Below, piece after piece: positions 1-64,000 of a stretch of 64,000 bases of DNA. The stretch is from Candidatus Aenigmatarchaeota archaeon (GTDB lineage: Archaea; Aenigmatarchaeota; Aenigmatarchaeia; CG10238-14; SCSR01). The stretch lies in the NCBI GenBank assembly GCA_039000165.1, contig JAWBTW010000002.1, positions 3,245 to 67,244 of the forward strand, read 5' to 3'. The notes under the pieces are model-generated. The model made no database searches and had not been told where the DNA came from. It saw only the letters and a program-made list of their open reading frames with translations. Both the position numbers and the translations under genes were made by a program. How positions within the stretch are numbered: position 1 is the stretch's first letter; every line of letters starts with the position of its first letter.

Positions 1-889
1 TTTTGGTCTGCTTGGACCGAACGGAGCAGGAAAAACAACTTTTATTTCAATGCTTTGTACTCTATTGAAACCAACAAAAGGAACAGCAAAAGTTAACGGT
101 TTTGATATAATTAAAGAGCAAAGGAATGTTAGAAAATCTATAGGTATAGTTTTTCAAGACCCTAGCCTAGATAACAGATTAACAGCAAAAGAAAACTTAG
201 AAATGCATGCTCGCTTGTATAGCGTGCCAAAAGAAGAAAGAAAGAAGAGAATAGAAGAAGTTTTAAAATTAGTTGGACTTTATGAAAGAGCTAACGAGCT
301 TGTTAGAAATTATTCTGGAGGAATGAAAAGAAGGTTAGAAATAGCAAGGGGTTTGATACATTACCCAAAAGTTCTTTTTTTAGACGAGCCTACTTTAGGT
401 TTAGACCCTCAGACAAGAGAACACATTTGGGAATACATAAAGAAACTAGCTGAAAAAGAAAACATTACAATTTTACTAACAACTCATTACATGGAAGAAG
501 CTGATGCTTTGTGTGATAGAGTGGCTATAATGGATTATGGAGAAATAAAAGTTTTAGATACTCCTGAAAATTTGAAAAATAGTTTGGAAGGAGATGTCAT
601 AACCTTAGAAGTAAAAAATGCTGAAAAATTTTTGGAAAAAGTTAAAAAGTTAGATTCGATAAGGAAAGTTCAAGTTACAGAAAAGAAAATTAGTATGACC
701 GTTAAAAATGCTGAAAAGTTTACACCAAAGTTATTAGAATTTGCTAGGAAGAATAAATTTTTTGTCGAGTCTATAAGCATAAGAAAACCTAGCCTTGGAG
801 ACGTTTTTCTCCATTATACAGGAAGAGAAATCAGAGAAGAAACAGAAGAAAGCAAAGAAATGATGAAAAGGAGAGCGAGAATGATATGA
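1..889 (+). CDS. ABC transporter ATP-binding subunit (5'-truncated at window edge)
   Basis: The frame is already open at nt 1 inside the Walker A motif (FGLLGPNGAGKTT). It carries the ABC signature YSGGMKRR and Walker B LFLDEPT. Its stop overlaps the start of the downstream permease (ATGA). Confidence 0.85.
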   Translation, partial: FGLLGPNGAGKTTFISMLCTLLKPTKGTAKVNGFDIIKEQRNVRKSIGIVFQDPSLDNRLTAKENLEMHARLYSVPKEERKKRIEEVLKLVGLYERANELVRNYSGGMKRRLEIARGLIHYPKVLFLDEPTLGLDPQTREHIWEYIKKLAEKENITILLTTHYMEEADALCDRVAIMDYGEIKVLDTPENLKNSLEGDVITLEVKNAEKFLEKVKKLDSIRKVQVTEKKISMTVKNAEKFTPKLLEFARKNKFFVESISIRKPSLGDVFLHYTGREIREETEESKEMMKRRARMI

Positions 890-1629
890 GTGAGCTTGAA
901 GGAATTTACACAATATGGCTAAGAGAAATTAAAAGGTACTTGAGAGATAGAGCAAGAATTGTTAGTTCTATAGTTCAACCTTTGCTTTTCTTGGTTGTTT
1001 TGGGTGGTGGCTTTTCTTTTGTTAGGATAAGCGAGTTAAACTATCAAACTTTTTTGTTTCCTGGTATAGTTGTAATTTCCTTAGTTGGTGTTTCAATAGC
1101 TTCAGGAATTTCTGTTATATGGGATAGAGAATTTGGCTTTCTAAAGGAAATTCTCGTTTCTCCTATTTCAAGAACTTCCATATTTGCTGGAAAAGCTTTG
1201 GGAAGTTGTACAGTAGCTTTAATTCAAGGTATTATCATCCTAAGCCTATCATTTATCTTAGGAATTCATGTTACTTTCTACTCATTCTTAATTACCATAG
1301 CTCTAATGGCTGTAATTTCCTTAGGCTTAGTAAGTGTTGGTTTAATAATAGCTTCTTTGATAGAAACGATGGAAAGTTTTGGGTTGATAATGAATTTCAT
1401 AATATTTCCGTTAATTTTCTTAAGTGGTGCTTTTTTCCCTATACAAGAAGCTCCTGAGTGGCTTAAGTTTATCTCTTATTTAAACCCTTTAACTTATGGA
1501 GTAGAGGCTGTAAGGTTTATTTTAATCGGTTTATCTTCTATTCCATTTTATACAAGCTTAGTTGTTATTTGTACTTTTTCTTTTACCATGATTTTACTAG
1601 GTGGAGTTGCGTTTAGCAAGCAAAAATAA
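886..1629 (+). CDS. ABC-2 family transporter permease
   Basis: About six predicted TM helices. Translationally coupled to the upstream ATPase. Typical ABC-2 length of 247 aa. Confidence 0.7.
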   Translation: MSELEGIYTIWLREIKRYLRDRARIVSSIVQPLLFLVVLGGGFSFVRISELNYQTFLFPGIVVISLVGVSIASGISVIWDREFGFLKEILVSPISRTSIFAGKALGSCTVALIQGIIILSLSFILGIHVTFYSFLITIALMAVISLGLVSVGLIIASLIETMESFGLIMNFIIFPLIFLSGAFFPIQEAPEWLKFISYLNPLTYGVEAVRFILIGLSSIPFYTSLVVICTFSFTMILLGGVAFSKQK

Positions 1630-1639
1630 CTTTATTTGT

Positions 1640-2059
1640 TTAACTTTCTATTCTTATTTTCTTCGAAACAGAAGCCAAAAGTGTGTTGTTGTAAACAAGC
1701 TGTACGTTTATTTCATGTTCTCCAGGAGCAATTCCTGTACAAGCGCTACAATAAGGTGCTCTAAAATAAAAATCGAACAAATTTTCTCCTTTTCTCAAAT
1801 TAACAACCTGGTTTGAAGAAATATAGTCTCCATACCTTCCTTTAATTCCAAAAACTTTTATTTCCACATCTTCCAAATCCTTGGAAGAAAAGAATGAAAC
1901 ATTTACTTTAATTTCTTCGCCTTGAGTATAAGCTTCTTTATCAGTAAAGATTTCTAACTTGTTTTCAAATTTTTCGGTTAAATTTTCTTCTGGCTTTAAA
2001 AAATACACTAGCAAAAAGAGCGAAACAAAAAATAAAAGTATTGTAGCTAAGACTTTCAT
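1640..2059 (-). CDS. small secreted/membrane-anchored protein (N-terminal hydrophobic signal)
   Basis: The N-terminus MKVLATILLFFVSLFLLVYFL is signal-like. No recognisable domain. Confidence 0.4.
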   Translation of the reverse strand: MKVLATILLFFVSLFLLVYFLKPEENLTEKFENKLEIFTDKEAYTQGEEIKVNVSFFSSKDLEDVEIKVFGIKGRYGDYISSNQVVNLRKGENLFDFYFRAPYCSACTGIAPGEHEINVQLVYNNTLLASVSKKIRIES

Positions 2060-2064
2060 AAAAT

Positions 2065-3066
2065 TTATTTATCTTGAAGAGCTATTAAAGTTGGTTTTTC
2101 TTTTCTCAAAAAGCCTAAGCTACATTCTATATCTGTAAGCAAATCGCGTAAGTGATTTTCCAAACTTTTTTCTTCCTCTTTTTCCAGTTCACTCAACTTT
2201 TCATTTACACCAAGAGCTTCTGAAAAGTTTTCAAAAATTTTTAAGGATTTTTCATACAAATCCCTTAGCCCAAAATTTTTTAGAAGCTTGTTCAGAGGTT
2301 CCCAACTTAACTTGTACTCCCTAAAATTACTGTCAAAAGCTAAGGCTGACTTTAATTTCTCGTAATATTCTTCAATTTCGCTTACATCTTTTGGCTTTAC
2401 CAAAGCATACTCTCCTGACTCTAAGTAAAGGGAAAGAATCTCATCATAACCTAAAAATTTCTGGCTTAACTTTCTTAAAAATAAGCTCGGGTTACTTTCT
2501 CTGCTTATATTCTTTATAAGAACTCTTATAACTTTTTGATGAATTTTTTCAAGCTCAAGAGGTTTACCACTTATGCCAAAAGTTTGTATGGTTAGTTTCT
2601 TTACATTTTCCCAAAGCTCTTGACAAACCTTAAATCCTTCTAAGCTTCTGTAATCTTCGAAGCTTGATTTTATCTCATGATCAAAAACATAGCCTAAATT
2701 TTCCAAGTAGTTTAAAGTCGTTCTTTCGACCCACTTTCCTATCCCAGTAAAAACTTCTCTCGTTTCTTTTAAATTTTCATCTTCTCTAAAAGGGTTTTCA
2801 ACATTCTCAAGGTAGAACGCATAAGGCTGAAAAAAAGAAATTACACAAGCGCTATACTGTTTTAATCTTCTCTCATCCAAGCTGTAAGAATTTATAAAAA
2901 TTTTAAACTCTCTCTCGTCGAAGTAACCAAAAGTATTTTCAAACTCGCTATTACTTAAATCAGCAAGAATTACTTTTGAAGTATTGGTAAGAGAAAGAAT
3001 GCCTGAAGTAAATGAAAGAACATCATTCTTCACTTTATTTACTAGGTCTTCCGTAAAACTCACCAT
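2065..3066 (-). CDS. hypothetical protein
   Basis: Long ORF with coding-like composition and no motif recognised. Confidence 0.35.
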   Translation of the reverse strand: MVSFTEDLVNKVKNDVLSFTSGILSLTNTSKVILADLSNSEFENTFGYFDEREFKIFINSYSLDERRLKQYSACVISFFQPYAFYLENVENPFREDENLKETREVFTGIGKWVERTTLNYLENLGYVFDHEIKSSFEDYRSLEGFKVCQELWENVKKLTIQTFGISGKPLELEKIHQKVIRVLIKNISRESNPSLFLRKLSQKFLGYDEILSLYLESGEYALVKPKDVSEIEEYYEKLKSALAFDSNFREYKLSWEPLNKLLKNFGLRDLYEKSLKIFENFSEALGVNEKLSELEKEEEKSLENHLRDLLTDIECSLGFLRKEKPTLIALQDK

Positions 3067-4339
3067 CTATTTTACTTTTTGTTAGTTCTTCAATTTTATC
3101 CAAAAAATTTTTCTTTACTACTTCTTTCTCATCCAACTCAGGAACTTTTTCTTTCAACCTAAGATAGATAGAAGAAGCTAAACTTTTAATTTTTTCTTCC
3201 TCAGTTGCGAGTTTAAGCTTCAATACATACTCGTCTAAACCAAAAAAGCTTTTAGAATAGATTGGAGAAAGGATTGAAAGCAGACTTTCTACATAATTGA
3301 GAAACTTTAATTTATTTCCAACCAGATCTTTCCCTTTTTGGATTTCTCTTTCTGTTTCACTTAAACTTAAGCACAGTTTAATAATTTCCATCTCATTTTC
3401 TGGTACCCTTAAGAAATAAGTTATATTCAATAAATCCCATCTTTTAAGGAAGTGTGCAACTATCTTCATGCCCTCGTATCCATTGTAATTCTCTCCCTTT
3501 CTTCTAACCTCAGGTAAACAAACAAAAAATTCATCAAAAACTTCAGGTTTATCAGAAACAAAAATTCTAAAACCAGCTTGTGAGGAAGGAGCTGAATCGC
3601 TTCTTGGATTATCTGTCATAAAAATTGAAAACTTACTTTTGCACCTATAAAAATTTAAAAATTTTTCAAAAGCTTCGGCTTTCTTAAAGTTAAGTCTTGG
3701 TAAAATTATTCCTGTAAACCTATTGTTCTTGTCAAAATTGTAAACAGAACCGAAACAATTTTCTTTTAAAATTCCCAACCTTTCAGCTAAGTATCTCACA
3801 GCTTCTAAGTAAGCTCCAGAGTTAAGTCCTACAGAATAACCTAAGTCTTTGATTTCATTCAAACCTTCAAAAGAATAAGGAATTTTTTCAAATTCTTTTG
3901 CAGCATTTTTTGCAGCCTCGTTCAAATCTTCTTTTTTTAAGTTAAGCTCAGCTAACCTTTTGCCGAATTTTTTGACTAACTTTTTAATGTCTAATTCGCT
4001 TACGTTTAAAAAAGAAGAAACTTTGCCGATTTGACCCATGAGCTCTTTCAATTCGTTTATTTCTTTGCTTTGAAGTGGTAAGCCTTCCAACCATAACGTT
4101 GAAAGATTTTTTGAACCTTCTGGGTTAAGTGTATCATCAACGTCAAACATTATTGCTTTTAAAGAGTTTGAAAAAGTCCCACCCCAACTCTTTTCAATAA
4201 AAAATACAGAACTTAAACTTGGGTCAAAAAATAAGTCTTTCTCAAGATAAAGCTCGCTTAAGACTTTTTTATAATTTTCTCTTTCATTAAAACTTGAAAG
4301 GCTCTGCATTTTTCCACAAACTTTTGAGGTAAACATCAA
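3035..4339 (-). CDS. hypothetical protein with N-terminal HAD-like DxDxT motif
   Basis: IMFDVDDTLNP matches HAD motif I (hhhDxDxT). The rest is unassigned. The start may be an internal Met, since the first 50 nt overlap the TrmB gene. Confidence 0.35.
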   Translation of the reverse strand: MMFTSKVCGKMQSLSSFNERENYKKVLSELYLEKDLFFDPSLSSVFFIEKSWGGTFSNSLKAIMFDVDDTLNPEGSKNLSTLWLEGLPLQSKEINELKELMGQIGKVSSFLNVSELDIKKLVKKFGKRLAELNLKKEDLNEAAKNAAKEFEKIPYSFEGLNEIKDLGYSVGLNSGAYLEAVRYLAERLGILKENCFGSVYNFDKNNRFTGIILPRLNFKKAEAFEKFLNFYRCKSKFSIFMTDNPRSDSAPSSQAGFRIFVSDKPEVFDEFFVCLPEVRRKGENYNGYEGMKIVAHFLKRWDLLNITYFLRVPENEMEIIKLCLSLSETEREIQKGKDLVGNKLKFLNYVESLLSILSPIYSKSFFGLDEYVLKLKLATEEEKIKSLASSIYLRLKEKVPELDEKEVVKKNFLDKIEELTKSKIDGEFYGRPSK

Positions 4340-5075
4340 AAACTTTAACTAAGGAGGCATCACTAGACCATACTGAAGTAAACCTAAAACTTTCTTTTTT
4401 CATTTCGGTATCAAGTCTTAGCAAAATTTCCCTACCATCTATATCAATCATTCTTGGGTGCAAATTTGTCTTAAAAACTCTTATCTCTACTCCATGATCG
4501 TTAAACCATTTTGCTCTTCTGTAGTTTGACTCGTTTATTCCCCCTATCGCAATAGTTCTAATTTTTACTCCTCTTCTTATACAAGAATCAACAGCCTCAG
4601 CAAGGTTAGAAGTCCAAGAAAAATCTCTGCTTACAACATAAGCATAACTTTTTGCTCTATCAAACATATCACAAAGCCTATCTATGAAATCTTTCCATCC
4701 TTTTCCTTGAGAAGTCCAGATTCCATTCAAAACTTGACTCTCAATTCTTGGCTTAAGAATAAAAGAAATTTTTTCTACTTTTTCTTTAGCTTCTCTTATT
4801 TTTCTTTCGTTCTCTTCTATTAAATTTCTAAGCGAAACTTCTGGACTAACTGCCTTAAATTCTTTCGGTCTTATACTATAAACTTCTACCAATTGCCTTT
4901 CGGCTAGCCTCTCAAGAACTTCATAAATTTTTGATTGAGGAACTTTTGACTCTCTACTTATCTCACTTGCTTTAGAAGGACCAAGAAAAACTAAAGCGGA
5001 ATAAACTTTGGCTTCATAATCGTTCATACCAAAGTTTTTAAGTAAATTCACAAGTTCTTCGCTACTTATCTCCAC
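4287..5075 (-). CDS. TrmB-family transcriptional regulator
   Basis: N-terminal wHTH (NDYEAKVYSALVFLGPSKASEISRESKVPQSKIYEVLERL), typical of TrmB, plus a C-terminal effector-like domain. Confidence 0.65.
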   Translation of the reverse strand: MEISSEELVNLLKNFGMNDYEAKVYSALVFLGPSKASEISRESKVPQSKIYEVLERLAERQLVEVYSIRPKEFKAVSPEVSLRNLIEENERKIREAKEKVEKISFILKPRIESQVLNGIWTSQGKGWKDFIDRLCDMFDRAKSYAYVVSRDFSWTSNLAEAVDSCIRRGVKIRTIAIGGINESNYRRAKWFNDHGVEIRVFKTNLHPRMIDIDGREILLRLDTEMKKESFRFTSVWSSDASLVKVFDVYLKSLWKNAEPFKF

Positions 5076-5118
5076 AAATTAAAAGTAAACTCAAGAATAT
5101 AAAAATCTTTTGAATTTT

Positions 5119-5167
5119 ACCACTTGAGTGGTGAATCTAAGAAAACTACAGAAGTGGTAAATTCCAC
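5119..5167. promoter_or_regulatory. two inverted repeats (ACCACTTGAGTGGT and GTGGTAAATTCCAC) in the divergent promoter region between the TrmB-family gene and gene 5236
   Basis: Palindromes seen directly in the sequence. Candidate operator for the adjacent TrmB-like regulator. Confidence 0.35.
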
Positions 5168-5235
5168 GAGTTTTTGTCAAACTATAGTACCATAACTATA
5201 TCATACTTCTTCTTTCAAGCTTAAGTCGTGAGAAA

Positions 5236-5538
5236 ATGAAAGTTGTCAAATTTTTGAAAGGCTACTTTAAACCTTTACCATTATTGGGTGGACTTCTTGG
5301 GTCTGGAGCACTTTACTGGGCAGGTTTTTGTGTGGGCTTTTTGAAAGAAAGTATACCAAACCTTTTACCAAGTTTGGCTAGCGGAAACTATCATCAACTT
5401 TTTTATAATTCCTTTCAAACTGCTTACAACTACGCTGCCCAACTTGGCTTGATTGGGGGAATAAGCGGAACCATTCTCACAAGACATGGTTTGGATTATC
5501 TTGGCAAAAAAATTTGGAAGAAAAAGGAGGTGAAATAA
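5236..5538 (+). CDS. small membrane protein (Gly-rich TM segments)
   Basis: ORF with hydrophobic glycine-zipper-like stretches. First of four co-directional small genes. Confidence 0.35.
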   Translation: MKVVKFLKGYFKPLPLLGGLLGSGALYWAGFCVGFLKESIPNLLPSLASGNYHQLFYNSFQTAYNYAAQLGLIGGISGTILTRHGLDYLGKKIWKKKEVK

Positions 5539-5843
5539 TGGGAATAATTGATTGGTTAAAAACTCCTGAAGGAGCTTTTGTTATTGCTTTGCCTATAGGC
5601 TACTTTGGAGGGAAATGGCTAGAAGGAAAAATTACAGATTACTTACAAAAAAACAGAGAAGTGATGAGAGAAAATATAAAACAGGCTATAAGAGAAGGTT
5701 TAAGTGGTAACCCTGAACCAACCTATTCTTTAATCACGAAAGAAATCCAAAAATTGGAAAACAAACTTGAAAACTTGATTTTAAGCCAATACCAAGAGCT
5801 TAGCTCAAGAATTTCGAAACTTGAAAAATATAAGAAAGAGTGA
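5514..5843 (+). CDS. small membrane/coiled-coil protein
   Basis: One TM segment followed by a coiled-coil-like tail. Overlaps its neighbours. Confidence 0.3.
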   Translation: MEEKGGEIMGIIDWLKTPEGAFVIALPIGYFGGKWLEGKITDYLQKNREVMRENIKQAIREGLSGNPEPTYSLITKEIQKLENKLENLILSQYQELSSRISKLEKYKKE

Positions 5844-6205
5844 TAAAATTGAACAAAAACTTGAAAGATCTAGAAAAAACTCTTTATGTTTTTTCTAGGA
5901 TAAAGGAAATTTTGCCCCAAGTAATAAAAGAATTTGAAGAAGATAAGACAAACTATAACCTAACAGAAGATTTCAAGAAAAACTTTGACTTTTCTTTAGA
6001 TGGCTTTATTGATTTTTTCTTCCCGAATAGCGAAGTTAGCAATTATCTGAAAGCTATGAAAAATGTAGAATGGCCTATTGCCATAAAATTCCTTTCACAA
6101 TTTCTTGAAGGCTATCTAGAAGCTAAGTACAGCAAAGAAAAAACTGTAGAAGAAGTTGTTAAGGACTTTATTGTTAGAAAATTTTTTGATTACATAAAGG
6201 GATAA
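5840..6205 (+). CDS. hypothetical protein
   Basis: Start overlaps the upstream stop by 4 nt. No motif. Confidence 0.3.
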   Translation: MIKLNKNLKDLEKTLYVFSRIKEILPQVIKEFEEDKTNYNLTEDFKKNFDFSLDGFIDFFFPNSEVSNYLKAMKNVEWPIAIKFLSQFLEGYLEAKYSKEKTVEEVVKDFIVRKFFDYIKG

Positions 6206-6207
6206 AG

Positions 6208-6600
6208 TTGAATTTCTTTAAAGAGCTAAGTTACGAAGAAGAATTAATTAAGTTAAGATTAACCGATAACCTAATCAAATACTATCAAGAAAACCCAGAA
6301 AAAAGAGAAGAAGTAGTTAACAAACTTAAATCGCTTAGGAATAAAATAGTGAGCGATGACGAGATTAGAAGCTTCTACAAAGAAAACTTTCTAGCATGGA
6401 TAGAAAAAAATATTAAACGCTTAGAAAACGATAAAAACTTAAGCCTTTTAGAGTTTGGCATTCCGTTCTTCACTTTTCTCCTCGGTTTTGAAACAAGAGA
6501 TAAGCTTGGGAATTTTCTCGAGAAGTATAACAGAGAAATTGCTGCAGATGTTGCTCAAACTATAAAGGAAGAATTAGGTAGAAAGTATGGACAAAGGTGA
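6208..6600 (+). CDS. hypothetical protein
   Basis: Co-directional small ORF. No motif. Confidence 0.3.
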   Translation: MNFFKELSYEEELIKLRLTDNLIKYYQENPEKREEVVNKLKSLRNKIVSDDEIRSFYKENFLAWIEKNIKRLENDKNLSLLEFGIPFFTFLLGFETRDKLGNFLEKYNREIAADVAQTIKEELGRKYGQR

Positions 6601-7051
6601 AAAGTTCGAAATCTTAATCGAAAAACTCTACAGAAAAATGGGCTATAAAGTTGAGAGAAGAAAAGTTTTAAGAGGAATGAGCGGAGCTTATCATGAAATT
6701 GACTTATACGCTTACAAAAATTTTTTGAGCAAAAAAATAGCAATAGAGTGCAAATGGAGAGAAAACTTAGAAGTTGGTAAAAAAGAACTTGCGAACTTTT
6801 TCTTAGTTTTACAAGACACAAAAATTAAAGAAGGGCATATGGTAACAAACTCTTTCTACTCTAAACAAGCAAAAGTTTTGGCAAAAAGTTATGGGATAAA
6901 ACTTATTGATGGGGGAATGCTGAAAAAACTCTTGAAGAAATATTCGCTAGATGCTGAGCTTCCCTTACAAGACTTTTCCTTCACAAAAATTTTAGAGAGT
7001 TTAATTTTTCCTGCGATTGATTTTCTTAACTACAACGGAATAATCTACTAA
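6587..7051 (+). CDS. Mrr-like restriction-endonuclease-fold (PD-(D/E)xK) domain protein
   Basis: YHEIDLYAY...IAIECKWRE matches the Mrr_cat D...(E/D)xK pattern. A paralogous domain occurs in gene 19361. Confidence 0.5.
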   Translation: MDKGEKFEILIEKLYRKMGYKVERRKVLRGMSGAYHEIDLYAYKNFLSKKIAIECKWRENLEVGKKELANFFLVLQDTKIKEGHMVTNSFYSKQAKVLAKSYGIKLIDGGMLKKLLKKYSLDAELPLQDFSFTKILESLIFPAIDFLNYNGIIY

Positions 7052-7482
7052 GCAATACTTTTGAAAGACTCTTCTAAACTTTCTATCTTTTTCTTTATAA
7101 CATTCATTTGTTTTTGGACTTCTGACTTTCTCTGAAGCAAAGCTGCTTTTTTCTCTTCTAACGTTTTAATCGACTGTTCTACTTTTGCTTTTTCGTTTCT
7201 TAATTTTTTTAGCTCTTCTAGCGTTTGATTCAAGTTTTTAAGTATGTCAGAAGAAAGTTCTTTTTCCAATTTTTTCCCTGTTTCTTTCAGAACTTTTATT
7301 TGCTTTTTTATTTCCTTAACAAAAGTTTCCATACCTTTTATTTTTTCTACTTTTGGTTTAGCCACTTTCTTCTTCTCTTTTTTCTTCTCTGTTTTTTTAA
7401 CTTCTGCTTTCTTTTCTTCTTTAACCTCTATTTTTTCTTCTTTCTCCTCCTTTTTTAAGGAAGGAGCTGGAATTTCAAACAT
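7048..7482 (-). CDS. Lys/Glu-rich coiled-coil protein
   Basis: Highly charged heptad-like sequence. Overlaps the upstream membrane protein gene by 8 nt. Confidence 0.4.
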   Translation of the reverse strand: MFEIPAPSLKKEEKEEKIEVKEEKKAEVKKTEKKKEKKKVAKPKVEKIKGMETFVKEIKKQIKVLKETGKKLEKELSSDILKNLNQTLEELKKLRNEKAKVEQSIKTLEEKKAALLQRKSEVQKQMNVIKKKIESLEESFKSIA

Positions 7483-8929
7483 TTTTCACCTCCTTAATCT
7501 CCAGATACTTTCTTCCATCCTCTTCTTTAACTACAGCTTCAACCCAATAAGTGCCTCTATCAATTAGTTTATCATAAGTTCCGTAAATTATTGCACTATC
7601 ATCTTCTAACTTGTAAATATGAGGAATTCCGATAGCATGAAGTGCAACGCTAGCTTTTACTCTTACTATATCTCCAACGTTAAACTTCTTAACTATATCT
7701 TCTATTTTCTTTACTTTTATTTTCTTTGGAACAGCCAACTTAAGAACTTCAGGCTTAACTTCCACTTTTGGAACTTCAAGCCTAACCTCTTCAGGTTTAA
7801 TTTCAGGTTTGGTTGGCTTTTCTTCTAGCACAACTTTTTCCTTCAAAGCCTCTTCTGGCCTGACAATTCTCGGTTTTTCCTCTTCCTCTTTTGGTCTTGG
7901 TGGTTTTGGCTTTGGAAGTTTTATCGGCTTAAAAACAACTTTTTGCTTAACAAAAATTCCTATCAAAGCAATTGCTAGAGCAATTACTACTCCTAAGTAA
8001 ATGAAAGTGAAATCCAAAGCTCTTTCTACTTCGCAACTTCTTTTTTCAACTATTGGCAAGCAAACATAACCAGTTTCATTCCCGCAAACGTACCTTATTC
8101 TGCTTTGCTCATTATTCACGCAAGCAGTCCAATCAGTATCGGAAGGACAAAGAGGACAAGAGGGAATTGGTATAGCCACTTCTTCTTTGTAAGTTCCTAT
8201 TGAAAATAAACTTAAACCCCAACATTGTGAATAGTAATAATAGTAATCAGAATCTTCGTGAATTAGCATTGTAAAAAGTTTTTCCCAACTTTTTTCCTTG
8301 AATTTAAACATAGAAATAATAGAAGCGTTATTTATTCCTTTTTCTCTGAACCAACTCTTTTCAACCTTGAACTTAAACTTTAGCCTGAAAATATCTTGAG
8401 AACTTGAAATAATTTGAATGTAAGTGTAATCGTTTTCGGAAGAAGAGTTAACGTAAGCTGGTTTTTCAAAAAGTCTTTCTATAGTAAGGTTAAGCTCGTT
8501 CAAGTTTGTTTTTGTTTCGACTATTAGAGCAATTATGCTTAGACTTTTTTCAGAAGGAATTTCAACATAAACTGGAATAAAAGAGGAGAGATTTTTAAGG
8601 ACTAAGGAAAAATTGTAAGGCGAAATTGAAATGTTGGGAGGAATATAAATTGTTGGTCCTCCGCCTCCTGGTGGACCTGGGCAAATACCACAGTCTTGTG
8701 GACAATTGCTACAAGTTTCTCCATTTTCACAAACCTCATTGCCACACACATTTGGTTCGAAAACTTTAACGTTTATAGGTGTTTGACCTGAATGAAAAAG
8801 TTGAGCGTAAACTGAAGATGGTACTGTAAGAAATAGTATCAAGAAAAACAAAATGGTTTTTTTCATAATTATATTTTCTCCTTTGAGGTTAAAATAATTA
8901 AAAAACCAAAACGCATATAAGCTACTCAT
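7475..8929 (-). CDS. single-pass membrane protein with Cys-rich extracellular domain and Pro/Lys/Glu-rich cytoplasmic tail
   Basis: Signal peptide, a Cys cluster (CGNEVCENGETCSNCPQDCGICPG), a TM segment at about aa 310-330, KPE repeats and a roughly 75-aa C-terminal domain. Confidence 0.5.
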   Translation of the reverse strand: MSSLYAFWFFNYFNLKGENIIMKKTILFFLILFLTVPSSVYAQLFHSGQTPINVKVFEPNVCGNEVCENGETCSNCPQDCGICPGPPGGGGPTIYIPPNISISPYNFSLVLKNLSSFIPVYVEIPSEKSLSIIALIVETKTNLNELNLTIERLFEKPAYVNSSSENDYTYIQIISSSQDIFRLKFKFKVEKSWFREKGINNASIISMFKFKEKSWEKLFTMLIHEDSDYYYYYSQCWGLSLFSIGTYKEEVAIPIPSCPLCPSDTDWTACVNNEQSRIRYVCGNETGYVCLPIVEKRSCEVERALDFTFIYLGVVIALAIALIGIFVKQKVVFKPIKLPKPKPPRPKEEEEKPRIVRPEEALKEKVVLEEKPTKPEIKPEEVRLEVPKVEVKPEVLKLAVPKKIKVKKIEDIVKKFNVGDIVRVKASVALHAIGIPHIYKLEDDSAIIYGTYDKLIDRGTYWVEAVVKEEDGRKYLEIKEVKNV

Positions 8930-8943
8930 TCGAATTATAAAAA

Positions 8944-9534
8944 GTGAGAGATGTTAAAAAGTCTATTTTTTTACTATTAACTTTCTTTTCTTTAATAAGT
9001 TATCCAGCAAAAGCAGGGCTAATGGTTGTTAAAGGAAGTTTACAACTTAAACCCTTAGATTCCATAGAAGTTTGTGATGCTGCTTGCGTGTTCTCAACCT
9101 ATTCTTCTCCAATAAGTTGTAGAGTAGAAGGAAGTAAAGAAATAAATAAATTTTTAGAACCTTTAGAGTCTTTTCAGTTAACCGAAAATATTCTGGATTG
9201 TCCTTCGGAGCCTGAAGCAAGAAGGGAATGTATAGCTTCAAATTGCTCTTTAACTTCAAACAAAGCAAGGCTTGTTTGCTTAAAGTTTAAGGGTCCTCTT
9301 GAGTTCACTTTCAAGCCTAGCTTTGAACTTTACCCAGAAAAAATAGAATACAGAGGGGCTATAAAAGCAGTTTGTCAGGCTGGAGCTGCCACAACAGTAG
9401 AGCCTTTAGATTTTTGGGTTAATTTCTATCCATTAAATTTATTCCCACTACTTTTAGGAATATGTACAATTGTTTTAGTGTTAATTCTACTATTCTTTTT
9501 AGTAAAAAAAGGTAAAGTAAAAATTGTTCCTTAA
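8944..9534 (+). CDS. secreted protein with C-terminal TM anchor
   Basis: Signal peptide ending AKA, Cys-containing ectodomain, C-terminal hydrophobic anchor plus a basic tail. Confidence 0.45.
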   Translation: MRDVKKSIFLLLTFFSLISYPAKAGLMVVKGSLQLKPLDSIEVCDAACVFSTYSSPISCRVEGSKEINKFLEPLESFQLTENILDCPSEPEARRECIASNCSLTSNKARLVCLKFKGPLEFTFKPSFELYPEKIEYRGAIKAVCQAGAATTVEPLDFWVNFYPLNLFPLLLGICTIVLVLILLFFLVKKGKVKIVP

Positions 9535-9540
9535 GTTATC

Positions 9541-10116
9541 TTACTCACAAATAGCGTTTCCTGCTGTTGCGTTGACACAGTACCAATATGTAGTCTCGTA
9601 AGTTCCGCTTGGAATTCCTGCAGGCACATCTAACCAAAACGCTAAGTAACAAGCATCGTTTTGGTTAAGTCCATGACAAGGTGTAGAAGCTCCACCGATA
9701 GGCTCATAGGTAGTTGTTAATGGATAGTTCCCATCTGTGTTGTAAAGATTTTCTCCGCTTTGAGTGGTATTTGCTTCGTGTGTCAGATTGCCCAAACCTA
9801 TCTTGTAGGTATTAAAGGATAAATCTCCGGTAGCTTTATGCCACAGGTTCACAGGACTTGTAGCGGCAGTAATAGTGATAGAATAATTTGTTGGTGTTCC
9901 AGAATTACCAATAGCTTTATTGTTGTTTGTGCCAGGAGAAACTTGACCGAACCTTATTCCGCCTCCAAGCTCGGGAGATAAGGTTATCGAAATGATTTGG
10001 CCTACTGTTGCATTTATTTTTACACTACTTGAATATACGTCGGATTTTACTGCATAAGCTAGTACCAGAAATACAATTGCTGGAATAATATATCTAAGTT
10101 TTATTTCTACTACCAT
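9541..10116 (-). CDS. secreted Cys-containing surface protein (paralogue of 10161)
   Basis: N-terminal TM/signal, many N-x-S/T sequons. The C-terminal module CYLAFWLDVP...YWYCVNATAGNAICE is shared with the next gene. Confidence 0.45.
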   Translation of the reverse strand: MVVEIKLRYIIPAIVFLVLAYAVKSDVYSSSVKINATVGQIISITLSPELGGGIRFGQVSPGTNNNKAIGNSGTPTNYSITITAATSPVNLWHKATGDLSFNTYKIGLGNLTHEANTTQSGENLYNTDGNYPLTTTYEPIGGASTPCHGLNQNDACYLAFWLDVPAGIPSGTYETTYWYCVNATAGNAICE

Positions 10117-10160
10117 GAATAAAATTTGGTTTTTTTATCTTATAAGGATTATCACTAATG

Positions 10161-11021
10161 TTAACAATCACCACAAATGGAAGAACCTCCTCCTTCATAG
10201 ACAGCACAAAAACAATACCTTCTTTCAAAGTATTGGGAAGAAGTACCTTGTTCTACATCTATAAAATACCTCACCCAGCAACTATTTCCTGGAAATATTG
10301 CACTACAATTTACCGAAGAATTACCCATAATTTTCCATTCACTTGATAAAGTAGTGTTGGAAGAAAACCCTTCAAGCTCGCTTGTTCTACTTGAAGATTC
10401 ATTTATGTATATACTTGAATGAGTTTCGTTTATTCTGTGGTAAAAATCAGCGTTTATGTTTGAGGAAGTACCAAGTGTTAGGTTATACTGCGTTCCGCCA
10501 TTAGGCAAACCTGAGTTGTTCAAAGCAGGTTTACCCACAGTTCCAGGATTAACCAAACCAAAGGATATGCCTTCTATCAAAGCTTGGGAAATTGTTAGCT
10601 CAATATACTTGCTAACATTAAAAGTTGTTGAATTGGTAGCAATATTTCCAGAAGTATCGTTTGCTGTAACATTAATAACCCAGATTCCAGCAGGCTCCCC
10701 TCCAGCTAGAGTATAATTTTTCTCCCAAACAGAACAATTTTCACCACAAGATATAAGAGTATTAAACATAAGTTCATTTGTTAAAACCAGTGTTCCATTA
10801 CTAGCGGTTAGGTTTAACCAAACGTATTGAACATCATTTTCTGTATCACTAACATTTACTCTTATTATAACTTTTTCATTTATTTTGAAGACTGAAATCT
10901 CTACCAAAGATTCGTTAAACGTTAGTGGGATTTCAACAAAAGGAATAGCGTTTATGCTTACAAAAAAAATAAATGAAAAGAATAAGACGAAAAATAAAAG
11001 CTTTTCTTTCATACCACTCAA
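10161..11021 (-). CDS. secreted Cys-containing surface protein (paralogue of 9541)
   Basis: Signal peptide, many N-glycosylation sequons. The C-terminal module CWVRYFIDVE...YCFCAVYEGGGSSICGDC is paralogous to that of 9541. Confidence 0.45.
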   Translation of the reverse strand: MSGMKEKLLFFVLFFSFIFFVSINAIPFVEIPLTFNESLVEISVFKINEKVIIRVNVSDTENDVQYVWLNLTASNGTLVLTNELMFNTLISCGENCSVWEKNYTLAGGEPAGIWVINVTANDTSGNIATNSTTFNVSKYIELTISQALIEGISFGLVNPGTVGKPALNNSGLPNGGTQYNLTLGTSSNINADFYHRINETHSSIYINESSSRTSELEGFSSNTTLSSEWKIMGNSSVNCSAIFPGNSCWVRYFIDVEQGTSSQYFERRYCFCAVYEGGGSSICGDC

Positions 11022-11118
11022 TTTTAATTATTTTTTTGCTCAGAAATATATTTGCGTTTTAAACTCCAATAAATATATGAGAGTTATTCAGGTTATTTAA
11101 CTTATAAAGTGAAAAGTA

Positions 11119-13602
11119 ATGACTTGTATAACAAGACTAACTTTACAAGGTTTTAAAAGTTTCAACAAGAAGATTTCAATTCCTTTTCTTAGGGGTTTCA
11201 ATATAATTTGTGGCCCAAACGGAAGCGGAAAATCTAACATAGTAGATTCTGTATGCTTTGTTTTAGGAAGAATTTCGGCTAAAAGTTTAAGAGCAGAAAG
11301 GCTTCATGAACTTATTTTTCACGGTGGAAATGGAAAGGCTCCTGCTCAGTACGCTTCTGTAACTTTATACCTTGACAATTCAAATAAAGAATTTCCTTTT
11401 GATGAGCCAGAAATTTCTATAACAAGAAAAGTTAACAGAAAAGGAGTTTCCGTTTACAAGCTTCAGGGAAGAACTACAACAAGAGAAAAAATTCTAGAAA
11501 TTCTTTCAGCAGCAAGAATTAGACCAGATGGACATAATATAATACTGCAAGGTGATGTAACAAATATAATAGAAATGAGCCCAATAGAAAGAAGATTTAT
11601 AATAGACGAAATTTCTGGCATAGCCGAATATAACGATAAAAAAGAAAAAGCTCAAAGAGAATTGGAAGCTGTAGATCAAAAGCTCAAGGAAGCAGAAATA
11701 ATAATAACAGAAAGATATGAGATTTTTAAAAAGCTAGAAGAAGAAAGAAATACTGCCATAAAATATCAAACTTTACAAAAACAGCTACAAACTCTCAAAG
11801 CTTCCTTAATTTTTAGAAAAATAAAGAATTTTGAAGAAATGATAAAAACTTTAGATCAAGAAATAGCAAAAGGGGAAGAAGAAAATAGAAAAGTTCAGGA
11901 AGAACTTGAAAGAATAGAGGAAGAGCTTGAGAAAAAAGAAAGAAGTATAAGAGAGCTTGCTGACAAGCTAATTCAGTTATCAAAAAAGGTTGAAATAGAA
12001 AAAGAAATTTCTTACCTGAGAACGAAAATTCTTTTCAACAAGGATAAGCTTGACTCAAACTTGAAAGAAATCGAAAGGTTGGATAGATTAATAGAGAAGC
12101 TACAGGCTTTTGAGGTTAGAGAAGAAGAAATACCCGCAAGTATAAAAGCAATTTTAAGTCTTAACTTGAAGGGAGTGCTCGGAACCTTGAGAAACTTAAT
12201 AAAAACTTCTCAAGAATATCAGCTTGCTGTAGAAATTGCAGCAGGCCATCATCTTAACGATATAATAGTAGAAAATGACGAGATAGCAAGTTTTTGTATA
12301 GACTACCTTAAAAGGGAAAAAATAGGAAGAGCGACTTTTATTCCTTTGAATAAAATAAAACCGAAAAAGCTTGATGAAAAATCTTTTAAAATAAAAGGAG
12401 TTTTGGGAAGCGTTTCAAAAGTTGTTAAATGCGATCAAAAAATTTTACCTGCGATAGAATTTGTTTTTGGAGATACCCTTCTAGTTGAAAATTTAGAAGT
12501 TGCGAAAGCTGTGGGAATAGGAAAAGTTAGAATGGTAACTCTAGACGGTGATTTGATAGAAAGAAGTGGAGCGATGACAGGAGGTTATTTGATAAGAAAA
12601 CATCCTAGAATAGCTGTAGAAACTGCTAAGGAAGAGGTTGAAGAATATATCAAACTTAAAAAAAAGTTGGAAGAAGAAAATGAAACCTTAAAAAAAGAAA
12701 TAAAAGAACTGGAAGAAAAATTGAAAAACTATTCTCAAGCGGAGGAAACCAAAGAAATAATCAATTTAGAAAAAATTAAAATAGATTCCGAGTTTGAGCT
12801 CGACAAGCTTAGAAACGAAAGAAAAAGAGCTTATGAAAAAAGACTTAATATCCAAACAAAGCTAAACAAACTAAAAATTCAAAAAGCAAAGGTTGAAGCT
12901 GAGCTTGAAACTCTAAAAGTAGAAGCTTTACAATATGGTGATATCAAACCTATAGAAAAGGGAATAAAAGCTTTAGAGGAAGCTATAGAACAAACCATAA
13001 GGGAACTTAACTCTTTGGGCGCAGTAAACTTTAAAGCCATAGAACAATACGAGAAATTTAAAGCTGAGTTCGACGAATATAAGAGAAAGTACGAGAAGAT
13101 ACTTGAAGAGAAAAAAGCTGTTTTGGATATGATTGAAAAGATAGAAGAAAAAAGAAGAGAAGTTTTTAATAAATGTCTAAAAGAATTGAGCGAGAAGTTT
13201 AATCAAATATTTAAGAAAATGACAGGTGGTAGCGCAAGTCTTGAGTTAGAAAATCCTTTAGACCTAGAGTCAGGACTTATAATTCAAGCAAACCCAGGAG
13301 GGAAAACCTTACTGAACATAGACTCGCTTTCAGGAGGGGAAAAGACCCTAACTGCTTTAGCTTTTATCTTTGCAATTCAAAGCTATAGACCTGCTCCTTT
13401 CTACATTTTAGATGAGGTTGATGCTGCTTTGGATAAAGAGAATTCTAAAAAAGTTGCTGAACTCATAAAATCTCTTTCAAAAGAAGCTCAGTTTATTGTT
13501 ATAACTCATAACGATGAGACTATTAAATATGGTGATAGGGTTTATGGTGTGACTATGGACAAGGGAGAGTCAAAAATATTAGGGTTGGAGATGCCAGGAT
13601 GA
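11119..13602 (+). CDS. smc: SMC chromosome segregation ATPase (short form, 827 aa)
   Basis: Walker A GPNGSGKSN, hinge-like segment around aa 340-480, signature LSGGEKTLTALAF, Walker B FYILDEVDAALD. ScpA follows directly. Confidence 0.85.
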   Translation: MTCITRLTLQGFKSFNKKISIPFLRGFNIICGPNGSGKSNIVDSVCFVLGRISAKSLRAERLHELIFHGGNGKAPAQYASVTLYLDNSNKEFPFDEPEISITRKVNRKGVSVYKLQGRTTTREKILEILSAARIRPDGHNIILQGDVTNIIEMSPIERRFIIDEISGIAEYNDKKEKAQRELEAVDQKLKEAEIIITERYEIFKKLEEERNTAIKYQTLQKQLQTLKASLIFRKIKNFEEMIKTLDQEIAKGEEENRKVQEELERIEEELEKKERSIRELADKLIQLSKKVEIEKEISYLRTKILFNKDKLDSNLKEIERLDRLIEKLQAFEVREEEIPASIKAILSLNLKGVLGTLRNLIKTSQEYQLAVEIAAGHHLNDIIVENDEIASFCIDYLKREKIGRATFIPLNKIKPKKLDEKSFKIKGVLGSVSKVVKCDQKILPAIEFVFGDTLLVENLEVAKAVGIGKVRMVTLDGDLIERSGAMTGGYLIRKHPRIAVETAKEEVEEYIKLKKKLEEENETLKKEIKELEEKLKNYSQAEETKEIINLEKIKIDSEFELDKLRNERKRAYEKRLNIQTKLNKLKIQKAKVEAELETLKVEALQYGDIKPIEKGIKALEEAIEQTIRELNSLGAVNFKAIEQYEKFKAEFDEYKRKYEKILEEKKAVLDMIEKIEEKRREVFNKCLKELSEKFNQIFKKMTGGSASLELENPLDLESGLIIQANPGGKTLLNIDSLSGGEKTLTALAFIFAIQSYRPAPFYILDEVDAALDKENSKKVAELIKSLSKEAQFIVITHNDETIKYGDRVYGVTMDKGESKILGLEMPG

Positions 13603-14285
13603 ATCAAGAAGAAAATATTTTGGAGTTAATTCTTAAGAAAGAAAGTTGGGAAGAAGTTATTTACCACATAGTGAGCATAGAAAATCTTAATCCTTGGGAT
13701 ATAGATTTGGTTAGACTTGCGGATAGCTTTTTAAGGTATATCCAAAAGATTCAGGAACTTGATTTCAGAATTCCTGCGAAAATTGTTTTTGTCGCTGCAG
13801 TCCTCTTGAGACTTAAAGCTGATTACTTATCATTATTCGAAGAAGAAGAAAGTGTAGAAGAGATTGCTAAAGCCGAACCTTTCGTTGACTTAGGGATAGA
13901 TCCAAATTTAATTCAATTAGGTTTACCTATGAAAAGAATACCAAAGAGACAAGTAACGCTAGAAGAACTTATCAATGCTTTAAGGAAGGCTTTAGCGGTA
14001 AGGGAAAGAAAGATTGAAAGAAAGATTATGTGGAGAGCTAGAATTCAGGCCCAAATAAGCGAAGAAGACATAACAAAAAAGATTAATCATGTAATGAACG
14101 AAATCGACGAGCTTATCCAGAAATTAAAAGTTAATAAAATAAAGTTTAGCCAGATAGTTGAAGATTGGAACAGAGATCAAATAATCGACCATTTTGTTCC
14201 CTTGCTTCATTTAGAGCAAAATGAAAAAGTAGTTACTGAGCAAGAAGATTTTTTTAAGGATATTTTCATAACCAAAAAATCATGA
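13599..14285 (+). CDS. scpA: segregation and condensation protein A (kleisin)
   Basis: Start overlaps the smc stop. ScpA-like N-terminus (LELILKKESWEEVIYHIVSIENLNPWDIDLVRLADSFLRYI). Confidence 0.7.
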   Translation: MNQEENILELILKKESWEEVIYHIVSIENLNPWDIDLVRLADSFLRYIQKIQELDFRIPAKIVFVAAVLLRLKADYLSLFEEEESVEEIAKAEPFVDLGIDPNLIQLGLPMKRIPKRQVTLEELINALRKALAVRERKIERKIMWRARIQAQISEEDITKKINHVMNEIDELIQKLKVNKIKFSQIVEDWNRDQIIDHFVPLLHLEQNEKVVTEQEDFFKDIFITKKS

Positions 14286-14347
14286 GTAAGCTTAAGTTAG
14301 TAAGTTAATTTAAGCTTAAAGTTCATTATATAAGTTCAGGTGAGCAA

Positions 14348-14635
14348 ATGAGTTTTCTTAAAGAATTCATCGATTTTATGAAAAAACAAAACGTAATAGC
14401 AGTAGCTTTAGCTTTTGTCTTAGGTATTGCAACAGCCCAACTAGTTCAAGCACTAGTAACAGACATAATAACTCCAATATACGCTCCGTATCTTGATTTT
14501 TTAAACCCAGAATTGGCCATAGAGATAGGAAAATCTAAGTTTTTAATAGGAGATTTTATAAGACAGCTAGTTAATTGGGTTGTTATTTTGCTAGTAGTTT
14601 TCATAATAGGAACAAAAATAGCAAAAACTAAGTAA
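14348..14635 (+). CDS. mscL: large-conductance mechanosensitive channel
   Basis: MSFLKEFIDFMKKQNVIAVALAFVLGIATAQLVQALVTDIITP has the MscL TM1 signature. Length 95 aa. Confidence 0.8.
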   Translation: MSFLKEFIDFMKKQNVIAVALAFVLGIATAQLVQALVTDIITPIYAPYLDFLNPELAIEIGKSKFLIGDFIRQLVNWVVILLVVFIIGTKIAKTK

Positions 14636-14814
14636 TTTTTTCTTGTTTTTTTAATTTTTTTGAAAAAAAATCAAATAACTCTACCAGTTTCAAGTTCCGA
14701 GAAAAAAGCTTCCTTTTTTTGCTTATTGGATTTACTTTAAATATTAATTAATTATCCAAAAAAGGAGAAAACAATTATTTTAATTTTATATTAATTGACT
14801 CATATAAAAAATCT

Positions 14815-15969
14815 TTAATTTTTAAGAATTAAGGAGATTTGCCTTCCTCTAATTGCTTGAAACTTTTCTTCTGCCTCTTTATTTAATTTTTTAATCTTTT
14901 TTGTCATTTCTTTCACCATTTGCCGGATTTGTTCTGCCGCCTCTTTCATTTGTTTTTCTCTTTCTTTCTCTATTTCTTTTGTTAACATTTCAGTTTTGTA
15001 TCTTAATCCATATTCTTTGAGTAATTTTGGGAAACTAGTGTATTCGCTATCTATATGAGCTCCACCAACAATAACCATAGATCTAGCTTTAGGATTATTC
15101 GCATGAATTTTTGCTATCAAACGAGCCCAATGTTTTTCTCTTTCGTTAAAATAAATATTCCTAAGTTCTTCATTCTCGTAGAATTCTAACTTTTCCTCTA
15201 ATTCTTTTCTCTTTTTATCAGCTAAACCATAAATCTTCTCTAAATTTTCAGGACTAACTTCCCCTACTCCTAAAAGTTTCGAAAGATAAATTCTTCCTAC
15301 TCTTTCAAATTCATAAATAGGTATAGGTTTGTAAAACAACTCTCTAACTCTTTCAAGTTGTTTTTCAGCTATGTCTACATAACCTCTATCCAAGTAGTGC
15401 TTAGCTTGTATCATTAAGAAAAGAAACTCATTAATTCTTTGGATAATCATTTTTAAACTTATAGTTTTTTCAAAAATTTTAACAGCATTCTGTAACGAAT
15501 AAGGTTCCTCCATAGGCACAATTTTACAGCCAACTTTTCTTGCTAGTTCATAAATTTTTTTAAACTTCTCACTTATTTCCTTATCTTCTTCGAAACCTTT
15601 TTCGTCAATTTCCAAAAAAAGATAATCAGGTTTATTTTTTTCAATTAAGTACAATTCCTTTTCTATTTCTTTTTGGTACAGTTGTGGTGGACCACTGAAA
15701 GACATATCTTGAGCATACTCGTGAACCTCTCCTACAAGTAGGATATCATAAGGCTGAGAATACTTAAATACCTTTTTAGCTTTTCCAACAATTTTTGAAC
15801 TTTTTGAAAGAATCCCAACAACAAAAAACAAGAAAAACACAAAAATGCTCAAGATTAGGTTTTGATTTTGAAAAAAACTATTATGAAGAACAAAAAAACT
15901 TGTAAAGCTAGAGAAAAAAACTATAAAAATCAAAAAGAAACATAACAAAACTAGTAGAACTTTTTTCAT
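14815..15969 (-). CDS. TraB/GumN-family membrane protein (tentative)
   Basis: N-terminal TM helices. ILLVGEVHE, LFLEIDE and VIVGGAHI resemble TraB family motifs. Confidence 0.4.
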   Translation of the reverse strand: MKKVLLVLLCFFLIFIVFFSSFTSFFVLHNSFFQNQNLILSIFVFFLFFVVGILSKSSKIVGKAKKVFKYSQPYDILLVGEVHEYAQDMSFSGPPQLYQKEIEKELYLIEKNKPDYLFLEIDEKGFEEDKEISEKFKKIYELARKVGCKIVPMEEPYSLQNAVKIFEKTISLKMIIQRINEFLFLMIQAKHYLDRGYVDIAEKQLERVRELFYKPIPIYEFERVGRIYLSKLLGVGEVSPENLEKIYGLADKKRKELEEKLEFYENEELRNIYFNEREKHWARLIAKIHANNPKARSMVIVGGAHIDSEYTSFPKLLKEYGLRYKTEMLTKEIEKEREKQMKEAAEQIRQMVKEMTKKIKKLNKEAEEKFQAIRGRQISLILKN

Positions 15970-16219
15970 TTTTTCACTTTTCTATTCCAAACCTTTCTAA
16001 ACTTTTGTAATTTTTGATTATTTTTTCAGCTTCGCAACAAATTTTTTCTGCTTTTTTATAAAAATGTTCACTTCCAAAGAGAAATTTTTCAATCGAATGT
16101 AACTTCTCGTAGAAAATTATCAAGAATTTGTAAACTCTCAGTTTTGTTAGTTCCATCATAATTAAAATTTTGATTTCTATGCTTAAATTTTTCAAAAAAA
16201 ATTAAATATTTAAGAGAAA

Positions 16220-16726
16220 ATGAACCTAAAAGCTTTACTTGAAGCTGCACTATTCGTTTCTGACAAACCTTTAAGCCTGGAAAAACTTTCAAAAGTAGTT
16301 GGAATATGCTCAGAAGAAGAAGTTAAAAAGCTTTTAGAGGAGTTAAAAAAAGAGTTAAGTAAAGAAGAGAGAGGTATAGAATTGGTTGAAACACCAGAAG
16401 GCTTTGAGTTGAGAGTTAAAAAAGAGTATAGGGAAAAAGTTGCTAAGCTTGCTCCTTTTGCTGATTTAAGTAATGGAATGATGAGAACTTTAGCAATAGT
16501 TGCTGTGAAGCAGCCTATAAAACAGTCTTTAATAGTAAAGTACCAAGGAAACAAGGCTTATGGTTATGTAGAAGCTCTAGAAAAAAAAGGTTTAATTAAA
16601 ACAGAAAAAGCCGGAAGAACAAAAATTATCACAACTACACCTGAATTTGAAAGATATTTTGGAAAAAGTACAGAGGAATTAAAAAAGATTCTAGAAGAAA
16701 AAGTTTTAAGGGAAAAGAAAATATGA
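16220..16726 (+). CDS. scpB: segregation and condensation protein B
   Basis: LLEAALFVSDKPLSLEKLSKVV plus wHTH repeats typical of ScpB. 168 aa. Confidence 0.7.
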   Translation: MNLKALLEAALFVSDKPLSLEKLSKVVGICSEEEVKKLLEELKKELSKEERGIELVETPEGFELRVKKEYREKVAKLAPFADLSNGMMRTLAIVAVKQPIKQSLIVKYQGNKAYGYVEALEKKGLIKTEKAGRTKIITTTPEFERYFGKSTEELKKILEEKVLREKKI

Positions 16727-16730
16727 AAAA

Positions 16731-17222
16731 TTATTCTTGGTCTGGATACTTTTCCACTTCTTTTTTCTTTATTTCAAGCTTAACTCCTGCTTTTTTAAAG
16801 AATTTTTTTGTCAAAGCTGAGTCGTGATAGTCTTTTTCTGCTACCACTCTTTTAATTCCTGCATTTATTATCATCTTTGCGCAGGTAAAGCAAGGTACAA
16901 ATTTCACGTACAGAGTTGCATCTTTCGTGGAAACACCATGCAAAGCAGCTTGAACTATTGCGTTTTGTTCAGCATGAGTAGTTCTTATACAATGTTTTTT
17001 CTTTTTCCCTGTTACTGGATCTATAGTTTCAGTTAATAAGTGCCCAACATCATCGCAATGTGGTAAACCAGAAGGTGCCCCTACATAGCCTGTAGTTAAA
17101 ATTCTTTTATCCTTGACTATAACTGCCCCGTTTCTTCCTCTATCGCATGTTGCTCTTGTGCCAACAACTTTCGCAATCTCCAGAAAATAATCATCCCAGC
17201 TTGGTCTTTTATATTTCTTCAT
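16731..17222 (-). CDS. dCMP/cytidine deaminase family protein
   Basis: Zinc-binding HAEQNAI and PCFTCAKMIINAGIKRV motifs. Confidence 0.8.
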   Translation of the reverse strand: MKKYKRPSWDDYFLEIAKVVGTRATCDRGRNGAVIVKDKRILTTGYVGAPSGLPHCDDVGHLLTETIDPVTGKKKKHCIRTTHAEQNAIVQAALHGVSTKDATLYVKFVPCFTCAKMIINAGIKRVVAEKDYHDSALTKKFFKKAGVKLEIKKKEVEKYPDQE

Positions 17223-17301
17223 AATCTTTTTTTAAGAAAAAAGAATTATTTAAAACTTTGCTTAGGTCAAAGCTTTAACTTTATTTTTTCTCAAATTTTA
17301 T

Positions 17302-19200
17302 TTGATTAAAATGAGTGGAGAAATAACAAGTTTGGATTTGAGGTTTTTGGTAAAAGAGCTTAAAGAAGCCTTAGAAGGAGGAAAAATTCAAGGGATTAAA
17401 CAAGAAGGCAAAACATTTTTATTCGAAATATACAAAAAAGAAAGGTTTTTTCTTAAAGTTTTGCTTGATAAAGCAATTTATTTAACCAAAAAGAAGGAAA
17501 AATTCGAAAAAGCAACGAGTTTTTGTATGCAACTTAGAAAACATTTGTTAGGAAAAACTATAAGGAACGTTTTCCAAGTTGGTTTTGATAGAATTGTTGA
17601 GTTGGAAATTGATGGCTTAAGCTTAATTTTTGAAATTTTCGGGAATGGAAACTTAATTTTAGCAAATTCTTCTGGCTTGATAATAACTGCTTTCGAAAAA
17701 AGAGAGTGGAAAGATAGAAAAATAATACCAAAAGCTCTGTACAAGTACCCACCTTCTTGTATAAATCCTTTCGATAAAAACTTTTTTGATTTCCAAAAGT
17801 TTTTGAAAGAAAAAAAGAGCGAAATAGTCAAGGTTTTAGCTTCGGATTTTGGTTTATCAAGAAAGTACGCAGAAGAAATTTGTGAGAGATTAGGGTTTAA
17901 AAAAGAAAAAATCTGCTCAGAATTGGATCAAAGTGAAATTGATAAGCTGTTTAGATTTTTTGAAGAACTTAAAAATGTTGAGATTAAGCCACATGTTATT
18001 CTAGAAAATAAAAAAATTATCGATTTTTTTCCTTTTGAAACAGAGAAATTTAAAAAAAATGAAAAAATTTACTTTGAAAACTTTAACCAAGCTATCGAAA
18101 GTTATTTCGAATTTTCCTTAGAATCTAAAAAGTTGGAAGAAAGATTAGAAGAATTTATGAAAAAAGAAGAAAAAATTAGAAGAATTTATGAAAAACAAGT
18201 AGCTCAGCTTGAAAAATTGAAAAAAAATTACGAAAAATACAGCAAAATTGGGAAAATCCTTTACGAAAAATATCAGTACTTCGATGTTTTTCTAAAGAAA
18301 ATCGCTGAATTTATAGAAATGAAGCTAGGTTGGGAAGAGATTAAAGCAAAAATTAAGGCCTTCGATACAGAAAAAATTCTAAAAGAAATCGATGAAACCA
18401 AAGCTACCATAAACTTTTTAATCGATGGAAATGAAATCCAGCTCGATTTTAGAAAAAGTTTAGAGGAAAATGCAAACTTTTATTTTGAAAAAGCAAAAAA
18501 AGTGAAAGAAAAGATTGAAAAATTGAAAAAAGCTCTTGAAAAAATAGAAATTGAAAAAGGGAAAAAAGAGGAAGAGAAGAAAAAAGAATGGTATGAAAGG
18601 TTTAGATGGTTTATAAGTAGTGATAATTTCTTAGTTATAGCCGGTAAAGATGCTAAAACTAACGAGGAAATAGTGAAAAAATACGCTAAAGAACAAGATA
18701 TAATCCTTCATGCAGACATTCATGGAGCACCTTTTGTTCTGATAAGAAATGAAAAGAAAAAAGAAGTACCATTAGAAACTATAATGGAAGCAGCAGAGTT
18801 TGCTGCCAGCTATTCAAAAGCATGGTTTTTGGGTTTGGGTAGCACAGATGTTTTTTATGTAAAGCCTGAACAAGTTGTAAAGGAAGCTTTACCCTTAGGA
18901 AGTTTCAAGATTAGAGGAAAAAGAGAATGGCTTAAGAAGGTTCCACTCAGGGTTTCGATTGGGCTAAAAATTGAAGATGGTATAAAAATCATAGCCGGAC
19001 CAGTAACAGCAATAAAAAAACAAACTCCTTATATAGTTACTCTTTGTCCAGGAGATATTAACTCAGAGAAGTTAGCTAAGGAAATAAAGAGGGAGTTTTT
19101 ATTAAAAGTTCCTTTTGAAGTAAAAAGCTTGGTTGAAAAAATAGATCTGGAAGAAATTAAAAGGCATATTCCTTACGGAAAGGGAAAATTGGTTCTATGA
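17302..19200 (+). CDS. NFACT-family protein (archaeal Rqc2/NEMF/FbpA homologue)
   Basis: NFACT-N like N-terminus, long coiled coil, NFACT-R/DUF814 signature DIILHADIHGAPFVLIR. Confidence 0.75.
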   Translation: MIKMSGEITSLDLRFLVKELKEALEGGKIQGIKQEGKTFLFEIYKKERFFLKVLLDKAIYLTKKKEKFEKATSFCMQLRKHLLGKTIRNVFQVGFDRIVELEIDGLSLIFEIFGNGNLILANSSGLIITAFEKREWKDRKIIPKALYKYPPSCINPFDKNFFDFQKFLKEKKSEIVKVLASDFGLSRKYAEEICERLGFKKEKICSELDQSEIDKLFRFFEELKNVEIKPHVILENKKIIDFFPFETEKFKKNEKIYFENFNQAIESYFEFSLESKKLEERLEEFMKKEEKIRRIYEKQVAQLEKLKKNYEKYSKIGKILYEKYQYFDVFLKKIAEFIEMKLGWEEIKAKIKAFDTEKILKEIDETKATINFLIDGNEIQLDFRKSLEENANFYFEKAKKVKEKIEKLKKALEKIEIEKGKKEEEKKKEWYERFRWFISSDNFLVIAGKDAKTNEEIVKKYAKEQDIILHADIHGAPFVLIRNEKKKEVPLETIMEAAEFAASYSKAWFLGLGSTDVFYVKPEQVVKEALPLGSFKIRGKREWLKKVPLRVSIGLKIEDGIKIIAGPVTAIKKQTPYIVTLCPGDINSEKLAKEIKREFLLKVPFEVKSLVEKIDLEEIKRHIPYGKGKLVL

Positions 19201-19407
19201 ACTCTTCTTGGATTCTAAGAATAGAGGTCCTCTATAGCCACATTTTCTACATTCATAGACTTGACCTAACCAAGGCAAATAGTTTAACTCTTTACTTTTA
19301 CAAAAAGCACATCTCAAAACTCTTTTAAGCATATTTATTAGTTGAAAGTTAAAGATTAATTTGATGGTTTTCGTAGTAAAAGCTGATGGAAGAAAGGAAG
19401 AGTTCAA
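19195..19407 (-). CDS. small zinc-ribbon protein
   Basis: CAFCKS...CRKCGY four-Cys arrangement in 70 aa. Overlaps both neighbours, so uncertain. Confidence 0.3.
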   Translation of the reverse strand: MNSSFLPSAFTTKTIKLIFNFQLINMLKRVLRCAFCKSKELNYLPWLGQVYECRKCGYRGPLFLESKKSS

Positions 19408-20191
19408 AAAAGAAAAAGTTATAAGAACATGTTTAAGGATGGGAGCTTCTCAAGAACAGGCAGAAATAATAGCTAGAGAAATCGAGAAAAGAATCCGTGA
19501 AGAAATAGAAACAAGAAAAATCCTTAAGATGATTTTCAAGTTCTTACAAAAATTTAAACCAGAAATAAAGCATCAAATAGACTTGAGAGAGGCTATTTCT
19601 CTACTTAATCCTAAACCCGATTTTGAGAGGTTTGTTCAACTTCTTTTAAAAGAGCACGGTTATGAAGTTATTCCAAATCAAATAGTTGAAGGATATTGCG
19701 TTGACCATGAAATTGATGCTATAGCAAAAAGAGACGGTCAAACATTCTTAGTTGAGATTAAACATCATGTTAACCACCATGGTTACACTGGAAAAGATGT
19801 TTTTCTTGAGGCCCAAGCTATTCTTGAAGATTTGAAAGAAGGAAGAAAAGTAGGCAAAAATTCTTTAGATTTAACCAAAATTTTAATAGTTTGCAATACT
19901 AAATTTTCTGACCATGCAAAAAAGTACGCTTTATGCAAAGGGATTGATTTTATAGGCTGGAATTATCCAGAAGAAAAAGGCCTTGAAAGGCTTATAGAAG
20001 AGAAAAAACTTTATCCTATAACCATTCTGAAAGGCCTGGATGAAAGGACAAAAGAAAAAATAACAAACGCAGGAATAATTTTGCTCAAACAACTCATTGA
20101 AGAAAGAATAGAAGAGCTTAGAAATAAAACAAAAATACCCAAGAAAAAATTGCTAGTTTTAAGACAGAAAGCTAAGGAAATCTTAACTTGA
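19361..20191 (+). CDS. ATP-cone domain fused to Mrr-like restriction-endonuclease-fold domain
   Basis: N-terminal ATP-cone pattern (VVKADGRKEEFKKEKVIRTCLRMGASQEQAEIIAREIEKRI) followed by GYCVDHEIDAIAKRDGQTFLVEIKHH, a PD-(D/E)xK pattern. Confidence 0.55.
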   Translation: MMVFVVKADGRKEEFKKEKVIRTCLRMGASQEQAEIIAREIEKRIREEIETRKILKMIFKFLQKFKPEIKHQIDLREAISLLNPKPDFERFVQLLLKEHGYEVIPNQIVEGYCVDHEIDAIAKRDGQTFLVEIKHHVNHHGYTGKDVFLEAQAILEDLKEGRKVGKNSLDLTKILIVCNTKFSDHAKKYALCKGIDFIGWNYPEEKGLERLIEEKKLYPITILKGLDERTKEKITNAGIILLKQLIEERIEELRNKTKIPKKKLLVLRQKAKEILT

Positions 20192-20226
20192 TAAATTTTA
20201 ATTTAACTTAAAAAAATAATTAAATT

Positions 20227-20688
20227 ATGGAAAAAAGCTTCTATCTGGTAATTATTTTAACCATAATTATTACCGCCTTTTTTGAAATAATATTTCAACT
20301 AACCTATAAAACGAATCCTGCCATTTCTTATATACAATTCTACTCAACTTTTACGGTCCTTGGTTTTTTAGCTTCCTTTACATCTTTGAGGATGTATAAA
20401 GTTTTTTTCAAAACTAAAGAAATTTCTACAGTTAACTTTATGCTAGAACCTAAAAAGCTAAAGGAAGAAATTAAATTTTTACGTAGTTCGCTAATCGTAG
20501 TTTTTATAGGTTGGATTTGTTATGTTGTAGAAATGTGTGTAGAGAATGTTTTCCCAGAGTTATTTTTTAAGTACGAAATAGTTTTTTCAATCTTGTACAA
20601 TTCCTACATTTTTTCCTCTATTTTGCTAGCTCTTACTCTTATTGCCATCTTAAACAATTGGAGGAGGAGGATTTCGGCTTATGCTTGA
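20227..20688 (+). CDS. polytopic membrane protein
   Basis: Four to five hydrophobic helices. Confidence 0.35.
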   Translation: MEKSFYLVIILTIIITAFFEIIFQLTYKTNPAISYIQFYSTFTVLGFLASFTSLRMYKVFFKTKEISTVNFMLEPKKLKEEIKFLRSSLIVVFIGWICYVVEMCVENVFPELFFKYEIVFSILYNSYIFSSILLALTLIAILNNWRRRISAYA

Positions 20689-21124
20689 AAAAGTAAAGAG
20701 TTTTACTTTTTTCAACTTAATTTTTATGCTCGCTATTATTGTGATAAGCGCATTGATAGAATATTACAATGTTCGGTATTTTTTCAACTTCTTAGCTTCT
20801 TTTGCCATTATAATTATTTCAAGTATAGCAGCATACTTCGGTAAAAAGTTTTTAGAAAATTTTGAAAAAAATGAACAGTATGTAGCTACTCTAATATTCA
20901 TACACCCAAAGATTAGAGAAAGTTTTAAGATAATGTTTTTAGCTACTTTTGTTTTCGGAATAATGTGGAGCTTTTTACTATTGAGATTTGTTTTTTCCTT
21001 ACAGAACATTTTTCAACATTTAATTGTGATACTAGATATAGCTCACCTGTTTTCAACTTACTTTGTGCCTCTTTCTATAGCTTATTTTTTCAAAAACCTT
21101 TATGAAATAACAAAAAGTGATTGA
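20681..21124 (+). CDS. polytopic membrane protein
   Basis: Hydrophobic helices. Overlaps the upstream gene by 8 nt. Confidence 0.35.
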   Translation: MLEKVKSFTFFNLIFMLAIIVISALIEYYNVRYFFNFLASFAIIIISSIAAYFGKKFLENFEKNEQYVATLIFIHPKIRESFKIMFLATFVFGIMWSFLLLRFVFSLQNIFQHLIVILDIAHLFSTYFVPLSIAYFFKNLYEITKSD

Positions 21125-21496
21125 ATGGAATTAAAAAGCGAATTAGAAGGGGTGTTAAAGGAAATAAAAATGATAGAAGGAGTTAGAGGAGCAATAATAG
21201 CTAAAAATGATGGACTACTGATAGCTTCTTACCTTCCTTCTGGTCTTAACGCTAAGCTTCTAGCTGCTTTGGCTGCAGCAATAACAAAAAGCTCTTTCGT
21301 ATCGACAAAAGAACTTGGAATGGGAAGCTTTACTCATACAATAGTAAAAGCTTCTAACGGTTATTATGTGTGTTTCCCTGTTGATAGCGAGATGATTTTA
21401 GCATGTTTACTTGAAAAAGATGCTAACTTAGGGATGGTTTTGATAAAGATGGAAAAGAGTATAAAGGAAGTGGTGAATGTACTAAGAAGTATTTAA
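21125..21496 (+). CDS. Roadblock/LC7 domain protein
   Basis: GVRGAIIAKNDGLLIAS...AALAAAI is the typical Roadblock/LC7 pattern. 123 aa. Confidence 0.6.
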   Translation: MELKSELEGVLKEIKMIEGVRGAIIAKNDGLLIASYLPSGLNAKLLAALAAAITKSSFVSTKELGMGSFTHTIVKASNGYYVCFPVDSEMILACLLEKDANLGMVLIKMEKSIKEVVNVLRSI

Positions 21497-21679
21497 TAAA
21501 CTGAAACATTTACACTTGCTATTTTTCCTTCTTCTATCTTAACTTTTCCAATAAAATAAAAATTTTCTCTTTGGTTTGGAGAAATTTTTGGGAAAAAGGC
21601 TGTGAGGGAAGAAAAAAAGTTTAGTATTAGTAAAAAAAGAAAAACAAACAAAATTACGAGCAAGAGTTTCATGTTATCA

Positions 21680-22084
21680 CTAGAACTTTGCTATAACATC
21701 ATAGCTCCCAGCATAAGCTAAGCCGCAGAAGCTTCCGTTTTCTTGTATTTGAGAAGGAAGTACTTTGAAAGCATAGCCCCAAGTGTCGTTGTAGTAAACA
21801 GAAGTTTTACAAGTGCTGAAAGTAATGTTTTCTGGGATCTCAAGATAAGTCCCAGTTGATTTGTAGTAGCTAGGTAAAGTGCCTTCTGGAACTAACCATA
21901 TTTCTTTTGGTGGCCATACGTATTCTCCAAGCTTAAAATTTATACTCCCTCTTATCATTCCAAAAGAAGCTAACAATTCCTTGTTCCCTATCTCTACTAT
22001 TTCGCCTTCCCTTATGCTAGCTTTAAGGGAATGTACCGCTGGTATCAACAAAAGAAAAAACAAAGCCAAACTTATCCTTTTCAT
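21680..22084 (-). CDS. secreted protein
   Basis: Signal peptide MKRISLALFFLLLIPAVHS. Confidence 0.4.
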   Translation of the reverse strand: MKRISLALFFLLLIPAVHSLKASIREGEIVEIGNKELLASFGMIRGSINFKLGEYVWPPKEIWLVPEGTLPSYYKSTGTYLEIPENITFSTCKTSVYYNDTWGYAFKVLPSQIQENGSFCGLAYAGSYDVIAKF

Positions 22085-22128
22085 ACTTTATGAGTTTATT
22101 GGAAAATGGATAAAAGTTTCTTACCTCT

Positions 22129-22755
22129 TTAAGTAGTAAATTTCAAATTTTTTGATTCATACTTACAAAATTTCACGATTGGACACAAATAGCATCTTGG
22201 TTTTGCTCTACAAATTTCTTTACCAAATTCAACAAAAAGACTATTTATTATTAGCCTATACTTTTGGGGAACAATTTTGTGTAAATCTTCCCTTATTTTT
22301 TCTGGTTTATCATTTTTTGTCCATCCTAATCTTTTTGAAATTGTAGCTACATGCGTATCAACAGCAATTACTGGCATACCGAAAGAATAAGAAAGAACAA
22401 CATCAGCAGTTTTTGGACCAACTCCTGGAAGTTTCATAAGTTCATTTCTTGAAGAAGGAACCTTTCCCTCATACTTTTCAATAATAATCTTGCTCACTTC
22501 CTTGATTCTCTTTGCTTTTTGTCTGTAGAAACCTACTTCTTTAATCAAATTTGCAATTTCTTTTTCATCCAACTTCAAAATTTTTTCTGGGGTATCTGCT
22601 TTTGAGAAAAGTTTTCGCCAGGCTTGAGAAGTTTTCTCATCCCTAGTTCTTTGTGAAAGAATAGTACCGATAAGAAGCTTAAAAGGCTCTTCTCTCCAAG
22701 GCTTAATCTTGTATTTTTCGTTGAGTATGGTAATTATTTTCTCAACACTGCTCAC
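22129..22755 (-). CDS. nth: endonuclease III (HhH-GPD DNA glycosylase with 4Fe-4S cluster)
   Basis: HhH motif LMKLPGVGPKTADVV, catalytic D, and C-x6-C-x2-C-x5-C cluster (CRAKPRCYLCPIVKFC). Confidence 0.85.
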   Translation of the reverse strand: MSSVEKIITILNEKYKIKPWREEPFKLLIGTILSQRTRDEKTSQAWRKLFSKADTPEKILKLDEKEIANLIKEVGFYRQKAKRIKEVSKIIIEKYEGKVPSSRNELMKLPGVGPKTADVVLSYSFGMPVIAVDTHVATISKRLGWTKNDKPEKIREDLHKIVPQKYRLIINSLFVEFGKEICRAKPRCYLCPIVKFCKYESKNLKFTT

Positions 22756-22763
22756 AAGAATAA

Positions 22764-23054
22764 TTATTGTTCAGAATATAAAATTTGCATCATTTGATGA
22801 TATATCTTGAGAAATCTTTTTCCTTTTTCTGTTATTTGGTAAGTTATAGGTGAATTTTTCTGCTCGAGTAAACCACAGCTTAAAACCCTTCTAAGGTAAC
22901 GTTCAAGTTGAGTAAAGCTTAAGTTGGCCTTGTACATTATATGTGTTTTGTTTATTGGTCTTGAGGCGAGAGATAGTATATCTGCTATTATTTTAAATTC
23001 TTCTCTACGCGTTTCTTTCTCTTCTTTTGCAAGATTGTTTTTTAAATAAAGCAT
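22764..23054 (-). CDS. small winged-helix DNA-binding protein
   Basis: 96 aa with wHTH-like pattern. Weak. Confidence 0.3.
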   Translation of the reverse strand: MLYLKNNLAKEEKETRREEFKIIADILSLASRPINKTHIMYKANLSFTQLERYLRRVLSCGLLEQKNSPITYQITEKGKRFLKIYHQMMQILYSEQ

Positions 23055-23179
23055 TTTTTGAATTTGGGTTCAAAGATTTTTAAGCTTTTTGGGTAAAAAA
23101 GATTTAAGAGCAAGACTTATTTTATTATTATTGTTTTTATGGTTAAGCAAATCTATATTATATTCTCCAGAAATGTTTA

Positions 23180-25987
23180 GTGGTAATTATGGTTTTTGAG
23201 CTACTCAATCCCCAACTGAGAAAAATTATAGAAAAAAGGTTTAAGCAACCAACCTTACCACAAAAACTTGCAATTCCACCTATTTTAGAAGGAAAAAATG
23301 TCTTAGTTATTGCGCCTACAGGTACAGGAAAAACTGAAAGTTGCATGCTTCCTTTATTTCATTTTCTTATGGAAAAAAAACCTAAGCCTATAAGTATTCT
23401 TTACATTACTCCCCTAAAAGCCCTTAATCGAGACCTCCTTGAAAGGCTTTTATGGTGGTGTAATGAAATTGGAATAGAGGCTTCTGTTAGACATGGTGAT
23501 ACAAGCTCTTATGAAAGAAAGTTGCAAGTAGAGTTTCCTCCTTCTCTACTTATAACAACTCCGGAAACTTTACAAGCAATTTTGCCTGGGAAAAAAATAA
23601 GGGAACATTTGAGTAATGTAAAATGGGTAGTAATAGATGAAGTGCATGAAATAGCTGACTCAAAAAGAGGAACGCAATTGAGTCTAGCCCTAGAAAGATT
23701 GAGAGAAATTTGTAAAGACTTTCAGGTTATAGGGTTAAGCGCAACCGTAGGTTCACCAGAAAAAGTTGCAAAGTTCATATCGCCTAACAAACCGATAGAA
23801 ATTATAAAAGCGACTTTTCCAAAAGGGATGAAAATAAAGGTAGTATATCCAAAGCCTGAGCTTAAAGACAAAAAAATAAGCGAGAAAATAGTTGCTTCTC
23901 CAGAAACTGCTGCAAGACTTAGGTTTATAATGGAAATGATCAAAAAATCACGTTCAGCTTTGACCTTTACTAACACAAGAGAGTTTGCTGAAATTTTAGC
24001 ATCAAGAGTTAAAGCAATAGATAAAAACTTTCCCGTAGGTGTTCATCATTCAAGCCTGAGCAAAGAAGTTAGAATCAAAACTGAGAAAGAATTCAAGCAA
24101 GAAAAAATAAAAGCAATAATCTCAACAAGCTCTTTACAACTTGGAATAGATGTGGGTAGCGTGGATTTAGTTCTTCAGTACATGAGCCCTAGACAAGTAA
24201 CACAACTAATTCAAAGAGTTGGAAGAAGCGGACATGAAGTTGAAAGAATGGCTAAAGGTATAGTAATTTCAACAGATGAAGATGATATTTTTGAGTCTGC
24301 AGTAATAGCAAGAAAAGCCTTAAAAGAAGAGCTTGAAGAATTGAAGTTTTATGAAAATTCTTACGATGTTTTAGCTCATCAAATAGTTGGCCTAACCCAT
24401 GATTTCTGGAAAATAGAAGTAGAGAAAGCTTACCAAATAGTAAAAAGAGCATTTCCTTACAGGAATTTGAGCTACACAGAATTTTTAGAAGTTTGTAAGC
24501 AACTTCAACAACTCGGTTTGATATTCTTAGATAAAGAAATAAGGAAGAAAAGAAGAGGTTTTGAATATTACTTTTCACAACTTTCAACGATTCCTGACGT
24601 GAAACAATACAAAATATTTAACGCCTTAGACAACAGTTTTGTTGGAGTCTTAGACGAGGAATTTGTTGCCTTGCATGCTCAAGTCGGGAATAGTTTTATA
24701 GTTAAAGGTGAGGCTTGGAGAATTCTTGATATTAAAGAGGATAAGATATTGGTAGAGCCAACTGTTGATGTAGAAGCTGCCATTCCTGCATGGGAAGGTG
24801 AGCTGATTCCTGTACCTTTTGAAGTTGCTCAAGAAGTTGGAAGGTTAAGAAGCCTAATTGCAAACCTGCTTGAAAAAGGAGAAGAAGAAACAACCAAAAA
24901 AATTTTGGAGCTTTATCCTGTGGATGAAAATTGCGCTAGGGAGATGATAGAAACAATAAAAAAACAGCTAAATTATGGTGTTATTCCAGATGATCGAACA
25001 ATTCTTGTAGAAGATTATGAGAATACTATAATAATTCATGCTTGTTTTGGTTCCTTAATTAACGAAACTCTTGGTAGGTTTATTTCTGCCTTATTAGCAC
25101 CAAGGATTGGCTCGGTAGGTTTGAAAACTGATCCGTACAGAATAATCCTTCAGCTACAGATTAAAAATCTTGAAGTTATTAAAGAAATAATTTTCAATTC
25201 CAATCCGAAATTATTAAGAAGTTACCTAGAAATTAGTCTGACAAAAAGTGATTTGTTCGAGTGGAAGTTTGTTCACGTGGCAAAAAGGTTTGGTGTAATA
25301 GCAAAAGATGCAGAATATGGAAAAACTACAATAAAAAGAATAATAGAAGATTATGTTGGTTCACCTATATTCAAAGAAACATTAAAAGAATTGGAAACAG
25401 AGAAGCTTGATATAGAGAAAACCAAAGAAATACTCAAAAAAATCCAAACTGGAGAAATAAAAGTGGTTTTTAAGCAAGGATTATCATTCTTAGGAAAAGT
25501 TGGTTTAAGACATAAGTATTTGGAAGTTCTTGGTCCCTCAAAACCCGAGCAAGAAATTTTTAGACTTTTTAAACAAAGACTTCTAAGCACCAAATTAAGA
25601 TTTGTTTGTTTGAATTGTGGAGAATGGAGCCAAACTTTTGTTTTAAAGAATGTTCCTGAAGACTTGAAATGTAAAAAATGTGAAGCTAGATTGCTTGGAA
25701 TAACTAGAAGTACTAATCAAAAAATATTGAAGATAGTAAAGAAAAAGTTAAGAAACCTTGGGATAACAAAAGATGAGGAAAAACAACTTGAAAGAATAAG
25801 AAAAACTGCAGATTTGTTCTTAACTTATGGTAAAAAAGCTGCTTACTGTTTGGCAGGGAAAGGTATAGGTCCGGACACCGCAATAAAAATATTGTCAAAG
25901 TTTCATAAAAATGAAGAGGAACTTTTCAAAAGCATATTGGAAGCGGAAAGGAATTACTTAAAGACAAGAAGGTACTGGAGTGTTTAA
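23180..25987 (+). CDS. lhr: Lhr-like ATP-dependent DEAD/DEAH helicase
   Basis: Q motif plus Walker A APTGTGKT, DEVHE box, SAT, QRVGRSGH (motif VI). Roughly 930 aa Lhr-core architecture with a Cys4 near the C-terminus. Confidence 0.8.
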   Translation: MVIMVFELLNPQLRKIIEKRFKQPTLPQKLAIPPILEGKNVLVIAPTGTGKTESCMLPLFHFLMEKKPKPISILYITPLKALNRDLLERLLWWCNEIGIEASVRHGDTSSYERKLQVEFPPSLLITTPETLQAILPGKKIREHLSNVKWVVIDEVHEIADSKRGTQLSLALERLREICKDFQVIGLSATVGSPEKVAKFISPNKPIEIIKATFPKGMKIKVVYPKPELKDKKISEKIVASPETAARLRFIMEMIKKSRSALTFTNTREFAEILASRVKAIDKNFPVGVHHSSLSKEVRIKTEKEFKQEKIKAIISTSSLQLGIDVGSVDLVLQYMSPRQVTQLIQRVGRSGHEVERMAKGIVISTDEDDIFESAVIARKALKEELEELKFYENSYDVLAHQIVGLTHDFWKIEVEKAYQIVKRAFPYRNLSYTEFLEVCKQLQQLGLIFLDKEIRKKRRGFEYYFSQLSTIPDVKQYKIFNALDNSFVGVLDEEFVALHAQVGNSFIVKGEAWRILDIKEDKILVEPTVDVEAAIPAWEGELIPVPFEVAQEVGRLRSLIANLLEKGEEETTKKILELYPVDENCAREMIETIKKQLNYGVIPDDRTILVEDYENTIIIHACFGSLINETLGRFISALLAPRIGSVGLKTDPYRIILQLQIKNLEVIKEIIFNSNPKLLRSYLEISLTKSDLFEWKFVHVAKRFGVIAKDAEYGKTTIKRIIEDYVGSPIFKETLKELETEKLDIEKTKEILKKIQTGEIKVVFKQGLSFLGKVGLRHKYLEVLGPSKPEQEIFRLFKQRLLSTKLRFVCLNCGEWSQTFVLKNVPEDLKCKKCEARLLGITRSTNQKILKIVKKKLRNLGITKDEEKQLERIRKTADLFLTYGKKAAYCLAGKGIGPDTAIKILSKFHKNEEELFKSILEAERNYLKTRRYWSV

Positions 25988-26018
25988 AGATAAATACCTA
26001 GTTTGATTAAATTAAATT

Positions 26019-26423
26019 ATGGAAGAACTTGAGATGATACTTAAGTTGCTTCTCTCTGTTTTTCTTGGTAGTTTGATTGGTTATGAAAGACAAATAAGGG
26101 CAAAGCCTGCAGGTTTAAGAACTCATATGCTGATTTGTTTGGGTTCAACTCTTTTAACGATAATGTCTTTAACTGCTTTTCCTAATGCTGACACTTCAAG
26201 AATGGCAGCTTATATAATAGTTGGAATAGGTTTTATCGGTGGTGGCACAATTTTCCAGTTCAAAGATAAGGTTATTGGTCTAACCACAGCAGCCTCTTTA
26301 TGGGTTGTTGCTTCGATAGGAATAGCTGTAGGTGTGGGTTATTATTTGTTAGCAAGTATATCCACTTTGATAGTTTACATAATTCTAAGACTTAGTGTGA
26401 TAGAAAACGGAATAAAAGGATAA
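26019..26423 (+). CDS. mgtC: MgtC/SapB family membrane protein
   Basis: LLLSVFLGSLIGYERQ...AGLRTHMLICLGSTL is the conserved MgtC N-terminal signature. Confidence 0.7.
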   Translation: MEELEMILKLLLSVFLGSLIGYERQIRAKPAGLRTHMLICLGSTLLTIMSLTAFPNADTSRMAAYIIVGIGFIGGGTIFQFKDKVIGLTTAASLWVVASIGIAVGVGYYLLASISTLIVYIILRLSVIENGIKG

Positions 26424-26454
26424 AAATTTATTTATCCCATGCCTTAAAAAAAAT

Positions 26455-27099
26455 ATGGCTGTTTTTGTTGTAAGCATAGATGGACCAGACTTTTGTGGAA
26501 AAACTACTATAGCTAATATAGTCACTGAACTTTTGAGAAGGAAGTATAAGAACTTGAAGATAAAAAGAACCGAATTACCAACAAGCTTTGTTACGGGAGC
26601 TTTTACTGATATCTTAAGAAGTATGAAAGAAACTCCTGCCCAAGAAGTGTTCGCATTAATATATGCAGCAGACCACCTATTTCACTACTTAAACACGATC
26701 AAACCTTTAGAAGAGTTGAAAGAAAATTTTCTTGTCATTCAAGAAAGATCTTTACTCACTACTTATATCTATCAAGGAATTTTAGGAAAAGTAGATTTTT
26801 CTTGGTTGGACGAGATAAATAAGTATGACAAGAATTTACCAATCTTAACTCTAATACTTAAAGTTCCTACAGAGGAGCTTAAAAACAGAAAATACTTGAG
26901 TAAAAGGTTATTCGACTTTTTTGAGGAAGTAAATTATCTTGAAAAACAAGCTGAAATTTACTACAACCTTCCAGAGGAATTGGTCAAAAAGTTTAACGTA
27001 GAGTATGTAGAAGCTAATGTTGAACCCTTAGAAGTAGCAGAAAGATGTACAAAAATAATAAGCGAAAAAATTGAAAAATTATTTAACTTCAAGGCTTGA
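26455..27099 (+). CDS. thymidylate kinase-like P-loop kinase
   Basis: P-loop IDGPDFCGKTT and tmk-like region IYAADHLFH. Family-level only. Confidence 0.5.
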   Translation: MAVFVVSIDGPDFCGKTTIANIVTELLRRKYKNLKIKRTELPTSFVTGAFTDILRSMKETPAQEVFALIYAADHLFHYLNTIKPLEELKENFLVIQERSLLTTYIYQGILGKVDFSWLDEINKYDKNLPILTLILKVPTEELKNRKYLSKRLFDFFEEVNYLEKQAEIYYNLPEELVKKFNVEYVEANVEPLEVAERCTKIISEKIEKLFNFKA

Positions 27100-27513
27100 C
27101 CAAAAAGTTCTTTTCTTTTTCAACCATTTATAGTAATCCTTGATAATTTTTGCATGATCAAAAGCGAGGTTTTTTAAGTTTATTTTTTTAAGTTCGTACC
27201 AGTCAACATCTTGAGCATCTCCTCCTGCTTCTAGTTCGCCACCGGCAACTTCAGCAACAAAAACTATTGAAACTGTATGTCCTCTAGGATCTCTTTCTGG
27301 ATCTGAATACACACCTAAAATCTCTTTCGGTTTGACAACAAGAGAAGTTTCCTCCTCAACCTCTCTTATCAAAGCTTGTTCAACTTTTTCTCCCTCTTCA
27401 ACCAATCCGCCAGGAAGAGCGAGCATTCCTTCAAAAGGTTCTGAAGCTCTTGTTATCAAAAGAATTTTATTTCCTTTTTCAACTATCGCATCAACTGCTA
27501 AATTAATTCCCAT
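27079..27513 (-). CDS. NUDIX hydrolase
   Basis: Nudix box GGLVEEGEKVEQALIREVEEETSL. Confidence 0.8.
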   Translation of the reverse strand: MGINLAVDAIVEKGNKILLITRASEPFEGMLALPGGLVEEGEKVEQALIREVEEETSLVVKPKEILGVYSDPERDPRGHTVSIVFVAEVAGGELEAGGDAQDVDWYELKKINLKNLAFDHAKIIKDYYKWLKKKRTFWSSLEVK

Positions 27514-27535
27514 ATTTTATATTTTGATTTTTAAT

Positions 27536-27892
27536 TTAAAATCGTTTAGTTTCGAACTTCTTGAATTTTTTTTCATTTTTCATCATTTTTTTCAGGTACT
27601 CCTTTTCAATGTCTAGGTTTAGAAGTTGGTCCGCAAGTTTAAGGAAGTAGACGAAAACATCTATTATTTCTTCTTTCAATTTGTTGTATTCTTTTTTTGG
27701 GATTTCTTTTGAGAAGTTGAACTCTCTTAAAATTTTTTTAACAGTATTAGCAAATTCCCCAACTTCTCCTGCTAAAGCTATTGTACCATACTGCAAATGC
27801 TTAATTTTTTCTTCTTTCAAAGATTTAGACCAGTCCCAGCCATGTTTTCTATCAAAATCTCTTTGAAACTTTGCAATTTCTTTCAAATTCAT
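27536..27892 (-). CDS. MazG-like nucleotide pyrophosphohydrolase
   Basis: MazG NTP-PPase motif ALAGEVGEFANTVKK in about 118 aa. Confidence 0.65.
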   Translation of the reverse strand: MNLKEIAKFQRDFDRKHGWDWSKSLKEEKIKHLQYGTIALAGEVGEFANTVKKILREFNFSKEIPKKEYNKLKEEIIDVFVYFLKLADQLLNLDIEKEYLKKMMKNEKKFKKFETKRF

Positions 27893-27893
27893 A

Positions 27894-27964
27894 TGGGCCC
27901 GAGGAGAGTCGAACTCCTTTCTTCGCCGCGTCAGGGCGACGTCCTACCGTTAGACTACGGGCCC
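27894..27964 (-). tRNA. tRNA-Val (anticodon GAC)
   Basis: Reverse complement folds as a cloverleaf: acceptor GGGCCCG/CGGGCCC, anticodon loop CUGACGC, T-arm AGGAG-UUCGACU-CUCCU. No encoded CCA. Confidence 0.85.
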
Positions 27965-28021
27965 ATAATATCTCTTAATTATTCATAATCGCGATTCTTT
28001 AAAAAAATTTCTATGACAAAT

Positions 28022-28846
28022 TTAAACAAAATTTTTTATTAGCATTCCTTTCTTCTTTCTTTTATCATAACAGTAAATTTTTTTAAACCCAACTTCTTTC
28101 AATCTTTCTAAAGCTTCTTTTATCCTATCTCCAGTCCTTTCTGGTAAATGAGCATCTGAACCTATTGTTACAATTTTTACACCAGAATCTAAACAAAGTT
28201 TGAGAAATTCGTAACTTGGAAAGAAATCGTTAACTCCATGAAAAAACCCAGAAGTATTAATTTCAATTCCTGTATCGTTAGTAAGTAAAGCTTCTATTAC
28301 TTTCTCTACAAACTTTCTGTATTTCTCAAAAGGTAACTCTTTTCCGAAAAATTTTGTTGCATTTTTTCTTATGCAATCTGGATGAGCTAAAACATCGAAA
28401 AGATTACTTTCCACAGTTTCGATAACCCTATCGAAGTATATTCTATAAGCTTCTTGTAAGCTCTTGTTCTTAAAAAACCTAATAGAATCTTCAAGACTAC
28501 CAGCTATTAAAATATTGCCAACATAATGAACAGAACCCAAAAGAAAATCGAACTCATGCTCGCCCAAAACTTTTTCTATTTTTTCATGTTCAGAAGCCCA
28601 ATAATCCACTTCTAACCCAAATTTTATTTTCACTCTAAATTCTTTTTTTGCCTTTTCTATGTTCTCAAAATGTTCTGGTATTTGATGAAGAAGTATGCTT
28701 TCCCCTGGAGAGTTAAGTTTAAATATGTTGAAATGATTCGTGAAAGCGATTTCCTTAAGATTCTTTTCATTAGCGACTTTGCAGTAATCTTCAACTTTGC
28801 CTTTGGCATCTTGAGTATAATCTGTGTGAATATGATAATCTATCAT
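28022..28846 (-). CDS. PHP-domain phosphoesterase (histidinol-phosphatase family)
   Basis: N-terminal MIDYHIHTDYT metal-binding motif and PHP-domain histidines. Confidence 0.65.
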   Translation of the reverse strand: MIDYHIHTDYTQDAKGKVEDYCKVANEKNLKEIAFTNHFNIFKLNSPGESILLHQIPEHFENIEKAKKEFRVKIKFGLEVDYWASEHEKIEKVLGEHEFDFLLGSVHYVGNILIAGSLEDSIRFFKNKSLQEAYRIYFDRVIETVESNLFDVLAHPDCIRKNATKFFGKELPFEKYRKFVEKVIEALLTNDTGIEINTSGFFHGVNDFFPSYEFLKLCLDSGVKIVTIGSDAHLPERTGDRIKEALERLKEVGFKKIYCYDKRKKKGMLIKNFV

Positions 28847-28888
28847 TAATTATTTCTGCTGATTAAGAAATAATAAAACTTATAAACA

Positions 28889-28974
28889 CGCCCGGGGCGG
28901 GATTTGAACCCGCAAGAGCCAAAAGGCTCCCTAGCTTAGCAGGCTAGTGCACTACCAGGTTGTGCGACCCGGGC
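28889..28974 (-). tRNA. tRNA-Ser (anticodon GCU)
   Basis: Reverse complement: acceptor GCCCGGG/CCCGGGC, anticodon loop CUGCUAA, long variable arm, T-arm GCGGG-UUCAAAU-CCCGC. Confidence 0.85.
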
Positions 28975-29096
28975 TTAAACGATATTTACCTAATTCAATT
29001 TTTAATTTTTTCACTGAAATTTAAATTTGTTTAAGCTTTTTAAAAATAAGAATCCTTATATTATTTTAAATACAAATTTTATAAGGAGGAATAAAA

Positions 29097-29399
29097 ATGC
29101 CTATAACAGTTAAAGATATTCAAGAGATGTTTGGAAAGGATGTTTTCACAGGAAAGGGTTTTTATTGTGGAAAAGTTTCAGACGTTGAGCTTGACCTTTC
29201 AAGGTTCAAGATTAGAGCTTTAGTAATAGAAGCTGCAAAAGAATCTTTTCTTGCTAAATTGGTTGGGAGTAAAAAAGGCTTAGTAGTTCCTTACAGTATG
29301 GTTCAAGCAGTTGGTGACATAGTAATTATCAAGCACATTCAGACACCAGAAGTTAGCGAAGAAGGAGAGATGGCCGAAACACAAACTGGAGCTGTATGA
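29097..29399 (+). CDS. PRC-barrel domain protein
   Basis: 100 aa with an archaeal PRC-barrel-like pattern (VSDVELDLSRFKIRALVIE...VPYSMVQAVGDIVIIKH). Preceded by a GGAGG RBS. Confidence 0.6.
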   Translation: MPITVKDIQEMFGKDVFTGKGFYCGKVSDVELDLSRFKIRALVIEAAKESFLAKLVGSKKGLVVPYSMVQAVGDIVIIKHIQTPEVSEEGEMAETQTGAV

Positions 29400-29662
29400 A
29401 CGAAGGAAAAAAACCACAAAGAACAAAGGATTTAATTTGGAGTAAAGCTGGAGATGTTTATCTCCTTCTTGATAAGGATACTAACGAAACTTATACTCTT
29501 GATCCAATAGCTTTTCTTGTTTGGATTCAGTGTGATGGAAAATCCGACATAGAGCAAATAGTTGACGTTTTCTCAGTAAACGGAAATAGAGATATAGTTA
29601 AGGCTGCTATTCTCGGGATTTTGGAAAAATTACAAAAATCTGGTTTAATCAAGTGGGTTTAA
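29396..29662 (+). CDS. PqqD-family (RiPP recognition element-like) protein
   Basis: 88 aa. YLLLDKDTNETYTLDPIAFLVWIQCDGKSDIEQIV...LQKSGLI matches the PqqD/RRE pattern. Start overlaps the PRC-barrel stop (ATGA). Confidence 0.6.
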   Translation: MNEGKKPQRTKDLIWSKAGDVYLLLDKDTNETYTLDPIAFLVWIQCDGKSDIEQIVDVFSVNGNRDIVKAAILGILEKLQKSGLIKWV

Positions 29663-29798
29663 AAAAAATAAAAAGAAAAAGGAAGAATCACCAAAACTCT
29701 TCTTCCTCTTCCTCATCCCAGTCGGCATCTTCTAATGGGTCTGGTATATCCTCGTCCATACCATCGCCCCTTTTTAAATGCACCAAAAAAGGTGCATT

Positions 29799-30947
29799 TT
29801 ATCTAATTATATCGATTCCCAATGTTTCGCTGACTTCCTTGACAACTGGTCTTTCGTAAGTTACTGGACCTAGAATGTAAGGTGATTTTACTCCTGTAAT
29901 TATTGCAATAACTTGAACCTTTCCTTCAAATTCTGGTAAAATTCTAGCTCCCCAGAAGACTTGGGCGCTTGGGTCTAAGTGTTGAGAAACAGTTTCTCCT
30001 ATTATGTTTACTTCTTCTAGCTTAAGATCTGGCCCACCTGTGATGTGAATCAAAGCTCCGGTTGCTCCTGTGTAATCAACTTCTAACAAAGGATTGAGCA
30101 AAGCTTTTGTTATAGCGTCTCTTGCTCTATCTGAGCTGTTACTTTCACCAACACCTATTGCAGCAACTCCTCCTGTGTGCATTACTGCTTTAACGTCTGC
30201 GTAATCTAAGTTCACTAGGCTTGGTAAAGTAATGGTTTCGGTTATTCCTTTGACCATGCTTGCTATTAGTTCATCAGCTACCGCAAAAGCTTGCTGTATG
30301 GATAAGTTACCAGCATACTTCAAAAGTTTATCGTTCTCTATTACTATAACGGTATCTGTAACTTGTCTAAGAGCAGCCAAGCCTTGCTCTGCTTTTGAAA
30401 TTCTTGCCCCTTCTAGCTTGAAAGGCATAGTAACTACTGCTATAACAATTGCCCCCATACTTTTAGCAATCTCACAAACTACTGGTATACTTCCTGTACC
30501 TGTTCCTTTTCCCAATCCTGCTATGGCAAAAACTAGGTCGGCTCCTTCCAAAGCTTCTTTAATTTCGTTTCTTGATTCTTCTGCACACTTTCTTCCAATT
30601 TCTGGATAACCACCACAACCTAAACCTTTTGTTAACTCCTTTCCTATCAAAATTTTCTTGTCAGCTTTTCCTACTGCTAAATGTTTTGCGTCTGAATTTA
30701 AAGAAACAGTTGTTGCTCCTTCTATTCCCATTTCTGTTAATCTTGTCACAGCATTTTGACCTGCTCCTCCGCATCCTACTACAACAATTTTCGCTTTCTT
30801 AACTGAAAATCCAAACTCTTGCTCTGCTAGTTTATAATAATCAACACTAGAAAACGTTGCTCCTGAAGTTGATTCTAACCTAAACCTGGTTTGAGGAGAA
30901 TCCTCGCCGAATGTTCTCTTCAAAGCGCTTTGAACAATACTTTCCAT
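29799..30947 (-). CDS. ftsZ: cell division GTPase FtsZ (tubulin/FtsZ family)
   Basis: N-terminal GTP-binding motif VVVGCGGAGQNAV, tubulin signature AGLGKGTGTGS, T7 loop region. About 50-aa N-terminal extension. Confidence 0.85.
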   Translation of the reverse strand: MESIVQSALKRTFGEDSPQTRFRLESTSGATFSSVDYYKLAEQEFGFSVKKAKIVVVGCGGAGQNAVTRLTEMGIEGATTVSLNSDAKHLAVGKADKKILIGKELTKGLGCGGYPEIGRKCAEESRNEIKEALEGADLVFAIAGLGKGTGTGSIPVVCEIAKSMGAIVIAVVTMPFKLEGARISKAEQGLAALRQVTDTVIVIENDKLLKYAGNLSIQQAFAVADELIASMVKGITETITLPSLVNLDYADVKAVMHTGGVAAIGVGESNSSDRARDAITKALLNPLLEVDYTGATGALIHITGGPDLKLEEVNIIGETVSQHLDPSAQVFWGARILPEFEGKVQVIAIITGVKSPYILGPVTYERPVVKEVSETLGIDIIR

Positions 30948-31059
30948 TCCAATCCTCCCATTTTCAACAAAATATATTTTGTTTCATCGAAAACCATTTA
31001 TAAAGGTTTTCCACTATTTTATCTTAGAATTAGTCAAGTCTAAGTTGTAACTAATTCAA

Positions 31060-31114
31060 ACCCGTACAAGACCCGTAATTTAACCCGTAAATTTTAACCC
31101 GTGTTTAAACCCGT
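31060..31114. promoter_or_regulatory. array of five phased ACCCGT motifs (11-14 bp period) upstream of ftsZ
   Basis: ACCCGT at 31060, 31071, 31083, 31097 and 31109, each in an A/T-rich context, 113-167 bp upstream of the ftsZ start codon. Confidence 0.4.
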
Positions 31115-31404
31115 AAAATTCTTTTATTCTAAGTTATTTAAATTGATTATTGTAGAATTTTCTATATTTTTTTGTAACTATTTTTGTTAAACTTTTATGT
31201 TAAGCAAAAATTTTTTTGAAAAAATTTCCCACATAAGTTTAAAGATTTTTGAGGAGGAAAATCTAAAAAAGGTGAGAAGGTTGGGCAACCGTCAAAACTT
31301 TGAAGCAAGAGGATGAAGATTTCTTTAGTTTTATCGCTATTCTTGACGATCGCGGAAGAATTGATGCAATTTGTTTGCGAAGAAGTGAAAAAATGCAAGA
31401 AAGA

Positions 31405-31452
31405 ACTTAAAATTTTTGGGAGGGAAAGGGGTTCAAATCTCCCCCAGAGCGT
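31405..31452 (+). other. orphan tRNA 3'-half-like element (T-arm plus acceptor 3' strand)
   Basis: GGGAG..AGGGGUUCAAAUCUCCCCCAGAGCG has a canonical T-loop with flanking stem and acceptor strand. No complementary 5' acceptor, D-arm or anticodon arm in cis. Confidence 0.3.
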
Positions 31453-31483
31453 AAAAATTTAACTATATTATTAAAAAAATTAA

Positions 31484-32791
31484 GTGATGGAGATGGAATT
31501 TACTGAGATAGAAGAAGTGTTGAAAAAGGGGAAGGAAGGAAAAGTTTTTATTAGAGGTTGGGTTTATGGAAAGAGAAGCTCTGGAGGGATACTGTTTTAT
31601 ATAGTAAGAGATGGTTCTGGCTTCATTCAATGCACTCTTAAAAAAGAAAAGTTTGATGAAAAAACTTTTAAAGATTTGGAAAAACTAACTTTGGAATCAG
31701 TAGTTGAAATAGAAGGAACCTCTAAAAAAGAGCCAAGAGCACCTGGAGGTTATGAAATTGCTGTTGAAAAAGTTAAGGTTATCCACAAATCCTTAGAGGG
31801 ATTTCCTATCGCAAAAAAATACCACGGGCCAGAATTTTTGCTTGATTATAGACACTTATGGTTAAGAAGCGAGAAAATGCAAACGATTCTTAAAATAAGG
31901 TCAAAAGTCTTACAAATAGCAAGAGAGTGGCTTCTTTCTCATGGCTATAAGGAATTTCATTCACCAAGTCTAACAGGAGCAGCATGCGAAGGAGGAGCAA
32001 CACTCTTTGAGGTAAATTATTTTGGAAAGAAAGCTTACTTAACTCAAAGCTGGCAACTTTATGCTGAGGCTGCAATCTCAAGCCTAGGAAAAATTTTTAC
32101 TGTAGCTCCTTCATTTAGAGCTGAAAAGTCAAGGACAAGGAGACATTTAACAGAGTTTTGGCATCTTGAAGTTGAAGAGCCATTTTGTGATTTGGAACAA
32201 ATTATGAAAGTACAAGAAGAATTTATAACCCATATTTGTCATACTCTTGCAAAGGAAATGCCTGAAGAGTTAAAGAAGCTTGGAAGAGACCCTCAAGACT
32301 TACTTAAGATCAAACCACCTTTTCCAAGGATAACTTATGATCAGGCAATAGAAATGCTTCAAAAAGATGGAGTTAAAATTAAGTGGGGTGATGACATAAC
32401 ATGGGTTTTGGAAAAAAAGTTAGCTAGCAAGTTTGATGTTCCTTTCTTCTTAACTCATTTTCCGAAAGGAGTTAAAGCTTTTTACCATAAACCTGATCCT
32501 AAAAGGCCTGAAGTTACTTTAAGTGCAGACATGCTTGCTCCAGAAGGTTATGGAGAAATTATTGGAGGTGGCCAAAGAATTCATGATTTAGAAGAATTGA
32601 TTCAAAGAATAAAAGAAGAAAAACTTGACCCAAAAGCCTACGAGTGGTACATAGATTTAAGAAGATACGGCTCAGTACCGCATGCAGGTTTTGGTTTGGG
32701 AATAGAAAGGTTTATAATGTGGATCTGCAAGCTCAAACATATAAGAGATGCTGTACCATTTCCAAGGTTAATAAACAGAATTTATCCTTAA
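31484..32791 (+). CDS. asnS: asparaginyl-tRNA synthetase (class IIb; AspRS not fully excluded)
   Basis: OB-fold N-terminus, LLDYRHLWLR, motif 2 PSFRAEKSRTRRHLTEFWHLE, motif 3 GFGLGIERFIMW, and a C-terminal ...AVPFPRLINRIYP tail as in archaeal AsnRS. Confidence 0.75.
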   Translation: MMEMEFTEIEEVLKKGKEGKVFIRGWVYGKRSSGGILFYIVRDGSGFIQCTLKKEKFDEKTFKDLEKLTLESVVEIEGTSKKEPRAPGGYEIAVEKVKVIHKSLEGFPIAKKYHGPEFLLDYRHLWLRSEKMQTILKIRSKVLQIAREWLLSHGYKEFHSPSLTGAACEGGATLFEVNYFGKKAYLTQSWQLYAEAAISSLGKIFTVAPSFRAEKSRTRRHLTEFWHLEVEEPFCDLEQIMKVQEEFITHICHTLAKEMPEELKKLGRDPQDLLKIKPPFPRITYDQAIEMLQKDGVKIKWGDDITWVLEKKLASKFDVPFFLTHFPKGVKAFYHKPDPKRPEVTLSADMLAPEGYGEIIGGGQRIHDLEELIQRIKEEKLDPKAYEWYIDLRRYGSVPHAGFGLGIERFIMWICKLKHIRDAVPFPRLINRIYP

Positions 32792-32826
32792 ATTTTCTTT
32801 AATCATAAAAACAAATTGATAATTAA

Positions 32827-32910
32827 GGGCTCGTCCGGTAACCTGGATAGCCGACTGCGCTTCGGTTTTGAGGAAACGCAGTAGTGAGGGTTCAAATCCC
32901 TCCGAGCCCA
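32827..32910 (+). tRNA. tRNA-Arg (anticodon UCG) with a 10-nt intron at 37/38
   Basis: Acceptor GGGCUCG/CGAGCCC, T-arm GAGGG-UUCAAAU-CCCUC, anticodon stem CUGCG/CGCAG enclosing 17 nt. Exon CUUC pairs with intron GAGG, leaving an AAA bulge and a 6-nt loop (BHL). The intron is at 32866-32875. Confidence 0.75.
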
Positions 32911-33755
32911 CTTTTTATTCTTTCTTTCAACCTGCAAAAGCTACATATTCTCATGCTTGTTGGTTCTTTGCAGATTTCACACTCTTTTAAATCAAAAGAT
33001 AAGTTATTCTGTAAAATTCCTGCAACTGAAATTACGCTTTGTAAAAAGTTTTCTCTAAAGTTTGGTTGCCAGCTTGAAATTTCTTTAATAAGCTTGTACC
33101 ATTTTTCTCTTTTTCTGTCCATTTTTTGTTTAAGGATTACGTAAGGACAAACATCTTCTTCAACAAAAGGGATTCCTTCTTTCTTGCAAAAATCTTTTGT
33201 TTCTTCTTGGCTAACAAAGAACAAGGGTCTTATTCTAGTTAATTGCTTATTTCTGCCTTCAAGCTTAGGTAAAAACTTTGAAATCCAAAAGATGTTTTTG
33301 CTTAGCATGTTTTTAAAGAAGAAAACCAAAAAATCATCTGCATTATGTCCTGTACAAAGCTTTGTTGCTCCTTCCTCTCTTGGAATTTTGTTCATAAGAT
33401 ATCTTTTAACCATTCCGCAAAAGCTACAAATTGGTCTTTCTAAATTTGTTAATTTTTCGAAATCTATCCCAAAATTTTTAACATTATAAACCTTGAGCTT
33501 AACCTTGCATATGCTTGCTTGTTTTTTCACTATGTTAAGAACAGTTTTTGGTATAAAATCGCCAAGAATTAAATGAAAAGCGTTTATCTCACAATCTATT
33601 TTATTTTCTTTTACGTATTTTGAAAGCAAAAAGCAAACAGTAGCGCTGTCTTTTCCTCCGCTTAAAGCAACAAAAATTTTGTCTTTGTTCTCGATTAGCT
33701 TGTATTTTGAAATTGTTCTGAAAACCTTTTTCTCTATTTCAAGCATAACTCTCAT
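32892..33755 (-). CDS. PP-loop ATPase, tRNA thiolation family (TtcA/TtuA/NcsA-like)
   Basis: PP-loop SGGKDS, plus N- and C-terminal Cys pairs (CSFCG...; CEICKEP...CSFC). Its 3' end overlaps the tRNA-Arg 3' end on the opposite strand. Confidence 0.65.
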   Translation of the reverse strand: MRVMLEIEKKVFRTISKYKLIENKDKIFVALSGGKDSATVCFLLSKYVKENKIDCEINAFHLILGDFIPKTVLNIVKKQASICKVKLKVYNVKNFGIDFEKLTNLERPICSFCGMVKRYLMNKIPREEGATKLCTGHNADDFLVFFFKNMLSKNIFWISKFLPKLEGRNKQLTRIRPLFFVSQEETKDFCKKEGIPFVEEDVCPYVILKQKMDRKREKWYKLIKEISSWQPNFRENFLQSVISVAGILQNNLSFDLKECEICKEPTSMRICSFCRLKERIKSGLGGI

Positions 33756-33848
33756 AATAAATTACAGACAAAGAAATTAATGTGTTTAAGTTAGATTATA
33801 AAAGGGGAGCTTAAAAATTTTAAAAAATCTTTTTAAATTATAAGTAAG

Positions 33849-33923
33849 GCCCCTGTAGTCTAGCCCGGTCAAGGATACTGGCCTCTCGAGCCGGAGACCC
33901 GGGTTCAAATCCCGGCGGGGGCA
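33849..33923 (+). tRNA. tRNA-Glu (anticodon CUC)
   Basis: Acceptor GCCCCUG/CGGGGGC, anticodon stem-loop CUGGC-CUCUCGA-GCCGG, T-arm CCGGG-UUCAAAU-CCCGG. Confidence 0.85.
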
Positions 33924-33954
33924 TTTAAGATAACAAAAAAACTAATTCTAATTA

Positions 33955-34521
33955 ATGAAAAAGAAAGATAGAAGGAATGTTGCTGGTATCCTAATTTTTG
34001 TAGCAAGCGCGCAATTCATCATAGCTCTAAAGATTGCAGAAGCTTTATACCCTAACTATAACGTTTCTTCAAATTATATCAGTGATTTAGGAGTTGGGCC
34101 TTCTGCTTTCATTTTTAACTCTTCCGTTTTTCTGCTCGGCTTTTTAGCTTTAATTTCTGCTTATTTTCTTTTAATAGAAAAAGAACGAAAAGATTTTCTA
34201 TTTTGCTTAGTTTTGGCGGGAATCGGTGCTATGGGGGTTGGAATTTTTACTGAAGACTTTGGCTTATTACATACCATCTTTTCTTTCATCACATTTTTCT
34301 TTGGAGCTCTAGCTTCTATCTTTTCTTACAAAACCCAAAAATCAACCTTTTCTCTCCTATTTTTATTGCTTGGTTCTATTTCCCTTATTTCCTTGATTCT
34401 TTTTGGTTTAGGAGCTGACCTTGGTTTAGGAAAAGGTGGAATGGAAAGGATGATAGCCTATCCTATTTTAATCTGGGCTTTAGGTTTTGGTGCTTATACA
34501 GCTAAGGAAAAATACTTTTGA
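33955..34521 (+). CDS. polytopic membrane protein
   Basis: Five to six TM helices. No catalytic motif recognised. Confidence 0.4.
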   Translation: MKKKDRRNVAGILIFVASAQFIIALKIAEALYPNYNVSSNYISDLGVGPSAFIFNSSVFLLGFLALISAYFLLIEKERKDFLFCLVLAGIGAMGVGIFTEDFGLLHTIFSFITFFFGALASIFSYKTQKSTFSLLFLLLGSISLISLILFGLGADLGLGKGGMERMIAYPILIWALGFGAYTAKEKYF

Positions 34522-34595
34522 AGAAGTTTAAATTTTTTGACAAAATATTTTTAAAGGATAAAACGATTTATTAATTTGACTTGAGTTAGATTTAG

Positions 34596-34691
34596 GCAGG
34601 GGTCGCCTAGCCTGGTCGATGGCGCAGGGCTTAGAAAATTAGGAAACCCTGTGGCTTAGTGCCTTCCTGGGTTCAAATCCCAGCCCCTGCA
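34596..34691 (+). tRNA. tRNA-Leu (anticodon UAG) with a 10-nt intron at 37/38
   Basis: Acceptor GCAGGGG/CCCCUGC, long variable arm, T-arm CUGGG-UUCAAAU-CCCAG. Anticodon stem CAGGG/CCCUG encloses 17 nt. Exon CUUA pairs with intron UAGG, with an AAA bulge (BHL). The intron is at 34636-34645. Confidence 0.8.
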
Positions 34692-34725
34692 CAAAAATAA
34701 GATTAACAGTAAGAATTAACTACAC

Positions 34726-35709
34726 TTAGCTACTAAAACTTCTCCAGTATTTTATGGCTATGCATTCGTTTAGTTCAAAATTTTTAAAAACTTCAAAAGT
34801 TTCCAATAGTTTTCTTAGTGGTGTTTTTAAACAATTTCCAACAACCAACTTTGGAAAAAAACCGCAAGGACTAACATCCCCATTCGCATAAATTGAAAAA
34901 ACACCATCGCCCATAGGACATTTGAGACGATAAAACTGATCCATAACATTTCCGAACCTTAATTTTTTTAACTTACGATAAATCCATCTTTCTTCTTTAG
35001 GGCTAAGCATTATCTCCAAACTTTCTTTGTTTTCTGGAATAAACCTCATTATTTTCCAAGCGCTTGGTTTAATTTTTTTCTTTATAAACTTAGCAAGTTT
35101 AGGAATCTCTCTGTAATTTAACTTTGTAGGGACGGTTATTATTCTTACTCTTATTCCATTTTCTTTAAGTATTTTAATACTTTCCAAGACCCTATCCCAA
35201 ATATCAGCATTTCTCATCAAGTTATGTCCTTTTTTCATCCCATCTAAACTGACACTTACATAACTTACACAATTTTTTAGTTGGTTTGCCAACTCTTCGG
35301 TCATAGTAGTTCCGTTAGTTGTTATGGAACATGAAGCTCTTTTATAAGTGTATTTCAGAATTTTAATCAAATCTTTTCTTAAAGTTGGTTCACCACCACC
35401 AAAGCTTATGTGTAGTACACCAACCCCAAATACTTGATTAAGGATTTTTGAGAAAGAATTGAAAGGTAGTTCAAAAGGTCTATACCTGTTATGACAATGT
35501 CTGCATTTTAAGTTACACTTATAAGTTAAATCGATAAAAGCTTCGAAAAAATTATTTTCAAATTTAGGCTTAATTATCTTCACTCTGTTTGTACGAAGAA
35601 ATTTAATTAGTTGGTTTTTGTTCAAAAGAAAAAATTCAAAACAGGAGGGGTCATAGCCAATTCCCCCTTCCTTTAAAAGTTTTACCCATTTAGTTTCCCC
35701 ATTTTTCAA
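34726..35709 (-). CDS. radical SAM protein with C-terminal SPASM/twitch-like Cys cluster
   Basis: CNLKCRHC (Cx3Cx2C) with GGGEP. C-terminal CPMGDG...SPCGF...GNC auxiliary cluster pattern. About 55-aa N-terminal extension. Confidence 0.75.
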   Translation of the reverse strand: MKNGETKWVKLLKEGGIGYDPSCFEFFLLNKNQLIKFLRTNRVKIIKPKFENNFFEAFIDLTYKCNLKCRHCHNRYRPFELPFNSFSKILNQVFGVGVLHISFGGGEPTLRKDLIKILKYTYKRASCSITTNGTTMTEELANQLKNCVSYVSVSLDGMKKGHNLMRNADIWDRVLESIKILKENGIRVRIITVPTKLNYREIPKLAKFIKKKIKPSAWKIMRFIPENKESLEIMLSPKEERWIYRKLKKLRFGNVMDQFYRLKCPMGDGVFSIYANGDVSPCGFFPKLVVGNCLKTPLRKLLETFEVFKNFELNECIAIKYWRSFSS

Positions 35710-35768
35710 CAGCTTTCACCTTGCTCTTTTTCTCTTTGAAAACAAGCGGCGAACAACATCTCTTCATT

Positions 35769-36404
35769 TTACCTCACCTGTTTTTTAAATTTTTTAAGGT
35801 CATCGAAAGTATCTATCTCCAATATTGTATGGGGAGTATAAAAATAAAAAATGCTATAGTTATGCGCTAGCAACAGGATTGCTAAGTCTGAATATTCAAA
35901 ATTATCTTCTATTTTCTCTTCTATTTTTTTCAAAATACTTACGTTCCATATGGAAAGTGAAGTCGTAGGTTTAATATATTTCAGAGAACTTACTTTAACA
36001 GTTCTTCTCCTACCTTTTGCATGAAACAAGCAAGCTGGCTGGAGCTTTTTGTAAACTTTTATGCTTTCTCTTATTACCTCACTTGGTTGGATTATGTCAG
36101 AAGGTAGGACTAAAACATCTTTCCCAGACTTAATATTTATTATTTCAAGCATATTACGAACACAATAATCAGAACTTCCTACAAAATAGTTTATCTTTTT
36201 TTGTTGTAAGTAGGGAATGAAAGCTTCATGCCTATATCTGAGGCAAACTACTATGTTTGATTTTTTAATTCCACTTTCTAACAAACTATCAAGAGCATAA
36301 TCTATCAATTTTTTGTTGTTGATTTCAATTAAAGGCTTTGGTATTTCATAAGTAAGTGGTCTTAATCTTTCCCCTTTTCCACCTGCCATTAAAATTGCCA
36401 GCAT
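35769..36404 (-). CDS. nucleotidyltransferase (sugar-phosphate NTP-transferase / MobA-like fold)
   Basis: N-terminal LAILMAGGKGERLRPLT signature. Confidence 0.55.
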   Translation of the reverse strand: MLAILMAGGKGERLRPLTYEIPKPLIEINNKKLIDYALDSLLESGIKKSNIVVCLRYRHEAFIPYLQQKKINYFVGSSDYCVRNMLEIINIKSGKDVLVLPSDIIQPSEVIRESIKVYKKLQPACLFHAKGRRRTVKVSSLKYIKPTTSLSIWNVSILKKIEEKIEDNFEYSDLAILLLAHNYSIFYFYTPHTILEIDTFDDLKKFKKQVR

Positions 36405-36418
36405 AACTTATCTTAACC

Positions 36419-36889
36419 CTATTTATACACTACTATTTTTGTTGTCTCAAAAGCATCTTCCACAACTTTTTTGGGTTCTATTCCCCATTCTTTAATTAAG
36501 TCATGCGTTATATAGATGAAATATCCTTTATCCATTAGGTTTAGAGCTATAGTTACAAGATAGTAGGGATTAAAATTCACCAAAATTGCCTTGTTTAAAA
36601 GTTCTCCTGCGTATTCAGTAGGAAAGATTATTAGTTTCAACCTGTGCTTTGAGTATGGTGCAGGGATTTCAATTTCTTTTATGAAATCATCTATTGCCTT
36701 CTTCAATTTTTTACCTTCAAACACATCGATATAAATCTTAGCAACGTTTACTCTAAACCAATAGCCTTTCCATTCAGCATCAAAATGTGTCTTGCTTATA
36801 TCTTCGAACCTTATTCCTGGGAATTTTTTTCTTAAATTTTTTTTAACAAGATTTTTAATTAACATCTTCCCAATTAAAGTTAGATACAA
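36419..36889 (-). CDS. hypothetical protein
   Basis: ORF co-directional with the NTP-transferase. No motif. Confidence 0.3.
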   Translation of the reverse strand: MYLTLIGKMLIKNLVKKNLRKKFPGIRFEDISKTHFDAEWKGYWFRVNVAKIYIDVFEGKKLKKAIDDFIKEIEIPAPYSKHRLKLIIFPTEYAGELLNKAILVNFNPYYLVTIALNLMDKGYFIYITHDLIKEWGIEPKKVVEDAFETTKIVVYK

Positions 36890-36985
36890 AAAAAGATAAA
36901 AAATTTTCTTTTGATTTGAGAGTTAAACTTAAATCTCAATCTTTAAGTTAAATTATTTGTTTACCAATTTATTAGAGGTGAGAAA

Positions 36986-37756
36986 TTGCCAAGAAGAAAG
37001 GGCTTGCCTGAATGGGGAGAGCTCGTTTTATGTACTGTTCAAAGAATCTCACCTTATGCTGCTTGGTGCAAGCTTGAAGAGTATCCAGAAGCTGAAGGGA
37101 TGATTCATGTCTCTGAAGTTAGCGGAAAATGGGTTCATGATATTAGAGAATTTGTCAAAGTTAATAAGCAATATGTTGCTAAAGTTGTGAAGATAGACTA
37201 TCAAAAAAAGTTTGTAAATTTAAGCCTGAAAAGAGTCAGCGATGAAGAAAAAAAGGAAAAAATGAATTCTTACAGAAAAGAACAAAGAGCAGAAAAAATT
37301 TTAGAACAAGTAGCAAAAGAGTTTGGAAAAACTCTGGAGCAAGCTTATCAAGAGGTTGGATTTCTTTTGCAGGAAAAGTTTGGCAGCATTTATTCTGCTT
37401 TTGAGGAAGCAAGAAAAACACCTGAAATTCTTGAGAAAAAAGGAGTAGCTAAGGAATGGGTAGAAGCTTTAACTAAAGCTATAGAGAAGAGTTTCAAGGA
37501 AAAAGAAGTTAAGATAAAGGCTGAGCTTGAACTCAAAAGCTATGCAAGCGATGGAATAAAAAGAATTAAGGAAATTCTTTTGAACTTACAAAAAAACGGA
37601 ATAAAAGTGAAGTACATAAGCGCTCCTCGCTATAGAGTTGAAATTGAAGGCAAAAACCCGAAAAATCTTGAGAAAAAGCTTGTAGAAAACTTGGAAAACG
37701 CTTTAAGGGAAATAAAGAAAGCAGAAGGAGAGGGGAACTACAGGTTAATAAAATGA
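36986..37756 (+). CDS. eif2a: translation initiation factor aIF-2 alpha subunit
   Basis: S1 domain (LPEWGELVLCTVQRISPYAAWCKLEEYPEAEGMIHVSEVS) and conserved downstream helical and alpha-beta domains. Followed by nop10 as in most archaea. Confidence 0.9.
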   Translation: MPRRKGLPEWGELVLCTVQRISPYAAWCKLEEYPEAEGMIHVSEVSGKWVHDIREFVKVNKQYVAKVVKIDYQKKFVNLSLKRVSDEEKKEKMNSYRKEQRAEKILEQVAKEFGKTLEQAYQEVGFLLQEKFGSIYSAFEEARKTPEILEKKGVAKEWVEALTKAIEKSFKEKEVKIKAELELKSYASDGIKRIKEILLNLQKNGIKVKYISAPRYRVEIEGKNPKNLEKKLVENLENALREIKKAEGEGNYRLIK

Positions 37757-37908
37757 AGATGAGAAAGTGTAATTCTTGCAAAACCTATACTTTTAAGGAA
37801 AACTGCCCAAAATGTAATCAAAAAACTGTTTCGCCTCTACCGCCTCCTTATTCGCCAGATGACAAGTATGGAAAATACAGAAGAAGGTTAAAGAGTGAAA
37901 TGATTTAA
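37753..37908 (+). CDS. nop10: H/ACA ribonucleoprotein subunit Nop10 (51 aa; absent from ORF track)
   Basis: MKMRKCNSCKTYTFKENCPKCNQKT...PPPYSPDDKYGKYRRRL has the Zn-ribbon and DKY..YR motifs. ATG overlaps the eif2a stop (ATGA). Confidence 0.8.
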   Translation: MKMRKCNSCKTYTFKENCPKCNQKTVSPLPPPYSPDDKYGKYRRRLKSEMI

Positions 37909-37940
37909 ATATATTTGTTAAAAAGAAAATATGTGATATT

Positions 37941-38735
37941 ATGGCAACTTGGATAAGAGAACTTGAAAAACCAAAGCTGAAAAATCCTTTGTTTATCGAA
38001 GGTCTGCCAGGAGTAGGTAATGTTGGAAGAATCGCAGCAGGTTACTTAGTAGAAGAATTGAAAGCAAAAAAATTTGCAGAACTTTATTCTTCACATTTCA
38101 TGCCTTTTGTTCTGCTTCATCAAAGCTCTGCAGTGCATGTTTTAAAAAACGAATTTTACTACTGGAAGGCTAAGGAAAAAAACCAAAGGGACTTGATAAT
38201 ATTAATAGGAGATAGTCAAAGTGTTGACCCAGAAGGACATTATGAAATTGTTAACACTATCCTAGACTATATTGAGAAGTTTGGGGTAAAAGAAATAATA
38301 ACTTTGGCAGGCCTAAGCATAGGAGAAATGGTAGAAAAACCAAAGGTTGTGGGAGCAGTAAGTGATGAGGAAATGATTAAAAAATATCGAAAGTACGAGA
38401 TTGACTTCGAGGCAGGAAGTAGAATCGGAACAATAGTTGGTGCTTCTGGCTTGATGATAGGTTTGGGAAAAATAAGAGGGATGAAAGGGGTTTGTCTTTT
38501 GGGAGAAACAGTAGGCTTCCCCATAATTCCAGACCCGAAAAGCGCAGAAGCTTTGTTAAGAGTTGTAGTTAAAATACTGAACGTAAAAATAGACACGAGC
38601 AAAATAGAGAAGAAAGTGAAGGAAATGGAAGAGTTTATAAAGAAAATTGAAGATGTGCAGAAAAGGGCTTTAGGACAACTTCTTAAGCCTATGGAAAAAC
38701 CAGGAAAAGAAGAGAAGCTTAGTTATATAGGTTAA
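37941..38735 (+). CDS. PAC2-family proteasome assembly chaperone-like protein (COG1938)
   Basis: LFIEGLPGVGNVGRIAAGYLVEEL is the PAC2 N-terminal signature. Conserved position after nop10. Confidence 0.7.
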   Translation: MATWIRELEKPKLKNPLFIEGLPGVGNVGRIAAGYLVEELKAKKFAELYSSHFMPFVLLHQSSAVHVLKNEFYYWKAKEKNQRDLIILIGDSQSVDPEGHYEIVNTILDYIEKFGVKEIITLAGLSIGEMVEKPKVVGAVSDEEMIKKYRKYEIDFEAGSRIGTIVGASGLMIGLGKIRGMKGVCLLGETVGFPIIPDPKSAEALLRVVVKILNVKIDTSKIEKKVKEMEEFIKKIEDVQKRALGQLLKPMEKPGKEEKLSYIG

Positions 38736-38739
38736 GAAA

Positions 38740-39330
38740 ATGGCAACAAAACTTTTAATACCTAGAGAGCAATATTTGGCATCTGGAATTCATATAGGAA
38801 TGAAGCAAAAGACTAAGGATATGAAGGAGTTTATATACAAAATAAGAGAAGATGGTCTATGCATTCTAAACCTAAAAAAGGTTGATGAAAGGATAAGAGT
38901 TGCCGCAAAATTTCTAGCCAGGCATAGAAAAATTCTTGTAGTAAGCAGAAAATCTGCAGTCCAAGAAGGAATAAAGAAGTTTGCAGAAATTATAGGAGCA
39001 AAAGCCATTGTTGGAAGGTTCATGCCAGGAACTTTAACGAACCCTTCTTACAAAGAATACTATGAAGCAGAGGTTGTTTTTATTTTTGACCCTTTGATAG
39101 ACTATCAAGCTTTGAAAGAAGCAGTAAAGGCAAGAATTCCTGTAGTTGCTCTTTGTGACACTATAAACGAAACTAAGAATATTGACTTAGTAGTTCCTGC
39201 TAACAACAAAGGGAAGAAGGCCTTGGCAACTATTCTTTGGCTTTTGGCAAGAGAAATACTCAAAGAAAGGAAGGAGATAAAAGCTGACTCAGAGTTTACT
39301 TACAAAGTTGAGGATTTTGCCAAAGCTTAA
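38740..39330 (+). CDS. rps2: 30S ribosomal protein S2 (uS2)
   Basis: LLIPREQYLASGIHIGMKQKTKDMKEFIYKIREDGLCILNL is the archaeal uS2 N-terminus. 196 aa. Confidence 0.9.
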   Translation: MATKLLIPREQYLASGIHIGMKQKTKDMKEFIYKIREDGLCILNLKKVDERIRVAAKFLARHRKILVVSRKSAVQEGIKKFAEIIGAKAIVGRFMPGTLTNPSYKEYYEAEVVFIFDPLIDYQALKEAVKARIPVVALCDTINETKNIDLVVPANNKGKKALATILWLLAREILKERKEIKADSEFTYKVEDFAKA

Positions 39331-40040
39331 ACTCTTAGAACTTCTATCCCGTTTTCTCTTATAACAAAAGGGTGAATCAAAGTAGAATGCTTGCTTCTTC
39401 TCATCTTTCTTATGGTCAAAGTTCTTTGATACTCTTTTGCGATATAAACAAAATCAAGCTTAATTATAGTATCGACAACAAATTCTAGAAATTGCAACCT
39501 GCTTACTCCTGCTTCTGACTCTGGAACTTCTGAGATAAAAATTGTGGTCACACCTCTTTCTTTTAAAGCATCTACTAGCGAAACAACTTCAGAGCGTATC
39601 ATATATTTATCTTTAAACATCATCTCTATTGCTGAGATGGAATCTATAACAAGTCTTTTCGCCTTAATTTTATCCACAGCCTCAAGAATTTTTTGAACTA
39701 TTTGATAAAACCCCATTGAAAGAACTTCCTTTTTCTCCACAGGATGCCAAACCCTTTTTATTCTTAAAGGAAGCCATAAAAGCTTGTTCTTTTTTTCAAA
39801 AGGCTCTAAATCCCAGCCAAAAGTTTCTTCTATATCTTTTTTTATATCCTCGACTCTCTCCTCAAAAGTTACGTAGACTGCAGGCTCGTTTTTTAGCAAG
39901 CCATCGTACAAAAATTGAACTGAAAAAAGAGTTTTACCGCTTCCTGTTTTTCCACTAACCATTATAGAAGAAGAGCGAATAAAGCCTCCTCCCATTAGTT
40001 CGTCCAAACCTTTAATTCCTGAGGAAACTCTTTCTGCCAT
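39327..40040 (-). CDS. KaiC-like RecA-superfamily ATPase
   Basis: GIKGLDELMGGGFIRSSSIMVSGKTGSGKT Walker A plus a KaiC/RadB-like core. Single domain, 237 aa. Confidence 0.75.
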   Translation of the reverse strand: MAERVSSGIKGLDELMGGGFIRSSSIMVSGKTGSGKTLFSVQFLYDGLLKNEPAVYVTFEERVEDIKKDIEETFGWDLEPFEKKNKLLWLPLRIKRVWHPVEKKEVLSMGFYQIVQKILEAVDKIKAKRLVIDSISAIEMMFKDKYMIRSEVVSLVDALKERGVTTIFISEVPESEAGVSRLQFLEFVVDTIIKLDFVYIAKEYQRTLTIRKMRRSKHSTLIHPFVIRENGIEVLRV

Positions 40041-40118
40041 AATATTAATTTCTTTTTCCTTTCTCTTATTTTTAAACTAAAAGAAAAATTTATAAGTTGT
40101 TGGGCTAATAAAAATATA

Positions 40119-40376
40119 GGCGAGCTAGCCAGGTAGCTTCGGCTTTGCATCAAAGCAAAGCTGAGGAAGTTCCCTCCATCCCTTAAGGTGCTGCGCAAGC
40201 AGCAGGCTGAGAAGCCTCTGCCAGAATCAGAAACGAGACCTTTTAGCTTCGCTAACCATGATGCGAAAGCTGAGTTGGGGCTAAAAGGATGAAACGGTCT
40301 GGCAGGCCTGGGATGCAAGTTTGAAACGCTTAGACAAATGCTACCAAAACATAAGAGGGGCTATGGCTAGCACGCC
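40119..40376 (+). ncRNA. rnpB: candidate RNase P RNA (minimal form)
   Basis: GC-rich noncoding island. The 5'/3' ends pair (GGCGAGCUAGCC / GGCUAGCACGCC, P1), followed by a P2-like strand and a P3 hairpin GCUUUGC-AUCAAA-GCAAAGC. Then comes a CR-I-like GAGGAAGUUCCCUCCAU, a GNRA-capped hairpin UGCUGC-GCAA-GCAGCA, and a CR-V-like CAGAAnC region near the 3' side. Confidence 0.5.
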
Positions 40377-40466
40377 TTTCTTTTTTCAATTTTAAAAAGA
40401 AAAAAAGCTAAAAATTTTTAAATTCTTTAAAAAACCTTTTTAAACTCATTTTTCCTACTCATTTTA

Positions 40467-41123
40467 ATGAGTCTTTCGATAATGGGAATACTTTACGATT
40501 TTGACGGAACCATAGTAAAATCAGATAAGTTTATAAGAGAAACTTATTACGAGATTTGTAAAGAAATGGGAATAAAACCTAGCTTGAGTTACAGAATGTT
40601 GCAACGCTTACACTATGACTGGAAAAAATTTTTGAGAAGGCAAAAAATAGATCCAGAAAAAGCAGAAGAAGCTTATAAAAATAAAACTGATAAAATAAAA
40701 GTCATACCAGAAGTGAAAAAGGTTCTGAAGTACAATAAAAAACATGGAAAAATTCAAGGTATAGTAACTCATTCTCCAAGAAGTGCTGTTGAGGAAATAG
40801 CCAGAAAAAATAAAATTGAAGAGTATATAGACGGAATGATAACTTGGGATGAAATAGAGGAAAGAAACTTAAGACCAAAACCTGAGCCTGATGCTTTGGT
40901 TTGCTTGGCAAGAGACTTAAATTTAGAAACAAAAAAATGTCTTTATGTGGGAAACAGCAAGGAAGATATTATCGCTGGAAAAAGGGCTGGCATGTTAACC
41001 TTAGGGTTTTGTTGTGAACGTGATTTAAGAGTTATAGCAAGATTAAGAGCAGCAAACCCGTACTTTGGTGTTATAACTTCGCCTCAACATCTTTATATAT
41101 ATTTCCAACGTCTAATTTTTTAG
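40467..41123 (+). CDS. HAD-superfamily hydrolase (phosphoglycolate phosphatase-like)
   Basis: Motif I LYDFDGTIV, motif II VTHS, motif IV LYVGNSKEDIIAGKRAG. Confidence 0.7.
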   Translation: MSLSIMGILYDFDGTIVKSDKFIRETYYEICKEMGIKPSLSYRMLQRLHYDWKKFLRRQKIDPEKAEEAYKNKTDKIKVIPEVKKVLKYNKKHGKIQGIVTHSPRSAVEEIARKNKIEEYIDGMITWDEIEERNLRPKPEPDALVCLARDLNLETKKCLYVGNSKEDIIAGKRAGMLTLGFCCERDLRVIARLRAANPYFGVITSPQHLYIYFQRLIF

Positions 41124-41242
41124 TATGAAAAGAAAAAATTTGGAAGAACTTGAGTTTGTAAAGTTCCTGAGAATTTCTGAAGAATTCATCCAAAACTTTA
41201 TGGAGGAAGAAAACGTTTATTATTACCCAAACTAGTGGTGCT

Positions 41243-41407
41243 ATGGCAAGAAGAGAAAAACTATACATGCCTATGGGGGCAGGAGGTTTACTCAGATATC
41301 CTGAAGAGGAAAAAGAAGTTATAAAGATAAAACCTGAACATGTTGTTTACATAGTTATTGCTATAATTCTTATGGAAATAATTCTCAGGATTGTTTTTCC
41401 AATTTAG
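41243..41407 (+). CDS. secG: preprotein translocase subunit Sec61beta/SecG-archaeal (54 aa; absent from ORF track)
   Basis: MARREKLYMPMGAGGLLRYPEEEKEVIKIKPEHVVYIVIAIILMEIILRIVFPI has the conserved GAGLIRY..E motif, then a single TM. Confidence 0.65.
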   Translation: MARREKLYMPMGAGGLLRYPEEEKEVIKIKPEHVVYIVIAIILMEIILRIVFPI

Positions 41408-41445
41408 CAAAAATTAATTCTTTTAAAACTTGAAAATAAATTAGT

Positions 41446-42276
41446 ATGATTTGGCTTGGTCCTGCTGGAATTCCTACAGTAGCAAAGGATAGAAGCACAC
41501 TAGGAGGAATTAGAACTGTTTCTGAGCTTAAGCTTAACGCTATGGAAATAGAGTTTGTTAGAAACGTTTATTTGAGCGAGAAAGCTGCAGAAGAAGCTGG
41601 AGAATTAGCAGAAAGCTTAGGAATAAAGCTTTCTGTTCATGCTCCTTACTTTCTTAACCTTTGCTCAGCAAAAAAGCAAACTGTAGAAGCGAGCAAAAAA
41701 TTTATTCTTGATTCCATGGATAGAGCTGAAAGGCTTAAAGCTGAGGTTGTGGTTGCTCACTTAGCTTATTATTCTGGTTTAGAAAAGGAAAAGGCTTTTG
41801 AAATAGTAGAAAGAGAAGTTAAAGATATTTTGGAAAAAGCAAAAGAAAAAGGAATAAAAAAAGTTTTGCTTGCAGGAGAAACTACAGGAAAAGTAAGTCA
41901 GTTTGGAACTTTGGAAGAATTGGTTAAGTTGAGCAAAAGAGTTAAAGGTTTCACTTTAGTTCTAGATCCTGCTCATATATTTGCGAGAAATTGCGGAAAA
42001 ATAGATTACAAGAGAATTTTTGATGAAGTAGAAGAACTAAAACTTAAGCACTTGCACATGCATTTTTCTGGCATAAAGTTCACTCCTGTTAAAGCGACAG
42101 GTTTTGGTAACGAGAAAGAGCATGTTCCTATGGATAATTCACCACCTTTTGAGCCTTTAGCAAAAGAAATTTTGAAAAGAAAGCTTAACGTTACCATAAT
42201 TTCTGAATCGCCGATATTAGAGCAAGACAGCTTAAAGATGAAAAAAGTATTTGAAAGTTTGGGTTATAAGTTTTAG
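41446..42276 (+). CDS. nfo: endonuclease IV-like TIM-barrel (AP endonuclease family 2)
   Basis: HAPYFLNLCS, E/H metal-ligand pattern, 276 aa. Confidence 0.6.
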   Translation: MIWLGPAGIPTVAKDRSTLGGIRTVSELKLNAMEIEFVRNVYLSEKAAEEAGELAESLGIKLSVHAPYFLNLCSAKKQTVEASKKFILDSMDRAERLKAEVVVAHLAYYSGLEKEKAFEIVEREVKDILEKAKEKGIKKVLLAGETTGKVSQFGTLEELVKLSKRVKGFTLVLDPAHIFARNCGKIDYKRIFDEVEELKLKHLHMHFSGIKFTPVKATGFGNEKEHVPMDNSPPFEPLAKEILKRKLNVTIISESPILEQDSLKMKKVFESLGYKF

Positions 42277-42277
42277 T

Positions 42278-42787
42278 ATGAAAAGTAAGCTAGAAGAATT
42301 GATTGAGAGATTTAGCGAAGAGGTTTTTAAACCATCTCTTTATGATAGCAAGTTGGTAGAAGAAATAATTGAAAAATCAAGAAGCGAAAGTTTTGATAAA
42401 TTTTCAAAGTATTTTGAAAAGAGTGGATTAAAAAAAGAGGAGAGAAAAGCAGTAAAAGATTTTCTTGAAAAATTTTGTAAAAAAACTGGCTATGCTTGGA
42501 AGCCTGGGTTATGTAGATACATTCCGAAAGTTGTTGAGCTAGCAAAACAAACTTTGAAAGAGTCTTGTGCAAAAAATTATTTTTATGAAATTGTCTTGAA
42601 AAATTATGATGATAGGCATTTCTTCTTGCTGATGCTTTCTTTTGAAGGAAAAAAATTTGTTGTTGACCCTACAGGAGTTCCTGAAAAAGAAAGGACATGG
42701 GCTTTTCCAGACGATATAAAACCTTATTTTGGTTTAATAGAAAAGGCAAAGGGTTTTCATAAAGTAGTTTATCAAAATTCACTCTGA
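42278..42787 (+). CDS. hypothetical protein
   Basis: ORF directly after nfo. The start is taken at the first ATG after the nfo stop. Confidence 0.3.
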   Translation: MKSKLEELIERFSEEVFKPSLYDSKLVEEIIEKSRSESFDKFSKYFEKSGLKKEERKAVKDFLEKFCKKTGYAWKPGLCRYIPKVVELAKQTLKESCAKNYFYEIVLKNYDDRHFFLLMLSFEGKKFVVDPTGVPEKERTWAFPDDIKPYFGLIEKAKGFHKVVYQNSL

Positions 42788-43471
42788 GAATTTTTTGAGA
42801 ATTAAAGTGAAAAGAAAGCCGAAGATAAAGCCACCAACATGGGCAAAAAATGCTATACCACTTCCTATTCCTCCAAGAAAGCTTATAGTACCAAAGAGAA
42901 ACTGAATAAAAAACCAAAAGCCTATGACTATGAAAGCTGGGATTCTTACAAACATATAGCCAAACCTTGTTAAAATCGTTTCTCTTGGGAAAAGAAGCAA
43001 GTAAGAGCCTAGAATTCCTGAAATTGCTCCGGAAGCTCCTATTGCAGGAATTTCTGAGTTTAAGTTTGTTATGTAGTGAAGGAAAGTTGCTCCTATTCCT
43101 GAGAGAAAGTAGAGCAAAAGAAACTTTATTTTTCCTAGCTTATCCTCAACGTTATCACCAAAAATCCAAAGGTACCACATGTTTCCAAAAATGTGGTCTA
43201 TGCCGCCATGCAAAAACATAGAAGTGAAAATCATTGCTATCGATGAAAAAGAGAAAAAAGAAAATTTTGCTGGAATAAAACCATACCTTATGTAAACTTC
43301 TGGAATTAATACACGCTCGCCTTCAATAACATAAGGAACTTCTTCTGAAGTTAGGCTCCAGATAAAAATCGAAACGTTTAGAATTATTAAAAGAATTGTT
43401 AAAATTGGGAAAGTTTTTCTTGGAGCTGAGTCTGCAAAAGGAAAGAATTGACCTTTTTTGCTTTTAACCAT
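42779..43471 (-). CDS. rhomboid-family intramembrane serine protease
   Basis: Catalytic GASGAISG (GxSG) and the H in a C-terminal TM, plus the MFLHGGIDHIFGNMWYLWIFG motif. Confidence 0.8.
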   Translation of the reverse strand: MVKSKKGQFFPFADSAPRKTFPILTILLIILNVSIFIWSLTSEEVPYVIEGERVLIPEVYIRYGFIPAKFSFFSFSSIAMIFTSMFLHGGIDHIFGNMWYLWIFGDNVEDKLGKIKFLLLYFLSGIGATFLHYITNLNSEIPAIGASGAISGILGSYLLLFPRETILTRFGYMFVRIPAFIVIGFWFFIQFLFGTISFLGGIGSGIAFFAHVGGFIFGFLFTLILKKFSE

Positions 43472-43612
43472 ACTGTAGATTTGCTTTTCAAAAATAAAAA
43501 TTTTAAAAATTTGTTACAAGTTTGCGTCGTAAGAATTTTAAAGTAAAAGGAAGTTAACCTTAAAAAAAGAAAGATTTTAATACATTTTTTTTAAAATTAT
43601 TTTAGGGAGAAA

Positions 43613-44134
43613 ATGTCGATAAGAAGTACTTTTTACGAGGAATTAGTAAGATACGGAATAGATCCTTTAGAAGTGGTTAAAATCGAGTTTAAGAAAAGTA
43701 GGAAAGGAACTAAAGTAGTTGTTCATACAACGAACAAACCGATTAATATATCCGACCCCTATTTTGTAACGCTAGCTAAAGCGACAGCCTTACAAGTTCC
43801 GTTAGAAAAACTTTTTTCCAGGGATTACTTACTTAAAAGGCTTTACGGAATAATCACCGTTTTTGAAGGAAAGGAAATGCCGTTTTCTGAATTTCTCCTT
43901 TTGAACGCAAAGGTATCAACAGAAGAAATAGCCAAAAGGTTGGAAGAGTTAGAAAGAAAGTATTCCGTGGATAAGCATTTGAAAGATTACAAGGAAGGGT
44001 TGAAAATAAGAATTTATAAAAAATTAGCCTTAACTTGCGGTATATCCTTTAGAGATTTCGAAAAAGATAACGAAGACAGCACTACTGAAAACCTGATAGA
44101 TGTTTTAGCCCATTACTATTATCAAAGCACGTAA
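43613..44134 (+). CDS. hypothetical protein
   Basis: ORF. No motif. Confidence 0.3.
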   Translation: MSIRSTFYEELVRYGIDPLEVVKIEFKKSRKGTKVVVHTTNKPINISDPYFVTLAKATALQVPLEKLFSRDYLLKRLYGIITVFEGKEMPFSEFLLLNAKVSTEEIAKRLEELERKYSVDKHLKDYKEGLKIRIYKKLALTCGISFRDFEKDNEDSTTENLIDVLAHYYYQST

Positions 44135-44997
44135 GACAAATAATCCAAGAAACCGCTAAGCTTAAGGATTTCTTCGATATAATTTTTAAAATTCTCTCTT
44201 TCGGCCCTTATTTTCAAGGAATTCCCCACACTTAGAAGTTCTCTGTATGTTCTTTTCATCAAAGACTCTTCTATTTTCTTTTTTTGGCCGTTTGAGGCAA
44301 GCACTATTCTTTTTATTCCCTCTTCTGGAATCTCGTTCAATAAAATTTGCTTTGTTTCTTTATTTCTTAGAAGTTTTTGTAAGATTGAAGGATCGTTATA
44401 AGAGTCAATAACGCAGAAAGTTAGGAAACCAAGCTCCTCACTAGAATTTGGAGAATACTTAAATTCCCAAGCCTTTGTGAAAGTTATCAAAGCTTCTTTA
44501 AAACTTTTAACCAAATTCTTCATTTGCTCGTTGTTAACAAAGTACCAATACCTGAGAAGGTTTGCTCCGTTCCTGTAATCAAGGTAGGTTTTAACTCGAG
44601 AAAGGCTGTCGCTTACTTCAATCCATTCCTGAGGCAGAAAAATTAACTTGTTTTCCCTTTGATTTTTGATGCTTGGAATCGTTTCGTAAATCATTTTCTT
44701 TACTGGTTGAAGAAAGTTTTCATATAAGTTATGCATTACAAAAAGTTCTTTTTGCATTGCTGGAATCTCTGTTACAAGTTGGGATGTTAGTTCTTCCAAC
44801 TTTTTGAACTGAGTTGAAATGCTTTCGTACAAGGGTAAAGAGACTTCATAGCCTCTATCTTCGCTTAGGTAAGCGTCAAGCCATGTTCTGTCCCAAAAAA
44901 CATCCAAAGAAGAAATTATCTGGTAAAAGCTTCTTTCATCTTCCAAGTATTTCTCCAGCAAACCCCAATTTTCAAACTTTATTTTTTCTTCTTTCAT
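44122..44997 (-). CDS. hypothetical protein
   Basis: ORF. No motif. Confidence 0.3.
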   Translation of the reverse strand: MKEEKIKFENWGLLEKYLEDERSFYQIISSLDVFWDRTWLDAYLSEDRGYEVSLPLYESISTQFKKLEELTSQLVTEIPAMQKELFVMHNLYENFLQPVKKMIYETIPSIKNQRENKLIFLPQEWIEVSDSLSRVKTYLDYRNGANLLRYWYFVNNEQMKNLVKSFKEALITFTKAWEFKYSPNSSEELGFLTFCVIDSYNDPSILQKLLRNKETKQILLNEIPEEGIKRIVLASNGQKKKIEESLMKRTYRELLSVGNSLKIRAERENFKNYIEEILKLSGFLDYLSYVL

Positions 44998-45092
44998 TCT
45001 TTAACCTTTTTTAAAATGAAAAAGATAACTCTTTTTTAACTTATATAAGGAAGTAAGTTTTTTAAAAGTTTCTGTTTGCTGACTTTTTTTAA

Positions 45093-45108
45093 TGTTAGAC
45101 GTCTAACA
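45093..45108. repeat. 16-bp perfect palindrome TGTTAGACGTCTAACA, copy 1
   Basis: Exact copy. Sits in the divergent intergenic region between genes 44122(-) and 45194(+). Confidence 0.9.
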
Positions 45109-45193
45109 GAAAAGCAGCCAACAAACATTTCATAGATTTTTTTGGAATATTCCATACATAACTTATAAATACTTTATGGAATATCCTTAAATT

Positions 45194-45490
45194 ATGGAAA
45201 AAACCTTTGAAGAAATGCTTGAAAGCGTAAGAGTAAAGAAAGTCTCTCAACTTACAGCAAAAGTTTTTGAAATTATTCATTCTAGATGGCCCACAAATCC
45301 GCTAGAAGTTGCTGAGATTTTAGGAGATAAAGGAAAAGAGAAAACGCTTTCTGCAAAGTACCTTTACCATTTTCGCAAGCTTAAGGAAATGGGGTTAATA
45401 GACATGAAAAAAGTTGGAAACACTTACATAGCATGGCCTACTGAGATTGAAAAGCTTAGGGTTGTGCATGAATTATTAAAAGGGTTGTGA
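45194..45490 (+). CDS. small winged-helix protein (putative regulator)
   Basis: 98 aa with a wHTH-like pattern. First gene after palindrome copy 1. Confidence 0.4.
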   Translation: MEKTFEEMLESVRVKKVSQLTAKVFEIIHSRWPTNPLEVAEILGDKGKEKTLSAKYLYHFRKLKEMGLIDMKKVGNTYIAWPTEIEKLRVVHELLKGL

Positions 45491-45499
45491 GGTGAGAGA

Positions 45500-46036
45500 A
45501 TGGGGATAGCTGTTATGTTGAAAAAACTTTTGCTTGGAAGGGCTTTTTCTGCTGAAGAAGGAAGGGTTACGATTTTGGGAAGATATAACGTAACTTTAGT
45601 GGAAAGTTGTGGATTTGCGTATCTTCATCAGAAAATATTTGAAGAACTTGGAGAAAAAAAGGCTTTTAAAATTTTAATGGAAGCTACAGAAATTGCAATC
45701 GAAAACGCAACAAAAGCATTTGGACTAGTACCTTTTTTTATGAGCATAGAAAAACTTTTACCTTTAACAGATTTTTATGGATTAGGGAAATTTAGCGTAA
45801 TTCACAAAGAAGAAAATGAAAAAAAAGTTGTATTGTTAATTAAAGTTGAAAATTCTCCACTTACAGAATATGCCAAACAAAAATGGGGAAAGAATTCAAA
45901 AATATGTAAAATAGTAGAAGCAAATTTAATTGTGACGGCTAAACTTATCTACAAAAAAACACCAAAAGTAGAGGAAATTTCCTGCTACACTAAAGGTGCT
46001 CCTTATTGTACATTTCGTGTAGAAATAGAAAAGTGA
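45500..46036 (+). CDS. V4R-domain (small-molecule binding) protein
   Basis: About 178 aa with a C-terminal CYTKGAPYCTFRVE Cys pair typical of V4R domains. Confidence 0.45.
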   Translation: MGIAVMLKKLLLGRAFSAEEGRVTILGRYNVTLVESCGFAYLHQKIFEELGEKKAFKILMEATEIAIENATKAFGLVPFFMSIEKLLPLTDFYGLGKFSVIHKEENEKKVVLLIKVENSPLTEYAKQKWGKNSKICKIVEANLIVTAKLIYKKTPKVEEISCYTKGAPYCTFRVEIEK

Positions 46037-46041
46037 TTTCT

Positions 46042-47493
46042 ATGATTGAAAAAATAGCATCTTGGTATGTTAAAAGAAAAAGAAATGAAATAGCAAAAAA
46101 AGTGAGAAAAGCAATGCTTTCCATTCCATTCTACAAACAACAAATTAAAAAAAATTCAATCGATTTACATGAAGTAAGAGAAATCAACTCAATAGAAAAA
46201 CTTGATAAATTTCTTCAAAAACATAAAATAAATTGGTTAGAATCTACCGAACTAATGAGAAATGATTTTTCTTCTCATTTAAGTCTCGCTCCTACAAATA
46301 AAAGAATATGGGTGCAAGTATCTTCTGGCTATAGTTTGGTAGAAAAATTGAGAAGTGGAGAAAATTTTTTAGAAAGTGTACAAAAATTTAAAAGAAAAAA
46401 AGTAGCCTTTACTCAAAAAGATTTAGAACTTGTGATAAAAGAAGTTTATCTACGTGGGGCTAAAAGAATAGCCTCAAATGATTCGATACCAACTATTTCT
46501 ATTTTTTCCAGAATGTATATTTATGGTGGTTCAGGAACATATCCTTTTGCAGCTCTTGTAAGAGTATCACAGAAGTTTCCTTTAAGAATTTTACCCTACG
46601 GTGAACCGTTAAGCCAGGAACAACTTTGTGATTATGTACTTGATTCCGTAGAGAATAACACTAACTGGATAATCACTACACCATCAATTTTAAGCGACAT
46701 AGGTAGATTTATGGTAGAAAATAATCTAAGGTACAGGAATCTAAGGTATGTAGGTATGGGTGGATTTAAACCAAGTAAAGAAGTTGTAAATCTAGGACAT
46801 GAAATAGGAGCTAAAATAATTATAGACGCTTACAGTGTTCAAGAATGTATGCCACTCGGTTGTATAGCCTCTGGAACTATATCAAGTGAAGACAAAAATT
46901 GGGAAACTAATGAAGGATTAATGGTTATGGGAAATTTGTGTCATGTAAGAGTAGTCGATAAAAATGGGGAAAACGTTAGTGAAGGTGAAGAAGGAGAAAT
47001 AAGAATAACTTCACCCTTTGAAGGAACGTTTTTAATTGACTATGCTCCTGGTGATATCGGTAAACTTTTAAGTTATACTTCTAGTGTCAGTTTAGATAGT
47101 TCTAGGGTAAATCTTCCTTTTCCTTTACTTTCCTATGACATAAGAAGAAAAGAAGAAAATGAATATGTAAAGATAAAAGAGTATCCAGTTTCTGTTGGCA
47201 TTCTAAAAGAAATCTTAACATCTTATGTTGATTATAATTTTGCGATTTGCAAGCCACAAACAAAGGGAGAACTGCTAATATTAATTCCAAGTAATATTGA
47301 AGAGAGAAATTATGAAGAAATGTGTAAAAAGATAAGATATACAGTTTGCCCTTTACGATATAGCCTCCTTAGATTCAAAAAAATAGACGAGAGTAAACTT
47401 AAAAAAATTGTTTTCCCAAGTTTACACCACAAGCCACACAATCTTATCCTCTCGCCCTCAAAAGAACTAGAAAGTGAGCTCTATGCCAGCTAG
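46042..47493 (+). CDS. divergent adenylate-forming enzyme (PaaK/F390-synthetase/LuxE-like ANL superfamily), tentative
   Basis: SSG.. P-loop remnant (VQVSSGYS), YAPGDIG (Y.TGD-like) and GEIRITSP. The start is chosen at ATG 46042 after the V4R stop; the ORF track starts at 46006. Confidence 0.4.
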   Translation: MIEKIASWYVKRKRNEIAKKVRKAMLSIPFYKQQIKKNSIDLHEVREINSIEKLDKFLQKHKINWLESTELMRNDFSSHLSLAPTNKRIWVQVSSGYSLVEKLRSGENFLESVQKFKRKKVAFTQKDLELVIKEVYLRGAKRIASNDSIPTISIFSRMYIYGGSGTYPFAALVRVSQKFPLRILPYGEPLSQEQLCDYVLDSVENNTNWIITTPSILSDIGRFMVENNLRYRNLRYVGMGGFKPSKEVVNLGHEIGAKIIIDAYSVQECMPLGCIASGTISSEDKNWETNEGLMVMGNLCHVRVVDKNGENVSEGEEGEIRITSPFEGTFLIDYAPGDIGKLLSYTSSVSLDSSRVNLPFPLLSYDIRRKEENEYVKIKEYPVSVGILKEILTSYVDYNFAICKPQTKGELLILIPSNIEERNYEEMCKKIRYTVCPLRYSLLRFKKIDESKLKKIVFPSLHHKPHNLILSPSKELESELYAS

Positions 47494-48187
47494 CTTAACT
47501 GATTTGCTCTGGGAAATCTATCCATTTTTTTACGACTCCCTAAACAACTTTGCTCCATACAAAAAAATGATAAGAGATACTGCTGAAAGCTTAAACTTTA
47601 GTAAAGGGAAGAAATTTCTTGACGTTGGTTGCGGAACAGGAAATTTGATTCAATATCTAGTTAAAAATTCTAAGGAAATCGAGGTTTGGGGTATAGATGC
47701 TTCAGAGCAAGCGCTTAAAATTGCCTCAAAAAAAATTAAAAATTCAAACGCTAACGTCAAGCTTTGCCAGTACTATTTTGAAGAAAAGCTTCCTTTTAAT
47801 GATAACTACTTTGACGGAATCGCTGCTGTTAACTTTATAAACTACTTAAGCCCAAGCTCTTTACAAAATTTTGTAAGGGAAGCGAGGAGAATTTTAAGAA
47901 AGGGGGGAAGGCTAAGCTTAGTCTACACAAGCGAAGTAGAATACTTTAAGGGAAAAAGCGGCTTTAAGTACTCTTTAAAAGAAAAACCGAAACAAACGAT
48001 TTTATCCCTTCCTTTCTGCGTGGCTGTTGGCTTGATGAACATTCCCATGAAATTAAAAGTCAACCTTATCCCTTATTCTAAAACTTATGTAGAAAAACTT
48101 CTTGAGGAAAACAACCTCAAGATCCTTAACACAAAAACAACTTATTATTCTCATAGTACCTTGCTAACAACTAGCGAAAAAATTTAA
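47474..48187 (+). CDS. class I SAM-dependent methyltransferase
   Basis: Motif I LDVGCGTGNL. Motif post-I and II spacing is typical. Confidence 0.75.
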   Translation: MSSMPASLTDLLWEIYPFFYDSLNNFAPYKKMIRDTAESLNFSKGKKFLDVGCGTGNLIQYLVKNSKEIEVWGIDASEQALKIASKKIKNSNANVKLCQYYFEEKLPFNDNYFDGIAAVNFINYLSPSSLQNFVREARRILRKGGRLSLVYTSEVEYFKGKSGFKYSLKEKPKQTILSLPFCVAVGLMNIPMKLKVNLIPYSKTYVEKLLEENNLKILNTKTTYYSHSTLLTTSEKI

Positions 48188-48194
48188 AAAACTT

Positions 48195-48827
48195 TTGGAA
48201 TATTCCAATTTATCTTTTAACAAACAAATTAATTATATGTTTGAACCTCCAAAAGGTTATGAAAAATATTGCGAACCAACTTTTTTGTGCGAATCTAACC
48301 TGCCAGAAATAAAAGAGCTAGCCCAAGCTTTAGCAAAAGATAAAAAAACTCCTGAAGAAGCTGCTAGAGCATTTTTTTATTGGGTAAGGGATAATGTTGC
48401 TTGGAAAGTAGAAGAGATAGTTGGTGCTAAGGAAACGCTAAAAAGAAACCCTATGCATGGAGTATGTGCAGATAAAGCTAATCTCTTCATAGCTCTTTGC
48501 AGAGCTGTTGGAATTCCTGCAAGGTATCTTTTAATATTTAGATGTCAGCTTAACGCTAAGGTAAAGGATTTTCCAAAAAAAGTTGGGCATGTAGCTGCTA
48601 AAGTTTACTTAAACAATGAATGGAAAGTTGTAGATCCAACTTTTGGAAAGGATACGGAAAAGCTAATTCCTTTAAGTGAGTTTGACAGACCAAGCTGGAA
48701 AAGAATTGCTGGAGTCTTGAGAGTAAGAGAGCTTTCTGTTTCCTTAGCTTTATTTTCCATGCTTATTCTAAGGTTTAGTCGCTCTAGCCTAAAGATGAAA
48801 GAATTGATAGAAAGTTTGAGAAAATGA
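48195..48827 (+). CDS. transglutaminase-like cysteine protease-fold protein
   Basis: GVCADKANLFIALCRAVGIPARYL has the catalytic Cys context. Downstream GHVAAKVYL...WKVVDPT supplies His and Asp. Confidence 0.6.
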   Translation: MEYSNLSFNKQINYMFEPPKGYEKYCEPTFLCESNLPEIKELAQALAKDKKTPEEAARAFFYWVRDNVAWKVEEIVGAKETLKRNPMHGVCADKANLFIALCRAVGIPARYLLIFRCQLNAKVKDFPKKVGHVAAKVYLNNEWKVVDPTFGKDTEKLIPLSEFDRPSWKRIAGVLRVRELSVSLALFSMLILRFSRSSLKMKELIESLRK

Positions 48828-48839
48828 AAAGGTTGTTAA

Positions 48840-48855
48840 TGTTAGACGTCTAACA
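48840..48855. repeat. 16-bp perfect palindrome TGTTAGACGTCTAACA, copy 2
   Basis: Exact copy, 13 bp after the transglutaminase-like gene stop. Confidence 0.9.
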
Positions 48856-48990
48856 ATTTCTAAACTAACCACTTCCACAAAGGTTTGAAAACAATTTTTT
48901 TGTTTTCTATTTTTAATTGATCTTCATAATCCCAGGTTATCACTAGCAAATCCTTGCATTTAAGCAAGGAGGATGCTTTAAAATTGTTAA
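48856..48990 (-). pseudogene. 5'-truncated 3'-terminal fragment of a COG1373/DUF4143 AAA ATPase paralogue
   Basis: Reverse strand translates in frame to KASSLLKCKDLLVITWDYEDQLKIENKKIVFKPLWKWLV*. This matches the C-terminus of gene 50356-51639 (KASKELKCKDLLVITWDYEGQQKIKNKKIVFKPLWKWLLVDFF*). About 85% nt identity over roughly 110 bp. Confidence 0.6.
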
Positions 48991-48999
48991 ATGTCTAAC
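48984..48999. repeat. degenerate copy (13/16) of the TGTTAGACGTCTAACA palindrome
   Basis: TGTTAAATGTCTAACG, 12 bp downstream of the serS stop. Confidence 0.5.
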
Positions 49000-49010
49000 G
49001 TATAAAAAAC

Positions 49011-50291
49011 TCATTCACCCAAAACCTCAATTCCGTTCATGTAAGGAACCAAAACTTTTGGAATTTTCACGCTCCCGTCTTTTTGCTGGAAGTGTTCGAG
49101 AATGGCTAGCATGGTCCTGCTTGTCGCTAAGGCAGTAGAGTTTAAAGTATGGACAAAACCTTTTGGTTTTTCTCCTTCCTTTTCTCTAAACCTAATGTTA
49201 AGCCTTCTTGCTTGGTAATCTGTGCAATTAGAGTTTGAGCCTATTTCCCTAAACTTTCCGTCAACCATCCAAACCTCTGTATCGTACTTTTTTGCCGCTA
49301 CTGTTCCTATATCTCCTGTGCAAACGTTTACTACACGGTAATGCAAACCTAAAGCTTGATAGAGCTCCTCACAATTTCTTTGCAGCTCTTCGTGCAAATC
49401 CCAGGAATCTTCTGGCAAGCAAAAAATGAATTGCTCAACCTTGTTAAACTGATGCATCCTGAAAAATCCTTTCGTGTATTTTCCGTGCGTACCTATTTCT
49501 TTTCTAAAACATGGACTTATTCCAACAAACTTCAAAGGCAAGTCTTTTTTATTTAAAATTTCATTCATGAACATTGCTCCTATAGGATGCTCAGAAGTTG
49601 CTATCAAGTATAAATCTTCATTCTCTATTTTGTAAGTTACCATTTCAAAATCGCTTGGGTCTATCATTCCTTCGTAAGCTTTTCTGTTTATCATGAAAGG
49701 AGGCTCTACAGGAATATAGCCTTTTTTAATCATAAAATCTAGAGCAAACTTTTGAATGGCTAGATCGAGCAAAACCAATTCTTTTTTTAAGTAGAAAAAG
49801 CCTGCCCCAGCAACTTTTGCTGCCCTTTCTTGATCTACCAAACCCAACTCTAAAGCAATTTCTAGATGATTTTTTGGTTTAAAGTTAAACTTTGGTGGGG
49901 AACCAACTCTTCTTATTTCAACATTATCGTTTTCATCTTTACCAAAAGGTACAGAATCGTGCAAAATGTTCGGTAGCTTGAGCAAAATATCCCTTACTTC
50001 TTTTTCCAGTCTGCTCGACTCTTCTTCCATTCTTTTTATTTCGTCATGGATTTTCTTAGCTTCGTTTAAGATTTTGCTTGTATCCTTGTTTTCTTTCTTC
50101 AACCTTGAAATTTCTAAAGTAAGTTTGTTCCTTCTGTTTCTCAGCTTGTTTATTTCTGTTTTGAGGCCACGCAATTTCTTGTCAAGCTCTAAAAGCCTTT
50201 CGAACATTTTCAATTTTTCCGGGTCTTGCCTCTTTTCCAAATTTTTCCTTACAAACTCTGGCCTCTCTCTTATCAATTTAATGTCAAGCAT
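49011..50291 (-). CDS. serS: seryl-tRNA synthetase
   Basis: N-terminal coiled-coil arm (MLDIKLIRERPEFVRKNLEKR...), class II motifs FRKE and GSNSNCTDYQARRLNIRF. 426 aa. Confidence 0.9.
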   Translation of the reverse strand: MLDIKLIRERPEFVRKNLEKRQDPEKLKMFERLLELDKKLRGLKTEINKLRNRRNKLTLEISRLKKENKDTSKILNEAKKIHDEIKRMEEESSRLEKEVRDILLKLPNILHDSVPFGKDENDNVEIRRVGSPPKFNFKPKNHLEIALELGLVDQERAAKVAGAGFFYLKKELVLLDLAIQKFALDFMIKKGYIPVEPPFMINRKAYEGMIDPSDFEMVTYKIENEDLYLIATSEHPIGAMFMNEILNKKDLPLKFVGISPCFRKEIGTHGKYTKGFFRMHQFNKVEQFIFCLPEDSWDLHEELQRNCEELYQALGLHYRVVNVCTGDIGTVAAKKYDTEVWMVDGKFREIGSNSNCTDYQARRLNIRFREKEGEKPKGFVHTLNSTALATSRTMLAILEHFQQKDGSVKIPKVLVPYMNGIEVLGE

Positions 50292-50339
50292 GTTTTTACC
50301 TTAATTTCAATTAATTAAAGGTTGCTCAAATATTTTCTT

Positions 50340-50355
50340 TGTTAGACGTCTAACA
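50340..50355. repeat. 16-bp perfect palindrome TGTTAGACGTCTAACA, copy 3
   Basis: Exact copy. Abuts the AAA ATPase stop codon and lies 49 bp upstream of the serS start. Confidence 0.9.
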
Positions 50356-51639
50356 TTAAAAAAAGTCAACCAATAACCATTTCCACAAAGGCTTAAAAAC
50401 AATTTTTTTGTTTTTTATCTTTTGTTGACCTTCATAATCCCAGGTTATCACTAGCAAATCTTTACATTTAAGTTCTTTGCTTGCCTTTATTAAAGACCTA
50501 ATTTCCCTTTTCTCAACCTCATCTTTACTAGAAGCATAAGTAACTTGAATTAGTTGATTGATTTTTAAACCTTTTTTCACGGCAAAATCTACCTCAAAAT
50601 CGTTCGATTTGAAGTAAAAAATTTCATCAACTTTTCCTTCAAACTTTTTTCTCAAAAGAGAAATAGCTACCAAGTTTTCCATTTTTTTCCCAAAATCTTT
50701 TGAAAACCTTGGTTCAATCGCAAAGTAAACATTATCTACCAAATAAATCTTTGCAGGATACTTTGCTCTTTCTCTGTACTTTAAAGAAAATCTTTTTATC
50801 GGAAAAACAAACAAAGCCTCTTCCACATACCTCAAATAATTCGCTAAGGTTTTTTTGCTAACTTTCAAGCCGATCGATTTCAATTCTTTTTCAATTTTTG
50901 TTAATGAGATATAGGAGGAAGAGTTTGCTATGCAATACCTAACAAAATAATCCATAAGTGTAACATTTTTTATTTTAAACCTTTCTATCAAATCCTTAAA
51001 AAATACGGTAGTAAAATAGGTTCTTGCTATTTCAATTTTCTTGTTTTTCTCGTCAGCAAGAAGAATTTCAGGATACCCTCCAAAATCAAGAAATTCTTTC
51101 AAAAGCATTAAAATTTCACCAACCTTTGCCTTAGAAATTTCTTCCCTAACTACAAACTTTTTTAGCTTAAGAAACTCTTTAAAGGTAAAAGGAAAAATTA
51201 TATAAGGAATACACCTTCCCCTTAGCTCGGTTGAAATCTCTCTGCTTAAAAGTTTTGAAGAAGAACCAGAAATTATTATTTTATATTTTTGGAAATTGTG
51301 CAAAGTTCTAACGAACGAAGGCCATTCTTCTAACTCTTGAATTTCGTCCAAGAAAAGAAAAACTTGATTTTTAAACAGTGAATTTACTTCCTTTAAAAAC
51401 TCAGAAACACCAATTTTTCTTACTCTTGGGTCGGTAAAATCTATGTAAACAACATTATCTTTGGAATTATTCTTTTCAAAGAGCTCTTTTATTAGCTGGA
51501 ACATAAAATAGGTTTTACCAGCTCTTCTTGGTCCTATAAGGGAAACTATGTGCTTGTTTATCCATACCTTTAAATCTCTCTCGATTATATCTTGCGGTAG
51601 TTCTTTCTCTTTCCACTCTAGTAAAACCTCTCTTAGCAT
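50356..51639 (-). CDS. AAA+ ATPase, COG1373/DUF4143 family
   Basis: Walker A GPRRAGKT, Walker B FLDEIQ, C-terminal DUF4143-like region. 427 aa. Confidence 0.75.
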   Translation of the reverse strand: MLREVLLEWKEKELPQDIIERDLKVWINKHIVSLIGPRRAGKTYFMFQLIKELFEKNNSKDNVVYIDFTDPRVRKIGVSEFLKEVNSLFKNQVFLFLDEIQELEEWPSFVRTLHNFQKYKIIISGSSSKLLSREISTELRGRCIPYIIFPFTFKEFLKLKKFVVREEISKAKVGEILMLLKEFLDFGGYPEILLADEKNKKIEIARTYFTTVFFKDLIERFKIKNVTLMDYFVRYCIANSSSYISLTKIEKELKSIGLKVSKKTLANYLRYVEEALFVFPIKRFSLKYRERAKYPAKIYLVDNVYFAIEPRFSKDFGKKMENLVAISLLRKKFEGKVDEIFYFKSNDFEVDFAVKKGLKINQLIQVTYASSKDEVEKREIRSLIKASKELKCKDLLVITWDYEGQQKIKNKKIVFKPLWKWLLVDFF

Positions 51640-51709
51640 AAAAGAAATATAGGAAACAAAAATATATATTTTTTGTTTCCCTTAGGGAAATTTTAGAAAG
51701 TTGGTTTTT

Positions 51710-51725
51710 TGTTAGACGTCTAACA
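51710..51725. repeat. 16-bp perfect palindrome TGTTAGACGTCTAACA, copy 4
   Basis: Exact copy, 71 bp upstream of the AAA ATPase start codon. Confidence 0.9.
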
Positions 51726-51754
51726 CAAAAAATCCTTATTTATACTTTTAAATG

Positions 51755-51991
51755 CTAACTTTCGTTTAAATTTTCATAATTTTTATTCTCTCCAAATTTC
51801 TTTTTTCCTAATAAATAGCCTAGAATAGCTCCATAACAAAAAGCAAAATCTTTTTCTTTTCCTTCTGCTAGCTTTATTCCGAACTTTAAGCCTTTGATAA
51901 AAGAATCCAAGTATTCTTTTCCTTCTGCCTCTTCAAAAAATTTTTCCATCAAAACTTTTGTAAAATTTAAGTATCTTTTTTCTTCTTCCAC
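51755..51991 (-). CDS. hypothetical small protein
   Basis: 78-aa ORF. No motif. Confidence 0.25.
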   Translation of the reverse strand: MEEEKRYLNFTKVLMEKFFEEAEGKEYLDSFIKGLKFGIKLAEGKEKDFAFCYGAILGYLLGKKKFGENKNYENLNES

Positions 51992-52040
51992 AAAGAAAAA
52001 ATGAAAGAAAAAGTATTTAAGTACTTGAAAAAACTCAAAA

Positions 52041-52346
52041 TTATTCCATCTTTTTCCCTTCTTTATATCCTCTTAAAAGCTTCTCCATCTCTTTTTCATA
52101 TTCTTTTCTAAGCTCAGAAATCTTGCCCAAATAATCTAGCGTTAAAGACCTTATTTTTTCCTGAGCTTCGCTTCTACCTTCTAAAAACTCCCTAAACAAA
52201 GAATAAGCTATGTTACCAGCCAGAAGAGAAGAAATCAGACTTTCCCAATTCCTCACGTAATCCAAATCCTTCTTTATTTCTTCAAAACTTCTCATACTTT
52301 TAAAATAAAGAATAAATTTTAAAAAACTATTCTTTCTTAACAACAA
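52041..52346 (-). CDS. hypothetical small protein
   Basis: 101-aa ORF, overlapping the upstream KaiC-like gene end by 20 nt. Confidence 0.3.
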   Translation of the reverse strand: MLLRKNSFLKFILYFKSMRSFEEIKKDLDYVRNWESLISSLLAGNIAYSLFREFLEGRSEAQEKIRSLTLDYLGKISELRKEYEKEMEKLLRGYKEGKKME

Positions 52347-53055
52347 TTCCTTTATTAGTAATTTCTATGGGATAAATGTCAGTTCCATGCTTAGTGTGAC
52401 GCATCTTTCTTATAAGCAAGCTTCTTGGTGTTCCTCCTCCTGTAAATTCCAAATAATGCAAAACTATTACTGCATCTACTATAAATTCCTCAAAACCAAA
52501 TCTTGATAAGGCTTTTGTTGCTTCTGGTATCTCTCCAACTATCAAGCTTGTTACTCCATACTGTTTTAACCTCATTATTAGCTCGAAAACCTTTGCCCTT
52601 AGCTCAGTAGGGTCAGAAGCCTTTGCAGCAAAAGCTACCAAGCTTAAACCATCTAGAACAAAACGAGTAGCGTTTACTTCCTTTATCCTCTTAAAAATTT
52701 CATAATCCAAATCATCACAAGATTTAGGAAAAACATACTCTATTATACATCTTCCTTGTTGAATGTAAGGCCTGAAGTCCATCCCAAACTGCAAAGCTTG
52801 CGAGATTATATCTTCTGCTGGCTCTTCCAAGGTTATGTAAACTACATTTTCACCCTTTTGCAAGCCATGCCAAATGTATTGAGTACAAAAAATCGTTTTT
52901 CCTGTTCCTGTTTCTCCTGCTATCAAAACTGCTGAGCCTTTAACAAAACCTCCTTCTATTAGTCTATCCAAACCAGGAATTCCTGTTTCTACCCTTTCAG
53001 GTTTTCCTTCCTCTTTTGGTTTTTCAGAAACTTTTTTCATCTTTTTCTTCATCAA
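52327..53055 (-). CDS. KaiC-like RecA-superfamily ATPase (second copy)
   Basis: GIPGLDRLIEGGFVKGSAVLIAGETGTGKT Walker A plus a KaiC-like core. 242 aa. Confidence 0.75.
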   Translation of the reverse strand: MMKKKMKKVSEKPKEEGKPERVETGIPGLDRLIEGGFVKGSAVLIAGETGTGKTIFCTQYIWHGLQKGENVVYITLEEPAEDIISQALQFGMDFRPYIQQGRCIIEYVFPKSCDDLDYEIFKRIKEVNATRFVLDGLSLVAFAAKASDPTELRAKVFELIMRLKQYGVTSLIVGEIPEATKALSRFGFEEFIVDAVIVLHYLEFTGGGTPRSLLIRKMRHTKHGTDIYPIEITNKGIVVKKE

Positions 53056-53151
53056 AATAAAATTTAGTTTTTTGGGTTAATAAATTTAAAGAAAAAAGAA
53101 AAGAAAGATAATCTTGATTATTTATTTTTAGGCTTTGGATAATTCAACTGT

Positions 53152-53643
53152 TTATGCTGATTCTACAGGACCTGTAATTCTTGCTGTAAAGTCGTGAGAT
53201 ACGTCACCTGTAGTATAATACTTCCCTGATACGTCAATTGTGTAGCAATCACCAACAGCTACGGAATCTGGATCTGCGCTGGTTATGTCTACTGTTATCT
53301 CTGCGGTTTGACCTGTCTGTAAAGTTGTATCTGCACCTGGCCAAGTTGCTGTATCACCTGTTGGCGACATACTAAAAGTTAGAGGAGAAGCAGCCTTAAA
53401 AGTTATAGCCTCTGGCAAACCATTCGTTATTCTCATCTGCAATCTATTTCCGTTTGCTATCTGTGTTACTTTTATATAACTTCTATCAGTAGAAAAACCT
53501 CCTGGAACAGTTACTTGTGTTCCTGTCCATCTGCAAGGCTTTGTTAGCCCTAGAGCATACAAAGCAGCTACTACGATTATCACTATTAGGATTGCCCATC
53601 CATAAGTCATCAAATACTCCAAAGCGGTTTGTCCTTTCCTCAT
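53152..53643 (-). CDS. archaeal type IV pilin-like protein (class III signal peptide)
   Basis: MRKGQTALEYLMTYGWAILIVIIVVAALYALG has the KG|Q prepilin-peptidase site plus a hydrophobic helix (DUF361-like). Confidence 0.65.
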   Translation of the reverse strand: MRKGQTALEYLMTYGWAILIVIIVVAALYALGLTKPCRWTGTQVTVPGGFSTDRSYIKVTQIANGNRLQMRITNGLPEAITFKAASPLTFSMSPTGDTATWPGADTTLQTGQTAEITVDITSADPDSVAVGDCYTIDVSGKYYTTGDVSHDFTARITGPVESA

Positions 53644-53685
53644 TTTCTCACTAAAATTGAATTTCTTTTTCTTTAAATATAAGCT

Positions 53686-54684
53686 TTATGCTGGCAAGAA
53701 AAACAGGTTTGCTAACAAAAGCCTTGCTCCAATAAAAACCAAAAGCCCTACAGCGATTAAAGCAAAAACAAATTTTATTCCTGCCTTTTCCTTTCCTGCC
53801 TCTATTAAACCAATAATTATTCCTCCAAAAGTTGTTGTTATGATAATGGCTGCCATGGAAAAGTTAAAGATAAATTGAGGATCAATAGAAGGAGCAGCAA
53901 ATTTAATTATGCTTAATCCTCCTACTGCAGAAGTTTCAGGCATCTCTATTCCTGCGCTAACCCTTATTATCATCTCTACTAAATGAGTTGAAATTGCATA
54001 AAGCAAAGGAGCACCAATAGCTACAGCAAAAAGAATAAACATTCCGTACATAGCAACATTAGCCCTTACTTCTTTTCTTAAAGATTGAGTTTGTCTTGCA
54101 TCGTTTGCAGTTTCATCAAGCAAAGTAGCTAGTTCTCCTCCTGAACGCAAGCCTTCAACTATAAGCCTTATAGCTCTGTTAAGCATTTTCGACTCAATCC
54201 TCTTAGGAATTTCAAGCAAAGCGTCCTCTATGGTTCTTCCTGTTAAAGCTTCCTTTGCCGCCCTTTTTATTTCTATTTCTAAGGGCCCAAACTCAGGTCT
54301 TGCAGCAAGAAGCAAAGCTCGATCAGGAGTAATTCCTGCCCTAATGTTTGCTGCCATTAGTTGCAAGGCATCTGGTAAAATTTCATCAACAAAAGAAGCC
54401 TTCCTGTCAGCTATTAGAATTAGAATAGCATGCTCAACCAAAACAAAAACACAGAGAAAACCAAGAAAAGCAATTATAAAGTAGAGAAAATTTATGAAAC
54501 CGATCAAGAAAAGGGAAAGGCTTATTATGAAGCTGAGGAAAATTTCTACCAATAAAGTAAAGCCGATAAAAATATCAACGCTAGTTGGAATTCCACAACA
54601 AACAAGTTTTCTTTCTAGATATTCTCTATAACCTTTTGGCATCGCTCTTCCGATTTTCCTGTAAATCTTAACAAAACTTATCAT
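53686..54684 (-). CDS. TadC/FlaJ-like pilus assembly membrane protein (T2SSF domain), C-terminal half-equivalent
   Basis: T2SSF-type cytoplasmic domain between TM blocks. Separated from the upstream T2SSF gene by 1 nt. Confidence 0.65.
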   Translation of the reverse strand: MISFVKIYRKIGRAMPKGYREYLERKLVCCGIPTSVDIFIGFTLLVEIFLSFIISLSLFLIGFINFLYFIIAFLGFLCVFVLVEHAILILIADRKASFVDEILPDALQLMAANIRAGITPDRALLLAARPEFGPLEIEIKRAAKEALTGRTIEDALLEIPKRIESKMLNRAIRLIVEGLRSGGELATLLDETANDARQTQSLRKEVRANVAMYGMFILFAVAIGAPLLYAISTHLVEMIIRVSAGIEMPETSAVGGLSIIKFAAPSIDPQFIFNFSMAAIIITTTFGGIIIGLIEAGKEKAGIKFVFALIAVGLLVFIGARLLLANLFFLPA

Positions 54685-54685
54685 C

Positions 54686-55594
54686 TTATACCTCCAGGCT
54701 TGGCCTCCTAACTTTTATCAAACCAATAAACATGAATTGGAAGATTATCAAGAATCCCAAAATTAGGTATAGGAAAATGTCTAAGGGCAGGAATGAAAGA
54801 CCAAAGAAAGAAGAAAGAATTATTATGAAAGTTATTCCTAGAGTTGGAATAATAACTGCAGTCATCAAATACATCAAAGCCATAGGATTAAGCTGAGCTC
54901 CATACCTTCTAATCTCAATTCTCTGGTCTATTGCTAAGCCATTAACTATTTCTCTTAAAGTTGTTGCTATGTCTGAGCCAGCTCTCATTCCATTAACTAG
55001 TTGCCAAATAACCCTTCTAAAGTAGAGAGAAGGATTCCTAAAAGACATGTTTTCCAAAGCTTCTATCTCAGAAACTCCTGCGTTTATTTCCTTTACTGCT
55101 TCTTCAAATTCTTCTGAAACCAAACCATAATCTCCTGCAGCAACAGAAACCATAGCGTTAAAAAGAGTAACTCCTGACCTAACTTGAATCAGCAAATGCC
55201 TTAAAGCATAGAGCAAATCTCTTTCCAAAAGCCTTATTTTCTTAATCAAGAGCATTTTTGGGTAAAGAATTACGTAATAAAAAACAAAGAAAGTTATTCC
55301 TATATCTAGGGAAAGCATGGTAACAAGATAAGTTGGAGTAAAGGCAGCTAAAGGATTTAAAGGATTAGAAATTATCCCCAAGAAAATTGTTATGAAAATC
55401 ATTAGAGCAAAATAAAAAAATGCGGTAAAAATTGCTAAGGCAATGTATTCCCTAGGGTTCAAATCAACCTTTGCTTGTTTAAGCTCATAACTTAAAGAAG
55501 GAAAAAGCTTTGCCATCTCTTTGCTTACTCCAAAAAACTTCCTTGCATAATTCAAAGCTACTTCTGTTTTGAAAGGAAGTAGGGGAATCCTCAA
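54686..55594 (-). CDS. TadB/FlaJ-like pilus assembly membrane protein (T2SSF domain), N-terminal half-equivalent
   Basis: T2SSF-like domain plus TM helices. Start overlaps the ATPase stop by 4 nt. Confidence 0.65.
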   Translation of the reverse strand: MRIPLLPFKTEVALNYARKFFGVSKEMAKLFPSLSYELKQAKVDLNPREYIALAIFTAFFYFALMIFITIFLGIISNPLNPLAAFTPTYLVTMLSLDIGITFFVFYYVILYPKMLLIKKIRLLERDLLYALRHLLIQVRSGVTLFNAMVSVAAGDYGLVSEEFEEAVKEINAGVSEIEALENMSFRNPSLYFRRVIWQLVNGMRAGSDIATTLREIVNGLAIDQRIEIRRYGAQLNPMALMYLMTAVIIPTLGITFIIILSSFFGLSFLPLDIFLYLILGFLIIFQFMFIGLIKVRRPSLEV

Positions 55595-58500
55595 GTTTTC
55601 AACTCCTTCATCAAATCTCCTAACAATCTCTCTGGACTAATATTAGCTTTTATTGCACTTATTATTTTTTCTGGTTCAGAATAATACTCAGAAATAACAA
55701 AACCAACAGTATTGACAGTATTAATATTGTGCCTAACTAACCAATCAAGAACCATTTGCCTTTGAGCAAGCTCTTGAGCTATTTCTTGATCTGTCATTCC
55801 TGTGTAAAGCCTTAAGTCGTCCATTATTCTCATGCTTGTCTTGAAAGGAATAATTTCATCCTTATCTGCTCTCCACCTAAACAAAGTGTTAAGCTGAACT
55901 CCTCTTTCACTTGGAATAATTTCAGAAACTTGAAAAACTCTCCTTATTCCTTTTCTTCTGTCTCTGTGCATTGCTAGTATAATATGCAAAGCTTCTAAGA
56001 GCATTTCTGGCACGTTTATCGGTGGATTAACTAATCTTCTAACAGTTTGCTCTGCAGTGTCTGCATGCAAGGTTGAATAAACTGAATGACCAGTGTGCAT
56101 AGCTTCGAACAAAACTTCTGCTTCCCTTGCCCTTCTTATTTCTCCTACTATTATTCTGTCTGGCCTCATTCTCAAAGCGTTTACCATTAAATCTAACATA
56201 GAAACTTCTCCCTTTCCTTCAGGGTTCGGCTCTCTTGTTGTTAGAGGGACCCAGTGCAAGAAATCTGGCAACTGAATTTCTCTTGTGTTGTGCGCTATTA
56301 TATTGTTACAAACAAAACTTTCATTTCCTGGAACACTTATATCATAAACATAACCTTCAAACTCTCTTTCCTTTATTTCCTTTACTCTATCCCAAAAGAT
56401 GTCGTTACTAGCTAACTTTATTAAAATTTCATTTCCACCATCGTTTGCAATCTTACTCACAATTTCTTTCAACAATTCTCTCCCTATGTTAGATTTCATG
56501 TAATTTCTGTGCCAAGATTTCCATCCCTTATAACTTCTTTTTACTCCAACCTCTTCTTTTAACAATTTTTTAAGTCTGAGATAAAAGTGCTTTGGCAAAG
56601 GAACTACATCAGAAACATCATGGACTTTTTTATGCAACAAACTAAAAAGTTTTTCGTTGTTTTTCTCTTGCAAAAATCCAACTTCATAAAAGAAAGTTTT
56701 TAAAAATTTTGAACCAGAGATTGTTGCTTGATAAGTATTATCCTTAAACTTTTTTCCTATTCTTAAAGGAATTCCAAACCTTAGCAAAAGTGTTTGAATA
56801 TCTTTTAGAAGATTGAATGAAACAGAAGAAACTGCAACATCCTTTGACCTTACCCAACCATCTCCTGAAAAGTATCCTTTTAAAAATGCTGCTAGCTCTT
56901 CTTTTTCCAGACCAAAAACCCAACTTGGAACTCTTTTAGTATAGACATTTCCTTCTAACCCTAAAACTTCTTTGAAAAATGTTTTAAACAGTTTTGAATT
57001 AAGCATCAAGGAAATTTTATCACTATGCAATTTACAACCCATTCTAAACCTTTTTGCAATTTTCCTAATAATTTTTTTACTTTCCTCATCAGTAACAGAA
57101 AAAATAACAGAATTTCTATCGTAACAGCCATCTGCAAGCCAAAGCCCAGCTACTAATGCTAAATCTTTATTTACGCTAACTTTTAAAGGTAAGAAAGAAC
57201 CGCTTCTAGATTTTATTTTTCCTTTTCTTGGTTTAACGTTTAGCTTCTGCAGCACTTCAGCTTTCAAAACTCCTTTTTTTAAGTAATAGTAAGCTTGTTG
57301 CTTTGATAAAAGTTTTGATTCTACCAGCTTTTTAAAGTTTTTTCTAATAAATTCTTTGTCCACTTCAACAAAACATCCTTTGAATTTCTCAAGCTCTAAG
57401 GAAAGGTCAAAAACTTTCTTTTTTCCTTCATAAGGGAGTATTCTTGGTACTGCAATAAAACTTCCAACTTTTATTTCTTTTCCAGGAATTGGCACTATTT
57501 CACCGTTTTCGTTCAAACCAAAAAGAGAATGATCTTCTGTAACTGAAATCTTTCTTCCGCTAGCTAAAATTATATCTAAAACTTTCTTTTTTACTTTATG
57601 CCTAATAAAGTGGGAAGGTAGAGCAAGCTTAATTTTTCCATCTTTATCCATGGAAAAAATTTTTATGTTATCTTTGTTTTCAACTTTTTCTTCACCATCG
57701 GGGAGTAAAGAATCTATTAGTTCGCCAATAGCCTTTCTAAAGATTTCTCCTTTCCTTTCAAAAAGGATTTCACAATCGCCAGTGACGCTATCCTCTATCG
57801 AAACAATTCTATGGTTTGGTGGAATGAAAGTTGTTAAAACGTTCAGAATAGAAGTTTTTCCTGTTGCAGTCCCCCCAGAAACTATTATGTTCATTTCATA
57901 ATGAATGGCAAGCCAAAGCAAGGAAGCTACCTCTTTGTTTATTGTATTGTTTCTTATCAAGTCAGTTATCGTCCAAGGTTTTCTCGCAAATTTTCTTATC
58001 GTAATAGTATTTCCTTTTGTTGAAATCGGGAATAAAGTTGCGTTAACTCTGTCTCCTGTTGTTAGGTGCGCATCCATCAAAGGGTTTAAACTAGTTATTT
58101 GCCTTCCAACTTTCCTTCCTATCATGCTTGCATAGTTGTAAATTTCCAAATCACTTTTTATTACTATGTTAGTCTTAAGCCAACCATACTTTTTATGATA
58201 AACCCACAAAGGCTCTTGAGAATTGTTTATAACTATTTCTTCCAGATTTTCATCCTTAAGCAAAACTTCAACTTTTCCCAAGCCTAGCATCTCATGAACT
58301 AAAGTACCTGCCAAAATTCTTTTTTCTTCCTCAGAAATTCTTGGTAATTGTCTTTGAATTAGTTCTAAAGCCTTGTTGAAAAACCTTTGCTTCAAATCTT
58401 CCATCACTCTTGGGTCAAGAATTTCCTGAACTTTCACTCCAACTTCAGTTATTAACCTTTCCCTTATAGCAGATAAAACTGCTAGGGTTGCTTCCTCAAA

Positions 58501-58611
58501 CTTTGGTAAAGAAACTTCATAAATGGGAACAAATTCACCTTCTATTTTAACTATGTTAACCTCTGCAGGCACACCTTCTGCAACAAGCTTATAGCTATCC
58601 AATATTCTCAT
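55591..58611 (-). CDS. type IV pilus/archaellum-type secretion ATPase (TadA/FlaI/KlbA-like) containing an intein
   Basis: Walker A GGTATGKTS. Extein Asp box RIVSIED|TREIQLP is interrupted. Walker B DRIIVGEIR and a His box are present. The 505-aa extein is normal for the family. Confidence 0.85.
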   Translation of the reverse strand: MRILDSYKLVAEGVPAEVNIVKIEGEFVPIYEVSLPKFEEATLAVLSAIRERLITEVGVKVQEILDPRVMEDLKQRFFNKALELIQRQLPRISEEEKRILAGTLVHEMLGLGKVEVLLKDENLEEIVINNSQEPLWVYHKKYGWLKTNIVIKSDLEIYNYASMIGRKVGRQITSLNPLMDAHLTTGDRVNATLFPISTKGNTITIRKFARKPWTITDLIRNNTINKEVASLLWLAIHYEMNIIVSGGTATGKTSILNVLTTFIPPNHRIVSIEDSVTGDCEILFERKGEIFRKAIGELIDSLLPDGEEKVENKDNIKIFSMDKDGKIKLALPSHFIRHKVKKKVLDIILASGRKISVTEDHSLFGLNENGEIVPIPGKEIKVGSFIAVPRILPYEGKKKVFDLSLELEKFKGCFVEVDKEFIRKNFKKLVESKLLSKQQAYYYLKKGVLKAEVLQKLNVKPRKGKIKSRSGSFLPLKVSVNKDLALVAGLWLADGCYDRNSVIFSVTDEESKKIIRKIAKRFRMGCKLHSDKISLMLNSKLFKTFFKEVLGLEGNVYTKRVPSWVFGLEKEELAAFLKGYFSGDGWVRSKDVAVSSVSFNLLKDIQTLLLRFGIPLRIGKKFKDNTYQATISGSKFLKTFFYEVGFLQEKNNEKLFSLLHKKVHDVSDVVPLPKHFYLRLKKLLKEEVGVKRSYKGWKSWHRNYMKSNIGRELLKEIVSKIANDGGNEILIKLASNDIFWDRVKEIKEREFEGYVYDISVPGNESFVCNNIIAHNTREIQLPDFLHWVPLTTREPNPEGKGEVSMLDLMVNALRMRPDRIIVGEIRRAREAEVLFEAMHTGHSVYSTLHADTAEQTVRRLVNPPINVPEMLLEALHIILAMHRDRRKGIRRVFQVSEIIPSERGVQLNTLFRWRADKDEIIPFKTSMRIMDDLRLYTGMTDQEIAQELAQRQMVLDWLVRHNINTVNTVGFVISEYYSEPEKIISAIKANISPERLLGDLMKELKT
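56287..57789 (-). mobile_element. intein (501 aa) with LAGLIDADG homing-endonuclease domain in the secretion ATPase
   Basis: Block A SVTGDCEIL (Ser1), block B TEDH, two LAGLIDADG motifs (LVAGLWLADGCY, LAAFLKGYFSGDGWV), C-terminal ...IIAHN followed by +1 Thr. Inserted at the conserved IED|T site. Confidence 0.8.
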
Positions 58612-59258
58612 TTTCTCATCCTTAGCTCAGGTTCGCCTATTGCAGGATAAAAAATTTCAGCCAAACCATGATCTTCCAAAATCTTTGCCCATTCTTCTAT
58701 AACTTCTTTGCTTACATTAAACATTTTTTCCAGCTCGCTAAACTTTACTCTTTTCTTTTCCTTTATAACAGCAAGTATTCTGTCTATATCAGTTTCCATC
58801 ATGCTCGGAACTTTTTCCACAGTAGAGACTTTTTCAGAAACTGCTTCTGCCATGAGCTTAGCAAGAGATTTTATTATATCGTCTCGAGCAATTATTCCTA
58901 CAATATTATTCTTTTTATCAACTACAGGAAGCCTTTTAACTTTGTATAAACTCATCAATAAAACAGCTCTATCTAAACCATCCTCTTCATTAGCTACTAT
59001 AACAACTTTTTTCATTATTTCCTTTACTTTTGTCACACCTTTTTCTTTTAAGGCTCCTTCATCTATTGCTAACAAATTTTTCTTTCCTACCAAATCCAAA
59101 ATGTCTGCTTCTGTTATTATTCCAACTATTTTTCCTTCTTTAACAACAGGTAAGCCTGAAACTTTTGATTCTGCAAGAATTTTTACAACTTCCATTATGC
59201 TTTGTTCAGGAGAAACTGTAATAACATTTTTTGACATAACATCCTTTACTTTAAGCAT
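58608..59258 (-). CDS. CBS-domain pair protein
   Basis: Two CBS repeats (VMSKNVITVSP...SGLPVV; VKEIMKKVVIVANEE...KRLPVV). C-terminal about 70 aa possibly wHTH. Stop overlaps the ATPase start. Confidence 0.75.
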   Translation of the reverse strand: MLKVKDVMSKNVITVSPEQSIMEVVKILAESKVSGLPVVKEGKIVGIITEADILDLVGKKNLLAIDEGALKEKGVTKVKEIMKKVVIVANEEDGLDRAVLLMSLYKVKRLPVVDKKNNIVGIIARDDIIKSLAKLMAEAVSEKVSTVEKVPSMMETDIDRILAVIKEKKRVKFSELEKMFNVSKEVIEEWAKILEDHGLAEIFYPAIGEPELRMRK

Positions 59259-59296
59259 ACTTATCTAATAATTAATTTGATTTTCTTAATTAAAAT

Positions 59297-60310
59297 TTAG
59301 CAAGGATTAAGCAAAGGATTCCCAAAAAGTTGATATTTCATTAAACGTTGCTGATCGTCAATTTCATTATCAATTCTAAACCAGTTTGGTACATCTGGGT
59401 TGTTTATCCAATAACAACTCAAATCTTCTGACCGAATCGAAGAGTTCCAGTAAAGAAAATCTACAACAGTCCTGTTTGGCTGAGGTTCTATACCTAAAGC
59501 TTTTAACTTTTGAATATTAACAAAACTTTCCAACCCTATTAACATTGAACTCTGATAATTTGCTACCAGCCTTCCTTCCAGTCTATCTAAAAAGCTTGGC
59601 CCGTATAGCGAAGAATGAAAATACCCATTTTCTGCATCGTTAGCTAAATTTTCGAAATGATAGTTTCCTGAAGAATCTTGATAAGTATGATTGCTTTCAA
59701 AAGGACACTTCCAAATTGTTTTTCTATATCTTCCATTGGTATATAAAGGTGCTAAAGGATCCTCTAAACCTTCAATAGAAATCAAAACTTCCTTTTGCCC
59801 ATTTCTATAAATCCTTATTGTTTCAGTGTTATCAGAAATGTTTATCGTGAAATTTATTCTGAAAAGGATGTTGAAACTATCAAAAGGCTTTATTTCTATT
59901 TCGCTTGTGTTTAGCTTGAATTTAAAAGTTTTGTTTGCTTTTTTCTCTATTTCTTCCATCCAGTAGGTTATGCTATTATTGTACATGATATCATTTCTGC
60001 TTCCTTCTAGGGTTCCATTTTGAGCTAGTTCAAAAATTTTTTCTATAGCTTTACCTTGTTCAAAAGGTTTTCCTCCTAAAGTAACGTTATCAACAGCTGC
60101 GATCAAAGCCCTTTTTGCTGAAATTCTTAAAGCTCTTTCTATATCCTCTTCTATATTTTTTGCAAAATAGTGCAATTGGTCAGAAATAATTTTTTCTGCT
60201 GCATCTTTCCTTAAGGAATAGGAAATGTTTAAGTAAGTGAGTAGAATTGCTACTACCGAAGCTACAATCAAAACTGAAATTATAGTATAGATTAAACCTT
60301 TCATGCCCAC
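59297..60310 (-). CDS. pilin-like/membrane-anchored protein
   Basis: N-terminal MGMKGLIYTIISVLIVASVVAILL has a KG-hydrophobic class-III-like signal. Many N-x-S/T sequons. Confidence 0.4.
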   Translation of the reverse strand: MGMKGLIYTIISVLIVASVVAILLTYLNISYSLRKDAAEKIISDQLHYFAKNIEEDIERALRISAKRALIAAVDNVTLGGKPFEQGKAIEKIFELAQNGTLEGSRNDIMYNNSITYWMEEIEKKANKTFKFKLNTSEIEIKPFDSFNILFRINFTINISDNTETIRIYRNGQKEVLISIEGLEDPLAPLYTNGRYRKTIWKCPFESNHTYQDSSGNYHFENLANDAENGYFHSSLYGPSFLDRLEGRLVANYQSSMLIGLESFVNIQKLKALGIEPQPNRTVVDFLYWNSSIRSEDLSCYWINNPDVPNWFRIDNEIDDQQRLMKYQLFGNPLLNPC

Positions 60311-63213
60311 ACCTTTATTTCAAGATTAGTCAAACCCCAAAGAGAAGGAACTGCTGCAACGTACAAAGTTTCGAACAAAATCTCTGGAGTTATCATTATG
60401 TCTATTGGGTTATTCTCGGTTCCTGGCCACCAATTTCTATCACTAATATCTAAGGGATTTTCTGGCAAGTCAGGTGGTCTGATAAAGTTCAATTGGTTTA
60501 AAAGCATAAGAAAAGCATAGTCAACTGCGTTATGTGTAACGTTTAAATCTTGAACTCTTCCCAAAGTTGCGTTAAATTTAGGAACGTTTCTTCCTATTAC
60601 TACCGCATAAGAACCGTCTGCAGTTCCATCATGATCTCTATCATAGTAAACAGTTATGTTTCTCCCTTCTATGTAAGGAAAAACGATTGAGGAATAAGCT
60701 GTATAAGACTTAAAGCTTGCTGTATAAATTACTCTATCACGAGAGGAGCAAATGCTACTAGTATTAGTTGGGCCTAAGCCTAAAACAAGCCCAACAGTAT
60801 TGTTTTCACCAGATTTTATATAGCTAGGAGAAAACTGAATGCTGAAAGGATCACCAAGGTAAACGTAATTGCTTCCAAAAGAGTCTAAACTCCAAGTAAT
60901 ATTCCAGTTATGAGCTGAGTTGTTAACATAAACCTTTCTTGACCAGAAATCAGAAGAATAGGAAGTTCTTATTACATCTAAAACTTTTACTTGTTGAGGA
61001 ACAAAAAATGTTCCATTACAACCAAAAGGGTTTGTTTCAACTTTTAAAGAAATTTCCCCGTATTCTTCTTTTGCTTCAGGTTCGTAGTAGAATTCTATGT
61101 AAGAGTCTGGATAAAGATAATTTCCTTTAAAAACTTCCCCTGTTATGTTTATTCTTTGAGCGACATAAGCTCCTGCAAAATATTCTGCAAACTGCTTGTA
61201 AATTCTTTTTAGTTCTTCATAATCATTACTTTGAGCGTATCTTACTGCTCTACAATCAGCTGTACTTCCATTTGGTAGTGTTACTTGACCTATCCAAGTA
61301 TTTGAAGAACAATTCCAACAGGCTATTCTTTGAAGAGTATATTCGTCTGCCTCGTCGCCAAAAGCAACAGCAAAAACTACATAACCTTTATTTCTTGCTT
61401 CACACGCTTTATATACACTACAATTTACAGGATTATCCCATGGTGATGGACAAGAACCGCAAGATGTCATTCTATTTGCAATACCGTCGCTCATCACTAA
61501 CATACCTCTAAACTTTTCAGAAGAACTTAAAGTATCTAGCATTTGGATTGCCATATTTATTCCGCAACATATACAAGTGGTAGACAAAGGCCTATAAGAA
61601 TTAATTTGATTAATAAGCTGAGTTGTATTATTAGTCAAACTAAGCACTCGGTCTACATCCTGGCTATAACTTACTAACCCAACTCTATTACCAGAGACAT
61701 TTAAAACTGTATAAACAAAATCTCTATCAACTTCCCTTGCCATATCCATTTTTTGTCGACAATATCTTCTTTGAACGTCGCAATTTGGAAAACCTATATA
61801 TGGGCATCTTCCTCGACTATACCTGCAATAATAACTCCAGCAAAAGTTGCCAATAAATCTTATACCGCACCATTCGTTTGTATAATTGAAATTAGTAGAA
61901 TCGCCTAAGACATCAACGCCTTCCATACTTCCTGAAACATCAGTTATCAAAACAGCATCAGCCAATCCTACACCACCATAAGCTTGAAACTCTTCACTTC
62001 CAAACCTTATCGGCACAGTTCTGTTGCTAACATTTCCTTTCAAAGCATTTATTCCACCAAATTTTTCAGAAATATTTTCAAAACTTAAATCAATAGTTAC
62101 TTCACCAGTAGCGTTCGTTCTGTTAAGTTCTATTCCACCTATGTTTAAAAACATCTCAATTCCTATTCCATCGGGAGTTGTTAAGTTACTATAATAGTGT
62201 AAATGAATTCTCATTCCATTAGTTTCATCTAAGGTTCCTGGCAAGTAAAAAGAATCATAAAGGTTTATCAAACCATAAATTCCTGGGAAATAATACCTAT
62301 AAACATTTTTTCTAGGAGAAGCAAATTCCGTAGTATCATAAGTAACTTTTATATAGCCACCTCCGATAAACTGCTCGTTTATATCAGGAGAGGTAAAGTT
62401 TATGTCAAAAGCAGTCTCATTGCCATAACCTTTGTTTATTTGGTTCAAACAGTGTTGCCCGTTACTTTCATTAATAACAAAGCTATCTACTGCAAAATAA
62501 CCAGAAGAAGTTTTGTTAAAAATCCCACAAAAAGTTTTGTTCACATAAAGAGTAAAATTGCTCCCAAAAGTCCCCTCTATATAAATTGAGGAAATGTTAG
62601 CATCCAAAGGAATATCTCTAATTATTGCTGTTATGTTTCCTTGACCAACAAAACCTCCAAAGTAAAAGTAAGAAGCTGTGTTTTTCCCTAAAATTTTTTC
62701 CAAATAAGCCCTTGCAGTATATCCTTCTACTGGTTTGCCAACAGCATAACCTGAAACTGTTGTTTTTGAAACCGAAAGCAAGCTTTTTACTGGTTTGCTC
62801 CTATTTGCTAAAGAAGTTCCATCCATAGAAACTTCATAACCCAAATTCTCAGGAATAGTTAGGTTAAGAATCGATTCTGTTATGTTTTTTGCCATGTTTT
62901 TTGCTTCTTCAGTTCCGTTAACCCACAAGCTTCCTATAACATCTAGCAAACTTTTATCCATATCTTCCTCTCTCAAAATTCCTTGATCTTTCAAATCCTT
63001 TATCGCAGGAAACTTATCTACAACATAAGAAACTTTTGTTTTTGTTAAGAGTTCTAAGGAATCTTGTGCAAGGTAGTGAAACCTTTCATAAGTTTGATGC
63101 TGAACAAAAGAAGTCGTTCCTATAAAAGAAACAACTATAGCAAAAATTACTAATAAAGAAATTGCCAGAATTGCCTCTAATGAAAAAACCTGACCTTTCA
63201 TTTTTATCGCCAT
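60301..63213 (-). CDS. large pilin-like protein with von Willebrand factor A domain (candidate tip adhesin)
   Basis: N-terminus MAIKMKGQVFSLEAILAISLLVIFAIVV is a class III signal. MIDAS motif LITDVSGSMEG. 970 aa with numerous glycosylation sequons. Confidence 0.6.
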   Translation of the reverse strand: MAIKMKGQVFSLEAILAISLLVIFAIVVSFIGTTSFVQHQTYERFHYLAQDSLELLTKTKVSYVVDKFPAIKDLKDQGILREEDMDKSLLDVIGSLWVNGTEEAKNMAKNITESILNLTIPENLGYEVSMDGTSLANRSKPVKSLLSVSKTTVSGYAVGKPVEGYTARAYLEKILGKNTASYFYFGGFVGQGNITAIIRDIPLDANISSIYIEGTFGSNFTLYVNKTFCGIFNKTSSGYFAVDSFVINESNGQHCLNQINKGYGNETAFDINFTSPDINEQFIGGGYIKVTYDTTEFASPRKNVYRYYFPGIYGLINLYDSFYLPGTLDETNGMRIHLHYYSNLTTPDGIGIEMFLNIGGIELNRTNATGEVTIDLSFENISEKFGGINALKGNVSNRTVPIRFGSEEFQAYGGVGLADAVLITDVSGSMEGVDVLGDSTNFNYTNEWCGIRFIGNFCWSYYCRYSRGRCPYIGFPNCDVQRRYCRQKMDMAREVDRDFVYTVLNVSGNRVGLVSYSQDVDRVLSLTNNTTQLINQINSYRPLSTTCICCGINMAIQMLDTLSSSEKFRGMLVMSDGIANRMTSCGSCPSPWDNPVNCSVYKACEARNKGYVVFAVAFGDEADEYTLQRIACWNCSSNTWIGQVTLPNGSTADCRAVRYAQSNDYEELKRIYKQFAEYFAGAYVAQRINITGEVFKGNYLYPDSYIEFYYEPEAKEEYGEISLKVETNPFGCNGTFFVPQQVKVLDVIRTSYSSDFWSRKVYVNNSAHNWNITWSLDSFGSNYVYLGDPFSIQFSPSYIKSGENNTVGLVLGLGPTNTSSICSSRDRVIYTASFKSYTAYSSIVFPYIEGRNITVYYDRDHDGTADGSYAVVIGRNVPKFNATLGRVQDLNVTHNAVDYAFLMLLNQLNFIRPPDLPENPLDISDRNWWPGTENNPIDIMITPEILFETLYVAAVPSLWGLTNLEIKVWA

Positions 63214-63713
63214 ACTATCATCTGCATCATAGCCAAATCTCTATTTCCGTTAAAGTCTATCAGGAAATACCTCTTTATTGAAACTACAATTTTTGGGTTG
63301 TTCGGAAAGCTTCCTATCTCATAAGGGTTTGCTGGGTCGAAATCCTCTCCTGTAATGTTAGCAAATCTTATGTATAAATTGTAGCCACCAAAACCAAGAC
63401 TACTTTTAATTTTATCTATACCTGCACTCAAAAATTTTGAAATTTTCTCTTCGCTCACTATATATTCTGTATCTCCTGCCAAACCAAAAGCTTTCACGTT
63501 ATTTGAATCCCAATCTTCTGGTACTCCTTTGCTTCTTATAAGCAGGTCAGAAGCCCTTTGCAATTTTTTATCGAGCATGTTAATTTCATAAGCATAACTT
63601 GCCTGTTCAACTAACTGATTGGTTATCAAAAGCCAAATTGTAAAAACACTAACAAAAAATATTAAGCTCATGAAAACATCAAAAGTGAAAACTTGAGCTT
63701 TTTTCTTAAGCAC
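63204..63713 (-). CDS. pilin-like protein (class III signal peptide)
   Basis: MLKKKAQVFTFDVFMSLIFFVSVFTIWLLI is a KKA|Q-type prepilin-like N-terminus. Confidence 0.5.
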   Translation of the reverse strand: MLKKKAQVFTFDVFMSLIFFVSVFTIWLLITNQLVEQASYAYEINMLDKKLQRASDLLIRSKGVPEDWDSNNVKAFGLAGDTEYIVSEEKISKFLSAGIDKIKSSLGFGGYNLYIRFANITGEDFDPANPYEIGSFPNNPKIVVSIKRYFLIDFNGNRDLAMMQMIVWR

Positions 63714-64000
63714 TTATGTTCACCATCCCATTAATATTTTTAATTAAATTTTTTCCAAAAGTAAAGTTTCCATTAATATTGCTTGTGATTAATGCAACGG
63801 AATAGGAAGTTTTTGTTGTGTTTATGGTTAAAACATTTCCGTAAATGGTTATGTTATAAATAAACGTCCCTATTTTTTCAGGCAAGTAATATTCTTTTGA
63901 AAATCCGTCTCCACTTAAATGAGCTAAATTTATTTGATTTGCAGCCTCATCACCTATTCTCTGAACCTCAAAAATCATGCTTTGCTCTTGAATTTGAGTA
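63706..64000 (-). CDS. pilus-operon protein, 5' end beyond window (partial)
   Basis: The ORF frame remains open to the window edge. Co-directional with the pilin genes. Confidence 0.3.
   Translation of the reverse strand, partial: TQIQEQSMIFEVQRIGDEAANQINLAHLSGDGFSKEYYLPEKIGTFIYNITIYGNVLTINTTKTSYSVALITSNINGNFTFGKNLIKNINGMVNISA

Follow-up and report, generated by a model that had tools for sequence, protein, structure and literature searches.

Transglutaminase-fold enzymes include proteases and protein cross-linkers, and the PaaK family of adenylate-forming (ANL) enzymes includes, besides PaaK1, PaaK2 and BT_0428, the 2-hydroxyisobutyryl-CoA ligase and the amide- or ester-forming NatL2, AjiA1 and ClxA. 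For V4R domains, binding of hydrophobic ligands and signalling in cis or in trans have been proposed (PMC2253512). In the methanogen regulator MsvR an HTH and a V4R domain are joined in one polypeptide that autoregulates at an inverted repeat, and in MaMsvR the cysteine spacing is 26/8 (PMC3729527). The DVU_1553 and DVU_1556 families of NCBIfam describe a gene neighbourhood that contains both a PaaK-like ligase and a class I methyltransferase. An earlier note on the DNA analysed here, made from the sequence alone, knew of no described system with the architecture of the present locus, and our literature search likewise found none that combines V4R, ligase, methyltransferase and transglutaminase.

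Gene content and organization

Analysis of the window, i.e. the whole stretch of 64 kb, confirmed five co-directional ORFs on the + strand (45194–48827), located between two exact copies of the palindrome TGTTAGACGTCTAACA and separated, in gene order, by 9, 5, −11 and 49 nt (Table 1). The five domain assignments made earlier (wHTH, V4R, adenylate-forming enzyme, SAM methyltransferase, transglutaminase-like) all stand.

Table 1. Features of the locus and its surroundings (positions in the window)
Feature	Position	Strand	Evidence or remark
Relic of DUF4143 ATPase gene 3' end (…F A D F F stop)	45075..45092	+	directly abuts palindrome 1
TGTTAGACGTCTAACA copy 1, synteny breakpoint relative to L001	45093..45108	.	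exact match; L001/L012 homology begins exactly here
O1, operator-like palindrome TGGAATATTCCA, 12 bp	45143..45154	.	directly upstream of BRE/TATA of first gene
Predicted promoter: TATA-like box TTATAAATA (45163–45171), then half-site TGGAATAT (45177–45184)	45163..45184	+	conserved block
Putative winged-helix DNA-binding protein, 98 aa	45194..45490	+	sub-threshold HTH matches
Standalone V4R-domain protein, 178 aa, cysteines C136, C162, C169	45500..46036	+	Pfam V4R
Recombination tract (imported divergent allele), V4R domain and ligase N-terminal domain	45696..47195	+	nt identity, dS
Ligase, divergent PaaK-family adenylate-forming (ANL) enzyme, 483 aa	46042..47493	+	AF2 model, Foldseek, motifs, profile search
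Class I SAM-dependent methyltransferase (UbiE/CMAS-like)	47483..48187	+	Methyltransf_25 E 4.7e-22
O2, second TGGAATATTCCA copy	48196..48207	.	29 nt upstream of transglutaminase ATG
Transglutaminase-fold protein, 196 aa, Cys-His-Asp triad, hydrophobic C-terminal segment	48237..48827	+	Transglut_core E 6.4e-20
TGTTAGACGTCTAACA copy 2	48840..48855	.	12 nt after transglutaminase stop codon
99-nt relic of DUF4143 ATPase gene 3' end	48866..48964	-	90% identical to 50374–50472
Degenerate fifth copy TGTTAAATGTCTAACG, 3 mismatches	48988..49003	.	7 nt after serS stop codon
Seryl-tRNA synthetase gene serS, neighbour outside cluster	49011..50291	-	syntenic L001 orthologue with Pfam Seryl_tRNA_N and tRNA-synt_2b
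TGTTAGACGTCTAACA copy 3	50340..50355	.	abuts ATPase stop codon; 48 nt upstream of serS ATG
AAA_14/DUF4143 ATPase, neighbour	50356..51639	-	Pfam; PADLOC candidate defence family PDC-S01, E 6.3e-101
TGTTAGACGTCTAACA copy 4	51710..51725	.	70 nt upstream of ATPase ATG

For the ligase, whose ORF could start at 46006 or 46042, homologues favour the ATG at 46042, which gives 483 residues. Its match to the Pfam AMP-binding profile (27.6 bits) lies just under the cut-off of 29.9, and its family is isolated, with E-values of 1e-110 among members and then 1e-7 for the next proteins; in profile searches the closest outgroup consists of ligases of the PaaK/FlxY/DVU_1553/F390 type. The ANL fold on which the earlier reading depended was found in a Foldseek search with the AF2 model (pLDDT 87.9), with PaaK1, PaaK2, BT_0428 and HCL at E-values of 5e-23 to 1e-19 and TM scores up to 0.72, and the degenerate P-loop noticed earlier is reduced to SSG, about 20 inserted residues taking its place. 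Motifs A5, A7, A8 and A10 are kept: in an alignment with PaaK-like proteins Y264/E268 (A5), G318, D338 (A7) and R369 (A8) do not vary, and K464 (A10) hardly does. Since the canonical ATP-binding P-loop is missing, the catalytic competence that we assume for the ligase would rest on the remaining motifs.

The methyltransferase carries the motif LDVGCGTGN, and its matches are generic. Of its possible starts at 47474 and 47483, homologues begin at the latter ATG, from which the gene overlaps the ligase stop by 11 nt; the two genes overlap in 9 of 11 loci. The top families, UbiE/MenG, CMAS and CFA synthase, may hint at a hydrophobic substrate. For the transglutaminase-like ORF (start options 48195 and 48237), the ATG at 48237 is backed both by homologues and by the position of O2. 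The triad C91, H132, D147 (numbering of the 210-aa ORF) is invariant, the closest PDB relative is 3isr (E 3.5e-8), and the gene is inverted in L004.

The 98-residue protein is the best conserved of the cluster (100% identical to L001, 76% to L006), with paralogues at 58–62% identity; the wHTH call comes from sub-threshold matches, to HTH_20 (five of the six members of the family, with E 0.008 at best) and to BlaI (E 0.36). The V4R protein scores 30.4 bits with Pfam V4R, just under the cut-off of 31, and PF02830 is carried by members of its family. Two of its cysteines, C136 and C162, are invariant, the third is not conserved in the L004 lineage, and the spacing of 26/7 is MsvR-like. The wHTH and V4R genes form a recurring two-gene module that is found with other PaaK-like ligases too, and the module therefore most likely regulates or serves the ligase.

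Regulatory elements

The palindrome TGGAATATTCCA has exactly two matches in the 64 kb, where 0.14 would be expected. At O1 it is invariant in the window, L001, L010, L006 and L115, degenerate copies lie upstream of the transglutaminase gene in L006 (9359) and L018 (2513), and among 128 loci examined the motif is confined to cluster-bearing ones. In L081 it precedes a second PaaK-like ligase and V4R operon, adjoining a wHTH paralogue, and it was not found in the L004 lineage, which is also without the wHTH gene. TGGAATATTCCA, and not the bounding TGTTAGACGTCTAACA, is the cluster's own signal. From this co-occurrence of motif and gene, the 98-residue protein may bind DNA, including TGGAATATTCCA. 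Archaeal promoter geometry suggests that the conserved block downstream of O1 is the promoter of the first gene, whose ATG is 27 nt away from the middle of the TATA box, implying a leaderless transcript; the transglutaminase gene appears to have a separate promoter with TGGAATATTCCA. Co-transcription, a premise of the earlier reading, is favoured by the gene spacing and the shared operator, which argue for co-expression.

Distribution and inheritance

In six or more Aenigmatarchaeota lineages, with ligase identities as low as 36%, the V4R, ligase, methyltransferase and transglutaminase genes are kept together, so that the expected co-conservation is indeed observed (ligase identity 36–78%). 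The full set of five is found in the window, in L001/L012 (ligase identity 76%) and in L006/L007/L015 (36%); L010 (78%) has wHTH-V4R-ligase up to the contig end, L115 has wHTH-V4R-ligase-methyltransferase, and the four genes from V4R to transglutaminase are present in L004/5/13, L016/17 and L018. Every family is very small, that of the ligase comprising some 20 clusters in 1.8 billion representatives, and the cluster is carried by a small group of DPANN archaea from hot springs. The window, L010 and L006 share their flanks (rhomboid … KaiC-like/T2SSF), indicating chromosomal inheritance: the cluster is chromosomal, vertically inherited and restricted to one Aenigmatarchaeota lineage. Ligase and methyltransferase alone are found on contigs that resemble proviruses or mobile elements and are assigned to Bathyarchaeia, without adjoining V4R or transglutaminase genes, and this pair only is the conserved mobile core. 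Together with the L004 lineage, which keeps V4R without the wHTH gene, these contigs indicate that the five genes need not occur as one unit.

Within the cluster, a tract of divergent sequence has a nucleotide identity to L001 of 69–81% versus 92–100% in its flanks and a dS of 1.2 to saturated versus 0.06–0.08, with a dN/dS of about 0.1. The fact that a single imported tract spans the V4R domain and the N-terminal domain of the ligase points to a coupling of the two proteins.

Such different V4R and ligase N-domain alleles in close strains could also belong to a conflict system, in which ligase and methyltransferase would be a defence or counter-defence module modifying a nucleotide, cofactor or signalling molecule, domesticated in Aenigmatarchaeota under V4R/wHTH control. 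The pair stands alone beside head-tail virus genes in L003, as two tandem divergent pairs beside a type IIG restriction-modification gene and a helicase in L009, beside a DNA N6/N4 methyltransferase in L011 and beside DUF87/ATPase_2 genes in L008, the GC content of these contigs being 37–44% versus 28–33% in Aenigmatarchaeota; moreover, the window cluster abuts the PDC-S01 candidate defence ATPase. On the other hand, neither the ligase nor the V4R, wHTH and transglutaminase-fold proteins have a significant PADLOC or PHROG match, the methyltransferase match to mad2 is limited to the generic methyltransferase domain, and no relative was found in IMG/VR. The dN/dS of the divergent tract reflects purifying and not diversifying selection, and the Aenigmatarchaeota cluster lies in stable synteny amid housekeeping genes, all of which makes a conflict system unlikely.

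The dispersed palindrome

The earlier note had described a palindrome-bounded five-gene cassette. The bracketing of the genes by copies 1 and 2 of TGTTAGACGTCTAACA is correct, but a unit bounded by it is not supported, as TGTTAGACGTCTAACA is a genome-wide intergenic repeat that is found beside housekeeping genes, and L010 and L006 have no copy ahead of the cluster. There are exactly four copies in 64 kb (0 expected), of which the third and fourth enclose the DUF4143 ATPase gene, and about 80 instances in low-GC contigs, 76 of them intergenic, with arrays between housekeeping genes, e.g. TyrRS, TFB and SUI1; exact copies stand at the equivalent position after serS in L054 and L081, where the serS homologue is 83% identical. 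In the window TGTTAGACGTCTAACA is associated with remnants of the adjacent ATPase gene: the segment 45075–45113 is 90% complementary to 50335–50373 in a 39-nt inverted match, in which 50356–50373 encode the C-terminal end of the intact ATPase together with its stop codon.

It is therefore very unlikely that the five genes form a mobile or integron-like cassette with TGTTAGACGTCTAACA as its recombination site, even though the half-sites GTTAGAC/GTCTAAC fit the integron core-site consensus. The homology between the window and L001/L012 does run exactly from palindrome 1 to palindrome 2, with unrelated DNA to the left, L115 (a lineage of 38% identity) has the 16-mer on both sides of wHTH-V4R-ligase-methyltransferase, gene relics and changes in ATPase copy number (one in the window, two in L001) are seen at these palindromes, and ligase and methyltransferase have clearly moved between genomes. 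However, besides the dispersal of TGTTAGACGTCTAACA, L010 has the left synteny of the window without the upstream palindrome, L006 has a compensated variant, TGTTATACGTATAACA, that flanks the ATPase gene only, and cluster synteny is conserved down to 36% ligase identity. Furthermore, no integrase or transposase was found among the annotated neighbours, and the ligase and methyltransferase copies on mobile elements are without such a palindrome.

Proposed function

Most likely, the cluster activates and methylates a hydrophobic or aromatic carboxylic acid in a regulated manner, after which a thiol enzyme carries out acyl transfer or hydrolysis. Gene content, protein folds and motifs, distribution and co-conservation, the common cis-element and the recombination tract are results of the analysis; what the substrate and the acceptor are, in which order the steps run and what the transglutaminase-fold enzyme does, we infer as follows. 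A leaderless promoter guarded by TGGAATATTCCA would drive the four tightly packed genes from wHTH to methyltransferase, and a second promoter with TGGAATATTCCA that of the Cys-His-Asp enzyme, the wHTH-like protein binding TGGAATATTCCA and autoregulating both. The V4R protein would bind a hydrophobic or aromatic ligand and either relay this to the wHTH protein, as a split MsvR-like regulator, or hand the ligand to the ligase. The latter would adenylate the acid with ATP and pass the acyl group to CoA or, like the amide and ester synthetases of the PaaK family, directly to an amine or hydroxyl; the translationally coupled methyltransferase would methylate substrate or product, and the thiol enzyme would transfer or hydrolyse the acyl or amide product. 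Ligase and methyltransferase would constitute a self-sufficient catalytic core, a pair that has also moved to DNA of other archaea that resembles proviruses or mobile elements. To the overall explanation, a chromosomal, vertically inherited and jointly regulated cluster with this mechanism, we give about even credence; the pathway of activation, methylation and transamidation in the earlier note is a plausible guess.

The alternative raised there, a modification of proteins or peptides in which the ligase would act on a carboxylate of the target, with cross-linking or processing by the transglutaminase-fold enzyme and capping by the methyltransferase, would suit the intact Cys-His-Asp triad and the structural relatives of the methyltransferase, which include MccD and LahSB, a peptide C-terminal methyltransferase. 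It is nevertheless quite improbable, given that the cluster, with gaps of 5–49 nt, has no conserved precursor-peptide gene, that the closest structural relatives of the ligase (PaaK, HCL, NatL2, AjiA1, ClxA) use small aromatic or aliphatic acids, and that ligase and methyltransferase occur without a transglutaminase gene in five contexts. We also consider it highly doubtful that a split MsvR-like thiol sensor (wHTH plus V4R cysteines) controls an F390-synthetase-like enzyme adenylylating a cofactor rather than making a thioester, since the three-cysteine V4R spacing matching the redox-sensing cysteines of MsvR (PMC3729527), a weak NCBIfam MsvR match at the V4R C-terminus and the presence of F390 synthetases in the same PaaK-like clade as the nearest outgroup of the ligase are set against the variable third cysteine, an MsvR score far below the cut-off, no ligase match at E ≤ 0.1 to TIGR03335, the model for F390 synthetases, and no obvious role left for the methyltransferase or the transglutaminase-fold enzyme.

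Comparison with known systems

For the regulated acid-activating cluster that we favour, the nearest regulatory parallel is MsvR, with which it shares a small DNA-binding-type domain, a V4R domain with three similarly spaced cysteines and a conserved inverted repeat at its own promoter (PMC3729527). It differs in that wHTH and V4R are here two genes, 9 nt apart, that one lineage retains V4R without the wHTH gene, that the operator sequence is another and the host is not a methanogen, and that the V4R protein scores 16 bits with the NCBIfam MsvR model versus a cut-off of 220.

The ligase shares with the PaaK-family enzymes named above the two-domain fold (Foldseek E 5e-23 to 1e-15, TM up to 0.72), the conserved A5 (Y…E), A7 Asp, A8 Arg and A10 Lys, a comparable size class and the helical extension at the N-terminus, whereas its identity to them is only 12–16% and it is far under every NCBIfam equivalog cut-off (e.g. 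PaaK, 26 bits versus 700). In place of the PaaK P-loop T/S-S-G-T-T-G-K-P it has SSG(Y/F), followed by a two-helix insert of about 20 residues and a conserved RKK, with additional inserts between A5/A6 and A7/A8. The joint encoding of ligase and methyltransferase recalls the DVU_1553/DVU_1556 neighbourhood, whose models they match weakly (24 versus a cut-off of 300, and 63 versus 155); since neither locus tag was mentioned in the literature searched, this resemblance may be generic. Finally, the transglutaminase-fold protein has the core domain, Cys-His-Asp triad and N-terminal F-x-C-(E/Q)-S motif of bacterial transglutaminase-like cysteine proteases (Transglut_core; 3isr), but is much shorter at 196 residues, without the Bact_transglu_N domain of its next relatives, and has a hydrophobic C-terminal segment; unlike the bacterial proteases, its family is confined to Aenigmatarchaeota.

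Gene content of the cluster

All five plus-strand open reading frames proposed in the earlier note were found in the window, which derives from a Candidatus Aenigmatarchaeota MAG and has a GC content of about 33%. Comparison with homologues led to the relocation of three start codons (ligase, methyltransferase and transglutaminase-like protein; see the table), after which the spacings between consecutive genes of the cluster are 9, 5, -11 and 49 nt. The ligase reading frame is 100% identical to the NCBI protein QXQ69_00585.

Table. Positions and occurrences of the features discussed in the text (L numbers are database loci fetched for comparison; percentages in parentheses are ligase identities to the window)
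Feature	Sequence	Position	Strand	Remarks
Ligase, start ATG	window	46042	+	483 aa; homologue-supported start
Methyltransferase, start ATG	window	47483	+	11-nt overlap with ligase stop; homologue-supported start
Transglutaminase-like, start ATG	window	48237	+	196 aa; homologue-supported start
Segment before the tract	window	45096-45695		95-100% identity to L001
Divergent tract	window	45696-47195		69-81% identity to L001 (7656-9155); 1.5 kb, V4R domain and ligase N-terminal domain
Segment after the tract	window	47196-48795		86-100% identity to L001, mostly 92% or more
12-bp palindrome	window	45143, 48196		second copy 29 nt upstream of the transglutaminase-like start
16-bp palindrome, copies 1 to 4	window	45093, 48840, 50340, 51710		degenerate copy at 48988-49003
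ATPase gene (AAA_14/DUF4143)	window	50356-51639	-	between 16-bp copies 3 and 4
ATPase 3'-end relic, 99 nt	window	48866-48964		after 16-bp copy 2
ATPase 3'-end relic, 18 nt	window	45075-45092		inverted; before 16-bp copy 1
ATPase genes, two copies	L001	12371-15343		
Small-ORF pair	window	51726-52326	-	
Small-ORF pair	L001	15458-15998		
Small-ORF pair	L115	3333-3904		directly adjoins the cluster
T2SSE gene	window	55591-58611	-	
All five genes, same order	L001/L002/L012 (76%); L006/L007/L015 (36%)			
wHTH-V4R-ligase	L010 (78%)			up to contig end
V4R-ligase-methyltransferase-transglutaminase-like	L004/L005/L013 (42%); L016/L017; L018			in L004/L005/L013 transglutaminase-like gene convergent, no wHTH
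wHTH-V4R-ligase-methyltransferase	L115 (38%)			
Ligase-methyltransferase pair	L003	8001-10191		adjoins terminase, tail-tube and HK97-gp10 genes (head-tail virus)
Ligase-methyltransferase pair	L008	89-2231		near DUF87 and ATPase_2 genes
Two tandem ligase-methyltransferase pairs	L009	4799-9143		36% identical to each other; adjoin helicase and type IIG restriction-modification genes
Ligase-methyltransferase pair	L011	4776-6242		adjoins DNA methyltransferase gene
Ligase-methyltransferase pair, pseudogenised	L014	1561-3822		
Second V4R/PaaK-like locus	L081	2193-6944		= L054 5598-9430
Second V4R/PaaK-like locus	L088	269-1080		
16-bp palindrome-bearing loci	L123; L095, L038, L101, L081	3653-7127 (L123)		

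The ligase

The AF2 model of the ligase obtained from 14 close homologues has a pLDDT of 59, and the structure nonetheless matches ANL enzymes only. A profile search supplied more remote PaaK-like sequences for the alignment, and the second, confident model that resulted (pLDDT 87.9, pTM 0.81) displays the two-domain ANL fold with a large N-domain and a small C-domain; its top 37 Foldseek matches in the PDB all belong to the PaaK family (E-values from 5e-23 to 3e-14, TMt up to 0.72). PaaK1/PaaK2, BT_0428 and 2-hydroxyisobutyryl-CoA ligase are the best of these (E-values from 5e-23 to 1e-19, TM up to 0.72), followed by ClxA, NatL2 and AjiA1, which are amide and ester synthetases of the PaaK family. 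In an alignment of 31 sequences that takes in PaaK-like outgroups, the Tyr and Glu of motif A5 (Y264 and E268, YxxxE), G318, the Asp of A7 (D338) and the Arg of A8 (R369) are invariant, and the Lys of A10 (K464) is conserved in at least 90%. The A3 P-loop, [ST][ST]G[ST][ST]GxPK, is absent: S95-G96 is its sole remnant, and in place of TGKP the protein has Y-S and about 20 inserted residues, modelled as two helices and closing on the conserved R118-K119. The fold matches and the conserved motifs bear out the earlier description of a divergent adenylate-forming enzyme with a degenerate P-loop, a description that depended on the presence of an ANL-superfamily fold. The model leads us to predict an ANL/PaaK-type adenylate-forming enzyme that keeps motifs A5 to A10 and has lost the P-loop.

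Curated signatures miss this protein. It scores 27.6 bits against Pfam AMP-binding (PF00501, cut-off 29.9), in a partial match covering model positions 255-377, and 26.4 bits against the NCBIfam paak_haloarch equivalog, far below the cut-off of 700. Sequence searches of the PDB yielded no match with the single sequence and insignificant matches only with the profile. The family is tiny and isolated, with 15 clusters among 5.8 billion proteins and about 20 among 1.84 billion representatives; beyond its members the E-value rises abruptly, from 1e-110 to 1e-7. The 185,579 species genomes scanned contain four ligase loci, two labelled Aenigmatarchaeota, one in an unclassified archaeal MAG (the contig of L006) and one, pseudogenised, in a Bathyarchaeia MAG. 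IMG/VR holds no relative, and the ligase can therefore not be called a viral gene on the basis of this database. The ligase model can also be aligned, over about 550-600 columns, with two giant-virus proteins of BFVD that are annotated as arylamine N-acetyltransferases (532-761 aa), A0A2I2L327 of Orpheovirus and A0A3G4ZRZ8 of Edafosvirus. In these an ANL domain may be fused to a Cys-His-Asp acyltransferase, which would be a counterpart to the pairing of ligase and thiol enzyme found here.

The accompanying proteins

The V4R protein reaches 30.4 bits against Pfam V4R (PF02830), a borderline score for a cut-off of 31. PF02830 is precomputed on its database copy and on most family members, and two V4R proteins encoded in L081, one of them a paralogue with 27% identity, reach 47.9 and 34.4 bits. 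Of the C-terminal cysteines, C136 and C162 do not vary and C169 is kept in most sequences; this domain and these cysteines place the protein in the V4R family (PF02830/COG1719). A profile search against the PDB gave no match. The general view of V4R domains is that they bind hydrophobic ligands and signal in cis or in trans (PMC2253512). The 98-aa protein, the putative winged-helix (wHTH) member of the cluster, shows sub-threshold matches to winged-helix families, namely HTH_20 in five of six members (best E-value 0.008) and HTH_5 (0.057), together with a weak match of residues 15-82 to the winged helix of BlaI (1p6r, E-value 0.36). The methyltransferase matches Methyltransf_25 (E-value 4.7e-22, 78.9 bits, cut-off 27) and carries an invariant glycine-rich motif I, LDxGCGxGN, which places it among the class I SAM-dependent methyltransferases. 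The transglutaminase-like protein matches Transglut_core (PF01841; E-value 6.4e-20, 71.9 bits, cut-off 23), and the Cys-His-Asp triad of that family (C91, H132 and D147) is invariant in four lineages.

Conservation and mobility

Complete and partial versions of the cluster are listed in the table. The V4R and transglutaminase-like families comprise about 10 clusters each, and all taxonomically labelled members are from Aenigmatarchaeota. Since the left flank (rhomboid gene and a gene of 291 aa) and the right flank (KaiC-like, T2SSF and intein-containing T2SSE genes) are both kept from the window to L006, the cluster has its place in the chromosome and is inherited vertically. The T2SSE gene itself, which encodes a type IV pilus/archaellum-type ATPase and stands in the row KaiC-like/T2SSF/T2SSF/T2SSE, is split by an intein whose homing-endonuclease domain is of the LAGLIDADG type.

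Ligase and methyltransferase form the tightest unit, their genes overlapping in 9 of 11 loci. This pair is also found without adjoining V4R, wHTH or transglutaminase-like genes, in mobile-looking contexts on contigs of a different GC content (37-44%) that are binned as Bathyarchaeia or unbinned. The ligases of these stand-alone pairs are 60-66% identical to that of the window, above some Aenigmatarchaeota copies, and the pair has therefore moved horizontally. Such surroundings, and the ATPase gene next to the cluster, which matches the PADLOC candidate defence family PDC-S01 (E-value 6e-101; the match to an Mrr-like nuclease is weak), could suggest that the cluster is a conflict system. PADLOC and PHROGs gave no specific match for the ligase, V4R, wHTH or transglutaminase-like proteins (in PADLOC, none for ligase and transglutaminase-like protein, marginal ones for wHTH and V4R with E-values of 0.004-0.01, and for the methyltransferase mad2, through a generic methyltransferase domain only), and we consider a conflict system a weaker explanation than the small-molecule pathway outlined below.

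Nucleotide identity to L001 reveals that the cluster is a mosaic, in which a divergent tract of V4R and ligase sequence is framed by two highly similar segments. Values of dS are 0.06-0.08 in the wHTH, methyltransferase and transglutaminase-like genes and range from 1.2 to saturation in the tract, where dN/dS is about 0.1, indicative of purifying selection; by the same ratio, local positive selection does not account for the divergence. With a dS of at least 1.2 and a low dN/dS between flanks of about 0.07, the tract is an imported allele, old and functional, in which the V4R domain and the ligase N-domain arrived as a single unit. Two domains that act on a common ligand or on each other would fit this pattern.

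Regulation

In the 64 kb of the window the 12-bp palindrome TGGAATATTCCA has two copies, for 0.14 expected, and it is confined to cluster-bearing loci among 128 fetched loci. Upstream of the first gene, an invariant block composed of TTTTTGGAATATTCCATACAT, a TATA-like box and a TGGAATAT half-site is shared by the window, L001, L010, L006 and L115; degenerate copies of the palindrome precede the transglutaminase-like gene in L006 and L018, and the L004 lineage has neither the wHTH gene nor the motif. The placement of TGGAATATTCCA, its distribution over the loci and its joint absence with the wHTH gene argue for two promoters under one regulator, for which the 98-aa protein would be the obvious candidate.

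A paralogous wHTH and V4R pair (58% and 27% identity, respectively) was found in L081/L054 and L088, at a second V4R/PaaK-like locus. In L081 this locus comprises genes for a KaiC-like protein, a 491-aa PaaK-like ligase with canonical P-loop, a 185-aa V4R protein, a 345-aa protein resembling the ligase N-domain (opposite strand) and the two paralogues. As the paralogous pair thus adjoins two other PaaK-like ligases, one of them with a canonical P-loop, and copies of the same motif, TGGAATATTC, precede the 491-aa ligase gene, wHTH and V4R recur as a module beside PaaK-like ligases.

The 16-bp palindrome

The earlier note regarded the cluster as a palindrome-bounded cassette. Of this 16-bp palindrome, TGTTAGACGTCTAACA, the window has four exact copies, with 0 expected, and copies 1 and 2 do flank the five genes; the palindrome is, however, not a border specific to the cluster. 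Copies 3 and 4 flank the ATPase gene, relics of whose 3'-end lie beside copies 1 and 2, and the number of ATPase genes differs between close relatives, with one in the window and two in L001. The left synteny of L010 is that of the window, yet no 16-mer is found upstream of its cluster, and in the distant lineage of L006 only the ATPase gene is flanked, by the variant TGTTATACGTATAACA, whose change is symmetric and compensatory; the 16-mer is missing from these two related clusters. A metagenome scan retrieved 105 stretches; 76 of the 80 instances in low-GC contigs are intergenic, a typical site lying 0-30 nt past a stop codon and about 45-50 nt ahead of the next start, and arrays occupy successive intergenic regions of housekeeping genes (TyrRS, TFB and SUI1). 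The mostly intergenic position, the arrays between housekeeping genes, the absence upstream of the cluster in L010 and the different location in L006 identify the 16-mer as a dispersed intergenic repeat of this lineage. The arrays also led us to drop the idea that it is part of the DUF4143 ATPase gene.

The repeat is possibly a protein-binding site. It is evidently a site of rearrangements, since homology with L001 starts exactly at copy 1. A role as RNA hairpin or terminator is weakly supported (-4.8 kcal/mol, z about -1; no match in Rfam). Its half-sites fit the integron core-site consensus, GTTRRRY/RYYYAAC, which together with the flanking copies could suggest a mobile cassette; the annotated neighbours of the cluster include no recombinase, by which an integron-type or site-specific cassette would be recognized, and this explanation is weaker as well. 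Two small conserved ORFs of about 78 and 84 aa accompany the 16-mer between the ATPase and KaiC-like genes.

Proposed function and comparison with known systems

From the folds, motifs, co-conservation, shared operator, recombination tract and distribution we infer a regulated small-molecule pathway, a scheme for which belief and doubt are about equally balanced and any single step of which deserves much less confidence than the whole. The V4R protein would bind a hydrophobic or aromatic ligand, and the ligase would adenylate the corresponding carboxylic acid and hand on its acyl group, with CoA, an amine or a hydroxyl as acceptor. The coupled UbiE/CMAS-like methyltransferase would then methylate the substrate or product, and the Cys-His-Asp enzyme would transfer or hydrolyse the acyl or amide product. 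Modification of a protein or peptide, to which the transglutaminase fold might also lend itself, is a weaker explanation, the closest structural relatives of the ligase being enzymes for small aromatic or aliphatic acids.

A more specific proposal, which we put forward as improbable, is a novel acid-activating system in which a standalone, Bet3-like V4R protein presents the ligand to a P-loop-less PaaK-type ligase, the V4R domain and the ligase N-domain being an exchangeable specificity module swapped between strains by recombination, and viruses or mobile elements of Bathyarchaeia having acquired or supplied the ligase-methyltransferase core by horizontal transfer. If true, this horizontal sharing would point to a role in symbiont-host or virus-host chemistry, for example the modification of a lipid-like or aromatic metabolite that has been scavenged.

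The genomes of DPANN archaea, Aenigmatarchaeota among them, are small and encode few biosynthetic pathways. A conserved and specifically regulated cluster of three enzymes is therefore a tangible clue to what such episymbionts produce or modify, although its very narrow distribution limits its practical importance. Its interest lies in a rare, conserved accessory pathway of a DPANN lineage, in a catalytic core of ligase and methyltransferase common to mobile elements of other archaea, and in a P-loop-less ANL enzyme. The last shows that motifs A5 to A10 can persist in a PaaK-type fold whose ATP-binding P-loop has been replaced, which is relevant to ANL enzymology and, because curated cut-offs miss the protein, to annotation. 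Moreover, the association of wHTH, V4R and PaaK-like proteins with a 12-bp operator offers a testable regulatory model for archaeal V4R proteins.

Among known systems, MsvR and F390 synthetase invite comparison. The spacing of the three V4R cysteines, 26/7 in the window, resembles the 26/8 of the redox-sensing cysteines of MsvR (PMC3729527) and could suggest a redox-controlled, F390-like adenylylation; this is again a weaker explanation, the F390 synthetase model TIGR03335 (F390_ftsA) giving no match to the ligase at an E-value of 0.1 or better. MsvR joins an N-terminal HTH to a C-terminal V4R domain in one chain, whereas the window has two separate ORFs, and the V4R protein scores 16.2 bits against the MsvR model NF053755 (cut-off 220), over its last 43 residues only. 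A literature search retrieved background on MsvR and V4R only, with no described system of this architecture and no link to a named family. As every component falls in a known superfamily, the cluster does not define a new category; what is already known is the superfamily of each component, and what is new, within the literature searched, is the architecture of the gene set.

What the first reader, a model, noticed from the sequence alone, without database searches (positions are those of the whole stretch)
48840..50475. serS is flanked by direct repeats comprising the palindrome plus the 3' end of a COG1373 AAA ATPase gene
The segment 48840-48975 repeats 50340-50475 at about 85% identity.
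- The upstream copy is an in-frame but 5'-truncated fragment encoding the last roughly 40 aa of the ATPase paralogue. The downstream copy is the intact gene's 3' end.
- serS therefore sits between roughly 135-bp direct repeats.
- This implies that serS (with its promoter) was inserted by, or is excisable through, recombination at these repeats. That is unusual for an essential aminoacyl-tRNA synthetase and hints at cassette-like gene shuffling in this region.
Basis: seen in the sequence. Interest (0 to 1): 0.55.

Follow-up and report, generated by a model that had tools for sequence, protein, structure and literature searches.

The report
Stranded ATPase gene tail beside serS
The repeat on both sides of the seryl-tRNA synthetase gene is real, but it is best explained as the leftover tail of a third copy of a fast-turnover, defence-candidate ATPase gene plus a 16-bp palindrome found beside many promoters in this archaeal group, not as the signature of a mobile serS cassette.

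Summary
Window 48840-48979 repeats 50340-50475: an exact 16-nt palindrome, an 8-nt indel, then a 99-nt core at 90% identity. The upstream copy encodes 39 in-frame residues, 85% identical to ATPase residues 385-423.

- **Organism:** a Candidatus Aenigmatarchaeota genome.
- **The ATPase:** an AAA_14/DUF4143 protein that matches the PADLOC candidate defence family PDC-S01. Its tandem paralogues are about 50% identical in DNA, except for the last ~90 codons. Those are kept 80-96% alike, third codon positions included, which points to gene conversion.
- **Close relatives:** a relative has two ATPases before serS, and the window has lost one by recombination in this 3' module. Three near-identical strains carry three different ATPase ends.
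- **The palindrome:** present in at least 8 Aenigmatarchaeota species (17 copies in one 802-kb scaffold). It typically lies 30-59 nt upstream of start codons of housekeeping genes such as TFB and TyrRS/TrpRS, and 48 nt upstream of serS.
- **serS position:** fixed in five close assemblies. No serS-less allele, integrase or second copy was found.
- **Wider lineage:** serS lies elsewhere in relatives at 83%, 77% and 75% identity, and one close relative keeps a serS 5' remnant at another palindrome. This lineage therefore did relocate serS.

The parts
51710..51725 (.). Exact 16-nt palindrome TGTTAGACGTCTAACA, 70 nt upstream of the ATPase start codon.
   Evidence: The same position is occupied in L021 and L004.
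50356..51639 (-). Intact AAA_14 + DUF4143 ATPase (427 aa), PADLOC candidate defence family PDC-S01. Its last ~75 nt are a mosaic of A1-type and A2-type sequence.
   Evidence: Pfam hits AAA_14 (1e-34) and DUF4143 (2e-15), with a weak Mrr_cat hit. PADLOC PDC-S01, E 6e-101. End alignment.
50374..50472 (-). Downstream copy of the repeat core, which is the 3' module of the intact ATPase gene.
50340..50355 (.). Exact palindrome that abuts the ATPase stop codon and lies 48 nt upstream of the serS ATG. It is the likely upstream promoter element of serS.
   Evidence: The 30-59 nt class is enriched.
50292..50339 (-). serS promoter region with a TATA-like TTTAATTAATT about 20-30 nt upstream of the ATG.
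   Evidence: Read from the sequence. It is homologous to the serS remnant promoter in L057.
49011..50291 (-). serS, encoding seryl-tRNA synthetase (426 aa).
   Evidence: Pfam Seryl_tRNA_N + tRNA-synt_2b. TIGR00414, E 1e-153.
48985..49000 (.). Degenerate palindrome TGTTAAATGTCTAACG (3 mismatches), 10 nt after the serS stop codon and preceded by a T6 run. The orthologous site has 1 mismatch in L004 and is exact in the 83% lineage.
48863..48979 (-). 5'-truncated ATPase remnant of 39 codons plus a stop codon, with no start codon. This is the upstream copy of the repeat.
   Evidence: tblastn E 9e-15, translation, and 98% identity to the orthologous fragment in L004 over the 96-nt core.
48840..48855 (.). 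Exact palindrome after the ATPase remnant, 12 nt after the stop codon of the convergent transglutaminase-like gene.
45072..45108 (+). Exact palindrome (45093-45108), 85 nt upstream of the 98-aa wHTH-like gene. It is preceded by a ~20-nt remnant resembling the gamma-type ATPase end (..GCTGACTTTTTTTAA). Synteny with relatives breaks here.

Best explanation
serS sits inside a small hot spot where genes of one ATPase family are born, recombined and lost. The family is AAA_14/DUF4143, PADLOC candidate defence gene PDC-S01.

1. **Shown: gene conversion of the ATPase tail.** Tandem paralogues of this ATPase differ throughout, except in their last ~90 codons. Gene conversion keeps those nearly identical.
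2. **Mostly shown: ancestral layout.** The local layout was g78 - pal - A1 - pal - A2 - pal - serS - pal - A3 - pal. It is seen in relative L004 with A1 and A2 intact. That A3 was once a full gene is inferred.
3. **Inferred: truncation of A3.** A3 lost its promoter and roughly its first 377-384 codons, possibly by a deletion between its upstream palindrome and a palindrome-like stretch in the coding sequence. This left a stranded 3' module directly behind a decaying palindrome. That module, together with the 3' end of the intact upstream ATPase, forms the direct repeat around serS.
4. **Shown: continuing recombination.** In the window lineage A1 x A2 recombination removed A2, and the extreme 3' ends have been swapped between the ATPase and the fragment in sister strains.
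5. **Inferred: why serS persists.** A crossover between the two copies flanking serS would delete an apparently single-copy essential gene, so that product is not seen.
6. **The palindrome.** It is a separate, lineage-wide intergenic element placed just upstream of promoters. Position and conservation are shown. The function is inferred to be a transcription-factor operator or upstream promoter element, with its T-run possibly doubling as a terminator. The copy at 50340 serves serS.
7. **serS relocation.** serS reached this locus by an older intragenomic relocation or duplication in this sub-lineage. The changed synteny and a decayed second copy in a close relative are shown. The mechanism is unknown.
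For: - **Repeat and remnant:**
- **ATPase family:** Pfam and PADLOC PDC-S01, E 6e-101. DUF4143 is classed as PD-(D/E)XK in PMC3424549. PDC-S01 is described as an unvalidated ATPase + PD-(D/E)XK candidate with multiple transfers in PMC12988326.
- **Tandem arrays in relatives:** L002 has three ATPases, and L003 and L004 have two.
- **Gene conversion:** for A1 vs A2, nucleotide identity is 0.47-0.56 and third-position identity 0.35-0.53 over codons 1-320. Over codons 321-400 these rise to 0.79-0.85 and 0.68-0.78. The palindrome-free genome L002 shows the same pattern. All six 96-nt cores are 90-100% identical.
- **A2 loss:** L004 1-8273 matches window 58603-50339, and L004 9696-15260 matches window 50596-45093. 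The window ATPase carries A2-type diagnostic bases and the A2-type end LLVDFF*.
- **Swapped ends:** contig L001 is 99.96% identical to the window up to position 50375, then carries the end type that L004 has on its fragment.
- **Other ATPase wrecks:**
  - L053 has internally deleted A1 and A2 remnants with the palindromes retained.
  - L002 has KPLWKW..stop remnants.
- **Stability of the layout:** it is the same in L006, L004, L021, L098 and L005.
- **Palindrome distribution:**
  - 85 stretches in GTDB species genomes, about 60 of them in at least 8 Aenigmatarchaeota or uncultured-archaeon MAGs.
  - The flanks are not conserved.
  - In 52 of 128 sites the nearest start codon lies 30-59 nt away, against 17% of random intergenic positions (p 2e-9).
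  - Orthologous targets include TFB, TyrRS/TrpRS, Cbf5 and rubrerythrin.
Against: - No genome with an intact A3 downstream of serS was found, so the claim that the fragment is a truncated third paralogue is inferred.
- The fragment's first ~20 nt resemble A2 rather than A1. It could therefore equally be the displaced original 3' end of A2, with an insertion carrying a replacement end.
- Homology between genomes repeatedly ends exactly at a palindrome edge. Examples are window vs L004 and L057 at 45093 and window vs L146 at 48985.
- A 57-nt perfect repeat centred on a palindrome flanks serS plus a truncated methyltransferase gene in L097. These points leave room for an active role of the palindrome in rearrangement.
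- Five of the 17 exact palindromes of an 802-kb scaffold lie in this 10-kb locus (Poisson p 3e-6).
- The function of the palindrome was not tested.
Confidence: 0.6

Rival explanations
1. First reader's model. serS with its promoter is a cassette that was inserted by, and can be excised through, recombination between the ~135-bp direct repeats.
For: - Direct repeats flank exactly one gene plus its promoter.
- The repeats do recombine.
- The serS location differs in relatives at 83%, 77% and 75% identity.
- A serS 5' remnant with the same promoter type lies at another palindrome in L057.
- Contig L001 joins an ATPase body to the fragment-type end.
Against: - The repeat is the homogenised tail of ATPase paralogues and exists without serS in other genomes.
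- The arrangement is fixed in five close assemblies, and no deletion junction was found.
- L001 ends 33 nt after the divergence point, which is what a contig stopping at a repeat branch point would look like.
- Excision would delete the only serS copy seen.
- No recombinase gene was found.
Confidence: 0.13
2. Integration into the 3' end of an ATPase gene. A segment carrying a replacement ATPase tail, a palindrome, serS and a palindrome recombined into the last ~50 codons of A2. This displaced the original tail, as integrative elements do at tRNA genes.
For: - The fragment's 5'-most ~20 nt resemble A2 rather than A1.
- The palindrome directly abuts the fragment at about codon 378. At that point the ATPase coding sequence has a palindrome-like stretch, TTAGGTCTTTAA.
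- A gamma-type tail plus palindrome also occurs as a solo remnant at 45072-45108.
Against: - There is no integrase.
- The cargo is a single housekeeping gene.
- The two copies are 90% identical, not identical, in the window.
- No empty site was found.
- The same data fit simple truncation of a third paralogue.
Confidence: 0.08
3. The palindrome is an active recombination site that bounds gene-sized modules. It might be cut by the adjacent ATPase-nuclease or by a Holliday-junction resolvase acting on an extruded cruciform. serS and the ATPase tails would then be moved or truncated by palindrome-centred events.
For: - The palindrome at 45093 has three different left flanks in three close genomes.
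- A 57-nt perfect repeat around the palindrome flanks serS in L097.
- Palindromes stand at every gene boundary of the locus.
- ATPase genes or their remnants lie next to palindromes in at least 5 species.
- The weak extended symmetry T7-A-pal-T-A7 would favour a cruciform.
Against: - Breakpoints must fall in short intergenic spacers. They must also spare the promoter element of the next gene, which alone would place them at the palindrome edge.
- Most palindromes are single, dispersed and conserved at orthologous promoters of housekeeping genes.
- The A1 x A2 crossover lies in coding DNA, not in the palindrome.
- ATPase arrays, remnants and tail homogenisation also occur in genomes without the palindrome.
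Confidence: 0.08
4. Assembly artefact: the repeat or the placement of serS results from a mis-join in a metagenome assembly.
For: - The short contigs L001 and L005 end inside the repeat.
Against: - At least five independent assemblies have the same order, including an 802-kb and a 475-kb scaffold.
- The two copies differ at 10% of positions and by an indel, so they would not collapse in assembly.
Confidence: 0.01

Closest known systems
Birth-and-death turnover of tandem paralogues in defence islands, by unequal crossing-over and gene conversion that leave pseudogene remnants
   Same: - Tandem copies of a candidate defence gene (PDC-S01).
- Presence or absence varies between strains.
- A recombinant (chimeric) allele.
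- Truncated remnants.
- Locally homogenised sequence, synonymous sites included.
   Different: - An essential housekeeping gene (serS) is embedded between the paralogues.
- Homogenisation is confined to the last ~90 codons.
- The defence function of the family has not been validated.
att-site duplication by integrative elements that target the 3' end of a gene, for example tRNA-gene integration by archaeal and bacterial integrases (from my own knowledge)
   Same: The direct repeats consist of a gene's 3' end: one copy completes an intact gene and the other is a stranded fragment.
   Different: - No integrase.
- The cargo is one gene.
- The repeats are 90% identical rather than identical.
- No empty site is known.
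Integron gene cassettes separated by attC sites (from my own knowledge)
   Same: - Palindromic sites stand at each gene boundary of a same-orientation array.
- The letters GTTAGAC and GTCTAAC fit the attC core consensus GTTRRRY and RYYYAAC.
   Different: - The site is a 16-nt perfect palindrome, not a 57-141-nt imperfect one.
- The two cores are adjacent and in the opposite order.
- There is no IntI.
- The genes have their own promoters.
- Sites are dispersed genome-wide at promoters.
REP/BIME-type intergenic palindromes of bacteria (from my own knowledge)
   Same: A short palindrome, confined to intergenic DNA, present in many copies per genome and associated with rearrangement junctions.
   Different: - Only about 10-20 copies per genome.
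- The exact sequence is conserved across species.
- It keeps a fixed distance to start codons.
- No RAYT-type transposase was seen.
Archaeal transcription-factor operators placed next to BRE/TATA, such as the TGM motif of TrmB-family regulators or the SurR site (from my own knowledge)
   Same: A dyad-symmetric site at a constrained distance upstream of many genes, conserved at orthologous promoters.
   Different: - The sequence is unrelated to the described motifs.
- The binding protein is unknown.
- Some copies lie between convergent genes.

Membership tests
Pseudogene remnant of a tandem paralogue family (unequal crossing-over / gene conversion) | The fragment is homologous to a paralogue, truncated, and lacks a start codon and promoter. 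| tested here: met
   39 codons, 85% identical to residues 385-423, with no start codon.
Pseudogene remnant of a tandem paralogue family (unequal crossing-over / gene conversion) | Tandem paralogues and copy-number differences occur in relatives, with a chimeric junction allele. | tested here: met
   L004 has A1 + A2, and the window has one chimeric ATPase. L002 has three copies.
Pseudogene remnant of a tandem paralogue family (unequal crossing-over / gene conversion) | Local homogenisation that includes synonymous sites. | tested here: met
   Third-position identity rises from 0.35-0.53 to 0.68-1.0 in the last ~90 codons.
Mobile gene cassette / integrative element carrying serS | A recombinase (integrase or transposase) lies in or next to the element. 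| tested here: not met
   No such Pfam family was found in the window ORFs that were tested, nor in the precomputed annotation of the flanks. Several ORFs have no hit at all.
Mobile gene cassette / integrative element carrying serS | An empty site or excised form exists in related genomes. | tested here: inconclusive
   None appears in five close assemblies. The junction pattern search found 0 matches in JGI metagenomes, but this species is not represented there. The end of L001 is ambiguous.
Mobile gene cassette / integrative element carrying serS | The cargo gene occupies different genomic contexts within the lineage. | tested here: met
   Contexts at 83%, 77% and 75% identity differ. A serS remnant lies at another site in L057.
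Integron (attC array) | An IntI tyrosine recombinase with attI and Pc lies next to the array. | tested here: not met
Integron (attC array) | attC sites are 57-141 nt, imperfectly palindromic, and ordered R''-L''...L'-R'. | tested here: not met
   The site is a 16-nt perfect palindrome with no conserved flanks beyond a T/A bias.
MITE / REP-RAYT element | A conserved element body with terminal inverted repeats and target-site duplications, or an associated RAYT gene. | tested here: not met
   Only the 16-mer is shared between sites. No transposase was found in the window. Whole genomes were not searched.
Promoter-proximal operator / upstream promoter element | The site is intergenic and keeps a constrained distance to start codons. 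| tested here: met
   52 of 128 sites lie 30-59 nt from the nearest start codon and none lies 20-29 nt away. Among controls 17% fall in the 30-59 nt class (p 2e-9).
Promoter-proximal operator / upstream promoter element | The site is conserved at orthologous promoters across species. | tested here: met
   TFB in 7 loci, TyrRS/TrpRS in 3, and other targets.
Promoter-proximal operator / upstream promoter element | A cognate DNA-binding protein exists and the site affects transcription. | not testable with these tools
   The g98 wHTH-like gene plus the V4R gene, which lie next to palindromes, are only a lead.
PDC-S01 (PADLOC candidate defence gene) | Full-length match to the family model, with ATPase + PD-(D/E)XK architecture. 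| tested here: met
   PDLC04787, E 6e-101, residues 19-423. AAA_14 + DUF4143. DUF4143 is classed as PD-(D/E)XK.
PDC-S01 (PADLOC candidate defence gene) | Anti-virus activity. | not testable with these tools
   The literature calls it unvalidated.

The most novel reading that the evidence does not exclude
In this Aenigmatarchaeota clade the 16-bp palindrome marks the boundaries of gene-sized modules. These modules are duplicated, moved and truncated by palindrome-centred recombination, possibly driven by the ATPase-nuclease genes that accumulate beside the palindromes. Even an essential gene such as serS has been relocated as a [promoter-serS-palindrome] unit. The stranded ATPase tails might also act as donors that swap the extreme C-terminus of the expressed ATPase.
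Probability: 0.1. Interest if true: 0.75.

Novelty: new member of a known kind. Interest (0 to 1): 0.35.

Why it matters
**Taken as read.** The finding suggested a mobile aminoacyl-tRNA synthetase cassette, which would be unusual. The evidence points to a more ordinary cause: scars of turnover in a multi-copy candidate defence ATPase family whose tails are kept alike by gene conversion.

**For annotation and assembly.** These repeats break MAG contigs, as seen in L001 and L005. They also leave in-frame fragments that could be mis-called as genes.

**By-products with some value.**
- A 16-bp palindrome is conserved across Aenigmatarchaeota species at promoters of TFB, aaRS and other core genes. 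I found no paper describing it. It offers a handle on transcription regulation in an uncultured DPANN group.
- There is clear evidence that serS changed position within the clade, leaving a decayed copy behind. This shows how gene order is reshuffled in these reduced genomes.

Tried and rejected
- **Exact-protein look-ups.** The window's serS and ATPase found nothing, and P0121 was not on record. Context came from near-identical cluster members instead.
- **Predicted serS-deleted junction.** The pattern was an A1-specific anchor, then PLWKW, then the transglutaminase-side flank. It had no match in JGI metagenomes, but this species appears only in NCBI and Logan sources, so the negative is weak.
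- **Palindrome in IMG/VR.** Only 5 single hits, which I judge to be about chance level, so a viral or proviral att site was rejected.
- **Rfam on 44000-53000.** No match at E <= 1.
- **Second serS copy or remnants in the window.** None.
- **Literature.** Searches on Aenigmarchaeota plus palindromic found no description of the motif.
- **Integron reading.** The GTTRRRY / RYYYAAC letters fit, but the reading was rejected on size, order, lack of IntI and genome-wide promoter placement.
- **Bidirectional intrinsic terminator.** Doubtful, because the T-run precedes rather than follows the stem on each strand. In Archaea, however, the T-run alone could still terminate transcription.
- **CRISPR repeat.** Considered because of cas2-like neighbours and a 63-nt spacing in L069. 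Rejected because the copies are irregular and stand at gene boundaries.
- **Whether L001 is a true serS deletion allele.** Could not be resolved; only 33 nt of sequence lie beyond the divergence point.


Full report
**Observation.** The repeat is real.
- The repeat finder reports 48866-48964 and 50374-50472 as a 99-nt pair at 90% identity. It also reports exact copies of TGTTAGACGTCTAACA at 48840 and 50340.
- MAFFT places one 8-nt indel between palindrome and core. blastn of the region against the window gives 133 nt at 82%, E 2.6e-33.
- On the minus strand the upstream copy reads KCKDLLVITWDYEDQLKIENKKIVFKPLWKWLV*. It has no start codon. tblastn aligns it to residues 385-423 of the neighbouring 427-aa protein at 84.6% identity, E 9e-15.
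- Within 3 mismatches the palindrome occurs five times in the 64-kb window: 45093, 48840, 48985 (3 mismatches), 50340 and 51710. All lie within 6.6 kb, against 0.27 expected.

**Genes.**
- 49011-50291(-) is a standard seryl-tRNA synthetase (Pfam; TIGR00414, E 1e-153).
- 50356-51639(-) is an AAA_14 + DUF4143 protein with a weak Mrr_cat hit.
  - It matches the PADLOC model PDC-S01 over its full length, E 6e-101.
  - DUF4143/COG1373 is classed in the PD-(D/E)XK superfamily (PMC3424549).
  - PDC-S01 is described as an unvalidated candidate defence gene, an ATPase fused to PD-(D/E)XK. It is common in Archaea and has been transferred many times (PMC12988326).
- Best protein hits place the window in Candidatus Aenigmatarchaeota.
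- Base composition shows no anomaly around serS. The nearest serS relatives are all Aenigmatarchaeota, so nothing suggests foreign origin.

**Close relatives.**
- L006 is 99.96% identical to the window and has the same layout.
- L004, L021 and L098 are about 89-95% identical in DNA, with serS 98% identical in protein. They carry the same neighbours on both sides, but with two ATPases before serS: g78 - pal - A1 - pal - 69-aa ORF - A2 (42% identical to A1) - pal - serS - pal (1 mismatch) - fragment - pal - transglutaminase.
- blastn shows that the window equals L004 minus about 1.68 kb. L004 1-8273 matches window 58603-50339, and L004 9696-15260 matches window 50596-45093.
- The end alignment shows that the window's ATPase is an A1 body with A2-type diagnostic bases (GAAGGTCAACAAAAG) and the A2-type end LLVDFF* followed by the palindrome. 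So recombination within the 3' module has removed a gene here, but that gene is an ATPase, not serS.
- Contig L001 is 99.96% identical to the window up to position 50375. It then carries ..LLEV* TTTTTTAAAAATGGTTTATT, the end type that L004 has on its fragment.
- Conversely, the window's fragment carries a shortened form of the end that L004 has on A1. Three near-identical strains thus have three ATPase ends, which indicates frequent exchange between the copies, including the two that flank serS.
- L001 stops 33 nt after the divergence point. It may be a deletion junction, or simply a contig that ends at a repeat branch point. I could not resolve this.

**Nature of the repeated module.** In a codon alignment of A1 and A2 (L004):
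- Over codons 1-320, nucleotide identity is 0.47-0.56 and third-position identity is 0.35-0.53.
- Over codons 321-400, these rise to 0.79-0.83 and 0.68-0.78.
- Two tandem paralogues in L002, a genome region without any palindrome, show the same pattern and reach 0.96 and 1.0 at the very end.
- The 96-nt cores of all six copies are 90-100% identical. The fragment is 98% identical to its orthologue in L004 and 97% identical to A1 within L004.
- The last 45 residues stay 81-95% identical in paralogues that are only 41-50% identical overall, in several species.

The repeat is therefore the gene-converted tail of this ATPase family. Other wrecks of the family exist. L053 has an A1 reduced to about 40 N-terminal codons fused to its last ~11 codons, plus an A2 5' remnant, with the palindromes retained. 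L002 has short RKPLWKW..stop remnants around a 132-aa ORF.

**The palindrome.**
- The exact 16-mer occurs in 85 stretches of the GTDB species genomes. About 60 are in Aenigmatarchaeota or uncultured-archaeon MAGs of at least 8 species. Examples are 17 copies in the 802-kb scaffold JAVZHQ010000001.1 and 9-12 copies in four other MAGs. The rest are single, chance-like hits in bacteria.
- Flanks are not conserved beyond a T-rich/A-rich bias, roughly T7-A-pal-T-A7. It is not a MITE.
- Sites are almost all intergenic. In 52 of 128 sites the nearest start codon the site faces lies 30-59 nt away, and in none 20-29 nt away. Only 17% of random intergenic positions in the same loci fall in the 30-59 nt class (Fisher p 2e-9).
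- Downstream genes recur across species: TFB (7 loci), a class I TyrRS/TrpRS (3), Cbf5, rubrerythrin, a P-type ATPase, TatD, RtcA, the 98-aa g98, and serS (48 nt in both window and L021).
- Other loci also have a palindrome at every gene boundary, for example TFB | 69-aa cas2-like | 327 aa.
- The most economical reading is an upstream promoter element or operator. The copy at 50340 belongs to the serS promoter.
- The copy behind serS no longer faces a gene, and it is decaying: 3 mismatches in the window and 1 in L004.
- Five of the 17 exact copies in the JAVZHQ scaffold lie in this 10-kb locus (Poisson p 3e-6). I attribute this mainly to duplication of ATPase tails together with the palindrome that follows them.

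**Is serS syntenic?** Only among close relatives.
- At 77% identity (L092), serS is divergent from ScpB-NFACT-Lhr and followed by peptidase A24 and ribosomal protein genes.
- At 75% identity (L093-L096), it lies between a HAD hydrolase and peptidase A24 plus the ribosomal operon. No palindrome is present in either group.
- The window has ScpB (16220-16726), NFACT and Lhr, but no serS beside them.
- At 83% identity (L146, L187, L097), serS lies in the island between the rhomboid gene and g98, upstream of a g78 homologue. An exact palindrome follows its stop codon. Homology to the window runs exactly from the serS ATG to that palindrome's outer edge.
- In L097 a 57-nt perfect direct repeat centred on the palindrome flanks serS plus a truncated methyltransferase ORF.
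- In L057, whose flanks are 98.6% identical to the window, the space between the rhomboid gene and the palindrome upstream of g98 holds an AbrB-PIN pair. It also holds a serS promoter with about 38 frameshifted codons, 84% identical to the window's serS 5' region and of the same promoter type.
- Hence serS has been duplicated or relocated within this clade and one copy has decayed.
- The palindrome at 45093 has three different left flanks in three close genomes.

**Synthesis.**
- Shown:
  - the repeat and the remnant;
  - the gene-converted ATPase tail;
  - loss of A2 by recombination in that tail;
  - swapped ends;
  - the palindrome's position and conservation;
  - the changed synteny of serS and its decayed copy.
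- Inferred:
  - the fragment derives from a third paralogue that lost its 5' part;
  - the serS-deleting crossover is counter-selected;
  - the palindrome works as a promoter element;
  - breakpoints sit at palindrome edges because rearrangements must fall in short spacers and spare the next gene's promoter element.
- I cannot exclude that the fragment is the displaced original tail of A2, or that the palindrome itself promotes breakage.
- No recombinase was found in the window. There is no Rfam family in the region and no viral link.

**Comparison and verdict.**
- The structure behaves like paralogue birth-and-death in a defence-island-like spot.
- It resembles att duplication at a gene's 3' end and an attC array only superficially, and it fails their defining tests (no integrase; site size and structure).
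serS did move in this lineage and the repeats do recombine. There is no evidence, however, that these repeats inserted serS or excise it.
- The finding itself is of modest interest. The undescribed promoter-associated palindrome and the plasticity of the locus are the more useful leads.

Noticed in passing
window 45093, 48840, 50340, 51710; loci L007-L091 and L104-L223: The exact 16-mer TGTTAGACGTCTAACA is conserved across at least 8 Aenigmatarchaeota species. It lies typically 30-59 nt upstream of start codons of TFB, TyrRS/TrpRS, Cbf5, rubrerythrin and other core genes. I found no paper describing it.
   Followed up: partly
window 45194-45490 and 45500-46036: A 98-aa winged-helix-like protein (weak Csa3 hit) and a V4R-domain protein (weak MsvR hit) form a conserved pair. 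The pair lies next to a palindrome in the window and in L004, L055, L199, L053 and L187. They are a candidate binder of the motif, but this was not tested.
   Followed up: partly
window 43472-45092; L057 527-3152; L146 288-8771: The island between the rhomboid gene and the palindrome upstream of g98 is replaced wholesale between close genomes. The window has two ORFs of unknown function (173 and 291 aa). L057 has two other ORFs, an AbrB-PIN pair and a serS remnant. The L146 lineage has about 10 genes there, including intact serS.
   Followed up: partly
window 45194-48827 vs L021/L054: Divergence from the JAVZHQ genome is mosaic. In protein identity, g98 is 100%, the methyltransferase and the transglutaminase 97%, the V4R protein 80% and the AMP-binding protein 75%. 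This suggests recombination between strains inside this operon.
   Followed up: no
L211 805-3107, L219 3291-4586, L032, L082, L090: A 69-aa cas2-like gene (MKYIIIYDIP..) between TFB and a ~325-aa gene has palindromes on both sides. In some genomes two palindromes stand 37-63 nt apart in front of it.
   Followed up: no
L130 (4 copies in 6.6 kb); L174 (4 copies in 2.7 kb) and L175: The same 16-mer is multi-copy at gene boundaries in contigs that do not look like Aenigmatarchaeota. L130 is plasmid-like, with replication-relaxation-like and TraD-like ORFs. L174 and L175 have GC 0.42-0.44 and many small phage-like ORFs.
   Followed up: no
L002 9300-13900, L003 9300-15200: A relative without the palindrome has two or three tandem PDC-S01 ATPases whose 3' ends share 228 nt at 88% identity. 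They lie next to AbiEii and nucleotidyltransferase genes in L003 and PIN genes in both, so the region looks like a defence island.
   Followed up: partly
window 55591-58611: The T2SSE/FlaI-type secretion ATPase (1006 aa) carries an intein with a LAGLIDADG domain, according to precomputed Pfam hits on the identical gene in L001 and L006.
   Followed up: no
window 19361-20191: A 276-aa protein combines an ATP-cone, an Mrr_cat restriction-endonuclease fold and an AF1548-like C-terminal domain.
   Followed up: no
L001 11266-11298 and L005 1-45 and 1425-1478: MAG and Logan contigs of this species end inside the ATPase-tail repeat, so the repeat fragments assemblies of this locus.
   Followed up: yes

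Follow-up and report, generated by a model that had tools for sequence, protein, structure and literature searches.

A probable Epd/Tad-like type IV pilus operon with a vWA-containing pilin-like protein in Candidatus Aenigmatarchaeota

We analysed a 64,000-nucleotide stretch of DNA from Candidatus Aenigmatarchaeota, a tiny DPANN archaeon of symbiotic type (contig JAWBTW010000002.1; hereafter, the window), and found that it most probably carries the main type IV pilus operon of this archaeon, Epd/Tad-like in kind, with a set of minor pilins that would present a vWA-containing adhesin, a reading to which we assign a probability of roughly 0.7. The kind of machinery, which the original prediction had called a Tad-like archaeal pilus locus, is supported by Pfam matches to T2SSE and, twice, to T2SSF, together with class-III-like N-termini on the pilin-like proteins. 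The range 53152–64000 holds nine tightly packed ORFs, all on the minus strand, with overlaps or short gaps throughout (intergenic distances of −10 to +42 nt). Eleven co-directional genes had been claimed for this range, a number reached only by adding two genes outside it, a KaiC-like gene and an ORF of 101 aa (Table 1).

Within the window, the set comprises three complete pilin-like genes and a fourth truncated by the window end, a CBS–winged-helix (CBS-wHTH) gene, an intein-interrupted T2SSE ATPase gene, two single-domain T2SSF genes and the gene of a 163-aa pilin. The operon runs beyond the window end, and a near-identical contig (L001) shows its start two pilin-like genes further upstream. 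The full operon, completed from that contig, has ten genes, six of them for prepilin-like proteins, in the order p136, p135, p169, vWA970, p337, CBS-wHTH, ATPase, T2SSF-a, T2SSF-b and pilin163. No multi-TM ORF with the GxGD motif of a prepilin peptidase was found within the 64-kb window, and none is annotated in the flanks of L001 or of the related loci L002 and L003.

Table 1. Features of the pilus locus and of the two genes downstream of it, in window coordinates; a slash in a sequence marks the predicted cleavage or insertion site.
Feature	Position	Strand	Remarks
p135, C-terminal part of a ~135-aa pilin-like gene	63706..64000	-	Truncated by window end; no in-frame stop up to base 64000
p169, 169-aa pilin-like, predicted minor pilin	63204..63713	-	N-terminus MLKKKA/QVFTFDVFMSLIFFVSVF
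vWA970, 970-aa modular pilin-like protein with vWA domain, predicted adhesin subunit	60301..63213	-	N-terminus MAIKMKG/QVFSLEAILAISLLVIFAIVV
vWA domain of vWA970, aa 418-680	61174..61962	-	Cys-rich low-confidence insert at aa 439-483
MIDAS DxSxS, D425-V-S427-G-S429	61927..61941	-	Completed by T546 and D576
p337, 337-aa pilin-like	59297..60310	-	N-terminus (MG)MKG/LIYTIISVLIVASVVAILL
CBS-wHTH, 216-aa cytoplasmic protein	58608..59258	-	CBS pair aa ~1-135; winged-helix-like module aa ~150-215
T2SSE/PilB-FlaI-family assembly ATPase precursor, 1006 aa	55591..58611	-	Pfam T2SSE 1.9e-30
501-aa intein with LAGLIDADG endonuclease domain	56287..57789	-	Between D274 and T776 of conserved SIED/TRE motif
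T2SSF-a, first platform protein, 302 aa, TadB/TadC-type half-size	54686..55594	-	Pfam T2SSF 2e-15
T2SSF-b, second platform protein, 332 aa, one T2SSF domain	53686..54684	-	Pfam T2SSF 5e-16
pilin163, 163-aa pilin, predicted major subunit	53152..53643	-	MRKG/QTALEYLMTYGWAILIVIIVVAAL, Flp-like G/XXXXEY
KaiC/FlaH-like single-domain ATPase, 242 aa	52327..53055	-	96 nt downstream of pilin163; outside the range 53152-64000
101-aa alpha-helical ORF	52041..52346	-	Overlaps KaiC-like gene by 20 nt

The assembly ATPase contains an intein, as had been predicted, with Pfam matches to Intein_splicing (1.9e-27) and LAGLIDADG_3 (3e-19) in addition to T2SSE. Its boundaries (S275...AHN775/T776) were set by alignment to an intein-less orthologue reading IEDTREIQLPD, and all hallmarks are present: the nucleophile S275, a block B TEDH, the C-terminal ...IIAHN775/T776, the LAGLIDADG domain and a conserved host motif. 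Removal of the intein restores SIEDTREIQLPD, identical to the intein-less orthologue, and leaves a protein of 505 aa, the same length as that orthologue, to which the two exteins are 74% and 71% identical. The best PDB matches of the spliced ATPase were A. fulgidus GspE (3e-74), FlaI (7e-58) and CpaF (5e-54), a ranking by similarity; placement of the ATPase and platform in the Epd/Tad clade is putative.

Two separate T2SSF genes, each with one Pfam domain as originally described, encode the membrane platform; the start of the first overlaps the ATPase stop by 4 nt, and the two products are paralogues (28% identity over 132 aa). The junction between them reads GGAGGTATAAGATG, and the TAA-G-ATG reported at 54684–54688, which had been left as either a genuine split or a frameshift, is indeed there. 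It is a genuine split, not the product of a frameshift: each of the related loci (39/39) has two distinct, neighbouring genes and none has a fusion, and an SD-like GGAGG precedes the ATG of the second. Likeness to Aap, also proposed, is unsupported, because the platform is split into two genes whereas the Aap and Ups pili of Sulfolobales have a single two-domain platform gene, besides their accessory genes AapX and UpsX. The split is instead an established trait of the Epd/Tad type, a gene fission reported from Epd-like and Tad systems (PMC6668835) as well as from archaeal clades 1 and 2 (PMC4858521).

Class III signals were identified by our own motif rule, [KR][GAS]X followed by a hydrophobic helix, applied to all six frames of the 64-kb window. 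Four long ORFs were positive, every one inside the pilus locus; besides these, the rule picked out just one ORF of 100 aa and three short ORFs that overlap longer ones on the opposite strand. The four complete genes fit the motif, which is conserved in their homologues, in line with the claim of at least four such N-termini, and by the same rule the full operon has six products of this type, among them p135, whose complete gene in L001 starts ...FKA/QVVGEFIYLFGAFCFFLVAF. Across 82 related loci, the motif was kept in 46/50 members of the p135 family, 48/53 of the p169 family (with Q always at +1), 53/68 of the p337 family, and 40/50, 78/91 and 40/41 of the other three, and occurred in 0/52, 1/18 and 2/42 members of the ATPase, KaiC and CBS/wHTH control families. 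The class III signals exceed chance; the Pfam model Class_IIIsignal (PF04021) matched below threshold (19.4 bits against a cut-off of 23.7).

The predicted major subunit, pilin163, has an N-terminal segment of ~30 aa that is nearly invariant across 39 homologues and a variable C-terminal domain, and its G/XXXXEY motif (KG/QTALEY; E5-Y6) is invariant. An AF2 model gave a helix followed by a beta-sandwich (pLDDT 88.6), for which Foldseek returned weak matches to an Aap pilin and an archaellin (E ~1e-3, TM ~0.4). A TATA-like box lies upstream of the gene and oligo-T tracts downstream, and some loci carry tandem paralogues. At the other end of the block, the p169 gene overlaps its neighbours by 8 and 10 nt. 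The p337 gene, without a Pfam or NCBIfam match, is a constant partner on the 3' side of the vWA gene, which it overlaps by 10 nt here and follows in 65 of the 82 loci; its product has 11 sequons where 3.5 are expected.

The 970-aa protein carries the vWA domain and MIDAS motif originally proposed for it. A VWA profile search, suggested as a check, gave a Pfam VWA match of 33.7 bits (cut-off 23.8), alongside VWA_2, and the MIDAS residues (DVSGS at aa 425–429, T546 and D576) are invariant or nearly so in the homologue alignment, the full DxSxS..T..D being present in 67/86 homologues from species-representative genomes and incomplete in 19/86. In the AF2 model (pLDDT 81.9), a helix of 47 residues (12–58) and a helical region (61–119) are followed by a beta-rich region (125–406), the vWA domain (418–680) and a second beta-rich region (705–969). 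The protein has 20 Cys and 34 N-glycosylation sequons against ~11 expected, and a threefold sequon excess is confined to it and p337. Among the top matches of the vWA domain, by structure and by sequence, are the pilus tip adhesins Mfa5, PilB, PitA, SpaC, RrgA and GBS104. We rejected the idea that the protein is unique to this genome: it is one member of a large family distributed across DPANN, in which some longer members add DUF2341. Neither outcome named beforehand as telling against the original prediction was seen: the VWA profile matched, and class-III-like N-termini are present and conserved. These data support reading the product as pilin-like and its vWA/MIDAS domain as genuine, with bacterial pilus-tip adhesins as the nearest counterparts; the protein's location at a tip, its ligand and a role in host attachment are suggested by analogy only.

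In the predicted structure, large beta-rich regions flank the vWA domain on both sides and it does not end a compact pilin module, so that incorporation into a filament would not be self-evident. Moreover, the +1 residue is hydrophobic (F/I/L/Y) in most homologues of the vWA protein and p337, whereas the four small pilin families have Q there; this makes cleavage of the vWA protein and p337 less certain and a membrane-anchored state possible. Both features, and the very large size of the protein, would suit one that, with p337, is no subunit of a type IV pilus filament and acts as a membrane-held base anchor, an envelope-spanning adaptor or a stand-alone surface adhesin; a comparable non-filament role has been hypothesised for bacterial TadG. 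We consider this unlikely, given that the [KR][GA] before the helix is conserved, with G or A at the aligned −1 position in 86/86 homologues, which a plain signal anchor would not need, that the gene is embedded among small pilin-like genes with which it is translationally coupled and that the nearest vWA structures belong to distal tip adhesins.

The same block occurs in its entirety in Aenigmat-, Nano/Woese-, Micr-, Alti- and Nanohalarchaeota, with 478 genome hits and 933 protein clusters, and the synteny common to these DPANN phyla is p136-p135-p169-vWA-p337-(wHTH)-ATPase-T2SSFa-T2SSFb-pilin. In some loci the gene for the shaft pilin lies elsewhere or is multicopy, and the position of that gene is less well conserved than the minor-pilin block, which is also larger. 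This last pattern fits a different machine, a short pseudopilus for secretion or uptake (T2SS-, bindosome- or competence-like) that possibly serves transfer of material between DPANN cell and host, with the vWA protein as a docking module and not a simple adhesin. [quoted passage not shown] The characterised relatives with a split platform, however, Epd of M. maripaludis and bacterial Tad, make adhesive pili (PMC6668835). As most loci have a dedicated, highly conserved Flp-like pilin and a search of the conserved genes revealed no substrate-binding protein, no nuclease and neither a DNA-binding nor a channel component, we regard such a machine as very improbable. Archaeal vWA proteins near type IV pilus loci have earlier been read as regulatory, but an intracellular protein of ArnB/MoxR-partner type controlling pilus expression is hardly credible here, given the class-III-like signal and hydrophobic helix at the N-terminus, the sequon excess and 20 cysteines, best sequence matches that are extracellular pilus adhesins and an operon in which no MoxR/GvpN ATPase or FHA protein was found.

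Two further genes may tune the pilus. The CBS-wHTH gene, whose stop overlaps the ATPase start by 4 nt, matches Pfam CBS (3e-30) and, weakly, MarR and EAP30. The CBS-pair partner described for this locus is present, but it is not what is conserved: a wHTH module of ~65 aa adjoins the ATPase in 40/41 loci and the CBS pair occurs in only 12/41, the Micrarchaeota orthologue having the wHTH without CBS. The CBS pair is thus lineage-specific, and the conserved partner of the ATPase is the small wHTH module. Beyond the shaft pilin gene, the KaiC/FlaH-like protein (Pfam KaiC 5e-62; NCBIfam KaiC_arch_3 and FlaH below threshold, FlaH at 58 bits against a cut-off of 194) is encoded at the same position in the Aenigmatarchaeota loci L002, L007 and L009 and is probably an accessory or regulatory ATPase. 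Loci of the Epd/Tad clade characteristically have a secondary ATPase, TadZ or, in Epd, a FlaH-like protein. The adjoining 101-aa ORF, which had no significant family match in profile searches, is only tentatively grouped with the pilus locus; L002 has an 87-aa gene in its place, but no sequence similarity between the two was detected.

Among described systems, the Epd pilus of Methanococcus maripaludis and the Epd-like clade 1–2 pili (Makarova 2016; Denise 2019) share with this operon the archaeal T2SSE ATPase, a platform made of two single-T2SSF genes, several minor pilins with class III signals in one operon, a large adhesin-like class-III protein and, probably, an associated KaiC/FlaH-type ATPase. 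The DPANN locus differs from them in lineage, in lacking an EppA-type peptidase, in the vWA/MIDAS on its large subunit, in the coupling of a wHTH (with or without CBS) gene to the ATPase gene and in its pilin, which has 163 aa with a beta-sandwich against the ~70 aa of clade 1 pilins. With the bacterial Tad/Flp system (type IVc; TadA/CpaF, TadB, TadC, Flp, TadE/F, TadG) it shares the order ATPase, platform half, platform half, the G/XXXXEY pilin motif (G/QTALEY) and a pseudopilin set with a large vWA-containing protein, the analogue of TadG. It differs from Tad/Flp in having no secretin, TadZ or TadV, in an ATPase closer by score to archaeal GspE and FlaI than to CpaF, and in a pilin twice the size of Flp (short Flp/Epd pilins have ~50–80 aa).

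The vWA protein has close parallels in function and fewer in architecture. PilB of Streptococcus sanguinis (PDB 7b7p; PMC8179133) likewise joins a class III N-terminus, an alpha-1 helix and a MIDAS-bearing vWA on one polypeptide and likely shares the adhesin role; this vWA-bearing modular pilin has been proven to adhere in a MIDAS-dependent way and is placed at the pilus tip in a model (PMC8179133). PilB has ~460 aa, however, and its vWA is grafted through a short linker to the C-terminus of a pilin module that is compact and complete, whereas in the modelled 970-aa protein a helical region and a ~280-aa beta-rich region come before the vWA and a beta-rich region of ~265 aa comes after it. The archaeal protein also has a Cys-rich insert and a dedicated partner, p337, and is probably N-glycosylated. 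In PilY1/PilC with FimU-PilVWX (T4aP) and in GspH-K (T2SS), a conserved block of four to five minor (pseudo)pilins primes assembly and presents a large adhesin, as proposed here, and in P. aeruginosa PilY1 this adhesin bears a vWA domain. The defining feature of PilY1, however, which does not belong to the pilins, is its C-terminal beta-propeller, whereas the 970-aa protein has a pilin-like N-terminus. Identity with PilY1/PilC was rejected, as Pfam found VWA and VWA_2 only and no beta-propeller, with no sequence homology to PilY1 beyond the vWA domain; so was identity with TadG, whose N-terminal TadE/TadG-like (Pfam Tad) region was not detected despite the vWA, no Tad or TadE-like Pfam domain being found at E<=0.01. 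The PilY1/TadG-like analogy originally drawn therefore holds for function, and none of the domains that define those proteins was detected. Mfa5 of the type V pilus tip and the sortase-pilus adhesins RrgA, GBS104, SpaC and PitA also place vWA/MIDAS at pilus tips; their assembly systems (type V, sortase) are unrelated, so the resemblance reflects convergent use of the domain.

On the pilus reading that we prefer, a prepilin peptidase encoded elsewhere in the genome would cleave the prepilins after the conserved G/A, and the ATPase would become active only once protein splicing is done. A hexamer of this ATPase on the T2SSF-a/b platform would then pull pilins from the membrane and polymerise them into a shaft built from the 163-aa G/QTALEY pilin. 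The five-gene block p136, p135, p169, vWA970 and p337 would supply a minor-pilin priming or tip complex that holds the vWA domain, with its heavy glycosylation, at the distal end, where the MIDAS-bound metal ion could contact an acidic ligand on a surface, for DPANN most likely that of a host cell. Assembly or expression may be modulated by the wHTH protein, which in this operon is joined to a nucleotide-sensing CBS pair, and by the KaiC/FlaH-like ATPase.

Taken singly, the parts are all of known kinds: the split platform, the KaiC association, the large adhesin-like class-III protein and the ATPase intein. DPANN archaea are mostly obligate episymbionts whose means of host recognition and attachment are largely unknown; the conservation of the gene set across DPANN lineages makes the pilus encoded here a plausible, though hypothetical, attachment organelle. 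Our operon offers a concrete candidate for host attachment in these archaea, a type IV pilus motor coupled to a MIDAS-bearing vWA subunit. A broader proposal, rather unlikely as a whole and put forward tentatively, is that the five-gene block (three small pilins, the vWA modular pilin and its partner of 330–400 aa) and the Flp-like shaft pilin form a DPANN-wide host-attachment organelle, whose vWA/MIDAS tip would bind a component of the host-cell surface and be one determinant of specificity in DPANN episymbiosis, a parallel to the type IV pili shown to drive episymbiosis in Saccharibacteria, and that the system, by uniting a platform split by gene fission with a G/XXXXEY pilin and a vWA pseudopilin, could be the archaeal lineage closest to the Tad ancestor, TadG included. 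The idea of modular pilins, in which a pilin bears a functional module, was established in bacteria with PilB of S. sanguinis; the bacterial survey did not extend to Archaea, the domain to which the idea is carried here. The Epd/Tad group of split-platform pili would likewise gain a DPANN lineage, a point relevant to the proposal that the bacterial Tad pilus arose from archaea.

Nine ORFs occupy the minus strand at 53152-64000, in place of the eleven genes of the original prediction, whose domain assignments (vWA, T2SSE with intein, two T2SSF and a CBS pair) were matched by Pfam. The window is AT-rich (G+C about 33%), and gene spacing across the locus is operon-like: from the gene at 63706 to that of pilin163, a 163-aa pilin-like protein, intergenic distances are -8, -10, -10, +38, -4, -4, +1 and +42 nt. 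On a near-identical contig (L001, Logan SRR21619498) this gene set recurs, with two more genes upstream. There, the upstream gene p136 encodes a 136-aa protein with the N-terminus MRKA/QAALEYL (slashes within sequences mark predicted processing junctions), the gene truncated in the window has its full-length, 135-aa form (...FKA/QVVGEFIY), and unrelated genes (polyprenyl synthase, archease) lie 5′ of p136/p135. Because L001 extends the operon upstream, we put the complete operon at ten genes, six of whose products have class-III-type N-termini.

Features of the pilus locus (window positions unless a protein or related locus, L, is named), with class III motif counts per family
Feature	Coordinates	Strand	Evidence	Class III motif
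p136				40/50
p135, cut by window end	63706-64000	minus	reading frame still open at base 64000	46/50
p169	63204-63713	minus		48/53
vWA970, 970-aa vWA protein	60301-63213	minus	Pfam VWA, 33.7 bits (cut-off 23.8), and VWA_2	78/91
p337	59297-60310	minus		53/68
CBS protein, 216 aa	58608-59258	minus	Pfam CBS pair, 3e-30	2/42 (CBS/wHTH, control)
ATPase, 1006 aa	55591-58611	minus	Pfam T2SSE, Intein_splicing, LAGLIDADG_3	0/52 (control)
T2SSF-a	54686-55594	minus	one Pfam T2SSF domain	
T2SSF-b	53686-54684	minus	one Pfam T2SSF domain	
pilin163	53152-53643	minus		40/41
KaiC/FlaH-like single-domain ATPase	52327-53055	minus	96 nt downstream of pilin163 gene	1/18 (KaiC, control)
101-aa helical ORF	52041-52346	minus	overlaps KaiC-like gene by 20 nt	
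N-terminal helix, 47 residues	vWA970 aa 12-58		AlphaFold model	
Helical region	vWA970 aa 61-119		AlphaFold model	
Beta-rich region	vWA970 aa 125-406		AlphaFold model	
vWA fold	vWA970 aa 418-680		AlphaFold model	
Cys-rich low-confidence insert in vWA fold	vWA970 aa 439-483		AlphaFold model	
Second beta-rich region	vWA970 aa 705-969		AlphaFold model	
Tandem vWA or vWA-p337 copies	L004:10001-20145; L048:4324-14601; L055:2835-13842; L078:2994-9835; L082:5552-15000			

Class III signals were scored as [KR][GAS]X ahead of a hydrophobic stretch without charged residues. In a six-frame scan of the window four long ORFs matched, all within the pilus locus; the remaining matches were one 100-aa ORF and three short ORFs antisense to longer ORFs. 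Motif conservation was then counted across 82 related loci, with the ATPase, KaiC and CBS/wHTH families as controls. In these loci the +1 residue is almost always Q in the four small pilin-like families and mostly F, I, L or Y in the vWA and p337 families, and the pre-helix residue of vWA homologues is G or A in 86/86 genome-derived sequences of an HMM alignment. Pfam Class_IIIsignal scored p136 at 19.4 bits, below its cut-off of 23.7, and the other proteins lower still; p169, p337 and p135 had no Pfam match at E ≤ 5, and an NCBIfam search found none for any pilin-like or T2SSF protein of the locus.

The AlphaFold model of vWA970 (pLDDT 81.9) begins with a long helix like that of type IV pilins. 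Its MIDAS metal site (DxSxS...T...D; D425, S427, S429, T546 and D576) is invariant or nearly so in an alignment of 36 full-length homologues; among 86 homologues taken from species-representative genomes, it is complete in 67. The protein holds 20 cysteines and 34 N-x-S/T sequons versus about 11 expected, and p337 holds 11 versus 3.5, with sequon numbers at expectation in the cytoplasmic genes of the locus; this composition fits extracellular, probably N-glycosylated proteins. Within the vWA domain the Cys-rich insert (…NEWCGIRFIGNFCWSYYCRYSRGRCPYIGFPNCDVQRRYC…) adjoins the MIDAS, whose Thr falls in a conserved TCICCG motif (aa 546-550). By analogy with PilB and RrgA, the insert could form a disulfide-stabilised 'arm' beside the metal site. 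Some DPANN genomes carry two or three tandem vWA genes or vWA-p337 pairs, including 1200-1900-aa forms, which suggests an adhesin module diversifying inside one pilus locus.

The features of pilin163 fit a major pilin. Among its 644 detectable homologues, the first ~30 residues (KG/QTALEYLMTYGWAILIV...) are nearly invariant and the remainder is variable; after cleavage, E5-Y6 matches the Flp-type G/XXXXEY motif. The model (helix plus beta-sandwich, pLDDT 88.6) retrieved mostly generic Ig-like sandwiches with Foldseek, along with weak matches (E ~1e-3) to the Aap pilin of S. acidocaldarius and to an archaellin, consistent with, but short of proof of, membership of that fold. The gene is duplicated or triplicated in tandem in some loci. 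Read by eye, a TATA-like TTATATTT stands about 35 nt 5′ of the pilin163 ATG and oligo-T tracts follow its stop.

The half-size platform proteins T2SSF-a and T2SSF-b are paralogues (28% identity over 132 aa) whose junction, GGAGGTATAAGATG, had been read as either a genuine split or a frameshift at TAA-G-ATG. The genes are separate and adjacent in 39/39 related loci showing both (gap -8 to +18 nt in 38, +155 nt in one), with no fused ORF among them, and we therefore regard the split as ancestral rather than a sequencing error; this conservation, together with an SD-like GGAGG within the end of T2SSF-a before the T2SSF-b ATG, rules out a frameshift. A PDB sequence search with both proteins gave no match. 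The arrangement is the same platform fission known for Epd-like and Tad systems (PMC6668835), and archaeal clades 1 and 2 are reported to have two tadC-like genes (PMC4858521).

Alignment to the intein-less orthologue of a related locus (L002) places the ATPase intein at S275-N775 (501 aa; window 56287-57789, minus strand), between D274 and T776 of SIED/TREIQLPD; its removal leaves exactly 505 aa, the length of that orthologue. All splicing motifs (S1, TEDH, AHN/T) and both LAGLIDADG motifs are found; the ATPase, interrupted by the intein, therefore depends on protein splicing. The closest matches of the spliced form are, in order, A. fulgidus GspE (3e-74), FlaI (7e-58) and CpaF (5e-54). Orthologues in other loci have inteins at different sites, or none, and their sequences suggest that inteins invaded the gene repeatedly and independently. 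One (L054:16580-20227) has extra sequence with an ...AHN/T junction beside the P-loop region, another (L007:14429-17542; 1037 aa) has SIEDTRE uninterrupted, and most DPANN orthologues lack extra sequence. The archaeal 'KlbA' inteins lie in ATPases of this family.

The CBS pair noted in the original prediction is present, but not as a core partner: only aa ~150-215 of the protein, a winged-helix-like (wHTH) module with weak MarR and EAP30 matches, is conserved beside the ATPase gene. The module occurs in 40/41 loci and the CBS pair in 12/41, all Aenigmatarchaeota-type; a Micrarchaeota orthologue has the module N-terminally, without CBS. Spanning ~65 aa (xETDIDxIL...VExWAKILEDHGLxEIxYP; also in L003:14522-15301), the module is encoded directly 5′ of and overlapping the ATPase gene in 40/41 DPANN loci, fused to a CBS pair, to long coiled-coil or low-complexity tails, or to nothing. 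No curated family matched it above threshold. Rather than acting as a transcription factor, it may be a so far uncharacterised component associated with the ATPase.

Downstream of pilin163, a KaiC gene holds the equivalent position in L002, L007 and L009, and the 101-aa ORF has no detectable sequence conservation. The two are reminiscent of the KaiC and small helical ('DEATH-like') protein pair tied to some archaeal pilus loci (Makarova et al. 2016). Some 13 kb away from the pilus locus there is another gene for a KaiC-like ATPase (MAERVSSGIKGLDELMGGGF...GKTGSGKT; 39327-40040, minus), and an ORF cluster at 7475-11021 (484, 196, 191 and 286 aa), with signal/anchor-like N-terminal hydrophobic segments, may encode additional surface proteins.

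The best homologues of vWA970 share 83% identity. Further homologues belong to Micr-, Nanohal- and Altiarchaeota and related groups; many are 1200-1500 aa long, some with DUF2341. A genome scan by a peptide-pattern method with the single sequence gave no confirmed relative, which we attribute to a limit of the method because the same scan with an alignment of homologues (A1), covering one genome per species, turned up 478 stretches encoding a relative; nearly all of the 80 retrieved are DPANN. An exhaustive profile search gave 933 clusters (50% identity) at E ≤ 1e-30. The order p136-p135-p169-vWA-p337-(wHTH)-ATPase-T2SSFa-T2SSFb-pilin recurs across these DPANN phyla, with the machinery half inverted in some loci. 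One Aenigmatarchaeota contig has a second, divergent ATPase and T2SSF pair (L007:273-2936) about 6 kb 5′ of the conserved operon, so more than one type IV filament machine exists in at least some of these genomes.

Bacterial minor-pilin/PilY1, GspH-K and PilB systems (PMC8179133) suggest by analogy that the five-gene block (p136, p135, p169, vWA970 and p337) would form a priming or tip complex displaying the vWA/MIDAS domain on a shaft of pilin163, with the spliced ATPase powering assembly from the T2SSF-a/b platform. The subunits would be processed by a prepilin peptidase encoded elsewhere, none being found among the multi-TM ORFs of the 64-kb window, and the wHTH-CBS protein and KaiC/FlaH-like ATPase would modulate the system. 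In the chief alternative, vWA970 and p337 would instead stay membrane-anchored, as hypothesised for TadG; the size of the two proteins and the atypical residues at +1 leave room for this reading. An ArnB-type cytoplasmic regulator was rejected as a reading of vWA970, given its signal peptide, its content of sequons and Cys, and the lack of MoxR or FHA partners.

As an archaeal type IV pilus, this kind of system is already known: earlier surveys (PMC4858521; preprint 10.64898/2026.04.22.720090) cover archaeal pili with split platforms, with KaiC association and with large adhesin-like class-III proteins, and DPANN pilus islands with unrecognisable pilins are on record (PMC6393860). The searchable literature discusses archaeal vWA proteins near pilus loci only as ArnB-type regulators, the 2026 survey (preprint 10.64898/2026.04.22.720090) does not mention vWA, the modular-pilin survey is limited to bacteria (PMC8179133), and targeted searching turned up no publication describing a vWA pilin from DPANN. 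Because these searches gave no precedent, we consider the new element to be a modular vWA pilin of Archaea, set within a minor-pilin block that is conserved in DPANN. A host-attachment or Tad-ancestor reading, if confirmed, would make the locus more significant.
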